Source: Lytechinus pictus
Taxonomy: Eukaryota
Reading direction: 5' to 3'
Length of the DNA stretch: 64,000 bases
NCBI RefSeq assembly: GCF_037042905.1
Contig: NC_087245.1
Span: forward strand, 16,680,001-16,744,000
The notes beneath the pieces are model-generated. The model made no database searches and was not told where the DNA came from. It saw only the letters and a list, made by a program, of their open reading frames with translations. This document shows positions 1 to 64,000 of this stretch, one piece after another. Both the position numbers and the translations under genes were made by a program. How positions within the stretch are numbered: position 1 is the first letter of the stretch; the number at the start of each line of letters is the position of its first letter.

Positions 1-1140
1 ATTTTGGACCTAAAACGGGACACTCCATTCATGTTTTGTAAGTCATGAATAGGATGGGTGATTAAGTATTTTCCAACATTGATAATGCGAGCGTGAAGCG
101 CAAGCAGAAAATTATTGATATTCTGATCTGAAACTTGATAATTAAAGCACGTTTTAAATAAAGAACAAGCTGCGTATCTCAATATCAATAAACATGTGTG
201 CGCATGTTTTAGATTTAGACCTAGAATCAGGGCATTCTGAATACATTGTTTAATCATGAAGATCAATAATGCAAGCTCGAAGCGCGAGCTGAAAGCAATT
301 TAATATTCTGATCTGAAAAATGATTAATTCATGCACTTCTTCAAGCACTGTGTAGGAAAATTGTGAAGTGAATTTGAACCACACTTAATCGATGATGCGA
401 GCACGGAGCGCGAGCTGATATTAAAAAAAAAAAATTATTTTGACCTAGGACCGGGACATTCTAAGAAAATTTTGTCATTATATGAAAATGATGACTATCT
501 TCTTATTATTCCTAAGCGTGAGATGAAACTTGTCGATATTCCATTCAGAAAAAGGTCAATTTAGTTATTAGGAATTCATAAAGATGCTATTTTCTTATTT
601 ATTAATCTAATATGCTTAATGAGAGCATGTAATTTGTTGATATTAAGATATATATGAAAACTGGACATTTTAAGCATTTTGTAATTATGAATATGACGCA
701 TGGATTAATATATGTTTAACAATTAAAGCGAGCGCAAATCGCGACCCCAAATTTTTTATAAGCTTAATAATGAAAAGGGGATATTAAGTAGCTTGTCATA
801 GAATTAAGCTGATAGGCTTACGTTTTTACACTGTCACCTGAAAAGGGATATGTTGAGAACTTTATGGAATACTCGTAGACAATAAGAACTTGGCAAATCA
901 AATAATGCAACCCCGCAGCGTGAGCTGAAAATGTTGATATTTACACCATAAAACGGACATTTTACAGAGCACTTTAAAAAATCAATTTGTAAATAAAAAA
1001 AATAATGTAAGATCGATATCGGAGCTGAAATATGTTTTGTATATTGACTTCAAAACTTGATATTTTAAGCTCCAGCCTATTGAGCAAGATATGAATCTCA
1101 ACGAACAGTCAATTCGAGCGCGAAGCGAAAGCGAAAATAT
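1..1140. repeat. Degenerate tandem/dispersed repeat with GCGAGCGCGAAGCGCGAGCTGAAA-like cores
   Basis: Core variants recur at ~87, 270, 397, 728, 915 and 1114. The same family appears at ~18670-18900, 20790-20910, 22477-22600, 28740, 34980-35100 and 38520-38820. Confidence 0.65.
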
Positions 1141-2842
1141 TATATAGTGACATGACATATTTTTTTTTTTTTTTGGGGGGGGGCAAGCCTTCCCCTCACC
1201 TTATTTTATTCACTCGTCTTCCTCCTCTTATTTTCATCTTCTTTTTCCTCCTCTCTTCCCCCTTTATTTTCTTTCTTTCTTTCCTCTTTTTCTTTGGGCC
1301 CTTCGGGTTTCCCTGGAGATCCGTCTATGTGTGAAAAACTTATAGGCATAGTGATTGTTATGATTTTCCCGTTTCAAATCTGTGCTCTCATTTTCTGAGA
1401 AATTATGTAAAACACTTTAAGCAAGAAATGTAAATGAAGATGTAACTAAGGCCCTACCAAATGTATTTTTTTCAGCAGAATATTTTTGGGGCAACAAGCC
1501 CACCCCCCTGCCCCCGTAGATACGCCCTATCAGAAAGCAATTAGTTAGCGGTTTGAACAATAGCGACGTCACGCTGGTGTGAACACGCTCACAGAAGAGG
1601 CAGAACTCGAAAGCAAAGGTGTGTCAGTGCAAAATTATTGTTGTTTTTATCATAAAACATCTTTTCCTTAGAAGTGGTGTCAAACTTGTAAATTTTCAAT
1701 AAATTTACATATTTGGCACTCGGCATTCTCTTCATGGTTAAATAGAATGCCTAGAATGTCCAGTTTTCTGGTTAGAATATCATCGTGCTTTGCTCTTGCA
1801 TTATTCGATTGGTGAGATATGTAGCCGCTATTCATGGGTCTCTAAATGCAGTCTATAAAAGGTTCCTTTTCTGGTCAGTATGTAAAAAAATTCAGCTCGC
1901 ACTTCGCGCTTGTGTTAATTCTTTAGTTAGAGTCACATCCTTTTCCCATGATTACAAAAACTGCTCGGAAAGTTTAATTACATGAAATTTCCAATTGAAT
2001 TTAGAACTCGTGATTCGCGCTCGCAACATCTCGCAAGAATGCCCTTTTAACAGTAATTAGGTCCATAATTGACCGAAAAGCGAATTTTACAACTTCAGAT
2101 TTGAATAGAATTCCGAACCACTCGGTCGCGAAAATAAAACCTATATATATATCTTATCAATCAGAAATCACTTAAAAAAAAACTTTGCTCAAGTTAAGTA
2201 CTACAAAACACACAACTTCTTCACACAGATGATAATCTCATGGTGAAAATAACCGTTTGCACCAAAATGCCCTTTGGGGCTTTGCCCCCCCAAACGAAAA
2301 TACGTTCCGCCGCCCCTGAGGAGCTGTGCAGGATAGAGGTCGGGTTGCAAGATGACCTAAATATATTTTTCTTTCCCAGTTAACATAGTTAAAGGAATAG
2401 TTTTCACTCTCTCATCTCTTCTTTATTTTTCTTCCTCTCCGACCACCACCCTCCCTCTTCGCTCTATATTTTGAAAATCCGTTTGTGATGCCGTCCCTAT
2501 ATATGACTGTGTAAAAATGGTTTGCTCTTTCAACTGCTTTATTTAGATTTTGAAGGTAATTATTGTTGAATTGAGTTTAAATGTTTATGTACTAGGCCTA
2601 CTATTTCTTATGATCCGTGATTGATAACTGTTCATGTTAATATTGCGAATCCAGAAATTGTGAAAGTTGGACCTGCCCATTTTAGAAGAGCCCCCATTTT
2701 TGTTTTTGTTTACCTATAATTACTCGATATACGCTTGATAGCCCTTTCCATCATGGGGTGCATTTATATCCTTTTCACTGGGTCATAAATACATATATTT
2801 TACATTCCCCAAATTAAGTAAATAACATATTTGAAAAAATAC

Positions 2843-3068
2843 CTGTTATAAGCACTGTCTTTCCACTGAGGCTGATGCGACTGTTCACTCGACGGGTGCC
2901 TGGATGCCAGCTGAAGGTTATTCCTCTTCTATGAAAGTAACAATATGCGACATACGATGTTATTACAGTGACCACGAGACAACCAAGGGCGACAGAAAGA
3001 GAAAAGCTACGAAGCCATTCCAAAGAATGTTGGAGAAACACCGTCCCGTATTCTTCAGCAAGCTCCAT
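2843..3068 (-). CDS. First coding exon of a tandem paralogous SDR/RDH-like gene (rest outside window)
   Basis: MELAEEYGTVFLQHSLEWL...RRVNSRISLSGKTVLITG aligns with exon 1 at 20599-20386 (HQSLEWF...RRVNSRVSLMGKTVLITG) and has the same phase-1 donor (ACAG|GTATT). Alternative in-frame ATG at 3074. Confidence 0.85.
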
Positions 3069-3461
3069 GTTCATATAAAAGCACAGTCTGTAAGCTACGC
3101 CTGTAATTGACTCATGCTCAGTTCTTTCCAAAAGGATCGTTCCTATTACATTTGTAATATACCATTGTATGACTTTTGAATTGAATTGACGGCAAAACAA
3201 AAATATATGATTTCCTGTATATGAACAGGAAGAAGCCACTCGACCCAAAATTATATTTGTGTGCATTGTGATTGCATGTCAATCCCGAGGTCATGCTATA
3301 CAAAAGGTGGAAATCAAATTTCAAAGATCGGGTCTGTGTAATGTTATCGCTATGGCGGTACATGTATGCATGCCACAAGAGCTGATCCGTGGGGGGGGGG
3401 GGGGTCTTCGTTACCCCCCCCCCCCCAGCCAAAATATAGTATAAAATATGTGATATGTATA

Positions 3462-4435
3462 CACACTTAAAATATTGGGCAACATACTGTCCACTGTATT
3501 GGGTAATGTATATGAAGAGCTCACTTGCATAAGGGATTAGGTCAATTTTTCATCAAATTTGATTTGTATGTCTCAATGTATAGATTTTTAGTAGCTCTAT
3601 AACTGTATAAGATGATACCAAAGAAAAGTTGAAATTCCTATTAAAAAGTGAACTAAAATGGCAAAGAAAAGCCACTTTTTTTTCAAAAGGGGTTAGGTCC
3701 ATTTCAGTTTAGTTGCAAAAGGGGTTATTTGGGTCCACACAGATTTTTTTTGGAAAAGAATATCATAAAATATATGAAGACAGGTATATTTCTTTTATAC
3801 CCAATTTCATGTTCTCATGGAAGGGTATCATAAAAATTAAGTTTCGCATAAGAATATTGCAATATGGGAGAATTAAAAAAATGATTTTCTTGGAGTGGAC
3901 CTAATCCCTTTTGCAACAAAACTCTTCTGAAAAACTCATTTGTCAAAAGGGGTTAGGTCCGTTTTTCATAAATGTTATTGTTTTCTGTCTCTAAACCTCT
4001 AAATTTTTAGTCACTTTGATGATACGAAAGAAAATTTGAAATTCAAATGAAAACGTGAATGAAAGTGGCAAAGATATAGAAAAAAATTGAAGACAGGTAG
4101 ATTTCTTTTATACCCAATTTTATGTTCACATGATAGGGTAGTACATCATGACAATTTAGTTTCTCATAAGAATATTGCAATAAGTGAGAATAAAAAACAT
4201 GGTTTTTCTCGGAATGGTTCAAAGGCGACCTAACCCTTTTTGCAATTAAACTCTTCATATGTTGGTAAAAAATTATATACATTCTTGGCAATTATTATCC
4301 AATTGAGCAAATTTATTACCCAATTATTAGTTTTTATAACCATATTGGACAGATGTTAACCAATAGTTGTGTGGACAGTATGTTGCCCAGTGATGGTTAA
4401 AAATTGGGCATTTTTGGCCAACGTTTTTAAGAGTG
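3462..4435. mobile_element. Non-autonomous TIR element (TA flanks) with a nested second TIR element at ~3510-4260
   Basis: Outer: TA|CACACTTAA..TTGGGCAACATACTGTCCAC ... GTGGACAGTATGTTGCCCAG..TTAAGAGTG|TA. Inner: ATATGAAGAG..TTGCATAAGGGATTAGGTC ... GACCTAACCCTTTTTGCAA..CTCTTCATAT. Confidence 0.65.
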
Positions 4436-5991
4436 TATATAGTGAAATAATAGAAATAAAAATCAAATAAAAAAAAAAATAACGAAACGGCAAAAGGAAA
4501 GAAAGAAAGAAAGATAGAAAGAAAAAAAGAAGACTGGAGAGAAAAGAAAAGTTAAAGAGAAGGAAAGAGAGGGATAAAGGAGAAACAAGGAAAGTGAAAT
4601 GTGAAAAGTATTGGGTAAAATTTTAACTAGCACGAGGGTAATTATGTGTCCAACCAATTTTGGGCAGTATTTTACCCAATGCGGGAAGCATATTGTCCAG
4701 TAAGGTTAAACAAATAAGCAGCAAATACTTTAGAATGGGCAAAATTTTCATCATACTTGATAAATAAAAATGCCCAAAAGAAATGCCCAATGTTGGTTCG
4801 ACACATAATTACCCTCATGGAACATTTTACCCAATATTTTTTAGATTGTGAGAGGAGAAATTATAAAGGAGGTAAAGAGCGTGAAAAAGGAGTAAGAAAA
4901 AAAGGAACATAAAATGGAGAGAAAGAGAAAAAACAGAAGGGGAAGATAGATGGGAAAGAAAAGGGGGGGGGGGGGTGGTAAACGAAGAATAGAAGCAAAG
5001 GAATATGTATATGAAGGGGATATACATAGAGAAAAAAGGAAGCAACGGAAGTGAAATATGGAGAAGGGGGAGAAAAGCGGAGGAGAGGGAAGGGAACGAA
5101 ATTGATAGTCTCTCCCCATGAGAGTTGATTGAAATTAAGAGTGAGGAATCGCTAAGCCTTTTAAGTGTTTTTCCTATATTTTTCCCCACAAAGGAATGAG
5201 GGGGGGGGAGCATTTTGGCTCATACGGATCCAGGGGAGTGAGGCCTCCCCCCCCCCCCCCAAGTAAAATTACGGGAAAGAGAGAAGGAAAGGAAGTGGGT
5301 GGGAAAAAAAAAAGAGTAAAACAAAAGTAATTGCCTTCTTTCGTGGTAAAAGGCCCAATGAAGCGCCACCTTGATTGATTAATTGATAGATTGATTAATT
5401 GATTAATGATGATTGATCCATTGATTATTGATTGATAAATCAAATTATTAAGATATTTATTTATTTATTTATTTATTCATTCATTTTTTTATTATTGATT
5501 TATCAATAAATTGATTGATTGATTGATTGATTATATTTGTCAAGTATAATCTCAAAATACATAGATATGTTGGTATAATTATAATACATCAATACATGCA
5601 AGCTACCCCCTGGTAGCTTACTAGTAATTACACTGATATATGGGAGACAACTGTACAGCTAGGTAACGTTAAACAATAAGCAAGAAAAATGATAAATCAT
5701 ATATAAAACAACGAAAAATAAAACATGAGATGACAATTTACACCAAATAGAATAAGGAGAATAACCGTTGATGATAACGTTGGTTATATTGCAGTTTACA
5801 GAAGCATATAATGCTGGTGTTATCATGGTCATATAGAAAGTATTATTTTCTAACAAGAAATGGGGATGAATATACCAAAAATAGAAAATAATAGATGTTT
5901 CTTTTTTTTAATTGACAATTTGTCCGATACTCCTACATGTCCTATATACGTGCGAAATGATTATATTTCTTGTATCATGTCATTTCTTTAA

Positions 5992-6586
5992 AGGACAAGT
6001 CCACCCCAACAAAAAGTTGATTTGAAAAAAGGAGAAAAATCCAATAAGCAAAACACTGAAAATTTCATCAAAATCGGATGTAAAATAAGAAAGTTATGAC
6101 ATTATAAAGTTTCGCTTAATTTCACAAAACAGTTATATGCACATCCTGGTCGGTATGCAAATTGGCAGACTGATGACGTCACCCACTCACTATTTATTTT
6201 GTATTTTATTATATGAAATATTCTAATTTTCTCCTCCTTGTCAAGTGGAACAAAGTTTCATTTCTCCCTGAACATGTGGAATTACCATTATTTTATCAGT
6301 TTATGGTTAAGTTAAGTTGGTCCTTCTTGTCAAATCTGTAAAATTGAAATATTGTATTATTCAAACAATAAAAAACAAAAGAAAAAGTGAGTGATGGACA
6401 TCATCGACTCTCTCATTTGCATATCACTGAGTTGTGCATTTAACTGTTTTGTGAAAAATAAGCGAAACTTAAAAATGTCATAACTTTCTTTTTTTACATC
6501 CGATTTCGATGAAATTTGCAGCGTTACGTTTGTTTGATTTTTCTCTATCCATTCAAATCAACAATTTTCTGGAGTGGACTTGACCT
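5992..6586. mobile_element. MITE with TTAA TSD (Kolobok-like non-autonomous element)
   Basis: TTAA|AGGACAAGTCCACCCCA ... TGGAGTGGACTTGACCT|TTAA, with long imperfect inverted arms. Confidence 0.8.
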
Positions 6587-6643
6587 TTAAAGGGTTACAT
6601 TTCAAGTTCCGGATTATTGATGAATAAACTGAGTAATACTACA

Positions 6644-8104
6644 AACAAGTGGAATGCATCTGGCGGTCTCACCTGCATCACGTGATTCAATATAGCAGCA
6701 GTGCTGACTTTGAAAACTACTATAAAATAATTATTCACAAAAAACACCATTCATATAATGATACAATACGACGTTCATTAATATTTGACCTTGATCATGT
6801 GACCTAAAACTTGTCAGTGATACTTGATTACCCCTATATCCATATTTTATACACTATATCTATAGACTTTAAAAGTCATGACAGCAATCTAATAATTACC
6901 TCTAAAATGGCCAAAGTTCAATGACCTTAAATGACCTTTGACTTTCGTCATGTGACCTGAAACTCGCATGAGATGTTTATAGACACTTGATTACTCTTAT
7001 GTCTAAGTTTCATGAGTCATGCAGATTCATAAACTTTCGAAGTTATGATGGTGATTCAACAGTAACCTCCATTATGGCAAAAGTTCATTGACCTTTGACG
7101 TTGGTCATGTGACCTGAAACTCGCATGAGATGTTCAGTAATACTTGATGACTCTTATGTCCACGTTTTATGAACTAGACCAATAAACTTACACAGATATG
7201 ATGGTAATTCAACAAATACCCCAACATGGCCAAAGTTCATCTACCTTAAATGACATTTGACCTTGGCCATGTGACCTGAAACTCGGACGGGATGTTCATA
7301 GACACTTGATTACTCTTATGTCTAAGTTTCATGAGTCAGATTCATAAACTTTCGAAGTTATGATGGTAATTCAACAGTAACCTCCATTATGGCAAAAGTT
7401 CATTGACCTTTGACGTTGGTCATGTGACCTGAAACTCGCATGAGATGTTCAGTAATACTTGATGACTCTTATGTCCACGTTTTATGAACTAGACCAATAA
7501 ACTTACACAGATATGATGGTAATTCAACAAATACCCCAACATGGCCAAAGTAAATTGACCCTAAATGACCTTTGACCTTAATCATGTGACCTGAAACTTG
7601 CACAGTATGTTCAGTGATACTTGATTACTTTTATGTCTAAGTTTCATGAATCAGATCCATAAACTTTCCAAGTTATGATGGTAATTCAACAGATACCCCA
7701 AATTTGAAACTCCAGCAGGATGTTCAGTAATACTTGATTAACCTTATGTCCAAGTTTCATGAACTATATAGGTCCATATATTTTCTAAGTTATGATGACA
7801 TTTCAAAAACTTAACCTTAGGTGAAGATTTTGATATTGATTCCCCCAACATGGTCTAAGTTCATTGACCCTAAATGACCTTTGACCTTAGTCATGTGACC
7901 TGAAACTAAGGCAGGATGCTCAGTAATACTTGATTAACCTTATGGCAAAGTTTCATGAACTAGGTCCACATACTTTCTAAGTTATGCTGTCATTTCAAAA
8001 ACTTAACCTTCGGTTAAGATTTGGTGTTGACGCCGCCGCCGCCGTCGCCGTCGGAAAAGCGGGGCCTATAATAGTCTCACTCTGCTTCGCAGGTGAGACA
8101 AAAA
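6644..8104 (+). mobile_element. Helentron-associated (HINE/DINE-like) non-autonomous element with internal ~120-bp tandem repeats
   Basis: 5' GTCTCACCTGC (6666) is the inverse of GCAGGTGAGAC (8089-8099). Terminal hairpin GTCTCACTCTGCTTCGCAGGTGAGAC is followed by an A-run. Internal repeats TGACCTTTGACCTTGGTCATGTGACCTGAAAC, GCC microsatellite near the end. Second copy at 24763-26111. Confidence 0.7.
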
Positions 8105-8803
8105 TGTTTACATACAAGTATATTTGTGCAATTTCATTAAATTCAATATATTTCTCCCATTTTGCGACCCTTCCCGCGATATACCATTTTATTGTGAATA
8201 AAATATCTATACTGAGTACATAGCAAAGAATTATACAAAATCCAAGCATACCACATTAAGTTAACATATATAATTATGAATCTTAAAATCTTAATCGTAG
8301 CTGATGATTAGTAAATACAATAAAAATAAACTTAATAGAAAACATAACCAAAATTGGCTTAAGGTTTTTCTTAAATTAAACCTATTTCATTTCTTAGTAT
8401 ACATAGCCCACAACCCAATTGGTAAATGACCAAAGCCTATTAATTATGTTGCTTACATGGAAGGAATTCAATTTCACTTCTATGTAAATGTACATTATAC
8501 AGGAGTGGCATATGGTTTTAAAGACACCAAACCGATATCAACAACGACAAGTCCACCTGGCCGCGGCACCTACAGTGGCGGATCTACCGGGGGCGGGGGG
8601 ATTTTATAGTGACCCCCTTTTTTGCTAGTAAAAAAGTTTCTCGGTACTAAAATGAAGAAACCTCCCTGTTTTGCTTGTCAAATATCTCGGTACCAAAATG
8701 ACCTTCATTTTGTTGTGAAACCTTTCTTGTTTGTTTTCTTTTTGCATGTCAAATTTCTCGGTCAAACACCCTCCGTGGAAAGAAAGCTAGATCCGCCCCT
8801 GAC

Positions 8804-9011
8804 CTATTCTAGTAATATGTTAGGATCAATGCCAGTCTCTTTGCATGTGATATCCCAGAGTTGTTTTGCAAGTTGTTCATCTCGAGCTAATTCAGACACC
8901 TTTCCCAGACTGCAGTTGGTGAAGTATCCACCCGAAAATCGTGTGATGGATTCGTCAACAGCACAGTAGATAGTGGTTTGGGCGCCATCCTTCTCATTCA
9001 TCAATATTAGC
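8804..9011 (-). CDS. SDR/RDH-like gene, terminal exon 5
   Basis: Acceptor ttttcccag|; reads LILMNEKDGAQTTIYCAVDESITRFSGGYFTNC...AKQLWDITCKETG; TAG stop. Confidence 0.93.
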
Positions 9012-12000
9012 CTGGGAAAAAAAAAATAATATATATATATATAAATTAGGAATAGCAGTATCTGTGTAGACATGGGAGTGGAGTCCATGCTCGCCCTAAG
9101 ACCGTATTCAAATTTTAGCGGGCCCCTGTATTATCAAAGCTATAGATGAGAAGTTACCAATTTATGCAGAAGGATCGAGGTTCGAGCCATGGTCACGTGT
9201 TTCGGCTGACTGCGGTGGACGGTCGATCCCAAGAGTAAATCTGATTGATAAACGTCTGTAAAATCTAAGCTCTTGCGAGGGGAATTAACATTCTCTCTGT
9301 CTGGAAAGTAGCATTTCAATTTTACAAGACAATTAGTGATACGGTATTGAAGGGAGAGTTATATATATATTTCATTATTATTTTTTTTTTTTGGGGGGGT
9401 TGCTGGTTTGAATTTGACACGCAAAAAAGTTTTCACCTAGAAATTAAGCTCTTTTTGATTAAGAGAAATTTGACAAGCAATAAAAAAAGTTTTCGCTACA
9501 AAAATTATTACGTGACATTTTTCCAGGGGTGCTACCTATGATGAATAATACACGCATCATCCCTAGTGTTTGATTGGCTAGGGGAACAAGTTAGGTGGTC
9601 ATGTTTGATGTGGACGCGAATGCTTCGAAAATGCCGTCTAGAATTTTACTTTTATAATGTTGTATGATATTGTCTGTATTTTGTTGGAGTTGGATAAATC
9701 ATTGAAACTCGAAAGGAGAACAATTTGAACAATTCTGATGTCATAATTTGAACGAATTGGACGTTATTCAAGGCTGGATTCTGAGCATACCCCGTCAGAT
9801 CTAATGCTACAGTCCCATCGGTATCATTTTGCTGCATGCGTATATTCGTACGGACAGTTTTTACTGGTACTGACAATGAACTTTTATTCAATGATCATCC
9901 TATATGGTACGTGAATATTGATTTTATTATCATATCAACTACTTTTATTGTGACCAGTACTTCACCTTCCGGGAATTTGGAATTATGCCTTTGAAAACGA
10001 ATGCTCATAATGGCGAGCCAGGTTCATCTGATTTCAAATATAAACTGCCAAAACATTTGACCAAACGAAGTATTTCAACAGCAGTGAAATACCTATATGC
10101 ATCAAGTACCCACAATGAGAATGATATTATTGACCAGAATACGGCTTTGACAGAGGAACTTGGAAAGATATACCCATCTCTTAACAAGCATATATGTCGG
10201 CATTTTATTCTCATCGATCATCATGATCATGGCAGCAATGATGTCCTTGAACTTGAAGACGGCAATTGTCATGTAATACCTATTAGACAACAAAGCCGTC
10301 CAGATTCCACACATTCCACCATCTCTATTGAATCTGAATTATCTCACTTAAAGGCGCAGTTAGAGTCTATTGGAAAGACTGTTGATACCCTCAACGCTAC
10401 ATCAGTGAATTTTGATAATAAGAAGGGATCACCTACTCACGATTTCTCGCAAGATCCTATTGAAGAGAACAATACATTGAGAGACAACCCTATTATAACA
10501 CACGATTTTCAATGTGGTACGTCTTTTGATCAACAGTTAGCAGATTATCGTAGCAAACAAAACCAACAATATGAGTTGAAAAGTCGCTCTGCACCTCATC
10601 AACAAAGGGCGAATTCTTCTCGCAATATTGATGTCTTGTTGATAGGGGACTCTATGTTATTGAAAAATGATCCATCTAAACTATCTAGGCGATTAAATGT
10701 GTCTTGTAAATCATTTACTGGAGCAAAAATTCATGATGTTTCGGAGAAAGTCATTCAGCTAACTAAGAAAGATGCAGTTAAGGAAGTAATACTACATCTT
10801 GGAACAAACAATATAAATTCAGATGATGAGGATCAAATTGTCACTAAAATATCATCACTTTGCGAGGAAATTCTCACGAAGACCGAAGTTAGTGCGATCA
10901 CACTGTCTAGATATATCGTCACCAAGAATCTCATACTCAGTGGAGTAAGATCGACGCGGTTAACGCACGGCTAAAACTTCTGACCAATGAGAGAGAATGG
11001 AATATGATCAACAATAGCGCCATCTATCCCGATATTCACCTTCGGTTGCGAAAAACATCATACGCCACCTACGACGGAATTCAGCGAAATTAGCTGATCG
11101 ATATTCCCCAGATTATCGACGAAGCAACCATCAATGGAAAGCAAGAGATCGAATCTTCCCCCGAGACTGGATGGATTCCCTAAACACAGCGAGGAGACTA
11201 CTGAACCCGAACTCTTACTAGAAGATAATGAAATTAAAACTCAACCAGCAATTACAAAAGAGCCAAATGTTTTTACCTTTAATGCAGATATTGAATTTTT
11301 GAATAAAGCTGATGATGTGAATAACAAGCCAAAATTTAATAGTAAAACATTATTTCCCCCATTACCAACAGGAGCGAAATTTCTTCTGCTAAACATTCGC
11401 GGTCTCGTAAATAAAATGGACAATCTTCGTCATTTATTGTTTGATAACTGAGTTGAACTTTTATGCTTAAATGAAACGTGTTGCGACGAGACAATCGGTG
11501 ACAATGAACTTCTCATAGAAGGTATGCGGATCGAACGCAGAGATCGAAATCGTTCAGGCGGAGGCGTTGCTATTTATATTACAGAATTCTTGACTTATTT
11601 CAGAAGACATGATTTAGAAAAGACTCCTCCCTTGAAATGATCTGTTTGCAAATTCAACTTCCATTCCAAAATAATATTATTGTATTTTGTATTTACAGAC
11701 CTCCATCATGTGATATAACATTTTTTGATAGGTTTGGGACAATACTAGACTCTGTGACTTGTCCTCGTTCATCAATAAGTGAAATATTTGTTTTGGGTGA
11801 CATTAACTGTGACTACTCGAATTCCAGCTGTCACTCAAATAATTTTCGCCAATTGGATTTTCTTATGAAATCATATAACTTTTCGCAGATCATCGATTTA
11901 CCTACCCGTGTAACTGATAGAAGCGAAACTCTTATTGACACTATCTTTACTACCAATGTTGATACTATCGTTGAACATGGTTGCATACTTACATCGATAA

Positions 12001-13042
12001 GTGATCACTATATGGTGTACGTTATTCGAAAACCACATTCCACGGCACATGTGCATAAAAAACAAAAAGTTTTGAATTACAGATCTTTTAAGCACTTTGA
12101 TTCTGAAGAATTTCAGTATCTATTATCTCAAGCCACATGGGATGTTCTTAATGATACTAAAAATGTTGATGACTACTGGGCTAAATGGAAGACTATTTTC
12201 ATATCAATAGCTCACTCTCTTGCCCCTGTTAAAAAGGTTAGGGTGAGAAATAATCCCGATCCTTGGATCGACTCCAATATTCGTAAATTAATGTACAAAA
12301 GAGATAAGGTATATAAAAACTGACACCAGTTGGTGTTAATAGAGGACCACACCCCGAGGTGTTAAAATTACACCCTAGAGATTAAAAATAACACCGAGGC
12401 GTGTAAATGTAACAACCAAAGGTGTTGTAATGACACCTATAGGTGTAAAACTAACATTACCAATTCAAAACCAGTGTAAAATAACTGGTGTGGTCCTCTA
12501 CGTACACCGGTTAACACCACAGTTTTTGTTGTGTATCACCAGAGTAAATATGGTCCTCTATGCCAGATTGCCAGGGTGAGTGGTTATCATTTATTAACCA
12601 CTGTATTTCAATGTTATTTTGGTGGCATATTTTAATCATTGTTTGGTAAATTTCACTTCATGGATGTATTTCATTTATTCGTTGGAAGAGTTATCCATAA
12701 CGATGGAGGAACTGAATTAGTGATTAGATGACTTGAATTCAGGCAATATTGATTAAGTTTAATGAATGGATGTAGACAACATGTTTATCATTTATTATTA
12801 CGAGTCTACTTGACGTCATATTGATGAATGTTTTATCTTAGAGTCACAAGCAAATATGTGTATATTTCTATTTTGTGCGTTTTTCAAACATATCATCATT
12901 CTTTTCAATTGTTTAATCTTATTGGTTTTTGCAGGTTTTATCTTTTGTTCTTGTATTTGGAATTTTGTATATAACGATCCATCGATTATTAAACTAACCG
13001 AAGCACAAGGAATGGTGTCGTGTTTTAAGTGGCGTGTTACAT

Positions 13043-13075
<33 letters not shown>

Positions 13076-16000
13076 CATTCTTTTTTTTTTTTGGGGGGGG
13101 CGGGGTATTCAGGGAAAAAAAGCTGTACGGTAATTACGTTCGTACCACCCGAAGCCATGAAAGTGACTCCGACGGGCCTGATTATAAAAAAATTGAAATT
13201 CGTACAGAAAAAAAGACTCACTTTAAAACGGGCATTGCCATCAAGTAGAGAAAACGAAATATTCCGGACCGTACGGTAACTCTACTGGACTCCCAGATGC
13301 TCGTGTAAATGGCGCCTGGATTTAAAGAATACGCTGTGACACCAGTCCCCCGGAGCCGCTTTGCTAACACCATAGTGAAATGAATGTTTGCCACTTTACT
13401 TTCAAGATAGCGGTTCAAACCAGATATTCCTGTAGAGTGAAAAGAATCGGGATATCAATGGAAACGCTTGTCTGACATTTTATCCGACAAAGTCTTTTTG
13501 CTTCTCAGCCAATCAAAATTAAGAGATGTTATCCATTACAAGTGCCACGGAACGGTTGTGAGGGGGGGAGGGGCTGACGATGCAAAAAAAAAAAATCACA
13601 ATTTGATGTTCATTTTTACGTTTTTGGAAAAAAAGAGGGAGCTGAAGCTCCCCCCCCCCTCCCCGCGGTTCCCCGGCCCTGAATTCTGACAACCTGTGGA
13701 CGAAAATGTTGATGGAATGTTCCGATAGAGATCTTTGTGAACGTTTCCCTATACATCTCTCAGGTTAGGATACCCCCCCCCCCCCATGACAGCCAATCCA
13801 AATTTGACGTATGCTTTCTAGAAGACCACTTTCTAGGGGAAAGCGGGTAAGTTGTGACACTTTTTTGCATTTTGCATGTTAGAATTGATATGACTAATAA
13901 TATTGTAGAAATAAGTACCTTGCCTTTAAGTTTGATTCTTGGGAAATATTTACATTGTGTATGCATTAAGATTGACGATGTACACATTTTTGACAAAAAT
14001 ACTATTGTAAATGCATTTAATAACTTTTTCGCTGATGTTGGGAATGACATTGAAAGAACATTACCAGTTGTACAGAATCATTTTTCAGAGATTTGCATTA
14101 TTCCGGTGAAACAGTTCTAGGAATGTCTTTATGAATATTCATTAGGTGGGCTGATGATGTCATATCCCCACTTGTTCTTTTGTATCTTATTATGTAAAAT
14201 TAGGTTTATTCAAATTTTCTCTACCAAGAACTAAAACAATTGGATTGACAACTGACTAAGTGCACTAGTTATTATTGCCGCTACTATTTCATCATAATGG
14301 AGACACATCATTTACACATACTGAAAAAATGAAACATTTATGATTACATGTAATAAAATAAGAAAAAAGTAAAGTGGGGATGTGACATCATCAACCCGCC
14401 TAATGAATATTCATGACGATTTACACATAACTGTTTTCACAAAGTATTGATAAACTTTAAAATTCAATAACGTCATGATTTGTTATCCGATTTTGATGAA
14501 ATTTTCAGCATTTTCCTTTGTGAATTTTATTCTTTTTATTGAGATATAAATATTTTCAGCCCGGACCATCTCTTTAATGCGATATTTTAACATTCACACA
14601 TTTCGTGTGCATCAATCATGTAAAAGATTATGACAAGAATGAGAATCCATACCTAGACTAACAATATTGTTATTTCTTTCTTATGTTTAAAGACGTGTGT
14701 GGGTAAAAAGCACTGATCTATTTCACACCTTTTTTAAATACTTTTTTTGGCTGAAATTTGTATTTTCTCTCAAAAAAATACTTTTTGTTTCATAATTGAA
14801 AACAATGTGGTGGGGTTAAGGGTTATGCAATGGGTCATCAATACATGACACCACCACAATGTCTGACTCATTCATTATTGGCCTGGGGGTGGTGGCTCAA
14901 CTTGCCCCTATGCATAACTTACCCCGCCTTCCCCTATACTGTCTACTGAGAACATTTCCAAAATGACAGTAAAGACAATTCTTTAGTCCCCATCCCGGTG
15001 GAGATATCTTTTGGATGAGGAGGGTGTGTCCTAGAAGTTCGGGCGTCACACCAGGTGAAATATAGCAATTTCTGAATATCGTGTCAAAATCCATCACAAA
15101 ATTTTATTTTATTCAAGCGGTAACACATTTCGCTCGCACGCAGCTTTACTTAAATTGTGCCTCATAATATATGTAATATGCTCTGCCCCTCATTTTAAGG
15201 AGAAGAAAAAAAAAATTAGATAATTTTTTTTATTTTTTATTTTTTTATTAAAATATCTTTATACAGGATAACAGGCTCAGATTGACTGTTTTTCAGCCTG
15301 GTCCTGTTAACATAAAATAACAATATATACATAATAGATAAAAGAGTAACTTGGGTTCTGTACAGTAATGAGTGAATTCAATAACATTTAAAATCAGAAT
15401 TATCACTAATACAAAATTGTTCAAAGATAAATACACTACCAGTCACAATTCCCAGTCTCACCACTACCTGCCTCAGCCAGAGAACAATAGAATCAGTGAA
15501 CCAAATCCATTGCTCTCCGGCCGAAACAGGCAATAGTGATTCAAAGAAAGGTGACTGGTACTGTATTCATTTTTCGAATTGATGAAATGGGAAAACTATC
15601 CTGTAAACAATACAATAACTATGAAATACAAATTAAGATGTATGATATCATTGACATAGTACATACAAAATTCAACAAAATTTATGAAGGAAATTAAGAA
15701 TATAATTATCATTGAGCATATCATACTAGACTTAAGGATAACATTTTACAAAGGACAGAAGGACAGAAAAAGAAAAAGAAAGATAAAAAGAGAAGAAGTA
15801 AAAGAAAAATGAAGAAAGGAAAGAAGAAAAAGATGATATATAATAGTAATTATAATTTTTGTCAAAATCCGTCACAAATTATATTTTATTTTGAAAAGGT
15901 AACATTTTTATCTCGGTCGCCACTGTATCTCATACGCTATGCTCTAACCCCTCATATTTTAGAGCTCATTCCGCCACATTACCATATACTTTTTCAATAT

Positions 16001-19000
16001 AAGGCGGAGAGGAAGAAGAATTCCTCTTTTATTTTAAATGAAAGGCTGCGCTACGTGATTGTTAAAAGTATTTGGCTCTTTCGACGCTGGTTGTTTTTTC
16101 CACACATGCATGCACTATTTTATAAAAAAAATATCCCAGCTTTTCCAAGCGTGAGAAAAATTCAACATGGATCATCACCTACGTAAGTCATTGATTTTGC
16201 ATACAAAGAAAAATTATCAAATATAAGGGTGACAGCAGGAGCTCACAGAGACGTGAACATGTTGAGACTGTGACCCACATTGGAGAGAAATGTGTACACA
16301 ATATACAGTTTGCTTCGATAAGACATCATAAAACAATACATAAGTAAAGGAAATTTAGAAAAATAAAGTGTTATAAACATACAATAAAAGGTACAATGTC
16401 ATTGGGATATTACACATGCACGTGTAAAACTGATACTTGTCCAATACTCCGGGCTAAAAACAACAATATCTAAATAGATTGGCCCGTATTCTGAAGTCGG
16501 GTTTAACTTAAACTCAGGTTTAAAGTTGTGGTTTAAGTATGGAGAGCCAATTGTTACATAAATCACTATACAGTAGAGATCTCATACTTCAGCTCGTTTG
16601 GCTCTCAAATCATTCATAATTGTCTAGGAAGTATAAAAAGATTATTGTCTTCACCATCGATGAATCAGAAAAGAGAACAGTAAACATAAGAAATATACTA
16701 CTTAATAAAAATTTTTGATACTTTTGGCTTCCCATACTTAAACCACAACTTTAAACCTGAGTTTAAGTTAAACCCGACTTCAGAATACGGGCCATAGAGT
16801 TTAATTCACCGAGCAAAATGCCCAAAAATTTATCAAAATCTGATAACAAATTTAAAGTCGTCATGAATATTGATTAGGTGTCCCCACTTTCTCTTTACTA
16901 ACGTAATTACGCGAATTCGCATTTCATATTTTCATACATGTGTGTATGACATGTATGATATATCTCCCTTATAATGGAATATGTTTCAGCAATGAATATA
17001 TAAAGGAATTAAATCAGTTGTCAATCAATTCCTCAATTCTTGGAGGAAAAAAAATGAATAAACATTATTTTCGTATGATAAAATACAAGAGAACGGGCGG
17101 TGATATGATATCACCATTTCGCTAATTGAATATTCATGAAGACATGCATGGAACTCCAAAGTAATGTAAACCTTAAAAATGTCATAACTTCGTTATTCCT
17201 TCTCCGATTTAGCTGAGATTTTCAGTATTGCAGTTGTCTGAGTTCTCTTCATCAGTTCAAATCATTTTAATCTCAGCCTGAAGTATCCCCTTTAACTTTG
17301 AGGCCCTATAAATTATTTAAAAAAATCAATGGTATTTGAGTTGTACTGAATTGCGAAGTAATATACTACTAAAAAAAAATCAAGATAGTTACTAATCAAT
17401 CGGTGTTTTCATTATCATAATTCATTTAAACCAGCTTTTTGCATATTTTTGGACAGAATAAAATTATCGATTTTTAAACAGAATTTAGTTGAAATGGCAT
17501 TTACAAAAAATCATAATAAATAACAATGAAATTAGAGGGCCGAATGTTTAATACCTGTGGGTAGTGAATATAGCTGACATTTGATTCCTGAGCAGAAAAG
17601 AGTACATCGACAGGCTCATATAAAACAAATCGGCATTTTTAAAGGCATCTGACGCGATCAAATTTATCTCCTGAAACATTAAAATAGCTCTAATTTTTCC
17701 GCCAGTCAAATAGATCTAAAAGTTAAGTGGTATTTCTACCCCATTCTGGAAAAGGAAGTTTAGTAATTGACCTTCCTAGAATCAATGTTAAACCGCTAAT
17801 CATATACATACATTTTAGTCAGTCAGCTGTATCAAATTATGAATATCGGGAAATCTTCGGTTGGTTCGAATGAATATCCGAATATGAATATATATATGAA
17901 TAATATGTAAGCGTCGCGACGACGCGCCGTGGTGTAGCGGTTCTAATCAGAGGGTCATGTGTTCGAATCCCAACATAGCCTAGTATCCTTTGGCAAGGCG
18001 TCAATCCACAATTTGCCACTTTCCAGCCAGGTGGTAATACCCGTAGGATGCGAAAGCCTTTGTAGTATTCCTCACAATTGAGTCTTGGAACTATTGTAGG
18101 AATGCTCACCAGGGAGTGGAGAAGGTGCATTGTATGCGGGCAAGCCAAGATCCGATGACTGGGGTAATAATATATCTGTAGTGTGTTATGAACTAAGCTA
18201 AACATCAATGGTTTGAATGTGCTTGGTTTGTTTAGAATGTGGTTTGAAAATGTCGTTCAATGAGTGATTGCAATCCCTTTTTTGTCACTCCTGTTTCTAA
18301 TATTCCGGTGATACTTATTAGCAAGCTTACCTTTGCCTGATATATTTGTGTAATCAATGCTCTTGATGGCATCGTGTGCAAAGGAAGATACGTTGATGAT
18401 CCGACTTGGGGCGCTCCTCTTGATTAGATTGACCAAGGTCAACGTTAGCAAGAAATGTCCCACGTGGTTCGTTGCCATGGCAATATTATAACCTTCTGGA
18501 GTTGGGCTACAGTCAGAGTAATCGACTAATCATGTATGCAAGTGATAGATTGGACAACAATTTTAATAACGGCAGCAGGGGCTAAAGCCATGCAGGGCAA
18601 TGACAATAGTATAATAGGATTATTTCTAAATAGATGCATGGCGCGCAGGTCAAAATGTAAAATTTGTTCAGCTCGCGCTCCGCGCTCGCACAATTGTTAA
18701 GATAGATACCCATCATATTCATGGTTACAAAATGTGCTAAGAATGTCCAGTTTTGGGTCGAATTATCAAAACGTTTAAGCTCGCGCTCTCATAAAATGAT
18801 TCGTTAGACACCCATCCTGTTCATGATCACCAATAGTGCTTAGAATTTCCAAGTTTCAGGTCAGAATATCATATTTTTAGCTCGTGCTTCGCACTCGCAC
18901 AAGTTTTTAGATAGATATTTAATTCATCTTGTTCATAGTTACAATATTTATATTGACACTCTTTTAGAGCTTCATTGAATTTAAAAACAGGCAGCGGGTC

Positions 19001-20599
19001 TGTGATGTCATATATATAAAATATTCCAACTTGAACATCTTTCTAATAAATAATTATCTATGAGAGTCATAGATGAGTTATTTGAATCAAGTGGGTCCAT
19101 TAATCAGGGGTGAAAAGAGTCGTCATAAACAATGTCTAAGTCATTTGTATAATCAAAGTGATCAAATCAATGTTTAATTCGCCCACTATATAGACTCCTT
19201 TATTTTCATTTTAAACTTTGTTGGATAAAAATATTGACATAAAAAATATTTGTATGTTGGTCTCCATGATAAAAACATAATTATACTATTTTTACGTTTA
19301 GGTTTACTAATTTCAACAAAATAGAAGAAGACATGGATCAAGAAATGAACGAGATAATGGGATCAGCTCTCGATTGCGAACTGGCCACATTATGCTTTAC
19401 AAAATCAGTGAAGACTTTTGTTCCTTTTTGTGTTGTCTGGTTTGGATTTTCTTTGTTTTAAATCGGATTAAGGATAAAGTATTTTGGAGATGGTGAATAG
19501 TCCCAAATGACTTAGAATGAACAGCTTTCATACTACAAAATATTGATAGTTCTAACCTGCATTGTTTATGAGAACGTCAAGTCTCTCCTCTTCTTTCAGA
19601 ATTTCCTCTGCGCACTTTTTGACTGAATTCAAGTCTGATAGGTCTATTTGCTTGAAGATGACATTTTCACTGGATGATCTCTTGCGGACATCGGCTACTG
19701 CGACTTTTGCTTTGGTCGGGTTGCGACATCCCATGATAACCCTTGCTCCTCGGCTAGCAAGGTCAATAGCAGTCTCTCGACCAATACCAGCATTAGCACC
19801 TGCAAGACGATTGAAATAAATGATTATTTACTATCATACTTTTTAACCTGTGTCTTCATGAATATTTTACAAAATGGAAGCGGGTAAAGCGCGCTGACTT
19901 GGGCTGACTTCGTATACATCTATAGGAATTTAACAATTTTAACACGGGGCGAATCATGTAACAGAGGCTCTCAAGGATGAGCTGTGTACAGAGAAACGCC
20001 AGTGTTGACCTTTTGATGGGGGGGGGGGGTAAATATATTTGAGGTTCTTGAAATACATCGAGTTAATTAGAGGCAAGGTGTTTAAAGGTGTGATCTTTCA
20101 ACTGATTGTATTGGTTGGGTACAATTGAAATTTACTCGAGAATTATCATGAACTTTAACATGAATCTTGAATAATGTAGTTGTTAAATTATTATTCATGT
20201 TAAATTATTATTCATACATTGTACGCGCTATGTAACTTTTTGTTTTTAGCGCCTCTAAATATCCATTATTTTTATTATTATTATCTTGATAAATTAATTT
20301 AGTTGTGTCCCTTTCGTCAATTCCATACTAATAAACAATTACTTTTTATTATAATTCTGACAATTTGTTGTTTGGGATGGAATACCTGTTATAAGCACGG
20401 TCTTTCCCATCAGACTCACACGACTGTTCACCCTTCGAATGCTCGTGGAATACCACCCGTCATATGCAGCATAAGATATTACGACAGTCCCAGTCACAAC
20501 GAGGGCGAATTTTACAGAGAAAGAAGCCTTGGTAAACCATTCCAAAGACTGATGGATGAGATCCTTTGAGTGTGTTAGCGAGTCTTCAACAAATTCCAT
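8804..20599 (-). CDS. Retinol dehydrogenase 11/12/13-like short-chain dehydrogenase/reductase; 5 coding exons: 20599-20386, 19799-19557, 18525-18331, 13429-13222, 9011-8804 (1068 nt, 355 aa)
   Basis: Spliced by hand. All introns are GT..AG with consistent phases (1,1,1,2). Motifs: N-terminal hydrophobic anchor, GKTVLITGANAGIG (Rossmann TGxxxGxG), LDVLINNA, ATNHVGHFLLT, SRIINVSS, catalytic YLESK, SLNPG, GAQTTIYCAV, A.QLWDIT. Confidence 0.93.
9540..12320 (+). mobile_element. Decayed non-LTR retrotransposon (CR1/L2-group LINE), 5' half only, in the last intron of the SDR gene, antisense to it
   Basis: ORF1 with SGNH esterase motifs followed by an ORF2 AP-endonuclease region; no RT domain follows. 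5' boundary approximate. Confidence 0.85.
9985..11045 (+). pseudogene. LINE ORF1 (coiled-coil plus SGNH/esterase domain), frameshifted near 10910
   Basis: VLLIGDSML, SFTGAKIHDV, VILHLGTNNI; continues in another frame as KIDAVNARLKLL...NNSAIYPDIHL. Confidence 0.8.
11134..12323 (+). pseudogene. LINE ORF2 N-terminal apurinic-endonuclease domain, disrupted
   Basis: LLLNIRGL, (TGA at 11449) LCLNET, RRDRNRSGGGVAIYI, frameshift near 11630, CIYRPP, LGDINCD, PTRVT..TLIDTIF, ISDHYMV, PWIDSNIRKLM. Confidence 0.88.
13222..13429 (-). CDS. SDR/RDH-like gene, exon 4 (catalytic YxxSK)
   Basis: Acceptor ctacag|; reads ISGLNRYLESKVANIHFTMVLAKRLRGTGVTAYSLNPG; donor |gtgagt. Confidence 0.94.
13955..14100 (+). 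pseudogene. Small LINE ORF2 linker fragment
   Basis: DKNTIVNAFNNFFADVG resembles the conserved FNxFFxxIG segment that precedes the RT domain of CR1/L2 ORF2. Confidence 0.5.
16481..16793. mobile_element. MITE with ~62-bp perfect TIRs, nested in an older Kolobok-like MITE (~16445-17295)
   Basis: GGCCCGTATTCTGAAGTCGGGTTTAACTTAAACTCAGGTTTAAAGTTGTGGTTTAAGTATGG, with its exact reverse complement ending at 16793. The host element ends in ...ATCCCCT|TTAA. Confidence 0.85.
17923..18200 (+). mobile_element. tRNA-derived SINE, decayed
   Basis: A-box-like GTGGTGTAGCGG and B-box GTTCGAATCCC, followed by body TCCTTTGGCAAGGCG..ATCCACA, which is also seen in the SINE at 34640. Confidence 0.6.
18331..18525 (-). 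CDS. SDR/RDH-like gene, exon 3
   Basis: Reads DYSDCSPTPEGYNIAMATNHVGHFLLTLTLVNLIKRSAPSRIINVSSFAH; donor |gtaagc. Confidence 0.92.
19557..19799 (-). CDS. SDR/RDH-like gene, exon 2
   Basis: Acceptor ttgcag|; reads (G)ANAGIGRETAIDLASRGARVIMGCRN...DLSDLNSVKKCAEEILKEEERLDVLINNA; GT donor. Confidence 0.95.
20386..20599 (-). CDS. SDR/RDH-like gene, coding exon 1 (ATG, hydrophobic segment, GKTVLIT)
   Basis: ATG at 20599; reads MEFVEDSL...VKFALVVTGTVVISYAAY...LMGKTVLITG; GT donor at 20385-20384. Confidence 0.88.
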
Positions 20600-23500
20600 G
20601 TCTAATTAATGTTACTTTTCCAACGTCTGAGAACTTGAACAAAACGCGTTTTTCTGGTCGCATCAGTTCTGTTTAGGATAATATCATTTCACAGATGTGT
20701 TCCGTTCATGCAGACATTTTGACTCAGGCAGATCCATAATTTGAAAATGGGATGAGAGGATTCGCAGAAAATGGATCCACTAATTTATGCGAGCGCGAAG
20801 GTCGAGCTGATTTTTTTAATATTTTGACCCAAAGTTGGACATTCAGAGCACTTTTCTAACTATATCTAGGAACGTCACCAAACTGAACAATTGATGTGAG
20901 CGCGAAGAGCGAAATAAAAAAAATTGATATTTTGAGCAAAAATTTGGACTTTATAAGCACTTCTGATTGTAATCACGAACAAGATGAAAATGTGAAGCAT
21001 TAATTTGGCGCCCCAGGTCAAACATTAAATTGGCGCCCCAAAAGTCGAACATCACTTTGGCGCACCTTCCCCCCGAGATTAAAGTTAATTTGGTACCCCT
21101 TAATTACAGGACAATTTGACGCCCCTCCTTGGTCGAACACCAATTCGGCGCCCCTAGGTTGATCATCGATTCTGCGCCCTTATGTCGAACATCTATTCAG
21201 CGAACTTTTGTCGATCATCAATTCGGGGCTCCCTTCGCTCTTCTCTTTTTCTTTCCCCTTTTTTCTCTTTCTCTTCTTCGTTCCCTCTTTTTTCTCCCCC
21301 TTTCCTGGTTTTTGTAAAAAAATAAAATGCGCACTTACTGCAAAAACCAGGGAAATTGTTCAGTGGAATGTCGCCTATCTTTCCAAAAAAGCTTATCTAG
21401 ACGACTGACAAATATTAATTGCGGTTTTTTAGTCACATGAGTCTATTCATCATGTTCATGATAGCTTAATTTTCATAGATTTGTTTCATTCGTGCTGATA
21501 AAAGCCAACGAATGAATGTTACATGGGTGCATTCATTTCTTTCATTTTTAATCGTGCGGATCCAGAATTTTAGAATGGGCAGAGGGGAATCACATTCATG
21601 TTGGTTACATTTCTGCCATTTATCATATACCAACCAGTTCCAGGGGTGCTGTCTATGGAAAATAACACACGCTGCACCCAAAGGAAACTCTTGGAGGTGC
21701 TGTACTCAGCACCACTAGCACCCCCGCTTCCGAGGCCCTCGAGTAAGGTTATTATATTTTGGGGGTGATCATCATAATCATTATTATTTTGTTACGTTTC
21801 TGGGGAAAGTGTGTTTGTTCATTTTTTGTTGGGGGGTGGAGTAAAATTTAATATGATGAAGGGAAATTTGTCGAATTTCTTCGATAAATAATGGGTATAA
21901 AACAGTCTTTAATACAAATCTAGTTATCTAAGATATTTGTTGGTAAAGTTTTTATTATATTTGTGGGTGTTTATTTTTTTATGAGGGTAAAGTACGTTTC
22001 TGTGGGTGAGTTTTTTTTTACATTTGTGGGGGGGGGGGCTGATTCTATTTTTTCTACGAAGGAGCTTCCACACGTCCCACAATCTCCGGTAGACGAATCG
22101 AGGCTGACTGCCGTGCGTGGCGAAGTGGTTTATTGACTATTATTTTTTTCTCAGGACAGACATTGGCGGCGGAAGCATACATATTGAGGGGGGGGGGGGG
22201 GGGGAATCATTTTCACCCGAATTTTCCAGTCGGCTGCTAAAATCTGTTTTTTTGTATTTTTGTTTACGGGGTAGTCTACACTAAAGTGTAGTTTTAAGTA
22301 ACACCCCCCCAAGTTTTTCTTACAAATATGATGAGATATTTGACAAGGCAGGCGCATTTACAGGATTTTGCACCCATTGGGCCTACCTGATTTTTGTGCC
22401 ATTGTGTACTTTTCGGAAAATGGCGCCCCATGAACATGAATAATGAACAGGATAATATCTAAATAAACCTTTTATGTGAGCGCGCAGCGCGAGCTGAAAT
22501 GGTTGATAACCTGACCTAAAATTTTAAAATAATCACATTGGGTCATCAAGCAGGATGGATATCAAACTGAACATTTCATTCGAACACGTAGCGCAAGCTA
22601 AAAATCTTTGATCTAACAAAAAAAATGGACATTCTATTAAAGCACTTTTGTGACCATGAACAGGATGGGTATCTATCAAAACAATTGATGTGAAAATTTT
22701 TGATATTCTGACCTAAAATTTAGACATTCTAAGCACTTTTAATCATAAACTGAATGGGTATCTAAACTTAACATACTGTGCGTCTTTTTCATGTAATGAC
22801 CCGATATTTTTTTCAGTTCCAGTTATCCCCTCCCCTTAATTTATTCACATTTCTTTTTCTTCTTACCTTGTTCTCTTCTCCTTTTTTTTTTTACATTTGT
22901 TCTTCTTCGTGTAGCGCCAAGACCGCGGCGGGTGTGGTCCAGAAAGCAAAGCCCCAGCTGCATATATATTTGTAAATCTGATTTTGATCGATCCCTTCTC
23001 GGTTTTAGTGAATATTAATTTGTGATTGATACCATGGATAGATCATTTAATTTTCTTTAAAAATAATACCCTACATGATATGATTATGATTCACATGGAA
23101 GTGCAGTGCCTTGAAATGTGGAGCAAAGTCAAAATTCAAAAGTTGCGAAATGACACAATTATGAAAGTCACTGTTCTTTTTTCCGTCTTGATGAATGTGT
23201 TTCTCAGCGGTTTCTTTTGTTTTCATGCACCTTAACATCAACAATAACATGGGGATCTGTGATATAACATGGTTTGAGCCGTGGTTTGAAATACCCATGT
23301 ATGTGTGTTTGTTGTTATGTGTTTGCCTGTGCAGATGTATGTTTGATTACATGTAGAGTAGAATCAAGGATGAAGCAAAGTTTACACTATGTTGTAAAGC
23401 TTTCGGCCCTGGCCTTCTTCAGTATTTATTTGCTAAACAAAATAAATAAAGCAAAACATAGAATAAGCAACAGAACGAACATAATGGAAAATAATAGCGA

Positions 23501-23616
23501 ATTGAAGCAAAACGAAAACAAATATGAGAAATCTTATGGTAATTACACGGAATAATAAAGGATCATACTCAACAGAAACAAAAAGTAAAGTGAAATAGTA
23601 CCTGTAATGGGTCATA

Positions 23617-23730
23617 GCAAATTCTTCTGAATTAGGGTTGTGTTGTGTTGTCTCTTCGCTTTTAATACATTTTACTTTGTAAATAACACACGCACGGTAG
23701 ACAACACAACCCTAATTCAGAATAATTTGC
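23617..23730. repeat. Short inverted-repeat element (30-bp arms)
   Basis: GCAAATTCTTCTGAATTAGGGTTGTGTTGT ... ACAACACAACCCTAATTCAGAATAATTTGC. Confidence 0.7.
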
Positions 23731-24700
23731 CCTTTCTTTTTCATGGAGTCTTTTTGTGGGGTGAGGCGGCCCCCATTTAATATATATATATGACAGTGAC
23801 CAACATCTTTGCTTTTCTAAAGAACTTAATTTTTTACCATTGCAATTCTTTCCTTTCAAGACCCTATTTTTTAATCAATAAAGTATGATAATAATTTGCT
23901 TATAAATAATTACAGTTTAGCTATAATCTTTTTTATTTCTTCACCCCATTTAAAGTTTCTATTGTTTTGTATTCTGTTCAATAATGACGATAATATTAAT
24001 GTATTTGCACGAAAAGGGAATTTTTTAAGGACAATGTGTGTCACTAATCACAAGCGCAACCTGAAAAGAGACATTTAAACAATATCTGATGTAGCATTGT
24101 CCACTTTGGGGATGGTGGTGGATTTTTTTTTCCTTTTCCCCGATATGTTTCTCGAAGGTGCTTTTTTTTTCTCTCTTTTCGGGGGGAGGGGTAGCCCCCA
24201 GGAATTTGGGTACGATTTTGTTTGGTTTTTTTTACAGGGGGTGCTGATGTGAATTTGACAAACAAAAAATGCGCGAGCTTGATTTTTGTTTTGTTCAGAT
24301 GTAACATTGTAAACGTTCCGTGCGAGCTGAGATTTCTCAAACTCACTCAGTAAACAAATCAACCGAAATGCAAATGGAGGGGGGGGGGGGCATTATAGCC
24401 TCCTGTGTCCCTCTTTAAATTTTAGGGGGCAGGGCCATGTCCACGGAGGATTAGTCTATTGTTACTGGGGGTGCTGAGCATTGTCACAGCACCCCCAGTA
24501 ACGTTAGGTAATCCTCCGTAGCCAGGTCCATGGGAGGACGTGTCCCCTGCCCCCCACCCCCTGATGTGATGCCCTGTCCTCTACACCCTTAATTTACAGT
24601 CACACCAACGAAACAATCGACCGATGGTACGTCATTGGTAAAATATGTAATAGCTTTGGTCGGTCTGGAGTCGCTTCCGCCGGTGTGACTGTGAGACTTA

Positions 24701-26206
24701 TACCTCGGTCACATTTGCTCTACAGCGGCCGTACGGCGAGTCAAAAACAGCCGTTTTATTCATTTTTGTCTCGCCTGCATAGCAGAGCGAGACTATAGGC
24801 GCCGCTTTTCCGACGGCGGCGGCGGCGGCGGCGTCAACATCAAATCTTAACCTAAGGTTAAGTTTTTGAAATGACATCATAACTTAGAAAGTATATAGAC
24901 CTAGTTCATGAAACTTGGACATAAGATTAATCAAGTATTACTGAACATCCTGCCTGAGTTTCAGGTCACATGACCAAGGTCAAAGGTCATTTAGGGTCAA
25001 TGAACTTAGACCATGTTGGGAAAATTATTTTCAAAATCTTAACCGAAGGTTAAGTTTTTGAAATGACATCATAACTTATAAAGTATATGGACCTAGTTCA
25101 TGAAACTTGGGCATAAGGTTAATCAAGTATTAGTGAACATCCTGCTCGAGTTTCAGGTCACGTGACCAAGGTCAAAGGTCATTTAGGGTCAATGAACTTT
25201 GGTCAGGTTGGGGGTATTTGTTGAATTACTATCATAACTTTGAAAATTTATGGATCTAGTCCATGAAACTTGGACATAAGGTTAATCAAGTATTAGTGAA
25301 CATCCTGCCTGAGTTTCAGGTCACATGACCAAGGTCAAAGGTCATTTAGGGTCAATGAACTTTGGCCAAGTTTGGGATATTTGTTGAATTACCATCATAA
25401 CTTTGAAAATGTATGGATTTAGTTCATGAAACTTGGACATAAGAGTAATCAAGTACCACTGAATATCCTGTGCGAGTTTCAGGTCACATGACCATGGTCA
25501 ATGGTCATTTAAGGTCAATGAACTTTGGCCGTGTTGGGGGTATATGTTAAATTACCATCCTAACTCTGAAAGTTTATGGATCTAGTTCATAAAACTTGGA
25601 CATAAGAGTAATCAAGTATCACTGAACATCCTGTACGAATTTCAGGTCACATGACCATGGTCAAAGGTCATTAAAGGTCAATTAACTTTGGCCGTGTTGG
25701 GGGTATTTGTTGAATTACCATCCTAACTCTGAAAGTTTATGGATCTAGTTCATAAAACTTGGGATATAAGAGTAATCAAGCATCACTGAACATCCCCTGT
25801 GAGTTTCAGGTCACAAAACCAAGTCAAAGGTCAGTTAAGGTAAATAAACTTAGGCCATGTTGGGGTAATTGTTGAAGTGCCATCATAACTTTGAAATTTT
25901 ATGGATAGAGTGAATGAAATGTGGACATGGGTGTAGTTGACAGTCTTAAGTCTCCGTTCAAATGTCATTTATGGTCAATGAACGTGGTATTATGTCATTA
26001 TATGAATGTTTTTTTTGTGAATGATTATTTTATAGTAGTTTTCAAAGTTAGCACTGCTGCTATATTAAATTGCGTGATGCAGGCGAGACTGCCAGAGGCG
26101 TTCCACTTGTTATTCAAACCACCTATATTTAGCTGGTACAAAAAATGTTAAAACGACTGTTTTCGACTCGCCGTACGGCCGCCGTAGAACAAATGTGTCC
26201 GAGGTA
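24701..26206. mobile_element. MITE with ~58-bp TIRs and TTA TSD (PIF/Harbinger-like), interrupted by a Helentron-like element
   Basis: TTA|TACCTCGGTCACATTTGCTCTAC..GCCGTACGGCGAGTC ... GACTCGCCGTACGGCCGCCGTAGAACAAATGTGTCCGAGGTA|TTA. Confidence 0.8.
24763..26111 (-). mobile_element. Second Helentron-like element with internal ~120-bp tandem repeats (reverse orientation)
   Basis: Reverse-complement homolog of 6644-8104: TTTTTGTCTCGCCTGCATAGCAGAGCGAGAC ... GCAGGCGAGACTGCCAGAGGCGTTCCACTTGTT. Confidence 0.75.
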
Positions 26207-27004
26207 TTACTTTCGAGCTCATGATGATCAGATGAAAGCTTTATTGATTGAATTTAACGAGTCCAGTGGTCAAGCTCAATGCAAAGGTATTTGATCAATG
26301 TCAAAAGGGCATTTCACGAAGAATCTTCACTGTGGTTTCATTAACAACCGTGTTACAAGCTATTGATATCCTTGCATCCGATTGGCTGGTTCCAACTTTG
26401 ACTATGTAAATCACTGACAACGTATGTCGTGAAAAGTTCACTGGAATTTTAAATAATACAAGCGGGTCTTTTGAATTCGGTAGACTACTCGCGTATGCTT
26501 CGAGGTTGTGAACGCGATCTTCTTCTCTCTCTTCATCTATGGATCTGCCGGTCATGTATCAAGTGTATTTTCCCAGTCAGTATTAACTCTCATACATTGC
26601 AAGTATATCAACGTTATCAGCATTTTTTTTTAGAGAGAGGGAGTGTGAAGAAGAGAGATAGAGAGAAAGTAAGGATCTGTAGAAGAAAAGTGGAGAATGG
26701 AGATTTCTCATTGCCAAATCCTCCTCGTTACTGAATTGTTGTGGTGTATTGCAAAGTAGGTATAGTTTTCGAAAATCAAATATTTGAATTTCCCAAGATT
26801 TTAAGCTTTCATTTCGATTTTCTCAAGTTCACTGTATTGCACAAATGATATGAAGTTAGTTTTCAATATTAGACGATTGCCCTTATTAAAGACCTATAGA
26901 TACAAACATGCCTATAGTATCTAATGAACAAATTAATATTTAATTTCATTATTATGTAAATGGTCAAATGGCAAACCCTTGATATCAGACATAATTACAT
27001 TTTT

Positions 27005-27600
27005 TAAGCATAACTGTATTCATGGAAAGGCCCCAGTCCGAATGTGCAATAAAGTGGAAATGGTCTTAGAAATTAAGGCACTCTTTTATACTAGACTTGC
27101 TAATACGTTGAATGTCGTTTGACCAAAGCCCACTCTCGAATGTTTTAAGAGTTGTTTTAAATATGATGGCGGCTTGGTTTGAAATAACCTTCCATCTGAT
27201 ATTCAGAATGCAAGTTCTCTTGAAGTTTTTAAGCGTATGTATAAATACCATTATTTCAAATATGTCATTTAATGACATTTCTATAAGTTAATTGACCGAC
27301 CTCTTTTTATTCTTTCTCCCTTTTCTCTCTCCCTCCTCCCTCTCCATCTATCCCCCTCTCTCTCTTCTCCCTCTCTCTCGTCTTTTTCCTTTTTTTTTGC
27401 TTTTCTCTTGTTTTTTCTTCAAGGTCAAACCATTTAATGAACTTTTATATTGTGAGCCATTATAGTCGTTACATCTTTTTTTGAAAAAATTGTGCATTGT
27501 TTATTTTTGTGTGTGTCAGAACCATGATGTAAAACAGCCTCGGCTGATCATGTTTTATCTTTATCCTGAATAAATATGTTACAATAAATACATAAATGAA
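27005..27600 (+). mobile_element. LINE (L2/Crack-like) 3' remnant: ORF2 C-terminus and 3' UTR
   Basis: Translates with stops to HNCIHGKAP...PKPTLECFKSCFKYDGGLV*NNLPSDIQNASSLEVFKRMYK, the typical WNxLPxxI..S..FK end of ORF2; AATAAA-rich tail near 27570-27600. Confidence 0.7.
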
Positions 27601-29025
27601 ATTATGAAATCAGAAAAAACAAATGGAGACCATGGTGACAATACAAAAAAAAAAGATAATTAACGTCTAATATGTATTAATAACATTAATACTTCAATAA
27701 CTCTTTTTTCATAAGTATCGTGTAATGCTTTGTTGGGACAGTATATCGCATTTGAGATCTATATAGGCATTCGTCTGTATGAAAAGATAGCAAATATATA
27801 TATACATAATCAGACAGAAAAAAAAATGTCAGTTAAGTATTATGATTATGATAAAAGGATTAATCCACTGGCGTTTATCCCGGGGGTTGGGGCACATATC
27901 CCACCACTTTTCGGAGAAGGGGGGGGGGTGACTGTACAATCATCCCTGAATTTCTTCAAGAAAGAAACGATCATTTAAATAATCAAGTGTTTGATAGTAT
28001 TGTTAATGCGTGGATTCATCTTTAACGCTAATGTAATATCTAGGCCTACGGGGGGGGGGGGGTGAGGGTCACTTGGCTGCTGATTGCGCGTTCGCTGCGA
28101 ATATTTGAACCTGCGTAGAGCCAGATATAAACAAAAAGTATCGCAGGTTTTTCTAAGAAACTTCAACGACTTTTATATGGTTGTAACTTTGATCACAAAA
28201 CAATCAATGTATCGATAAATTGGAGTGAATGGGGGGCATTCTATCATAGCACCTGTGGGGGAAGAGGTGAATAGTTTGTTCGAATACATGCTTACCCAAT
28301 ACTTCAAGTGAAATGTACAATGATTTACTGATGAAATGTTAAAATCATGGTGGTACGATCCCCATGATGACATCCATGACGTTTTAAAACATTTAGGTTA
28401 GGTTTAAAAAAAATTGTTTGCAAATTTATTTATTTATTCATTTATTTAAAATGACCTCAATTGAGCGTAATATTGTAATTTAAAACATTGATTTCTTGTT
28501 GAACACAAATTCTGCCCTAAATTAAGGCTTTTGTTTAAAAGACTCGGTCACTCAGTAGGCTCACCAGCAGTGAAGCTAGGATTTTGTCAGCAGAGGAGCA
28601 CGGGTGGGGGGGGGGGGGGGGCTTGATATTTTGCAGGGGGTACCAAAATAGATTTATTCATCAAGTATTTATTATCAAGTACATATTAGCTTTATTCTCA
28701 CAAACATGATTAGGTATATGACAATGCCTAATTAAATAATGAGAGCGCAAAGCGCAAGCAATTTTTTTTTATATACCATGAAATTTCGAGCTGAAAATTA
28801 AACAATACGTAGGTGTAATTATGAACATGATTCGTATCTAATTATCATATTGAAAACATTCAGAAATGTGTAATATTCTGACATGAAAACGGGGCATTTA
28901 ATACATATTTTTTTCAATAAGCACAATCTGATTTTTTATATTCCAATCTGTAAACTGGACAATTTAATGACGTTTTGAAATAAAGAACACTAGTAGTTAT
29001 GGGAGAGACCTCATACCAATTTTGG

Positions 29026-29430
29026 TGACCTTTGACCTTTGACCGCATGACCTTTGACCCCAACTTCCGGTCACTGTTGACCCCGTGACCCCACCTTCCG
29101 GTCAATCATGACCTTTGACCTTTGGGTACGCGGTAAACAGGAAATTGGATAATGAAGCGCGGGAAGCGATTTTAATTGGATAATGGAGCGCGGGACGCGA
29201 TTTTAATTGGATAATGACTCCGCGTGGGGACGCCATCTTAATTGGATAATGAAGCGCGGGACGCGATTTTAATTGGATAATGACTCCGCGTGGGGACGCG
29301 ATTTTAATTGGATAATGACTCCGCGTGGGGACGCCATCTTAATTGGATATGAGTCCACGTAGGGACTCGATCTACAGGAAATTTAATTAACCTCCGCGTG
29401 GGGTGATCTCCCGCGCCCTCGCCTATAAAT
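29026..29430 (+). promoter_or_regulatory. Promoter-like terminal block of the element: TGACCTT repeats, CTTCCGG motifs, seven ATTGGAT (reverse CCAAT) boxes, TATAAAT; mirrored at ~34128-34532
   Basis: ATTGGAT at 29144, 29175, 29206, 29241, 29272, 29307 and 29342; TATAAAT at 29424. Function is inferred. Confidence 0.5.
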
Positions 29431-30569
29431 GATGGGAGAAACGTCACCATGAATCGGTATTACGACACAGTTACGCAACCACGGCCGTGATGTCATATCC
29501 CAGGGAATTACCCTTTACCCGGTATTGCACCACCGTGGCGCAATCGTCACGTATAGGATACGATGCACAAAACAGACGTATGATTTCTGCACAGTTTCCT
29601 ATCGAAAAAAGGATCTTTCTCCGCCTTCCAGCGGATATGTCAACCGCCTCGCATGACGTCACCGGCTACGTAAGCACCGTGATGTCATCCCAGGGAATTC
29701 CCCTTATCCCATCGTATCGGTATTGCACCACCGTGGCCAATCGTCACGTATAGGATACGATGCACGAAACAGACGTATGATTTCTACACAGTTTCCTATT
29801 GAAAAAATTATCTTTCTTTGCCTACCAGCAGATATGTCGAACCCGATATGTCAAGCGCCTCGCGGTTCACGAATCGATCACCCCACTCACGACCAACGCC
29901 CGTCATTGAACTTGGGATATCCTATTCAAGGTGAAAGCCGGCTCTCTCTGTCTCTTATTACAACAATTATTGGTAATCCAACATGTGATTATAATCCTGA
30001 TAACAGTGGCATCTCAAGCTCTACTCATTCCAGACTTTCCCCCATCAAAACTCTCTGACTTTTCCATACTGTTTTGTACATACCTCCATACTTTTCATTT
30101 TAACTCACATGACCTGCACGGCTCTCTGACCCGCAAAAGTATACTATATTGAAACCCGTAGACGACTCCTTTCAATCAACTTCATTCATCCGCAGTACAG
30201 ATGGTGATAACATGAAACACTATACAGTCAAGGATGATTCTTTATTATTACTCTCATTTATTCTATTCCATTTCAATGTAGATAGGTTCAATTAGTGTAT
30301 AAACAGCAGATTTTGATACAAAGGTAAAAATAATGTAAGATATGTTCTCAAATTACGTTGTCACAACAAAATAATTAACTGTTCATTGTTAATATTAAAG
30401 TGAAGTTCTCGTTTTTTTCTTTTCCTTCGCTTAACTTATTGGATTGTAACACATGTCTATGGATGGCATTCAGAAAATATGAACACAATGAAGTTCAAAC
30501 TGTCATTTATGCCCGCATTTATGTTGACGGCGTTTTCTTGGATTATTCGACAAGCTGATGTTTGTGCCT

Positions 30570-31219
30570 TTAGTTGTAGGTTCCATCTTCACCCTCCGTT
30601 TCTTCTCCACCATCATCATTATCGTCATCGTCACCTTGATACGGGAATAAACCATCGAATTGTGAACCATGCCTGGCTAACACTCTCTGTACGGCTTTCC
30701 GGAATTCCATGCCATTCTCTAATCTTTCCGTGAGATCGGACACGATTTCATGATTGATGTCAGCGTCTTCGAGGTACACGTTCTGCTGCAAGAACTGAGA
30801 GTACAGATCGAAAAAGATGCGTTTGACTGCCCACATTAGTTTCACGTGAGCCTTTGCTTTAGCGTCTTCTTCTTCCATTCCTTCTGAGATGTATTTCTGA
30901 TATTTTTCGTCTCTCAAGTCCTTGGTGGCCGTCATGGCTTGCTCTAACCATCCTCGATAAGCGAGGTTGTCTTCAGTTTCTTCCATGTTTGCTGTCATTG
31001 ACGATTCGTGTCCATCGCTTTCTGATACGCTCGTTTCGGAATCACCGTTGGATTCTTCAACTCTTTGCATTTGAGAGGATGGGTCGGATTCTTCATCTTC
31101 ACTCGTTTCTTCTCCAGTATCATGCTCAATTTGTTCATGCCTCTGCATGTTATATTTCCTACTAAAAGTTTATCGCATCGTGAACAAGCGTAACGGTTGG
31201 ACATATCCAATATATTCAT
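30570..31219 (-). pseudogene. Mirror copy of the zinc-finger gene with a 1-bp deletion inside the finger
   Basis: TTT at 31169-31171 versus AAAA at 32386-32389 splits the frame into ORFs 31267-30995 and 31148-30570; also one Q/P change. Confidence 0.75.
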
Positions 31220-31311
31220 GCTGACTCGATGATTATTTGTTGGGAAATGAAGAAAATTAACGTTCAAACTTGTAATTATACGTAATCATGAAACGCGCGC
31301 GAAGGTACTTT

Positions 31312-31727
31312 GATTCTTACGGATTTTTACGCATTCTTACGGATTCTTACTCATTCTTACGGATTCGTACGGATGTTTACTCATTCTTACTCATTCTTAC
31401 GGATTTTTACGCATTCTTACGGATTCTTACTCATTCTTACGGATTCTTACGGATGTTTACTCATTCTTACTCATTCTTACTCATTCTTACGGATTTTTTA
31501 CGGATTCTTACGGATGTTTACGGATTCTTACGGATGTTTACTCATTCTTACGGATTCTTACTCATTCTTACGGATTCTTACGGATGTTTACGGATTCTTA
31601 CGGATGTTTACTCATTCTTACTCATTCTTACGGATTCTTACGGATTTTTTACGGATTCTTACGGATGTTTATGGATTCTTACGGATGTTTACGGATTCTT
31701 ACGGATTCTTACTCATTCTTACGGATT
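31312..31727 (+). repeat. 10-bp minisatellite, left arm (GGATTCTTAC / TCATTCTTAC / GGATGTTTAC variants, about 41 units)
   Basis: Directly visible tandem array. Confidence 0.95.
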
Positions 31728-31787
31728 AATCAATGCTTTCATATAATCTCAAGGAAAATATGTTCATCCACGCTAGAATGACCCATG

Positions 31788-32245
31788 GAATCCGTAAGAA
31801 TGAGTAAGAATCCGTAAGAATGAGTAAGAATCCGTAAGAATCCGTAAACATCCGTAAGAATCCGTAAGAATGAGTAAGAATCCGTAAGAATGAGTAAGAA
31901 TCCGTAAGAATCCGTAAACATCCGTAAGAATCCGTAAAAAATCCGTAAGAATGAGTAAGAATGAGTAAGAATCCGTAAAAAATCCGTAAGAATCCGTAAG
32001 AATGAGTAAGAATCCGTAAGAATGAGTAAACATCCGTAAGAATCCGTAAACATCCGTAAGAATCCGTAAAAAATCCGTAAGAATGAGTAAGAATGAGTAA
32101 GAATGAGTAAACATCCGTAAGAATCCGTAAGAATGAGTAAGAATCCGTAAGAATGAGTAAGAATGAGTAAGAATGAGTAAACATCCGTACGAATCCGTAA
32201 GAATGAGTAAGAATCCGTAAGAATGCGTAAAAATCCGTAAGAATC
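31788..32245 (-). repeat. 10-bp minisatellite, right arm (inverted, about 45 units)
   Basis: GAATCCGTAA / GAATGAGTAA / ACATCCGTAA units, the reverse complements of the left-array units. Confidence 0.95.
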
Positions 32246-32337
32246 AAAGTACCTTCGCGCGCGTTTCATGATTACGTATAATTACAAGTTTGAACGTTAA
32301 TTTTCTTCATTTCCCAACAAATAATCATCGAGTCAGC

Positions 32338-32988
32338 ATGAATATATTGGATATGTCCAACCGTTACGCTTGTTCACGATGCGATAAAACTTTTAGTAGG
32401 AAATATAACATGCAGAGGCATGAACAAATTGAGCATGATACTGGAGAAGAAACGAGTGAAGATGAAGAATCCGACCCATCCTCTCAAATGCAAAGAGTTG
32501 AAGAATCCAACGGTGATTCCGAAACGAGCGTATCAGAAAGCGATGGACACGAATCGTCAATGACAGCAAACATGGAAGAAACTGAAGACAACCTCGCTTA
32601 TCGAGGATGGTTAGAGCAAGCCATGACGGCCACCAAGGACTTGAGAGACGAAAAATATCAGAAATACATCTCAGAAGGAATGGAAGAAGAAGACGCTAAA
32701 GCAAAGGCTCACGTGAAACTAATGTGGGCAGTCAAACGCATCTTTTTCGATCTGTACTCTCAGTTCTTGCAGCAGAACGTGTACCTCGAAGACGCTGACA
32801 TCAATCATGAAATCGTGTCCGATCTCACGGAAAGATTAGAGAATGGCATGGAATTCCGGAAAGCCGTACAGAGAGTGTTAGCCAGGCATGGTTCACAATT
32901 CGATGGTTTATTCCAGTATCAAGGTGACGATGACGATAATGATGATGGTGGAGAAGAAACGGAGGGTGAAGATGGAACCTACAACTAA
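32338..32988 (+). CDS. C2H2 zinc-finger protein with acidic tracts and a helical C-terminal domain (216 aa from the first ATG), carried by the palindromic element
   Basis: YACSRCDKTFSRKYNMQRHEQIEH fits C-x2-C-x3-F-x8-H-x4-H. E/S-rich linker, globular-looking segment LAYRGWLEQAM...VQRVLARH, D/E-rich tail. Intronless open frame. Confidence 0.82.
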   Translation: MNILDMSNRYACSRCDKTFSRKYNMQRHEQIEHDTGEETSEDEESDPSSQMQRVEESNGDSETSVSESDGHESSMTANMEETEDNLAYRGWLEQAMTATKDLRDEKYQKYISEGMEEEDAKAKAHVKLMWAVKRIFFDLYSQFLQQNVYLEDADINHEIVSDLTERLENGMEFRKAVQRVLARHGSQFDGLFQYQGDDDDNDDGGEETEGEDGTYN

Positions 32989-34639
32989 AGGCACAAACAT
33001 CAGCTTGTCGAATAATCCAAGAAAACGCCGTCAACATAAATGCGGGCATAAATGACAGTTTGAACTTCATTGTGTTCATATTTTCTGAATGCCATCCATA
33101 GACATGTGTTACAATCCAATAAGTTAAGCGAAGGAAAAGAAAAAAACGAGAACTTCACTTTAATATTAACAATGAACAGTTAATTATTTTGTTGTGACAA
33201 CGTAATTTGAGAACATATCTTACATTATTTTTACCTTTGTATCAAAATCTGCTGTTTATACACTAATTGAACCTATCTACATTGAAATGGAATAGAATAA
33301 ATGATAGTAATAATAAAGAATCATCCTTGACTGTATAGTGTTTCATGTTATCACCATCTGTACTGCGGATGAATGAAGTTGATTGAAAGGAGTCGTCTAC
33401 GGGTTTCAATATAGTATACTTTTGCGGGTCAGAGAGCCGTGCAGGTCATGTGAGTTAAAATGAAAAGTATGGAGGTATGTACAAAACAGTATGGAAAAGT
33501 CAGAGAGTTTTGATGGGGGAAAGTCTGGAATGAGTAGAGCTTGAGATGCCACTGTTATCAGGATTATAATCACATGTTGGATTACCAATAATTGTTGTAA
33601 TAAGAGACAGAGAGAGCCGGCTTTCACCTTGAATAGGATATCCCAAGTTCAATGACGGGCGTTGGTCGTGAGTGGGGTGATCGATTCGTGAACCGCGAGG
33701 CACTTGACATATCGGGTTCGACATATCTGCTGGTAGGCAAAGAAAGATAATTTTTTCAATAGGAAACTGTGTAGAAATCATACGTCTGTTTCGTGCATCG
33801 TATCCTATACGTGACGATTGGCCACGGTGGTGCAATACCGATACGATGGGATAAGGGGAATTCCCTGGGATGACATCACGGTGCTTACGTAGCCGGTGAC
33901 GTCATGCGAGGCGGTTGACATATCCGCTGGAAGGCGGAGAAAGATCCTTTTTTCGATAGGAAACTGTGCAGAAATCATACGTCTGTTTTGTGCATCGTAT
34001 CCTATACGTGACGATTGCGCCACGGTGGTGCAATACCGGGTAAAGGGTAATTCCCTGGGATATGACATCACGGCCGTGGTTGCGTAACTGTGTCGTAATA
34101 CCGATTCATGGTGACGTTTCTCCCATCATTTATAGGCGAGGGCGCGGGAGATCACCCCACGCGGAGGTTAATTAAATTTCCTGTAGATCGAGTCCCTACG
34201 TGGACTCATATCCAATTAAGATGGCGTCCCCACGCGGAGTCATTATCCAATTAAAATCGCGTCCCCACGCGGAGTCATTATCCAATTAAAATCGCGTCCC
34301 GCGCTTCATTATCCAATTAAGATGGCGTCCCCACGCGGAGTCATTATCCAATTAAAATCGCGTCCCGCGCTCCATTATCCAATTAAAATCGCTTCCCGCG
34401 CTTCATTATCCAATTTCCTGTTTACCGCGTACCCAAAGGTCAAAGGTCATGATTGACCGGAAGGTGGGGTCACGGGGTCAACAGTGACCGGAAGTTGGGG
34501 TCAAAGGTCATGCGGTCAAAGGTCAAAGGTCACCAAAATTGGTATGAGGTCTCTCCCATAACTACTAACACTGTATCTATTAAAAAAAAACAGTACAAGC
34601 ACGAGCTGCTTTTTTTTTTTCAGAAAGGAAACATTCTAA

Positions 34640-34830
34640 GGCGCGATAGCTCAATCGGTAGAGAGGGAATTCCGGTGACCTGGCTTAGATTCCCACTTGG
34701 TGCGCTTGTGCCCTTTGGTAAGGCATTTAAATCCACATTGAAGAACATTCAGAGAGGACCTTAAGCCGTCGGTCCTCTGGTTGCTTGCTTACAAGCATCC
34801 ATGCTTAAATGAGGTAAAAAATCCACCACC
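34640..34830 (+). mobile_element. tRNA-derived SINE, decayed
   Basis: GGCGCGATAGCTCAATCGGTAGAG head, degenerate B-box, body GTGCCCTTTGGTAAGGCA..ATCCACA..GAGGACCTTAAGCCGTCGGTCC. Confidence 0.6.
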
Positions 34831-35673
34831 AAATCATGAACATTATCAGTTTCTAATTAAACGATTAAAGCAAGCCCGAACCGTGAGTTGAAAATTTCGA
34901 ATAAAAAAAACGGAGCATTTTAAACATTGTCTTTCATGGCAGAAAAGGATATAATTATATCTCACTAAACAAAAATGTCAGCGTGAAGCACGAGCTAAAA
35001 ATGGGAGAGACTGAGAGCTAAAAATTGGATATGGTATCACATTTGTTTAATAATTAACTTGATGCGTATTTACCTAAACAATGCATGCGAGCGCGAGGGA
35101 CAAGCAAAAAACTTTGCATTTTCTAACCTGACAATAGCATGTCTTTTAACAGATAGCAAGCTGTTTATCTCATTTGTAAAAGAAAAAATGCCAGAGTGAA
35201 GCTCAGGTTGAAAATTTATTCGGCATCTTTTTGTAATCCTAAGTAGGGTGCCTATCTCGCTAAACTAAAAAAACCCCTCTAATATAGTACAGAATATCTT
35301 TGGAACCGATTATTTTGAAAACGGGATATTTTCAGCCCCATGTAATCCTTTCGGGCACTACACATGACCTTAGTCAGCGAAGGGGGGGGGGGGTCATGGT
35401 CCTGGGAAGCGGGGGTGCTGAAGCACCCCCAAGATTTGACTGGGGGTGCTGCGTGTATTATTCTTCATTTGCAGCACCCCCTGGGATTCTAATGTAAATT
35501 AATAAATGTTACATAAAAGTGCCCCCCTTTCTCGGGACCAAAGTGACCTTCATTTTTTAGTGAAAGTTTTTTTTTTGCTTGTCAAATTTACATCAGCGCC
35601 CCCAGTTAAAATATCGTTCCCAGGGCCCTGCCCAACCCCCGTGTATTTTTGTTTCTCTTGTACTCTAATCCTA

Positions 35674-36701
35674 CAGCGCGTCCCAAAAAAATGTCCCTCT
35701 GATATGCGGCTAAATTACTTCAAAAAATAAAAATTATTCTCAATGAAATGTATGGATTTAGGAAGCTCGTATCATGTTCTAACTTCTATAAACATTTCAT
35801 TGATCTCGCTTCAGTGGTTTTGAATACACAGTCTATTATTTAACAGTGGTGCTTTTCAGCCCATTCCAAGTTTGCATGTATGCAGCACTGCTGTGTGTTC
35901 TGCACTTTCTAGCATATCAACCCCCTTTGAAAGTTTTGACCAAGGAATTCCCTGATCTGACCAGGGAAATCTCCATGATCTAACCAGGCTCGTCAAATCA
36001 CAACCTTGAGCATGTTCAGAAGGGCAAAAACAATATTTGACAGTTCATTTCACATTTGATAACAGGAGATGCACAATGATTAGGACAACAGGTCATGTCT
36101 GTTTCATGCCTAATTCATGCCTAATACTGCATTTTTGTTTTCATTATTTTTTTTTGTTAATAAGCTACTGTGGTTAAGTTAATCCAATGTAACTTTAAAA
36201 AAGTCAAATATTTCTCTGGTAAAGTTCTTTTTCGCAAAGGGTGATTAACTTGGGGATTACCCTTTATTTTTCAGCTTATTTTACTCATCTCTCATTCACA
36301 TTTTCTTTCCAAGATGTTGCACTGATCCCCCTTATCAATCATCAAACAATCTTAATTTTTATGTTTCTATCCTTCTAAACATGCCAAAGTTTATGATTTG
36401 ATGAGCCTGGATATGATAAGGGAAATGTCCCTGCTCAGATCCTTGATGTAAAAATTGGAGTTGATATGCCATACACAATGCAGAAATGCATCAATGCTGC
36501 AAACTTGGAATGGGCTAAAATGCACCACTGTTACGTAACAGAGTGTGTATTCAAAACCGCTGAAGCGTGACCAATGAAATTTTCATCGAAGTTAGATCAG
36601 GAGATGAGCTTTCCACTCATGAACATTTATTTGAGAATACTACCACATTTTAGAATTAATTCAGCCCTATGTCAGAGGGACATTTTTTTTGGGACGCGCT
36701 G
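35674..36701. mobile_element. Tc1/mariner-type non-autonomous element, TA TSD, long imperfect TIRs
   Basis: TA|CAGCGCGTCCCAAAAAAATGTCCCTCTGA ... TCAGAGGGACATTTTTTTTGGGACGCGCTG|TA; inverted similarity continues inward (CAGTGGTGC..TTCCAAGTTTGCA / TGCAAACTTGGAA..GCACCACTG). Confidence 0.85.
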
Positions 36702-39039
36702 TATATAGGGACTCTGAGGGCACAATCAGCACAATAGGCACCATCAGCTCAATGAAAGATTCTGAGCTCAATATAAACTTAATAGATATTTCTTTATTCG
36801 GATCGAATAGTTTAACAGAATGTTCTCGATTGCATAATGCTAGTCCAGGGGCCTGTTGCAGAAAGTGTTGCCTTTAAAAACAACTAAAAATCAACCGCAA
36901 GTCACTAACCGTGCATCCCATTGGTTTAAAGTCAATTTCATGTTTGATTAATCACGTTTGATTAAAGATGTCATGCCAATCTTCTTAAACCTTCATTTTC
37001 CTTTTAAATTTAAGTATCGGCCCGCAAGTTGTGGGCCGAAAATCTAAAAAAAAGGAAATAGATGAATAGTGAATTAAGACGTGATTGGGTGCGTACTTTA
37101 TTCAACGCAATAACGAAACTTGGACTGAGAGGTTTTTTTATGAAATCTGAAAGAAGGCCCATCTCTCTTTGTTTAATGAATAATATCGCTTGAAACTCAA
37201 GCCAGTTGTATGAAAAAATGATAATTTATAATAACATAAATTATATACAATATGATTTTGTAATTTCACATTATGCTCAGTTAAAGTGCCATTCACATGT
37301 TTGTGGGACACGCTGTAGTGTACAGTGCTTGGTATGATCATGGAGCTACTCCATGTCATGATCATCCTCTTTAAAACCGGCGGTGTAGTTTTAACATTAC
37401 TGTTTTTTGAAAAAAAGCACACACAAATAATTCTTGTTGTGGCCGTATGCTCATGATTGACAACACTCAAAATCTGAAGAACAGAAAGTGGTTGTAAACA
37501 AAGTCCTAGATCATTGTGAAAACCAATTCAATTAAATCCACGTTTTATAAATATTTACAGTACAATGCACCCAAAAGTTCATAGCGAAACATTATATCGT
37601 CACTATTTTCATTTATCTTCTGAACATCTGTTATTTTAATCTGCTTTTATTGTGTCTAACTTATATGTTAATGTTAAATGTTTTGGACCCCACGGAAGAC
37701 CAGCGTGACTGCATGTGCCAGTCACGCTGAATGTGGGCTATCCACCGTATTTTATTGTATATAATTGTGCTTTTAATACAGAAATAAATACTACTACTAC
37801 TACATAAATATCATCATTGGTGTCTGAGCTTACAATCAGAGCAAAGAGTCCTGTAATTGTTCAGTTTTCCCTAGATTGAAAATTGCAATTAAGTAATTTC
37901 AGTATACACGGTAGAGCAAGGCATTGATATTCCAACAAGTAAAGTCCAAGAAGCAATTCGGTAGTGTGCCTGTGACAAGAAACATTTCTTGTCACAGGCA
38001 CACTGGTATCGTTTTAGAGCAATATCGAGTAATGTATTTTGACAATTTACATGGTATTTTCTTAAAAAGTTATTTTTTCCATAAAAATTCAAATATGGCC
38101 GTCATAATAGCAAATTCTTAATGGTCATCTGCAATGAAAACGTATAAATTAATTCGCTAGATACTTTAGGTTGTATATTTTTAATGGTTAAAATGTAATG
38201 ATACACCGGAAACCGGCTATTTCTGACTCAACTATTTTGGTAACGTCTGTAAAAAAAAATGTGAAGGTGATTATAATCCACTTTGTCCGTTTATACTTAT
38301 ATGAACTTCTCTCTTGCAGTGGGTTGAAAATTTTACTTACACGACTAGGCCAATTTATTTGGTGTAGCAGCTAGATTCTGTCAACCATTGGAACAATTCC
38401 TTTTCAGGTCTAATTGTCAAAACTCATAGCTCTGCGTGCTTGCATTTTATGTATACTTTTATATTCATTCTAAAAACTACTTAAAATCTCCTTTTCATAT
38501 TAGTTTATAACAAATTTCGACTCGCGTTCGCGCGCGCATTAATAGTTAAAAATATTCATTAACACGCGCACCCTGTTCAGGATTACAAAAGGTGCTTAAA
38601 ACATGTAAAATGTCCCATTTTCACGCCTGAACATATATTTAAAGATCGCACTCTCATTAGGCCAATTAATTAATGAGATAATTCATGAATTCCTACGAAT
38701 AGTTCTAGGTCGGAATATCGATTAGTTTCAGATAGCATGCACTTCGAGCTCGCATCATTGTATCCTGTTAAATTTCCCCCTTTTCAGATCGGAATATCAA
38801 AATTTCTCAGCTCGCGCTCACATAATTTATCCTTTATCATGATTACGGAGGGAAATGTAGCGAAAGTTATTTTTCCGCTCCTCCCTATTGGCTCTTGTAT
38901 GAAAACTTCAAATAAATTCAATTTCATGTAACAGAAAAAGAAGGGAGGAACATGACATCATGAGCCCACCTATATGACGGCGTACCTGTACGTATAACTG
39001 TTTTTACAATGCTAAATTTACTTAATTTACTTATACATG

Positions 39040-40520
39040 TAATTGTGTTTATAATGTACGGTATATTCAATTTTACCTTCAAAATGCCCGATAAATTATG
39101 CATGTCCCCTTTCGGATAACATACCATGATATATCTTCCATCTTACTTGAAAATTCTTTAATATTTGTGACATTAGGACGATTGATATACATGTACATTC
39201 AATAGATAAATGCATTTTAATCGAAGAATTTAAGTTGTAAAATAAATTCGAATTATTGATAGTTTTCACAAACTTTTATTTTGAGTATCAAAATGACGAT
39301 TTTATGTTTCATAGTGCCATTACGTGTGTGTAATATTCCAATTTTAAATGCATATTTATTAGACTTATAATTTGAAACTCCAAATAAGAATGATCGCATA
39401 TCAAAGGTAGTCAAACTTTAACATATTCCGTCAAAATATCAAAATGCATGATTTTCGACATTCTTTAAGATTTTACGCTAAAAATTATATTTTCACGCAA
39501 AAGTGCACTTAGCATCCGTCCGGACGTTATTCTTCAGTATTTCCGCAAGACTTTAAAGGAGGGAGTGAACTGTGTGTGGTCTCTCATTGACTGTGTGTTA
39601 TAGATGCATATTCTTTAAATATACGTTTTCAGATATCTACTAATACTACAGATAATAAATTGAACTATAATTGTATTTGTATAGAGAAACTAAAATGTTT
39701 TGAGAGGAAGGGTAATTGTTCTACTATAGCTACTGCGGTATAAATGTATTGAGTAGTTAATTAGCATGTTATCATTCAAGTGGGTCTATATTACTAGACT
39801 ACACTAGCTTTATGGGTCAGGAAACTGGCCAGGTATGAATAGTTGAGGACTCGAGATGGCGCTATTGGTTCGTATCTGCTTTAAGCTGGGATGCCAAGAA
39901 ATGGCCAATTTTGCTATCCAAAGTATAAAAACTATTAGTATGTACTTACACATGTAATTATGTACATAATGTACGGTATGTTCAAGTTTTCATTCAAAAT
40001 GCGCACATTTGAAATACACTTTGTCTCCTTTCGGATAACATGAAATGAAATATCTTCCATCCTATTTGAAAATTCTTTTCATATTTGCGGCATTAGGACA
40101 TTTACTATACATTCGATGGACAAAATAATTTAAATCGAAGACTTTAAGTTGTGTAAAAAAACTTCAAACTATTGATAGTTTTCAAAAACTTTTATTTTGA
40201 GGAAATCGCGGTTTTATGTTTCGTTGTGCCATATATGTGTGTGTAATATTCAAATTTGAAATGTTTATTTATGAGACTTATATTTTGGAAAAAAACAAAT
40301 AAAAAGAATCGCATATCAAAGGTAATAAAAAATTCCGTCAAAATATCAAAATGCGTGATTTTCGACATTCTTTCAGATTTTACGCTAAAAATGACACTTT
40401 CACGCAAAAGTGCGCTTGGCATCCGGTCGTACGCTATTTCTGGGTATTTTTGCAAGACTTTTAGCTGGGATGCCAAGCATTAGCAAGCATTAACAAATTT
40501 TGCCGTCCAAAGTATAACAA
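39040..40520 (+). repeat. Diverged tandem duplication (~0.6-kb unit); first copy interrupted by a TTAA-flanked insertion at 39557-39880
   Basis: TAATGTACGGTAT.TTCAA at ~39051 and ~39967; CCGTCAAAATATCAAAATGC at ~39428 and ~40335; GCTGGGATGCCAAG at 39885 and 40464. Confidence 0.75.
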
Positions 40521-41559
40521 ATCGTTTTGGCCGGTCTACTATTACCGATATACAATTTATCAATTTATAGGACAAAAACCAGGTTTGAATAATTTGTAAA
40601 CATAACAATCTAATGAGTATTGCAAATGCGAATGAACTTTTGTTGAGAATGTTGGGTCATCTCTGAATATCATCTTTATAAATTTATTCAAATTCTTTAT
40701 TTCTGCAATCTTGTTCTTTTCATTGCATCAATATGCTAGTTCCATGATTTTTTTTTAAAGTTTATAATTAGAGACGTCTGTCATGCCATATAATTCATTT
40801 CATCAAAATTTCATTCTTTGCACCGGATTAAGTTCCCGCTACGTGGTTTCAATGCAGAAAGAATGCCTAGAAAGTAGCGCCAACTTAGTTGTCTTCGAAA
40901 AATGTGAAATCGTCCCATGCATGCTATGTCCTTACTAAGTTCATGATGATTTGGTGGCGTTCACACTTAGTTTATTGTGCGCGCACTAGCGGTCCATTCG
41001 TGGTCGAAACTGCCCCCGCTACGTTCAAGCAGATTGCGACCCGTACCTATGTGTCCTTCACGTGAGTACAACGATCATGCAGGTCAACATACTTGGAGTT
41101 GGACAGAGTTGTTGTTACTTTTTTTCCGTGTCTACTACGTCTATGCTACGTCGATGGAGCCGTTAGTAGGTCCTAAGACTGAAGGTCCTTACTGCGTCAC
41201 TACTATGCACTGGTCAGACCGCGCTCCCTCCACGTTAGTAACAGTTCTCTCTACGCTGTACCAGTTATATTTTCTTTAACGCAGCGAAAACTACATGGAA
41301 GGTAGCGTTGGTTTAAAGGGGGGTAAAGGCACCCTTATTCTTGACAATAATGATCCAATCAACTTCCATTCTCATCTCACCTCTAACCAATGAGTAAATG
41401 AGACTTGATTTATTACATCTCGAATGTTTAAAGGGGTAGGCCAGGCTGTAAATAATATGATGTGAACATATGTAGACAAATCAGACAACAAAACATTTTT
41501 TTATTAATGTTACTTTATTTGTTTATTCATTATTTTCAGCCTGGTGTATCCTCTCTAAC

Positions 41560-43760
41560 CGGTAGGCAAACGGATCTTTCAGTCAAATCACTCTTTTTCA
41601 AGTATTTGTAAGAATGCATTAAATTTATGTCTGAGAAACGTTATCCTGTGAATTATGAACCTACTGGCACTTCATTATAAAAAAATGTAAGAGCCTACTG
41701 GACTAGCCCCTTCTGTTGCAATAGAACGGAACGCCCATTCAGATTTTTTTTTTATTCTATGTATTTGTAAGAATGTTAATTTCTGTCTGGGAGATGGCGT
41801 CCTGTGAATTATGAGCCTACTGTAAGAGAACGGAACGCACAGTCAGATTGTTTGTGGTTTAAATAGTGTAAGAATATTAACTTCTGTATGGGAGATGGCG
41901 TCCTGTGAATTACGACCCTACTTGGCTTGTCCAGTATGATTATGAGCCTACTACCCCTTAAATAGAAAGACCGAACACCCAGTCAGACCTTTCGAATGTT
42001 ATATCAAATGTTTGTAAGAATGTTGTTACTATCTGCGAGATATGATCTCCTGCGAGTTATGAGCCTACTGGGCTTGCCCTTGAAATAGAAGAATGGAATG
42101 CCCGGTCATGTTTGGTATTTTTAAGTATTTTTAAGAATATAAATTTCTGTCTGGAAGACGGTGTCTTGTGAATGATGTGCCTACTCGGCCTGTCCCTTAA
42201 ACTATAGTAAAACGGAACGCCCAGTCAGATTGTTTCGTATGAAATATGAAATTATGTTTTCATATAATGAAATGAATTATGAATTCATTTATCAACTAAG
42301 AAGGAAAGTTGAGCATTGACTTCGAACCACCTGTTGCTTAATAATGGAGGCATGAATCGTTTTTCTTTTCTTGCTTAATAATGCTCAACTTTAAATTTCT
42401 ATAACTTCGTTATTGATATAGGATTTTTTTGAAATTTCAAATATTTTTTGGGTGAATTAATTAAACATATTGAGTCATTTATTATTTCCAACACGGGGAT
42501 ATCCTTTTAACCTGTAGGCGACCAACTCGTACATTCAAATCACATTTTCAAGAATTTGTGAGAGTATAGCTAATTTTTGTCTTAGAACACCATGTAAGTA
42601 ATCAGAATAATGAACAGAATCCCCAGTTAGATTATATATATATATATATATATATTATATATGTATGTATATATATACACATATATATAATTTATATGTA
42701 ACTTAAATGTTTGTAAGAACGTTTTTAATTTCTCCCTGGGAGATGCTGTCCTGTGAATGGTCGGCGTACTGGGCTAGCCCCTTAAACTATTGGAGAACAG
42801 AACACCCAGTTAGATTGTGTTGTGTTTTAATTATTTGTAGGAATTTCACTTTCTGTCTGGAATATGGTGTCCTGTGAAAAATGATCCTAATGTAATGGGA
42901 TCTTCCCTTAGACTGAAGGAGAACAGAGCGGCCGGTCTGATTGTTTTGTATTTTAAGTATTTTGTAAGAATAATGTTAATTTCTCTCTGGGAGATGGTGT
43001 CCTGTGAATAATGAGCCCATTGGGCTTCTCCCTTAAACTGTAGGAGAACGGAACGCCCAGTCAGATTGTTTTGTATTTTTAAGTATTTGTAAAAATATTG
43101 TTAATTTCTGTCTGGGAGATGGCATCCTGTGAATGATGAGCCTACTGGGCTTGTCCCTTAAACTGTAGGAGAACGGAACGCCCAGTCAGATTGTTTTGTA
43201 TTTTTAAGTATTTGTAAAAATATTGTTAATTTCTGTCTGGGAGATGGCATCCTGTGAATGATGAGCCTACTGGGCTTGTCCCTTAAACTGTAGGAGAACG
43301 GAACGCCCAGTCAGATTGTTTTGTATTTTTAAGTATTTGTAAAAATATTGTTAATTTCTGTCTGGGAGATGGCATCCTGTGAATGATGAGCCTACTGGGC
43401 TTGTCCCTTAAAATGTAGGAGAACGGAACGCCCAGTCAGATTGTTTTGTATTTTTAAGTATTGGTAAGAATAATGTTAATTTTTGTCTGGAAGATGGTGT
43501 CCTGTGAATGATGAGCCTACTAGACTTGTCCCTTAAACTGTAGGAGAACGGAACGCCCAGTCAGATCGTTTTGTATTCTTAAGTATTTGTAAGAATATTA
43601 ATTTTTGTCTGGGAGATGGCATCCTGTGAATGATGAGCCTACTGGACTTGTCCCTTAAACTGTAGGAGAACGGAACGCCCAGTCAGATCGTTTTGTATTC
43701 TTAAGTATTTGTAAGAATATTAATTTTTGTCTGGGAGATGGTGTCCTGTGAATGATGAGC
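41560..43760. repeat. 122-125-bp minisatellite array (diverged at left, homogeneous at right); duplicated at ~49420-51520
   Basis: Monomer TCTGTCTGGGAGATGGCATCCTGTGAATGATGAGCCTACTGGGCTTGTCCCTTAAACTGTAGGAGAACGGAACGCCCAGTCAGA plus AT-rich spacer; equivalent positions at 43021, 43146, 43271, 43396, 43521 and 43643. Confidence 0.9.
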
Positions 43761-44536
43761 CTATTGTTTGTCTATGTTTTTCATGTTTGTAATAACTGTA
43801 TTTTTTTTGTCTGTGAAATGATGTCCAGTAGATCAGGAGCCTACAGGGCTTGCCCCTTAAAGGGGTTTTCCATGTTGAAAATAATATAACACTGGAAATT
43901 TCATCAAAAATGGACAAGGAATAAACAAAGTTATCGAAATGTCTAGATATATTTTTATAAATTTATATGATATTTGTTCTCAAAAAATAAAAAACAGGAT
44001 TAATTACTGCTTTTATGTGATTTGAAAGATCGTCTTTGCTGAAATTTGATTTGTAACAAGGGGACATGTTGAAATATGAAATAATTATGATTTCATGTAC
44101 TGAAAACAATATGAATTCTTGAATAAGAAAGAAAGGAGAGACCCGACATCATCGACGAGCCGAATGTTTATTTTATGGCGGGATGAATCCATTTTTTTCA
44201 CAGAATATTCAGTAACTTCGTTTTTTTTATATCAGATTTTGATGAAAATTTGAGCGTTTTTTTTTTCTTAATGAGTTATACTTTATTTACTCTTATTTAT
44301 ACTTATTTCAGCCCGAGGAATTCCATTTTACCAGTATATTCCTATATATATTCTGCTTCGGCACATGGAGTAAAATAATCACAAATAGTTTAGAAAATGC
44401 CGTAGAAATGAAATCGTAGATTTTAAAAGGAGCATAGCTCTCAAAAAGAGTGTGACTTTACCTTTCATTTTTTTAGAGCTATGCTCCTTTTAAAATCTAC
44501 GATTTTATTTCTACGGCATTTTATTAACTATTTGTG

Positions 44537-44574
<38 letters not shown>

Positions 44575-45800
44575 TTGTATATACTTATGTATAGGGACCA
44601 GTTTCATACATGAATTACAACTTTTGTAACTTTGCCATTATGGCAACTACCATGCTAACAGGGCTCAGCAGCCGATCACAATCAATTGTTACCACAGTTG
44701 TAACTCAAATCATTGTTTAATTATTTGTAAGAATGTAGTTGACATCTGTCTGGGAGATGGTATCCTGTGAATTATGAGCCAACAGGGCTTGTCCCTTAAA
44801 CTGTAAGAGAACGGAACGCCCAGTCAGATTGTTTTGTATTTTTTAGTATTTGTAAAAATATTGTTAATTTCTGTCTGGGAGATGGCATCCTGTGAATGAT
44901 GAGCCTACTGGACTTGTCCCTTAAACTGTAGGAGAACGGAACGCCCAGTCAGATCGTTTTGTATTCTTAAGTATTTGTAAGAATATTAATTTTTGTCTGG
45001 GAGATGGTGTCCTGTGAATGATGAGCCTATTGTTTGTCTATGTTTTTCATGTTTGTAATAACTGTATTTTTTTTGTCTGTGAAATGATGTCCAGTGAATC
45101 AGGAGCCTACAGGGCTTGCCCCTTAAAGGGGTTTCCATGTTGAAAATAATATAACACTGGAAATTTCATCAAAAATGGACAAGGAATAAACAAAGTTATC
45201 GAAATGTCTAGATATATTTTTATAAATTTATATGATATTTGTTCTCAAAAAATTAAAAACAGGATTAATTACTGCTTTTATGTGATTTGAAAGATCGTCT
45301 TTGCTGAAATTTGATTTGTAACAAGGGGACATGTTGAAATATGAAATAATTATGATTTCATGTACTGAAAACAATATGAATTCTTGAATAAGAAAGAAAG
45401 GAGAGACCCGACATCATCGACGAGCCGAATGTTTATTTTATGGCGGGATGAATCCATTTTTTTCACAGAATATTCAGTAACTTCGTTTTTTTTATATCAG
45501 ATTTTGATGAAAATTTGAGCGTTTTTTTTTCTTAATGAGTTATACTTTATTTACTCTTATTTATACTTATTTCAGCCCGAGGAATTCCATTTTACCAGTA
45601 TATTCCTATATATATTCTGCTTCGGCACATGGAGTAAAATAATCACAAATAGTTTAGAAAATGCCGTAGAAATGAAATCGTAGATTTTAAAAGGAGCATA
45701 GCTCTCAAAAAGAGTGTGACTTTACCTTTCATTTTTTTAGAGCTATGCTCCTTTTAAAATCTACGATTTTATTTCTACGGCATTTTCTTAACTATTTGTG

Positions 45801-45838
<38 letters not shown>

Positions 45839-48800
45839 TTGTATATACTTATGTATAGGGACCAGTTTCATACATGAATTACAACTTTTGTAACTTTGCC
45901 ATTATGGCAACTACCATGCTAACAGGGCTCAGCAGCCGATCACAATCAATTGTTACCACAGTTGTAACTCAAATCATTGTTTAATTATTTGTAAGAATGT
46001 AGTTGACATCTGTCTGGGAGATGGTATCCTGTGAATTATGAGCCAACAGGGCTTGTCCCTTAAACTGTAAGAGAACGGAACGCCCAGTCAGATTGCTTTG
46101 TATTTTTAAGTATTTGTAAAAATATTGTTAATTTCTGTCTGGGAGATGGCATCCTGTGAATGATGAGCCTACTGGACTTGTCCCTTAAACTGTAGGAGAA
46201 CGGAACGCCCAGTCAGATCGTTTTGTATTCTTAAGTATTTGTAAGAATATTAATTTTTGTCTGGGAGATGGTGTCCTGTGAATGATGAGCCTATTGTTTG
46301 TCTATGTTTTTCATGTTTGTAATAACTGTATTGTTTTTGTCTGTGAAATGATGTCCAGTGAATCAGGAGCCTACAGGGCTTGCCCCTTAAAGGGGTTTTC
46401 CATGTTGAAAATAATATAACACTGGAAATTTCATCAAAAATGGACAAGGAATAAACAAAGTTATCGAAATGTCTAGATATATTTTTATAAATTTATATGA
46501 TATTTGTTCTCAAAAAATTAAAAACAGGATTAATTACTGCTTTTATGTGATTTGAAAGATCGTCTTTGCTGAAATTTGATTTGTAACAAGGGGACATGTT
46601 GAAATATGAAATAATTATGATTTCATGTACTGAAAACAATATGAATTCTTGAAATAAGAAAGAAAGGAGAGACCCGACATCATCGACGAGCCGAATGTTT
46701 ATTTTATGGCGGGATGAATCCATTTTTTTCACAGAATATTCAGTAACTTCGTTTTTTTTATATCAGATTTTGATGAAAATTTGAGCGTTTTTTTTTCTTA
46801 ATGAGTTATACTTTATTTACTCTTATTTATACTTATTTCAGCCCGAGGAATTCCATTTTACCAGTATATTCCTATATATATTCTGCTTCGGCACATGGAG
46901 TAAAATAATCACAAATAGTTTAGAAAATGCCGTAGAAATGAAATCGTAGATTTTAAAAGGAGCATAGCTCTCAAAAAGAGTGTGACTTTACCTTTCATTT
47001 TTTTAGAGCTATGCTCCTTTTAAAATCTACGATTTTATTTCTACGGCATTTTCTTAACTATCTGTGATTATATATATATATATATATATGTATATATTTA
47101 CCTTGTATATACTTATGTATAGGGACCAGTTTCATACATGAATTACAACTTTTGTAACTTTGCCATTATGGCAACTACCATGCTAACAGGGCTCAGCAGC
47201 CGATCACAATCAATTGTTACCACAGTTGTAACTCAAATCATTGTTTAATTATTTGTAAGAATGTAGTTGACATCTGTCTGGGAGATGGTATCCTGTGAAT
47301 TATGAGCCAACAGGGCTTGTCCCTTAAACTGTAAGAGAACGGAACGCCCAGTCAGATTGTTTTGTATTTTTAAGTATTTGTAAAAATATTGTTAATTTCT
47401 GTCTGGGAGATGGCATCCTGTGAATGATGAGCCTACTGGACTTGTCCCTTAAACTGTAGGAGAACGGAACGCCCAGTCAGATCGTTTTGTATTCTTAAGT
47501 ATTTGTAAGAATATTAATTTTTGTCTGGGAGATGGTGTCCTGTGAATGATGAGCCTATTGTTTGTCTATGTTTTTCATGTTTGTAATAACTGTATTGTTT
47601 TTGTCTGTGAAATGATGTCCAGTGAATCAGGAGCCTACAGGGCTTGCCCCTTAAAGGGGTTTTCCATGTTGAAAATAATATAACACTGGAAATTTCATCA
47701 AAAATGGACAAGGAATAAACAAAGTTATCGAAATGTCTAGATATATTTTTATAAATTTATATGATATTTGTTCTCAAAAAATTAAAAACAGGATTAATTA
47801 CTGCTTTTATGTGATTTGAAAGATCGTCTTTGCTGAAATTTGATTTGTAACAAGGGGACATGTTGAAATATGAAATAATTATGATTTCATGTACTGAAAA
47901 CAATATGAATTCTTGAAATAAGAAAGAAAGGAGAGACCCGACATCATCGACGAGCCGAATGTTTATTTTATGGCGGGATGAATCCATTTTTTTCACAGAA
48001 TATTCAGTAACTTCGTTTTTTTTATATCAGATTTTGATGAAAATTTGAGCGTTTTTTTTTCTTAATGAGTTATACTTTATTTACTCTTATTTATACTTAT
48101 TTCAGCACGAGGAATTCCATTTTACCAGTATATTCCTATATATATTCTGCTTCGGCACATGGAGTAAAATAATCACAAATAGTTTAGAAAATGCCGTAGA
48201 AATGAAATCGTAGATTTTAAAAGGAGCATAGCTCTCAAAAAGAGTGTGACTTTACCTTTCATTTTTTTAGAGCTATGCTCCTTTTAAAATCTACGATTTT
48301 ATTTCTACGGCATTTTCTTAACTATCTGTGATTATATATATATATATATATATGTATATATTTACCTTGTATATACTTATGTATAGGGACCAGTTTCATA
48401 CATGAATTACAACTTTTGTAACTTTGCCATTATGGCAACTACCATGCTAACAGGGCTCAGCAGCCGATCACAATCAATTGTTACCACAGTTGTAACTCAA
48501 ATCATTGTTTAATTATTTGTAAGAATGTAGTTGACATCTGTCTGGGAGATGGTATCCTGTGAATTATGAGCCAACAGGGCTTGTCCCTTAAACTGTAAGA
48601 GAACGGAACGCCCAGTCAGATTGTTTTGTATTTTTAAGTATTTGTAAAAATATTGTTAATTTCTGTCTGGGAGATGGCATCCTGTGAATGATGAGCCTAC
48701 TGGACTTGTCCCTTAAACTGTAGGAGAACGGAACACCCAGTCAGATCGTTTTGTATTCTTAAGTATTTGTAAGAATATTAATTTTTGTCTGGGAGATGGT

Positions 48801-51800
48801 GTCCTGTGAATGATGAGCCTATTGTTTGTCTATGTTTTTCATGTTTGTAATAACTGTATTGTTTTTGTCTGTGAAATGATGTCCAGTGAATCAGGAGCCT
48901 ACAGGGCTTGCCCCTTAAAGGGGTTTTCCATGTTGAAAATAATATAACACTGGAAATTTCATCAAAAATGGACAAGGAATAAACAAAGTTATCGAAATGT
49001 CTAGATATATTTTTATAAATTTATATGATATTTGTTCTCAAAAAATAAAAAACAGGATTAATTACTGCTTTTATGTGATTTGAAAGATCGTCTTTGCTGA
49101 AATTTGATTTGTAACAAGGGGACATGTTGAAATATGAAATAATTATGATTTCATGTACTGAAAACAATATGAATTCTTGAATAAGAAAGAAAGGAGAGAC
49201 CCGACATCATCGACGAGCCGAATGTTTATTTTATGGCGGGATGAATCCATTTTTTTCACAGAATATTCAGTAACTTCGTTTTTTTTATATCAGATTTTGA
49301 TGAAAATTTGAGCGTTTTTTTTTTCTTAATGAGTTATACTTTATTTACTCTTATTTATACTTATTTCAGCCCGAGGAATTCCATTTTACCAGTATATTCC
49401 TATATATATTCTGCTTTATTACGACCCTACTTGGCTTGTCCAGTATGATTATGAGCCTACTACCCCTTAAATAGAAAGACCGAACACCCAGTCAGACCTT
49501 TCGAATGTTATATCAAATGTTTGTAAGAATGTTGTTACTATCTGCGAGATATGATCTCCTGCGAGTTATGAGCCTACTGGGCTTGCCCTTGAAATAGAAG
49601 AATGGAATGCCCGGTCATGTTTGGTATTTTTAAGTATTTTTAAGAATATAAATTTCTGTCTGGAAGACGGTGTCTTGTGAATGATGTGCCTACTCGGCCT
49701 GTCCCTTAAACTATAGTAAAACGGAACGCCCAGTCAGATTGTTTCGTATGAAATATGAAATTATGTTTTCATATAATGAAATGAATTATGAATTCATTTA
49801 TCAACTAAGAAGGAAAGTTGAGCATTGACTTCGAACCACCTGTTGCTTAATAATGGAGGCATGAATCGTTTTTCTTTTCTTGCTTAATAATGCTCAACTT
49901 TAAATTTCTATAACTTCGTTATTGATATAGGATTTTTTTGAAATTTCAAATATTTTTTGGGTGAATTAATTAAACATATTGAGTCATTTATTATTTCCAA
50001 CACGGGGATATCCTTTTAACCTGTAGGCGACCAACTCGTACATTCAAATCACATTTTCAAGAATTTGTGAGAGTATAGCTAATTTTTGTCTTAGAACACC
50101 ATGTAAGTAATCAGAATAATGAACAGAATCCCCAGTTAGATTATATATATATATATATATATATTATATATGTATGTATATATATACACATATATATAAT
50201 TTATATGTAACTTAAATGTTTGTAAGAACGTTTTTAATTTCTCCCTGGGAGATGCTGTCCTGTGAATGGTCGGCGTACTGGGCTAGCCCCTTAAACTATT
50301 GGAGAACAGAACACCCAGTTAGATTGTGTTGTGTTTTAATTATTTGTAGGAATTTCACTTTCTGTCTGGAATATGGTGTCCTGTGAAAAATGATCCTAAT
50401 GTAATGGGATCTTCCCTTAGACTGAAGGAGAACAGAGCGGCCGGTCTGATTGTTTTGTATTTTAAGTATTTTGTAAGAATAATGTTAATTTCTCTCTGGG
50501 AGATGGTGTCCTGTGAATAATGAGCCCATTGGGCTTCTCCCTTAAACTGTAGGAGAACGGAACGCCCAGTCAGATTGTTTTGTATTTTTAAGTATTTGTA
50601 AAAATATTGTTAATTTCTGTCTGGGAGATGGCATCCTGTGAATGATGAGCCTACTGGGCTTGTCCCTTAAACTGTAGGAGAACGGAACGCCCAGTCAGAT
50701 TGTTTTGTATTTTTAAGTATTTGTAAAAATATTGTTAATTTCTGTCTGGGAGATGGCATCCTGTGAATGATGAGCCTACTGGGCTTGTCCCTTAAACTGT
50801 AGGAGAACGGAACGCCCAGTCAGATTGTTTTGTATTTTTAAGTATTTGTAAAAATATTGTTAATTTCTGTCTGGGAGATGGCATCCTGTGAATGATGAGC
50901 CTACTGGGCTTGTCCCTTAAAATGTAGGAGAACGGAACGCCCAGTCAGATTGTTTTGTATTTTTAAGTATTGGTAAGAATAATGTTAATTTTTGTCTGGG
51001 AGATGGCATCCTGTGAATGATGAGCCTACTGGGCTTGTCCCTTAAACTGTAGGAGAACGGAACGCCCAGTCAGATTGTTTTGTATTTTTAAGTATTTGTA
51101 AAAATATTGTTAATTTCTGTCTGGGAGATGGCATCCTGTGAATGATGAGCCTACTGGGCTTGTCCCTTAAAATGTAGGAGAACGGAACGCCCAGTCAGAT
51201 TGTTTTGTATTTTTAAGTATTGGTAAGAATAATGTTAATTTTTGTCTGGAAGATGGTGTCCTGTGAATGATGAGCCTACTGGACTTGTCCCTTAAACTGT
51301 AGGAGAACGGAACGCCCAGTCAGATCGTTTTGTATTCTTAAGTATTTGTAAGAATATTAATTTTTGTCTGGGAGATGGCATCCTGTGAATGATGAGCCTA
51401 CTGGACTTGTCCCTTAAACTGTAGGAGAACGGAACGCCCAGTCAGATCGTTTTGTATTCTTAAGTATTTGTAAGAATATTAATTTTTGTCTGGGAGATGG
51501 TGTCCTGTGAATGATGAGCCTATTGTTTGTCTATGTTTTTCATGTTTGTAATAACTGTATTGTTTTTGTCTGTGAAATGATGTCCAGTAGATCAGGAGCC
51601 TACAGGGCTTGCCCCTTAAAGGGGTTTTCCATGTTGAAAATAATATAACACTGGAAATTTCATCAAAAATGGACAAGGAATAAACAAAGTTATCGAAATG
51701 TCTAGATATATTTTTATAAATTTATATGATATTTGTTCTCAAAAAATTAAAAACAGGATTAATTACTGCTTTTATGTGATTTGAAAGATCGTCTTTGCTG

Positions 51801-52295
51801 AAATTTGATTTGTAACAAGGGGACATGTTGAAATATGAAATAATTATGATTTCATGTACTGAAAACAATATGAATTCTTGAATAAGAAAGAAAGGAGAGA
51901 CCCGACATCATCGACGAGCCGAATGTTTATTTTATGGCGGGATGAATCCATTTTTTTCACAGAATATTCAGTAACTTCGTTTTTTTTATATCAGATTTTG
52001 ATGAAAATTTGAGCGTTTTTTTTTTCTTAATGAGTTATACTTTATTTACTCTTATTTATACTTATTTCAGCCCGAGGAATTCCATTTTACCAGTATATTC
52101 CTATATATATTCTGCTTCGGCACATGGAGTAAAATAATCACAAATAGTTTAGAAAATGCCGTAGAAATGAAATCGTAGATTTTAAAAGGAGCATAGCTCT
52201 CAAAAAGAGTGTGACTTTACCTTTCATTTTTTTAGAGCTATGCTCCTTTTAAAATCTACGATTTTATTTCTACGGCATTTTCTTAACTATTTGTG

Positions 52296-52333
<38 letters not shown>

Positions 52334-55300
52334 TTGTATATACTTATGTATAGGGACCAGTTTCATACATGAATTACAACTTTTGTAACTTTGCCATTAT
52401 GGCAACTACCATGCTAACAGGGCTCAGCAGCCGATCACAATCAATTGTTACCACAGTTGTAACTCAAATCATTGTTTAATTATTTGTAAGAATGTAGTTG
52501 ACATCTGTCTGGGAGATGGTATCCTGTGAATTATGAGCCAACAGGGCTTGTCCCTTAAACTGTAAGAGAACGGAACGCCCAGTCAGATTGCTTTGTATTT
52601 TTAAGTATTTGTAAAAATATTGTTAATTTCTGTCTGGGAGATGGCATCCTGTGAATGATGAGCCTACTGGACTTGTCCCTTAAACTGTAGGAGAACGGAA
52701 CGCCCAGTCAGATCGTTTTGTATTCTTAAGTATTTGTAAGAATATTAATTTTTGTCTGGGAGATGGTGTCCTGTGAATGATGAGCCTATTGTTTGTCTAT
52801 GTTTTTCATGTTTGTAATAACTGTATTGTTTTTGTCTGTGAAATGATGTCCAGTGAATCAGGAGCCTACAGGGCTTGCCCCTTAAAGGGGTTTTCCATGT
52901 TGAAAATAATATAACACTGGAAATTTCATCAAAAATGGACAAGGAATAAACAAAGTTATCGAAATGTCTAGATATATTTTTATAAATTTATATGATATTT
53001 GTTCTCAAAAAATAAAAAACAGGATTAATTACTGCTTTTATGTGATTTGAAAGATCGTCTTTGCTGAAATTTGATTTGTAACAAGGGGACATGTTGAAAT
53101 ATGAAATAATTATGATTTCATGTACTGAAAACAATATGAATTCTTGAAATAAGAAAGAAAGGAGAGACCCGACATCATCGACGAGCCGAATGTTTATTTT
53201 ATGGCGGGATGAATCCATTTTTTTCACAGAATATTCAGTAACTTCGTTTTTTTTATATCAGATTTTGATGAAAATTTGAGCGTTTTTTTTTCTTAATGAG
53301 TTATACTTTATTTACTCTTATTTATACTTATTTCAGCCCGAGGAATTCCATTTAACCAGTATATTCCTATATATATTCTGCTTCGGCACATGGAGTAAAA
53401 TAATCACAAATAGTTTAGAAAATGCCGTAGAAATGAAATCGTAGATTTTAAAAGGAGCATAGCTCTCAAAAAGAGTGTGACTTTACCTTTCATTTTTTTA
53501 GAGCTATGCTCCTTTTAAAATCTACGATTTTATTTCTACGGCATTTTCTTAACTATCTGTGATTATATATATATATATATATATGTATATATTTACCTTG
53601 TATATACTTATGTATAGGGACCAGTTTCATACATGAATTACAACTTTTGTAACTTTGCCATTATGGCAACTACCATGCTAACAGGGCTCAGCAGCCGATC
53701 ACAATCAATTGTTACCACAGTTGTAACTCAAATCATTGTTTAATTATTTGTAAGAATGTAGTTGACATCTGTCTGGGAGATGGTATCCTGTGAATTATGA
53801 GCCAACAGGGCTTGTCCCTTAAACTGTAAGAGAACGGAACGCCCAGTCAGATTGTTTTGTATTTTTAAGTATTTGTAAAAATATTGTTAATTTCTGTCTG
53901 GGAGATGGCATCCTGTGAATGATGAGCCTACTGGACTTGTCCCTTAAACTGTAGAAGAACGGAACGCCCAGTCAGATCGTTTTGTATTCTTAAGTATTTG
54001 TAAGAATATTAATTTTTGTCTGGGAGATGGTGTCCTGTGAATGATGAGCCTATTGTTTGTCTATGTTTTTCATGTTTGTAATAACTGTATTGTTTTTGTC
54101 TGTGAAATGATGTCCAGTGAATCAGGAGCCTACAGGGCTTGCCCCTTAAAGGGGTTTTCCATGTTGAAAATAATATAACACTGGAAATTTCATCAAAAAT
54201 GGACAAGGAATAAACAAAGTTATCGAAATGTCTAGATATATTTTTATAAATTTATATGATATTTGTTCTCAAAAAATAAAAAACAGGATTAATTACTGCT
54301 TTTATGTGATTTGAAAGATCGTCTTTGCTGAAATTTGATTTGTAACAAGGGGACATGTTGAAATATGAAATAATTATGATTTCATGTACTGAAAACAATA
54401 TGAATTCTTGAATAAGAAAGAAAGGAGAGACCCGACATCATCGACGAGCCGAATGTTTATTTTATGGCGGGATGAATCCATTTTTTTCACAGAATATTCA
54501 GTAACTTCGTTTTTTTTATATTAGATTTTGATGAAAATTTGAGCGTTTTTTTTTTCTTAATGAGTTATACTTTATTTACTCTTATTTATACTTATTTCAG
54601 CCCGAGGAATTCCATTTTACCAGTATATTCCTATATATATTCTGCTTCGGCACATGGAGTAAAATAATCACAAATAGTTTAGAAAATGCCGTAGAAATGA
54701 AATCGTAGATTTTAAAAGGAGCATAGCTCTCAAAAAGAGTGTGACTTTACCTTTCATTTTTTTAGAGCTATGCTCCTTTTAAAATCTACGATTTTATTTC
54801 TACGGCATTTTCTTAACTATCTGTGATTATATATATATATATATATATGTATATATTTACCTTGTATATACTTATGTATAGGGACCAGTTTCATACATGA
54901 ATTACAACTTTTGTAACTTTGCCATTATGGCAACTACCATGCTAACAGGGCTCAGCAGCCGATCACAATCAATTGTTACCACAGTTGTAACTCAAATCAT
55001 TGTTTAATTATTTGTAAGAATGTAGTTGACATCTGTCTGGGAGATGGTATCCTGTGAATTATGAGCCAACAGGGCTTGTCCCTTAAACTGTAAGAGAACG
55101 GAACGCCCAGTCAGATTGTTTTGTATTTTTAAGTATTTGTAAAAATATTGTTAATTTCTGTCTGGGAGATGGCATCCTGTGAATGATGAGCCTACTGGAC
55201 TTGTCCCTTAAACTGTAGGAGAACGGAACACCCAGTCAGATCGTTTTGTATTCTTAAGTATTTGTAAGAATATTAATTTTTGTCTGGGAGATGGTGTCCT

Positions 55301-58300
55301 GTGAATGATGAGCCTATTGTTTGTCTATGTTTTTCATGTTTGTAATAACTGTATTGTTTTTGTCTGTGAAATGATGTCCAGTGAATCAGGAGCCTACAGG
55401 GCTTGCCCCTTAAAGGGGTTTTCCATGTTGAAAATAATATAACACTGGAAATTTCATCAAAAATGGACAAGGAATAAACAAAGTTATCGAAATGTCTAGA
55501 TATATTTTTATAAATTTATATGATATTTGTTCTCAAAAAATTAAAAACAGGATTAATTACTGCTTTTATGTGATTTGAAAGATCGTCTTTGCTGAAATTT
55601 GATTTGTAACAAGGGGACATGTTGAAATATGAAATAATTATGATTTCATGTACTGAAAACAATATGAATTCTTGAAATAAGAAAGAAAGGAGAGACCCGA
55701 CATCATCGACGAGCCGAATGTTTATTTTATGGCGGGATGAATCCATTTTTTTCACAGAATATTCAGTAACTTCGTTTTTTTTATATCAGATTTTGATGAA
55801 AATTTGAGCGTTTTTTTTTCTTAATGAGTTATACTTTATTTACTCTTATTTATACTTATTTCAGCCCGAGGAATTCCATTTTACCAGTATATTCCTATAT
55901 ATATTCTGCTTCGGCACATGGAGTAAAATAATCACAAATAGTTTAGAAAATGCCGTAGAAATGAAATCGTAGATTTTAAAAGGAGCATAGCTCTCAAAAA
56001 GAGTGTGACTTTACCTTTCATTTTTTTAGAGCTATGCTCCTTTTAAAATCTACGATTTTATTTCTACGGCATTTTCTTAACTATCTGTGATTATATATAT
56101 ATATATATATATGTATATATTTACCTTGTATATACTTATGTATAGGGACCAGTTTCATACATGAATTACAACTTTTGTAACTTTGCCATTATGGCAACTA
56201 CCATGCTAACAGGGCTCAGCAGCCGATCACAATCAATTGTTACCACAGTTGTAACTCAAATCATTGTTTAATTATTTGTAAGAATGTAGTTGACATCTGT
56301 CTGGGAGATGGTATCCTGTGAATTATGAGCCAACAGGGCTTGTCCCTTAAACTGTAAGAGAACGGAACGCCCAGTCAGATTGTTTTGTATTTTTAAGTAT
56401 TTGTAAAAATATTGTTAATTTCTGTCTGGGAGATGGCATCCTGTGAATGATGAGCCTACTGGACTTGTCCCTTAAACTGTAGGAGAACGGAACGCCCAGT
56501 CAGATCGTTTTGTATTCTTAAGTATTTGTAAGAATATTAATTTTTGTCTGGGAGATGGTGTCCTGTGAATGATGAGCCTATTGTTTGTCTATGTTTTTCA
56601 TGTTTGTAATTTTTTGTCTGTGAAATGATGTCCAGTGAATCAGGAGCCTACAGGGCTTGCCCCTTAAAGGGGTTTTCCATGTTGAAAATAATATAACACT
56701 GGAAATTTCATCAAAAATGGACAAGGAATAAACAAAGTTATCGAAATGTCTAGATATATTTTTATAAATTTATATGATATTTGTTCTCAAAAAATAAAAA
56801 ACAGGATTAATTACTGCTTTTATGTGATTTGAAAGATCGTCTTTGCTGAAATTTGATTTGTAACAAGGGGACATGTTGAAATATGAAATAATTATGATTT
56901 CATGTACTGAAAACAATATGAATTCTTGAAATAAGAAAGAAAGGAGAGACCCGACATCATCGACGAGCCGAATGTTTATTTTATGGCGGGATGAATCCAT
57001 TTTTTTCACAGAATATTCAGTAACTTCGTTTTTTTTATATCAGATTTTGATGAAAATTTGAGCGTTTTTTTTTCTTAATGAGTTATACTTTATTTACTCT
57101 TATTTATACTTATTTCAGCCCGAGGAATTCCATTTTACCAGTATATTCCTATATATATTCTGCTTCGGCACATGGAGTAAAATAATCACAAATAGTTTAG
57201 AAAATGCCGTAGAAATGAAATCGTAGATTTTAAAAGGAGCATAGCTCTCAAAAAGAGTGTGACTTTACCTTTCATTTTTTTAGAGCTATGCTCCTTTTAA
57301 AATCTACGATTTTATTTCTACGGCATTTTCTTAACTATCTGTGATTATATATATATATATATATATGTATATATTTACCTTGTATATACTTATGTATAGG
57401 GACCAGTTTCATACATGAATTACAACTTTTGTAACTTTGCCATTATGGCAACTACCATGCTAACAGGGCTCAGCAGCCGATCACAATCAATTGTTACCAC
57501 AGTTGTAACTCAAATCATTGTTTAATTATTTGTAAGAATGTAGTTGACATCTGTCTGGGAGATGGTATCCTGTGAATTATGAGCCAACAGGGCTTGTCCC
57601 TTAAACTGTAAGAGAACGGAACGCCCAGTCAGATTGTTTTGTATTTTTAAGTATTTGTAAAAATATTGTTAATTTCTGTCTGGGAGATGGCATCCTGTGA
57701 ATGATGAGCCTACTGGACTTGTCCCTTAAACTGTAGGAGAACGGAACACCCAGTCAGATCGTTTTGTATTCTTAAGTATTTGTAAGAATATTAATTTTTG
57801 TCTGGGAGATGGTGTCCTGTGAATGATGAGCCTATTGTTTGTCTATGTTTTTCATGTTTGTAATAACTGTATTGTTTTTGTCTGTGAAATGATGTCCAGT
57901 GAATCAGGAGCCTACAGGGCTTGCCCCTTAAAGGGGTTTTCCATGTTGAAAATAATATAACACTGGAAATTTCATCAAAAATGGACAAGGAATAAACAAA
58001 GTTATCGAAATGTCTAGATATATTTTTATAAATTTATATGATATTTGTTCTCAAAAAATAAAAAACAGGATTAATTACTGCTTTTATGTGATTTGAAAGA
58101 TCGTCTTTGCTGAAATTTGATTTGTAACAAGGGGACATGTTGAAATATGAAATAATTATGATTTCATGTACTGAAAACAATATGAATTCTTGAATAAGAA
58201 AGAAAGGAGAGACCCGACATCATCGACGAGCCGAATGTTTATTTTATGGCGGGATGAATCCATTTTTTTCACAGAATATTCAGTAACTTCGTTTTTTTTA

Positions 58301-59872
58301 TATCAGATTTTGATGAAAATTTGAGCGTTTTTTTTTTCTTAATGAGTTATACTTTATTTACTCTTATTTATACTTATTTCAGCCCGAGGAATTCCATTTT
58401 ACCAGTATATTCCTATATATATTCTGCTTCGGCACATGGAGTAAAATAATCACAAATAGTTTAGAAAATGCCGTAGAAATGAAATCGTAGATTTTAAAAG
58501 GAGCATAGCTCTCAAAAAGAGTGTGACTTTACCTTTCATTTTTTTAGAGCTATGCTCCTTTTAAAATCTACGATTTTATTTCTACGGCATTTTCTTAACT
58601 ATTTGTGATTATATATATATATATATATGTATATATTTACCTTGTATATACTTATGTATAGGGACCAGTTTCATACATGAATTACAACTTTTGTAACTTT
58701 GCCATTATGGCAACTACCATGCTAACAGGGCTCAGCAGCCGATCACAATCAATTGTTACCACAGTTGTAACTCAAATCATTGTTTAATTATTTGTAAGAA
58801 TGTAGTTGACATCTGTCTGGGAGATGGTATCCTGTGAATTATGAGCCAACAGGGCTTGTCCCTTAAACTGTAAGAGAACGGAACGCCCAGTCAGATTGTT
58901 TTGTATTTTTTAGTATTTGTAAAAATATTGTTAATTTCTGTCTGGGAGATGGCATCCTGTGAATGATGAGCCTACTGGACTTGTCCCTTAAACTGTAGGA
59001 GAACGGAACGCCCAGTCAGATCGTTTTGTATTCTTAAGTATTTGTAAGAATATTAATTTTTGTCTGGGAGATGGTGTCCTGTGAATGATGAGCCTATTGT
59101 TTGTCTATGTTTTTCATGTTTGTAATAACTGTATTTTTTTTGTCTGTGAAATGATGTCCAGTGAATCAGGAGCCTACAGGGCTTGCCCCTTAAAGGGGTT
59201 TTCCATGTTGAAAATAATATAACACTGGAAATTTCATCAAAAATGGACAAGGAATAAACAAAGTTATCGAAATGTCTAGATATATTTTTATAAATTTATA
59301 TGATATTTGTTCTCAAAAAATTAAAAACAGGATTAATTACTGCTTTTATGTGATTTGAAAGATCGTCTTTGCTGAAATTTGATTTGTAACAAGGGGACAT
59401 GTTGAAATATGAAATAATTATGATTTCATGTACTGAAAACAATATGAATTCTTGAAATAAGAAAGAAAGGAGAGACCCGACATCATCGACGAGCCGAATG
59501 TTTATTTTATGGCGGGATGAATCCATTTTTTTCACAGAATATTCAGTAACTTCGTTTTTTTTATATCAGATTTTGATGAAAATTTGAGCGTTTTTTTTTT
59601 CTTAATGAGTTATACTTTATTTACTCTTATTTATACTTATTTCAGCCCGAGGAATTCCATTTTACCAGTATATTCCTATATATATTCTGCTTCGGCACAT
59701 GGAGTAAAATAATCACAAATAGTTTAGAAAATGCCGTAGAAATGAAATCGTAGATTTTAAAAGGAGCATAGCTCTCAAAAAGAGTGTGACTTTACCTTTC
59801 ATTTTTTTAGAGCTATGCTCCTTTTAAAATCTACGATTTTATTTCTACGGCATTTTCTTAACTATTTGTGAT

Positions 59873-59903
<31 letters not shown>

Positions 59904-61420
59904 TTACCTTGTATATACTTATGTATAGGGACCAGTTTCATACATGAATTACAACTTTTGTAACTTTGCCATTATGGCAACTACCATGCTAACAGGGCTC
60001 AGCAGCCGATCACAATCAATTGTTACCACAGTTGTAACTCAAATCATTGTTTAATTATTTGTAAGAATGTAGTTGACATCTGTCTGGGAGATGGTATCCT
60101 GTGAATTATGAGCCAACAGGGCTTGTCCCTTAAACTGTAAGAGAACGGAACGCCCAGTCAGATTGTTTTGTATTTTTAAGTATTTGTAAAAATATTGTTA
60201 ATTTCTGTCTGGGAGATGGCATCCTGTGAATGATGAGCCTACTGGACTTGTCCCTTAAACTGTAGGAGAACGGAACGCCCAGTCAGATCGTTTTGTATTC
60301 TTAAGTATTTGTAAGAATATTAATTTTTGTCTGGGAGATGGTGTCCTGTGAATGATGAGCCTATTGTTTGTCTATGTTTTTCATGTTTGTAATTTTTTGT
60401 CTGTGAAATGATGTCCAGTGAATCAGGAGCCTACAGGGCTTGCCCCTTAAAGGGGTTTTCCATGTTGAAAATAATATAACACTGGAAATTTCATCAAAAA
60501 TGGACAAGGAATAAACAAAGTTATCGAAATGTCTAGATATATTTTTATAAATTTATATGATATTTGTTCTCAAAAAATAAAAAACAGGATTAATTACTGC
60601 TTTTATGTGATTTGAAAGATCGTCTTTGCTGAAATTTGATTTGTAACAAGGGGACATGTTGAAATATGAAATAATTATGATTTCATGTACTGAAAACAAT
60701 ATGAATTCTTGAATAAGAAAGAAAGGAGAGACCCGACATCATCGACGAGCCGAATGTATATTTTATGGCGGGATGAATCCATTTTTTTCACAGAATATTC
60801 AGTAACTTCGTTTTTTTTATATCAGATTTTGATGAAAATTTGAGCGTTTTTTTTTCTTAATGAGTTATACTTTATTTACTCTTATTTATACTTATTTCAG
60901 CCCGAGGAATTCCATTTTACCAGTATATTCCTATATATAGTCTGCTTCGGCACATGGAGTAAAATAATCACAAATAGTTTAGAAAATGCCGTAGAAATGA
61001 AATCGTAGATTTTAAAAGGAGCATAGCTTTCAAAAAGAGGGTGACTTTACCTTTCATTTTTTTAGAGCTATGCTCCTTTTAAAATCTACGATTTCATTTC
61101 TACGGCATTTTCTTAACTATTTGTGATTATATATATATATATATATATATTTACCTTGTATTTACATGAATTACAACTTTTGTAACTTTGCCATTATGGC
61201 AACTACCATGCTAACAGGGCTCAGCAGCCGATCACAATCAATTGTTACCACAGTTGTAACTCAAATCATTGTTTAATTATTTGTAAGAATGTAGTTGACA
61301 TCTGTCTGGGAGATGGTATCCTGTGAATTATGAGCCTACATGGCTAGCCTGTGAGATTTAAAGGAAAACTAAACGCCAAGTCAGATAATTTTCTTTTTTC
61401 ATGTTTGTTTATTTGTTTTT
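43720..61420. repeat. Macrosatellite of ~1,264-bp units, 13 copies in two blocks (43720-49417 and 51479-~61420), with a diverged partial copy to ~61900
   Basis: Unit landmarks at 43720, ~44985, 46250, 47514, 48778 (truncated), 51479, 52745, 54009, 55273, ~56537, 57791, 59053 and ~60320; near-identical short ORFs recur at this period. Confidence 0.95.
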
Positions 61421-62680
61421 TGTCTGAGAAATAATGTCCAGTGAATCAGGAGCCTCCAAGCCTACAAGGGGAATTCCATGTTGAAATAAGATAACACTGA
61501 CAATTTCACTAAAAATGGACAAGAAATAAACAAAGTTGATATCAAATTTAAAGTTTAGCATCATTTTGGTGGAACTTATGCATATTTTGAGCAAAGTGAT
61601 GATGTCATCTTACCACTTATTTGTTCGAAAAAAAAAATGCATTAAAAAATTAAAGCAAGATTAATACAGGAAAGCAGGATTAATAGTTATTATTTCATGT
61701 AACTTAATAAATATGAACCATGAATACATTACTTTCACAAAATAATGACGAACGTTTAAATTCAATATCTTCGTTATAGTTGTAAGTTTGTAGTTGCATA
61801 TAGTTATAAAATTAGTATAGTTTAGTTTGATGAAATTGTAAGCCTTTTTATTGTAGATTAATTGTACTTTAATTTACTCATTAAGCCTGGGGAATCCCCT
61901 CTAGCCTTCATACATGTGTGTGTATATCTATATATATATATGATATATCCTTAGATGTGCAGATGCTGATGAAGTTCTCAATGCTATATATATCAGAGCA
62001 TATAATCATGATATATGATAGTGTGTGTGTGTATGGGCGACCTAGCACCAGTTTCATAAAGAACTTATAACTGTTGTTACTGTTGTTGCCATATGGCAAG
62101 GTTACCATGCTTGCAACTCTTTATGAATCGGGCCCGTGATCGTACAGTCAAATAAGCTTTGTAAGTATTTGTAACAATGTAGTTAATATGTGTCTGGTAG
62201 ATGGTGTCCTGTAAAAGAAGATCGATCTCCTGCATGGCAGTCCCTCAAACTGCATGAGATGGATCTCCAGGCAAGATAGGGATGTTAACCGTGTTCATTG
62301 TGGGAGAGGGTCAGTGCTCATCGAAATGTTATAAAGTTTCTATAAATAGATTTGCTTTATTCAACAACAAATTTTCCCTTCATATCATGATGATGGTCGT
62401 AGCTGAGTGCTACATAGCAAAATCTGTGGTGCCAAACGGCATGAAGGGAGTTCATCGATGACTGTATCGGTCATTTTACATACATGACATAGGTGTTGAA
62501 TTCGTGTTTTAAACACCCATTTGTATTAATAAACCATAGCCATTAATAGAGAAAGTTAGGACAACCAATGGGTTACCAACAATGCGAAATTTCTTTTGAA
62601 TTGGGTTTGCCAAACAAATCATCATGCGCCATGGTGGCAACCCCGCATTGAAACCGGGTTTGGGCTCTGAGTAAAACGGT

Positions 62681-63189
62681 TACACTTCGTAATTCCGAAG
62701 GTTCGTAATTCAGAAACACGTAAATTGCCTATACCTCGATGTTCGTTAATCCGAAAACGTAAAAGGGTTCGTTAATCCGAACATTTGTGGCGTTATTCCG
62801 ATGGTTCATTATTCCGAATGTTCAATAATCCGAAAACGAAATAAGGTTCGATGTTCCGAAGGTTCGTTAATCCGTAAACAAAATAAGGTTCGTTGTTCCG
62901 AAGGTTCGTTAGTCCGAAAACGAAATAAGGTTAGTTAATCATTTCGTTTTCGGACTAACGAACCTTCGGAATTACGAACCTCATTTCTTTTTCGGATTAA
63001 CGAACCTTCGGAATTACGAACCTCACTTCGTTTTCGGACTAACGAACCTTCGGAATTACGAACCTCATTTCGTTTTCGGACTAACGAACCTTCGGAATTA
63101 CGAACCTTCGGAAATACGAACCTTCGGAATAACGAACCTTCGGAATATCCGAACCTTCGGAATAACGAAGCTTCGGAATTACGAATGTA
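62681..63189. mobile_element. Foldback-type element made of inverted arrays of a ~16-bp unit (TTCCGAAGGTTCGTAA / TTACGAACCTTCGGAA)
   Basis: TACACTTCGTAATTCCGAAG ... CTTCGGAATTACGAATGTA ends; unit orientation flips near 62938. Confidence 0.75.
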
Positions 63190-64000
63190 TGCGGAGTAGA
63201 ACACATTTCAACACTGATTTTGACACCTTAGAATGTGGTCCTCGAAAGACGCCAAATGGTGACATTAGTAGCGTAAATCCGGTCTGAGTAGTGGGGACAT
63301 GATAGCAGTATATTGAGCTAAAAAATTCACATTTTTATCGGCACCCCCACATCAAGGGTTATGTACCGTATACGGGGGCGCATAGACATGGGCATAGTAT
63401 TCTCCTATATCGTATCTGTTGGTGACAGTGAAGGTCTGTCGGAATTTTTAATGGTTGTTTTAATTGTTTTTATTCAGACACATAAACTGTTGTTGAAAGT
63501 ATGGGCTAAAAATGCATATGTTAACATACCAGCGAGCGAGGCGAGCTAGTAAATTTTCAGAAGTTGGAAGACTAAATTGTGTCCAAACCATGTTTCTTTT
63601 TTTAACCAAAACGAAAATCGAATATCAAACAGTCGAAATGTATCCACTAAAAACTAATTTACCTATTTGTTACAGGTGATATGAGAATAGAAGAAGATGT
63701 TGTCATAATTATCAGGAATAAGGGTGCCTTAAGAAAGGAACGATGTACCATCATAGACAACCAAATAACCTTTCCAAAACGTAGAATATAGCACAGTGAG
63801 TCAGATAAAATGAAAAATATTGCTGAAAAGAATGATTTTGAATAGACATTATAACTATACTCAGAGATGGTGCAACATTAAAGATATTCTAAACAAAAGT
63901 TTAGTCACATTGTAAATACCTATTAGATTGTCTTGCCAATAAATGTTAATTGAAGTATATCATATAAAATTGATAAAATCATAAAGACACAGGAAATATT

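Follow-up and report, generated by a model that had tools for sequence, protein, structure and literature searches.

A multicopy family of palindromic, non-autonomous Polinton/Maverick derivatives with a zinc-finger gene in Lytechinus pictus

A 5,575-bp palindromic element of Lytechinus pictus belongs to a multicopy family of foldback elements, non-autonomous and derived from Polintons/Mavericks, the virus-like transposons reportedly described by Kapitonov and Jurka in 2006. It is located in NC_087245.1 (assembly GCF_037042905.1), within positions 16,680,001-16,744,000 of the forward strand; this whole 64,000-nt stretch is termed the window, and coordinates below are those of the window unless a contig is named. 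At each end the element keeps about 445 bp of a Polinton end, with the (AGT)2 terminus, a set of subterminal repeats and a promoter-like TATA that faces inward, and between the ends are two mirror cassettes, each an array of ACGGAT-type ~10-bp units and then the gene for a 216-aa protein, which are foreign to the related Polinton on C21 discussed below. Taken together, a Polinton foldback family, integration in trans by a helper, templating of one arm by the other and a candidate DNA-binding protein make up an account that we regard as highly probable.

Structure of the element

The element (28992..34566; neither it nor its duplications, minisatellites and spacer are assigned a strand) has AGTAGT...ACTACT ends and is bordered by AACACT at 28986..28991 and, as a perfect match, at 34567..34572. 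The left junction (28986-28997) is AACACT followed by AGTAGTTATGGG, and the right (34555-34572) is CCCATAACTACT and then AACACT. Two inverted arms of ~2.74 kb each surround a unique central spacer of 60 nt (31728..31787) that is common to the family. Ends, duplication, arms and unique centre were already in the preliminary description and have been reproduced. The accompanying term ‘fully palindromic’ goes slightly too far. The outer arms (28991-31171 versus 32387-34567) were given by a first alignment as ‘100%’ complementary over 2,181 nt, an exact count finding 3 mismatches in 2,180 nt, but the inner ~550 nt are only ~90% alike and the left copy of the gene is frameshifted. Over their whole length (1-2736 versus 1-2728) the arms align at 98.6% identity; the alignment has 25 mismatches and opens 6 gaps, and almost all of these fall in the inner minisatellite.

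The left terminal module (29436 being its inner limit, 28992..29436, + strand) is mirrored at 34122..34566 (- strand), as judged from arm complementarity and BLAST. Besides its (AGT)2 terminus it has four TGACCTTTGACC motifs at 29026-29120, subterminal 31/35-bp tandem repeats detected by TRF at 29143-29373, and a TATAAA pointing inward at about 29420-29430. The TGACCTTTGACC motif is present 14 times in the window (0.01 expected), with 8 of the 14 inside the element. Further inward is a ~165-bp direct duplication (29485..29843, + strand; arm positions 494-654 and 686-852, 86% identical), which is mirrored in the right arm. Next to the spacer are the 10-bp minisatellites, the left (31312..31727; TRF) with 41 units of GATTCTTACG and the right (31788..32245), directly upstream of the intact zinc-finger gene, with 45 units; TACGGAT/ATCCGTA occurs 54 times in the element where ~0.7 would be expected. 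Such an organization, in which long arms contain tandem repeats and flank a short middle domain, is that of a foldback element.

The zinc-finger gene is the sole gene carried, once per arm, as had been surmised. ORF content, Pfam and the family alignment identify the intact gene at 32338..32988 (+ strand), and the left-arm copy (30570..31219, - strand) has a frameshift near codon 17 that divides it between ORFs 30570-31148 and 30995-31219, its match covering residues 17-216 with one TAA. The zinc-finger ORF is the only one of the element with a Pfam family, three further arm ORFs having none. None of the genes that an autonomous Polinton would have of its own (pPolB, integrase, ATPase, protease, capsid) was found: with 13 frames of the C21 Polinton as queries, tblastn finds nothing below E 0.03 in the element, and across the entire 64-kb window no match reaches E<=1e-3, in keeping with the earlier statement that no core ORF is present.

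Insertion into a dispersed repeat

Both flanks of the element are parts of one dispersed host repeat. All 10 paralogues that match both flanks up to the junction are uninterrupted, with left and right matches overlapping by exactly 6 bp, so that AACACT is present once at each of these empty sites and the clean insertion with a 6-bp duplication that had been proposed is borne out. The proposal drew on a resemblance of the joined flanks to a dispersed repeat at about positions 159-180; the flanks do belong to a dispersed repeat, but the particular likeness is of only ~20 nt, with no BLAST match. The element is genuine and recently inserted. A fold-back artefact, produced by assembling a read onto its reverse complement, would fit the near-identity of the outer arms and the recovery of no flank-arm-arm-flank read among short contigs and short RNA reads, but it is scarcely credible in the face of a precise insertion with its duplication into a repeat with 10 uninterrupted paralogues, of at least 53 gene pairs among the matches listed and complete copies elsewhere with different duplications, and of the indels and frameshift that separate the two arms near the centre.

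Kinship with Polintons

A related Polinton of 17,227 bp with target-site duplication GATCCA is at C21:5789358-5806584. Pfam matches to DNA_pol_B_2 (99 bits), rve (42.5 bits, with a chromodomain) and Pox_A32 (34 bits) mark it as encoding pPolB, integrase and A32 ATPase, so that a full-length Polinton sharing the terminal sequence, the relative whose existence the preliminary description had made a check on its classification, is at hand. Its 25-nt terminus is identical to that of one foldback subfamily, and BLAST and alignment show both its ends to be 87-92% identical over ~400-450 nt to those of the window element, with collinearity extending as far as the TATA. It has two close relatives (pPolB 94-97%); a family terminus is ~4 kb from one, and termini bracket the other. 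With its (AGT)n end motif, its 6-bp duplication and ends common to an element encoding pPolB and rve, the window element is, as had been thought, a non-autonomous Polinton/Maverick derivative. That it is instead a foldback transposon of another superfamily that makes 6-bp duplications and has Polinton-like ends by chance is very improbable, given that the likeness is not of mere AGT but of ~445 nt collinear with both ends of an element encoding polymerase, integrase and ATPase, and that terminus variants of the foldback subfamilies agree with those at three related Polinton loci. Because there is a 6-bp duplication at every copy and the terminal sequence is common, the Polinton lineage with these ends in all likelihood supplied, in trans, the rve integrase that inserted the element.

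The helper comparison rests on one Polinton copy read whole, that on C21. That copy lacks the other ~2.3 kb of each arm, the zinc-finger gene and the minisatellite, and its number of ACGGAT-type motifs is 0 (~2 expected). With only ~445 bp in common, the element is neither a copy-back of an end of the C21 Polinton nor an internal deletion of it, the two origins earlier envisaged, and the related question of whether gene and minisatellite were at one or both ends of the parent meets with neither of them in that Polinton.

The family in the genome

A 25-nt degenerate form of the terminus occurs 102 times in the genome (58 forward, 44 reverse; reversed control, 0). Other palindromic copies with different duplications, for which a search had been advised, are plentiful: all 11 complete copies, the window copy and 10 others, have perfect and mutually different 6-bp duplications. 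At least 150 matches to the zinc-finger gene are listed among 319 candidates; of these 150, 44 are singles and the others form 51 pairs in head-to-head and 2 in convergent orientation, and 126 are free of stops. One-armed forms occur (L039 for example), as does tandem amplification into an array (the C17 cluster). Since the listed matches include at least 53 two-gene pairs, the element is one of many rather than a single defective genome. As the same 60-nt spacer is present at 12 of 14 element loci examined, the hairpin form arose once and then transposed and diversified. A one-off copy-back defective genome is ruled out by this spacer and by the ~445-nt limit of sharing with the C21 Polinton; absence of the rest of the arm from that Polinton, together with the common spacer, marks instead an old, propagating foldback family.

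Relationship of the two arms

In 10 of 11 two-armed elements the nearest neighbour of an arm is its own partner (99.8-100% identity), the range between elements being 88-99.8%. Compared with the window copy, indels are laid out alike on the two arms in six of nine copies examined, the asymmetric three being L038, L042 and L043. Both genes are open in 45 of the 53 pairs; in 3 pairs the same single stop is on each arm, and 5 pairs are unequal. Some truncations are symmetrical, with both arms spanning residues 1-155 in L041 and residues 82-216 at C5:48960847/48962060. Since substitutions, stops, truncations and indels of 0.3-1.4 kb match in place on both arms, the arms have probably not been independent in evolution, with one repeatedly templating the other within a lineage. 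The most economical route would be a single strand folding on itself, or copy-back during protein-primed replication.

Chromosomal gene conversion, or cruciform-associated repair, at resident copies could be solely responsible for keeping the arms alike, with hairpins having no part in replication or transposition. Arm identity of 99.8-100% is its expected outcome and much of that identity could be due to it. The arms of L042 are 94.7% alike and its two ends have different terminus variants, yet its duplication is perfect, so integration does not require identical arms, nor does every transposition restore their identity. Large palindromes that have become stabilised have arms more diverged near the centre, and the inner arms here resemble them. 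However, deletions of 0.3-1.4 kb with matching end points on both arms, and likewise the symmetrical gene truncations, would be harder for short-tract conversion to move, and the subfamilies with differing terminus variants show the same variant at both ends of a copy. Conversion as the only agent is, on this evidence, rather doubtful.

The zinc-finger protein and packaging ATPases

In the 216-aa protein a C2H2 finger (residues 10-33) and a helical domain (residues ~86-189) are joined by an acidic, disordered linker, and the tail is acidic. The single finger, C-x2-C-x12-H-x4-H, scores 25.2 bits against PF00096, equal to the Pfam cutoff, and is conserved in the family protein alignment. The protein is conserved in 13 other records at 41-75% identity, a profile search retrieves 39 representative clusters at E<=1e-30, and a structure search with it gave no match. 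Between subfamilies dN/dS is 0.22-0.56, from only 3-14 changes per class, so few that selection on the gene in the L. pictus genome is weakly shown. RNA coverage of the element is ~0-3x in 6% of two runs, its strand being ambiguous within a palindrome. In two other palindromic loci (L054, L053) an ACGGAT-type array is also just upstream of a 71%-identical gene, and gene and array are conserved together in palindromic loci whose ends differ.

The finger and helical domain are homologous to the tail of A32-ATPase proteins. The N-terminal half of P0116 matches Pox_A32 (27.7 bits, cutoff 22.8) and is 38% identical to the ATPase of the C21 Polinton (E 3e-41), and its C-terminal half aligns with the family profile (hhalign probability 98.7%, E 2.8e-16, 161 columns). 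P0164 and P0165 have the same architecture, Pox_A32 plus the finger/helical module, in single open frames; P0108 and P0102 have ATPase-like N-terminal parts, that of P0108 with a Pfam score of 20.8 bits, below the cutoff. Among the 40 matches listed for the L. pictus genome, 19 have the ATPase part only, 21 the module only, and none the two together. As the module is fused to packaging ATPases elsewhere while the listed L. pictus ATPases are without it, the protein might be DNA-binding, with the array upstream of its gene or the subterminal repeats as possible sites, and might serve the packaging or replication machinery of the helper as adaptor or regulator.

There is a substantial, though less than even, chance that the gene is an ordinary transcription regulator or passenger unrelated to packaging, the ATPase fusions being read-through of neighbouring genes. 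A lone, weak C2H2 finger exactly at the cutoff, in a protein lacking a structural match, is what such a gene might show, the fused forms stem from short contigs (1.5-2.5 kb), and the helper in the L. pictus genome does not carry the module. Against this, Pox_A32 and the module share a single open frame in at least three records (P0116, P0164, P0165), even neighbouring genes would put the module inside Polinton-like elements, and gene and array have been kept together where ends differ. 

The link to packaging ATPases lends strength to the earlier idea that the element may be a satellite keeping origins plus a regulator. Extended further, to a reading that we consider improbable, the foldback elements would be satellite-like hyperparasites of an endogenous Polinton virus. 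The palindrome would be an adaptation to protein-primed strand-displacement replication, in which the displaced strand would snap into a full hairpin and so account for substitutions and kilobase indels mirrored on both arms. The gene would be the detached DNA-recognition tail of Polinton packaging ATPases, its product binding the element's ACGGAT array and recruiting the tail-less ATPase of the helper to the 5.6-kb mini-genome.

Significance

To our knowledge, replication and movement of Polintons/Mavericks have never been experimentally demonstrated, the ‘self-synthesising’ model with its folded single strand being a proposal. The derivative at this locus is abundant, young and small, and an identifiable helper with the same ends is present in the genome; it is a compact natural substrate for testing that model, and mirrored indels and stops, if a record of arm-to-arm templating, give a clear sequence signature for the test. 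The zinc-finger/helical module, fused to Polinton packaging ATPases or found singly in their putative parasites, and in every case next to a conserved repeat array, constitutes with it a candidate protein-site pair. The foldback architecture is extended to Polintons, beyond the Mutator and P superfamilies; Repbase reports and the founding papers of 2006-2007 aside, full-text searches on Polinton derivatives and Polinton foldbacks yielded no description of Polinton-derived foldback families.

Comparison with known systems

Some satellites, staphylococcal pathogenicity islands with their small terminase among them, bring along a packaging specificity factor of their own. The foldback element would be comparable as a small parasite of a virus-like helper with a gene related to packaging machinery of the helper's class, though this is pure analogy. 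Copy-back or snap-back defective genomes and adenovirus-type panhandle replication offer a further parallel. Mirror arms around a small unique loop, terminal repeats like the origins of protein-primed replicons and changes present on both arms are points of likeness; unlike them, the foldback element is integrated and inherited, its hairpin arose once and then spread, and its arms copy the helper end for ~445 bp only.

The TU foldback elements, reportedly described by Liebermann et al. in 1983, are likewise from sea urchins and are said to make duplications of 8 bp and to have outer repeats of 15 bp. Like the present family they would combine long inverted repeats that contain domains of tandem repeats with a range of modular variants; duplication length and outer repeats would set them apart. 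The Drosophila FB, Galileo and Tetris elements are, according to PMC4079207, cut-and-paste foldbacks of the Mutator or P superfamilies with 7-10-bp duplications. As portrayed there, their inverted arms are very long and contain tandem repeats, their middle domain is short, most copies are non-autonomous, rearranged forms are varied and tandem arrays occur, all as in the present family; the window family differs in 6-bp duplications, Polinton ends and an open, conserved gene per arm. A foldback of Mutator or P type is ruled out by 6-bp duplications in 11 of 11 copies and ends common with a Polinton.

For Polintons themselves, Barreat and Katzourakis 2021 (PMC8097293) define the end motif as (AGT)n or (AG)n and give 46-1,447 bp for the TIRs of vertebrate members. 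The window element is Polinton-like in its (AGT)2//(ACT)2 ends, in duplications that are perfect and 6 bp long, and in the size of its terminal repeat module, a few hundred bp. In contrast, the foldback element has no core gene and one third of the usual size, is nearly all palindromic with 2.7-kb arms, and has an array and gene cassette of its own. It is also far commoner than its presumed Polinton helper, with at least 53 gene pairs to 3 close pPolB loci.

Structure of the element and its insertion

The window element (28992-34566, 5,575 bp) starts with AGTAGTTATGGG, finishes with CCCATAACTACT and has AACACT on either side as a 6-bp duplication, so that the AGTAGT...ACTACT ends and direct repeat of the preliminary description are read directly at both sides. 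The claim that it is fully palindromic holds for the outer arms, which differ at 3 of 2,180 positions when counted exactly (a first comparison had given 100% complementarity over 2,181 nt), but not for the whole arms, which align at 98.6% over their full length (25 mismatches, 6 gap openings). Nearly all the differences are within two central 10-bp minisatellites (31312-31727 and 31788-32245), one on either side of a 60-nt unique spacer. The sole ORF with a family in the element is an intact zinc-finger ORF (32338-32988, + strand) of 216 aa, in which Pfam recognises a single C2H2 finger (PF00096) at 25.2 bits, the cutoff value itself; its mirror copy on the left arm carries a frameshift near codon 17. 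As previously stated, no Polinton core gene was found in the element; ARAGORN and Rfam gave no match in the whole window.

Each flank is part of a dispersed repeat, for which a first look gave 364 and 452 candidates. In 10 of the 10 paralogues that match both flanks to the junction, the left- and right-flank matches overlap by exactly 6 bp (e.g. C2:29428079-29428463 with 29428458-29428599), and these ten are therefore uninterrupted sites carrying the 6 bp once. The clean insertion proposed earlier is borne out in this way, though not by the resemblance of the joined flanks to positions ~159-180, which is a likeness of ~20 nt without BLAST match. Among the sequencing records searched (short contigs and short RNA reads) none spanning the element was found. 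As judged from the sequence, the element is a real insertion, and the foldback real and well anchored.

Immediately to the right of the insertion, at 34674-34860, read depth over a short repeat is very high in each of the four runs mapped, about 110-125x in RNA reads versus 0-7x on the element; the repeat is without ARAGORN or Rfam match, and is probably a transcribed short interspersed repeat present in abundance. At 24854-25935 there are 7 units of a 163-bp tandem repeat, several with GGTCAAAGGTCA, a DR1-like motif of which there are four exact copies in all there; it is also present four times per end of the foldback element, with two further copies near 7.6-7.9 kb (7566-7886). From 42001 to 62000 GC skew is positive throughout (0.08-0.21) and AT skew negative, over 20 kb.

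A dispersed family of foldbacks

Across the 812-Mb genome the first 609 nt of the element match 72 times, most of these matches forming plus/minus pairs spaced by 2.8-5.8 kb, and a degenerate 25-nt version of the terminus occurs 102 times (reversed control, 0). Other palindromic copies with different duplications, as had been anticipated, do exist: all 11 complete copies, the window's included, have perfect and mutually different 6-bp duplications (AACACT, TATATA, GTCGTG, TAGGAG, ACACAG, TACAAT, ATTTAT, TGGCGT, AAATTG, GTTATA and TTCTTA), and the majority are palindromic almost to the centre. One-armed (L039) and asymmetric (L043, L038) forms also occur. For the gene, 150 matches were listed out of 319 candidates, and among those listed are 51 head-to-head pairs, 2 convergent pairs and 44 singles, with no stop in 126; nine pairs sit in one tandem array on contig C17. 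Between subfamilies, the gene plus 900 nt of 3′ flank is 88-99.8% alike.

Of 14 loci examined, leaving aside the C17 array, 12 have the central 60-nt spacer in common (96-100% over 52-60 nt); in L034 and L043 it was not found. The hairpin form therefore arose once, and was later transposed and split into subfamilies; the family is accordingly not the product of a one-off snap-back of a Polinton end, one of the origins first suggested.

The array just mentioned (G000:C17:8134560-8181441; L044-L048) consists of truncated foldback units repeating every ~4.07-4.10 kb. It has at least 9 head-to-head gene pairs and the same 12-nt junction before most units, and is a foldback element amplified into a satellite-like array. 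Another local event is seen on C5, where L032 (G000:C5:41084010-41089619) and L033 (41109360-41114921) are indistinguishable, lie ~25 kb apart and share both flank and duplication; they are a segmental duplication and not two insertions. In runs X3 and X10-X16, under two other organism codes, 10-45% of the stretch's sampled 31-mers are present, so that parts of the family that are nearly identical are also found outside the label of the source organism.

No RNA run was listed as holding the stretch. Raw-read RNA depth over the gene, with 6% of two runs read, is ~0-3x and of ambiguous strand. The subterminal repeats, at 5-7x, are the only part of the element to reach such depth, and their strand pattern, on thin coverage, would fit inward transcripts provided that the library is of the usual stranded type.

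Co-evolution of the arms

Each arm is most closely related to its own partner (99.8-100%) in 10 of the 11 elements that have two arms. Large-indel layout relative to the window copy is alike on both arms in six of nine copies (L031, L032, L035, L036, L040 and L041), the mirrored changes including one deletion of 1.4 kb (L041) and differences of 0.3-0.5 kb (L031, L035 and L040); in L038, L042 and L043 the indels are not mirrored. Gene pairs behave similarly, 45 of 53 being open on both arms, 3 having the same single stop on both, and 5, the window's among them, being unequal, while several are cut off at the same residue on both arms. Partner identity together with mirrored indels, stops and truncations calls for arm-to-arm templating.

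Chromosomal gene conversion is a rival source of the arm likeness. The templating would follow directly if a single strand folded on itself or if protein-primed replication included a copy-back step, and such a mechanism is plausible. L042 (G000:C17:29772646-29778828) is chimeric, with different terminus variants at its two ends and arms that are 94.7% alike, each closer to arms of other elements; its GTTATA duplication is perfect nonetheless, which counts against an obligatory reset of the arms at each transposition.

Relationship to Polintons

Pairs of termini are also found 12-49 kb apart in the genome, with 16-49-kb pairs on C17 (12792967-12809161), C6 (21765963-21792011), C5 (48689700-48727774) and C8 (29707589-29756382). 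One such element, on C21 (C21:5789358-5806584; 17,227 bp; duplication GATCCA), was read whole and supplies the full-length Polinton with shared terminal sequence that had been sought. Its frames give DNA_pol_B_2 at 99 bits, rve at 42.5 bits with a chromodomain, and Pox_A32 at 34 bits; its 25-nt terminus is identical to that of the foldback subfamily of L031, and its inverted ends extend to ~420-497 nt. Both of its ends align collinearly with the window element, L031 and L032 through the terminus, TGACCTTTGACC motifs, 31/35-bp repeats and TATAAA, and similarity ceases just past TATAAA, at about element position 445, beyond which sensitive BLASTN gave no match. Two further loci, on C6 (~1.30-1.317 Mb) and C17, have pPolB 94-97% identical to that of the C21 Polinton, with a family terminus ~4 kb from the former and termini on both sides of the latter.

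At the left end of the C21 Polinton, the outermost frame (L051:783-1475, +) contains a PC4-like domain of the type that binds single-stranded DNA (PF02229, 28.4 bits), a finding relevant to a single-stranded stage of replication.

The expectation that gene and minisatellite would lie in the parent Polinton fails for the C21 element: tblastn with the zinc-finger gene reached E 0.59 only, the TACGGAT motif of the array is absent there, and the family profile against the two frames downstream of the C21 ATPase gave an hhalign probability below 1%.

A gene 71% identical is present in two other palindromic loci, L054 (C20:8817011-8822079; ends AGTAGTATATATAGG; duplication CACACT; arms of 2,377 nt at 99.9%), where the genes face inward, and L053, a 6.1-kb palindrome in which no defined ends were found. 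Just upstream of each gene in both, as in the window element, is an ACGGAT-type array with a ~10-bp sub-period. The L054 terminus recurs solely in a 14,625-bp element on C19 (L055, L056; G000:C19:4647614-4662238) with AGTAGT ends, ATGGCG duplication, and inverted ends of 3,446 bp that are 100% identical, of which ~810 nt are common with this second foldback family. The C19 element has a 179-aa multi-C2H2 ORF and a 1,340-aa frame. One stretch of this frame resembles a Vsr endonuclease (E 5e-4); the frame is only weakly similar to that of the Polinton pPolB and gave no polymerase match in Pfam. When the zinc-finger gene was compared with the C19 element by tblastn, the finger alone matched (E 0.001).

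The zinc-finger protein and packaging ATPases

The closest named proteins to the 216-aa protein are from Lytechinus pictus, and 13 homologues at 41-75% identity have in common the finger, a variable acidic linker and a conserved domain of ~110 aa. The domain (residues ~85-195) is helical in the AF2 model of the window protein (pLDDT 64-89 there; mean for the model 59.6). A Foldseek search of PDB and viral models found nothing similar at E<=0.001. The protein atlas gave nothing but generic C2H2 clusters. Homodimer prediction for the helical domain, run without controls, scored 0.00. For dN/dS there were too few changes to decide; the L042a rows, artefactual because of an aligned stop, were ignored.

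When 1.84 billion representatives were searched with the family profile, 2,043 passed E<=0.001, many being generic fingers; 221 remained at 1e-10 and 39 at 1e-30. Three longer hits have ATPase-like N-terminal parts: P0116 (Pox_A32 27.7 bits, cutoff 22.8), P0108 (20.8 bits, below cutoff) and P0102, without Pfam match and with the same ATPase motifs by eye. The N-terminal half of P0116 is 38% identical to the 247-aa ATPase of the C21 Polinton (E 3e-41), and its residues 257-417 match the family profile by hhalign (probability 98.7%, E 2.8e-16); P0164 and P0165 share its architecture. Searched against this genome, P0116 gave ATPase matches in 19 of 40 rows, ending at residue ~214, and module matches (finger plus helical domain) in the other 21, at other places and several as head-to-head pairs. 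The module is thus tied to Polinton packaging ATPases in other records and is alone in foldbacks here. The adaptor or regulator role proposed for the protein is plausible.

Further module homologues (28% identity to P0116) lie as head-to-head pairs 1.0-1.5 kb apart at G000:C14:13691446/13692859, C6:1966477/1967788, C18:7173395/7174917 and C2:42182489/42183523, which suggests further foldback families with this gene.

Comparison with known systems

In the full-text literature covered (Polinton derivatives and foldbacks, sea-urchin foldbacks, Lytechinus Polintons), with Repbase outside that coverage, no description of Polinton-derived foldbacks was found. PMC4079207 mentions a sea urchin foldback and assigns foldback elements mainly to Mutator, with P-superfamily exceptions. 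The window element is like those foldbacks in architecture and, on the definition in PMC8097293, like Mavericks in its ends and duplications.
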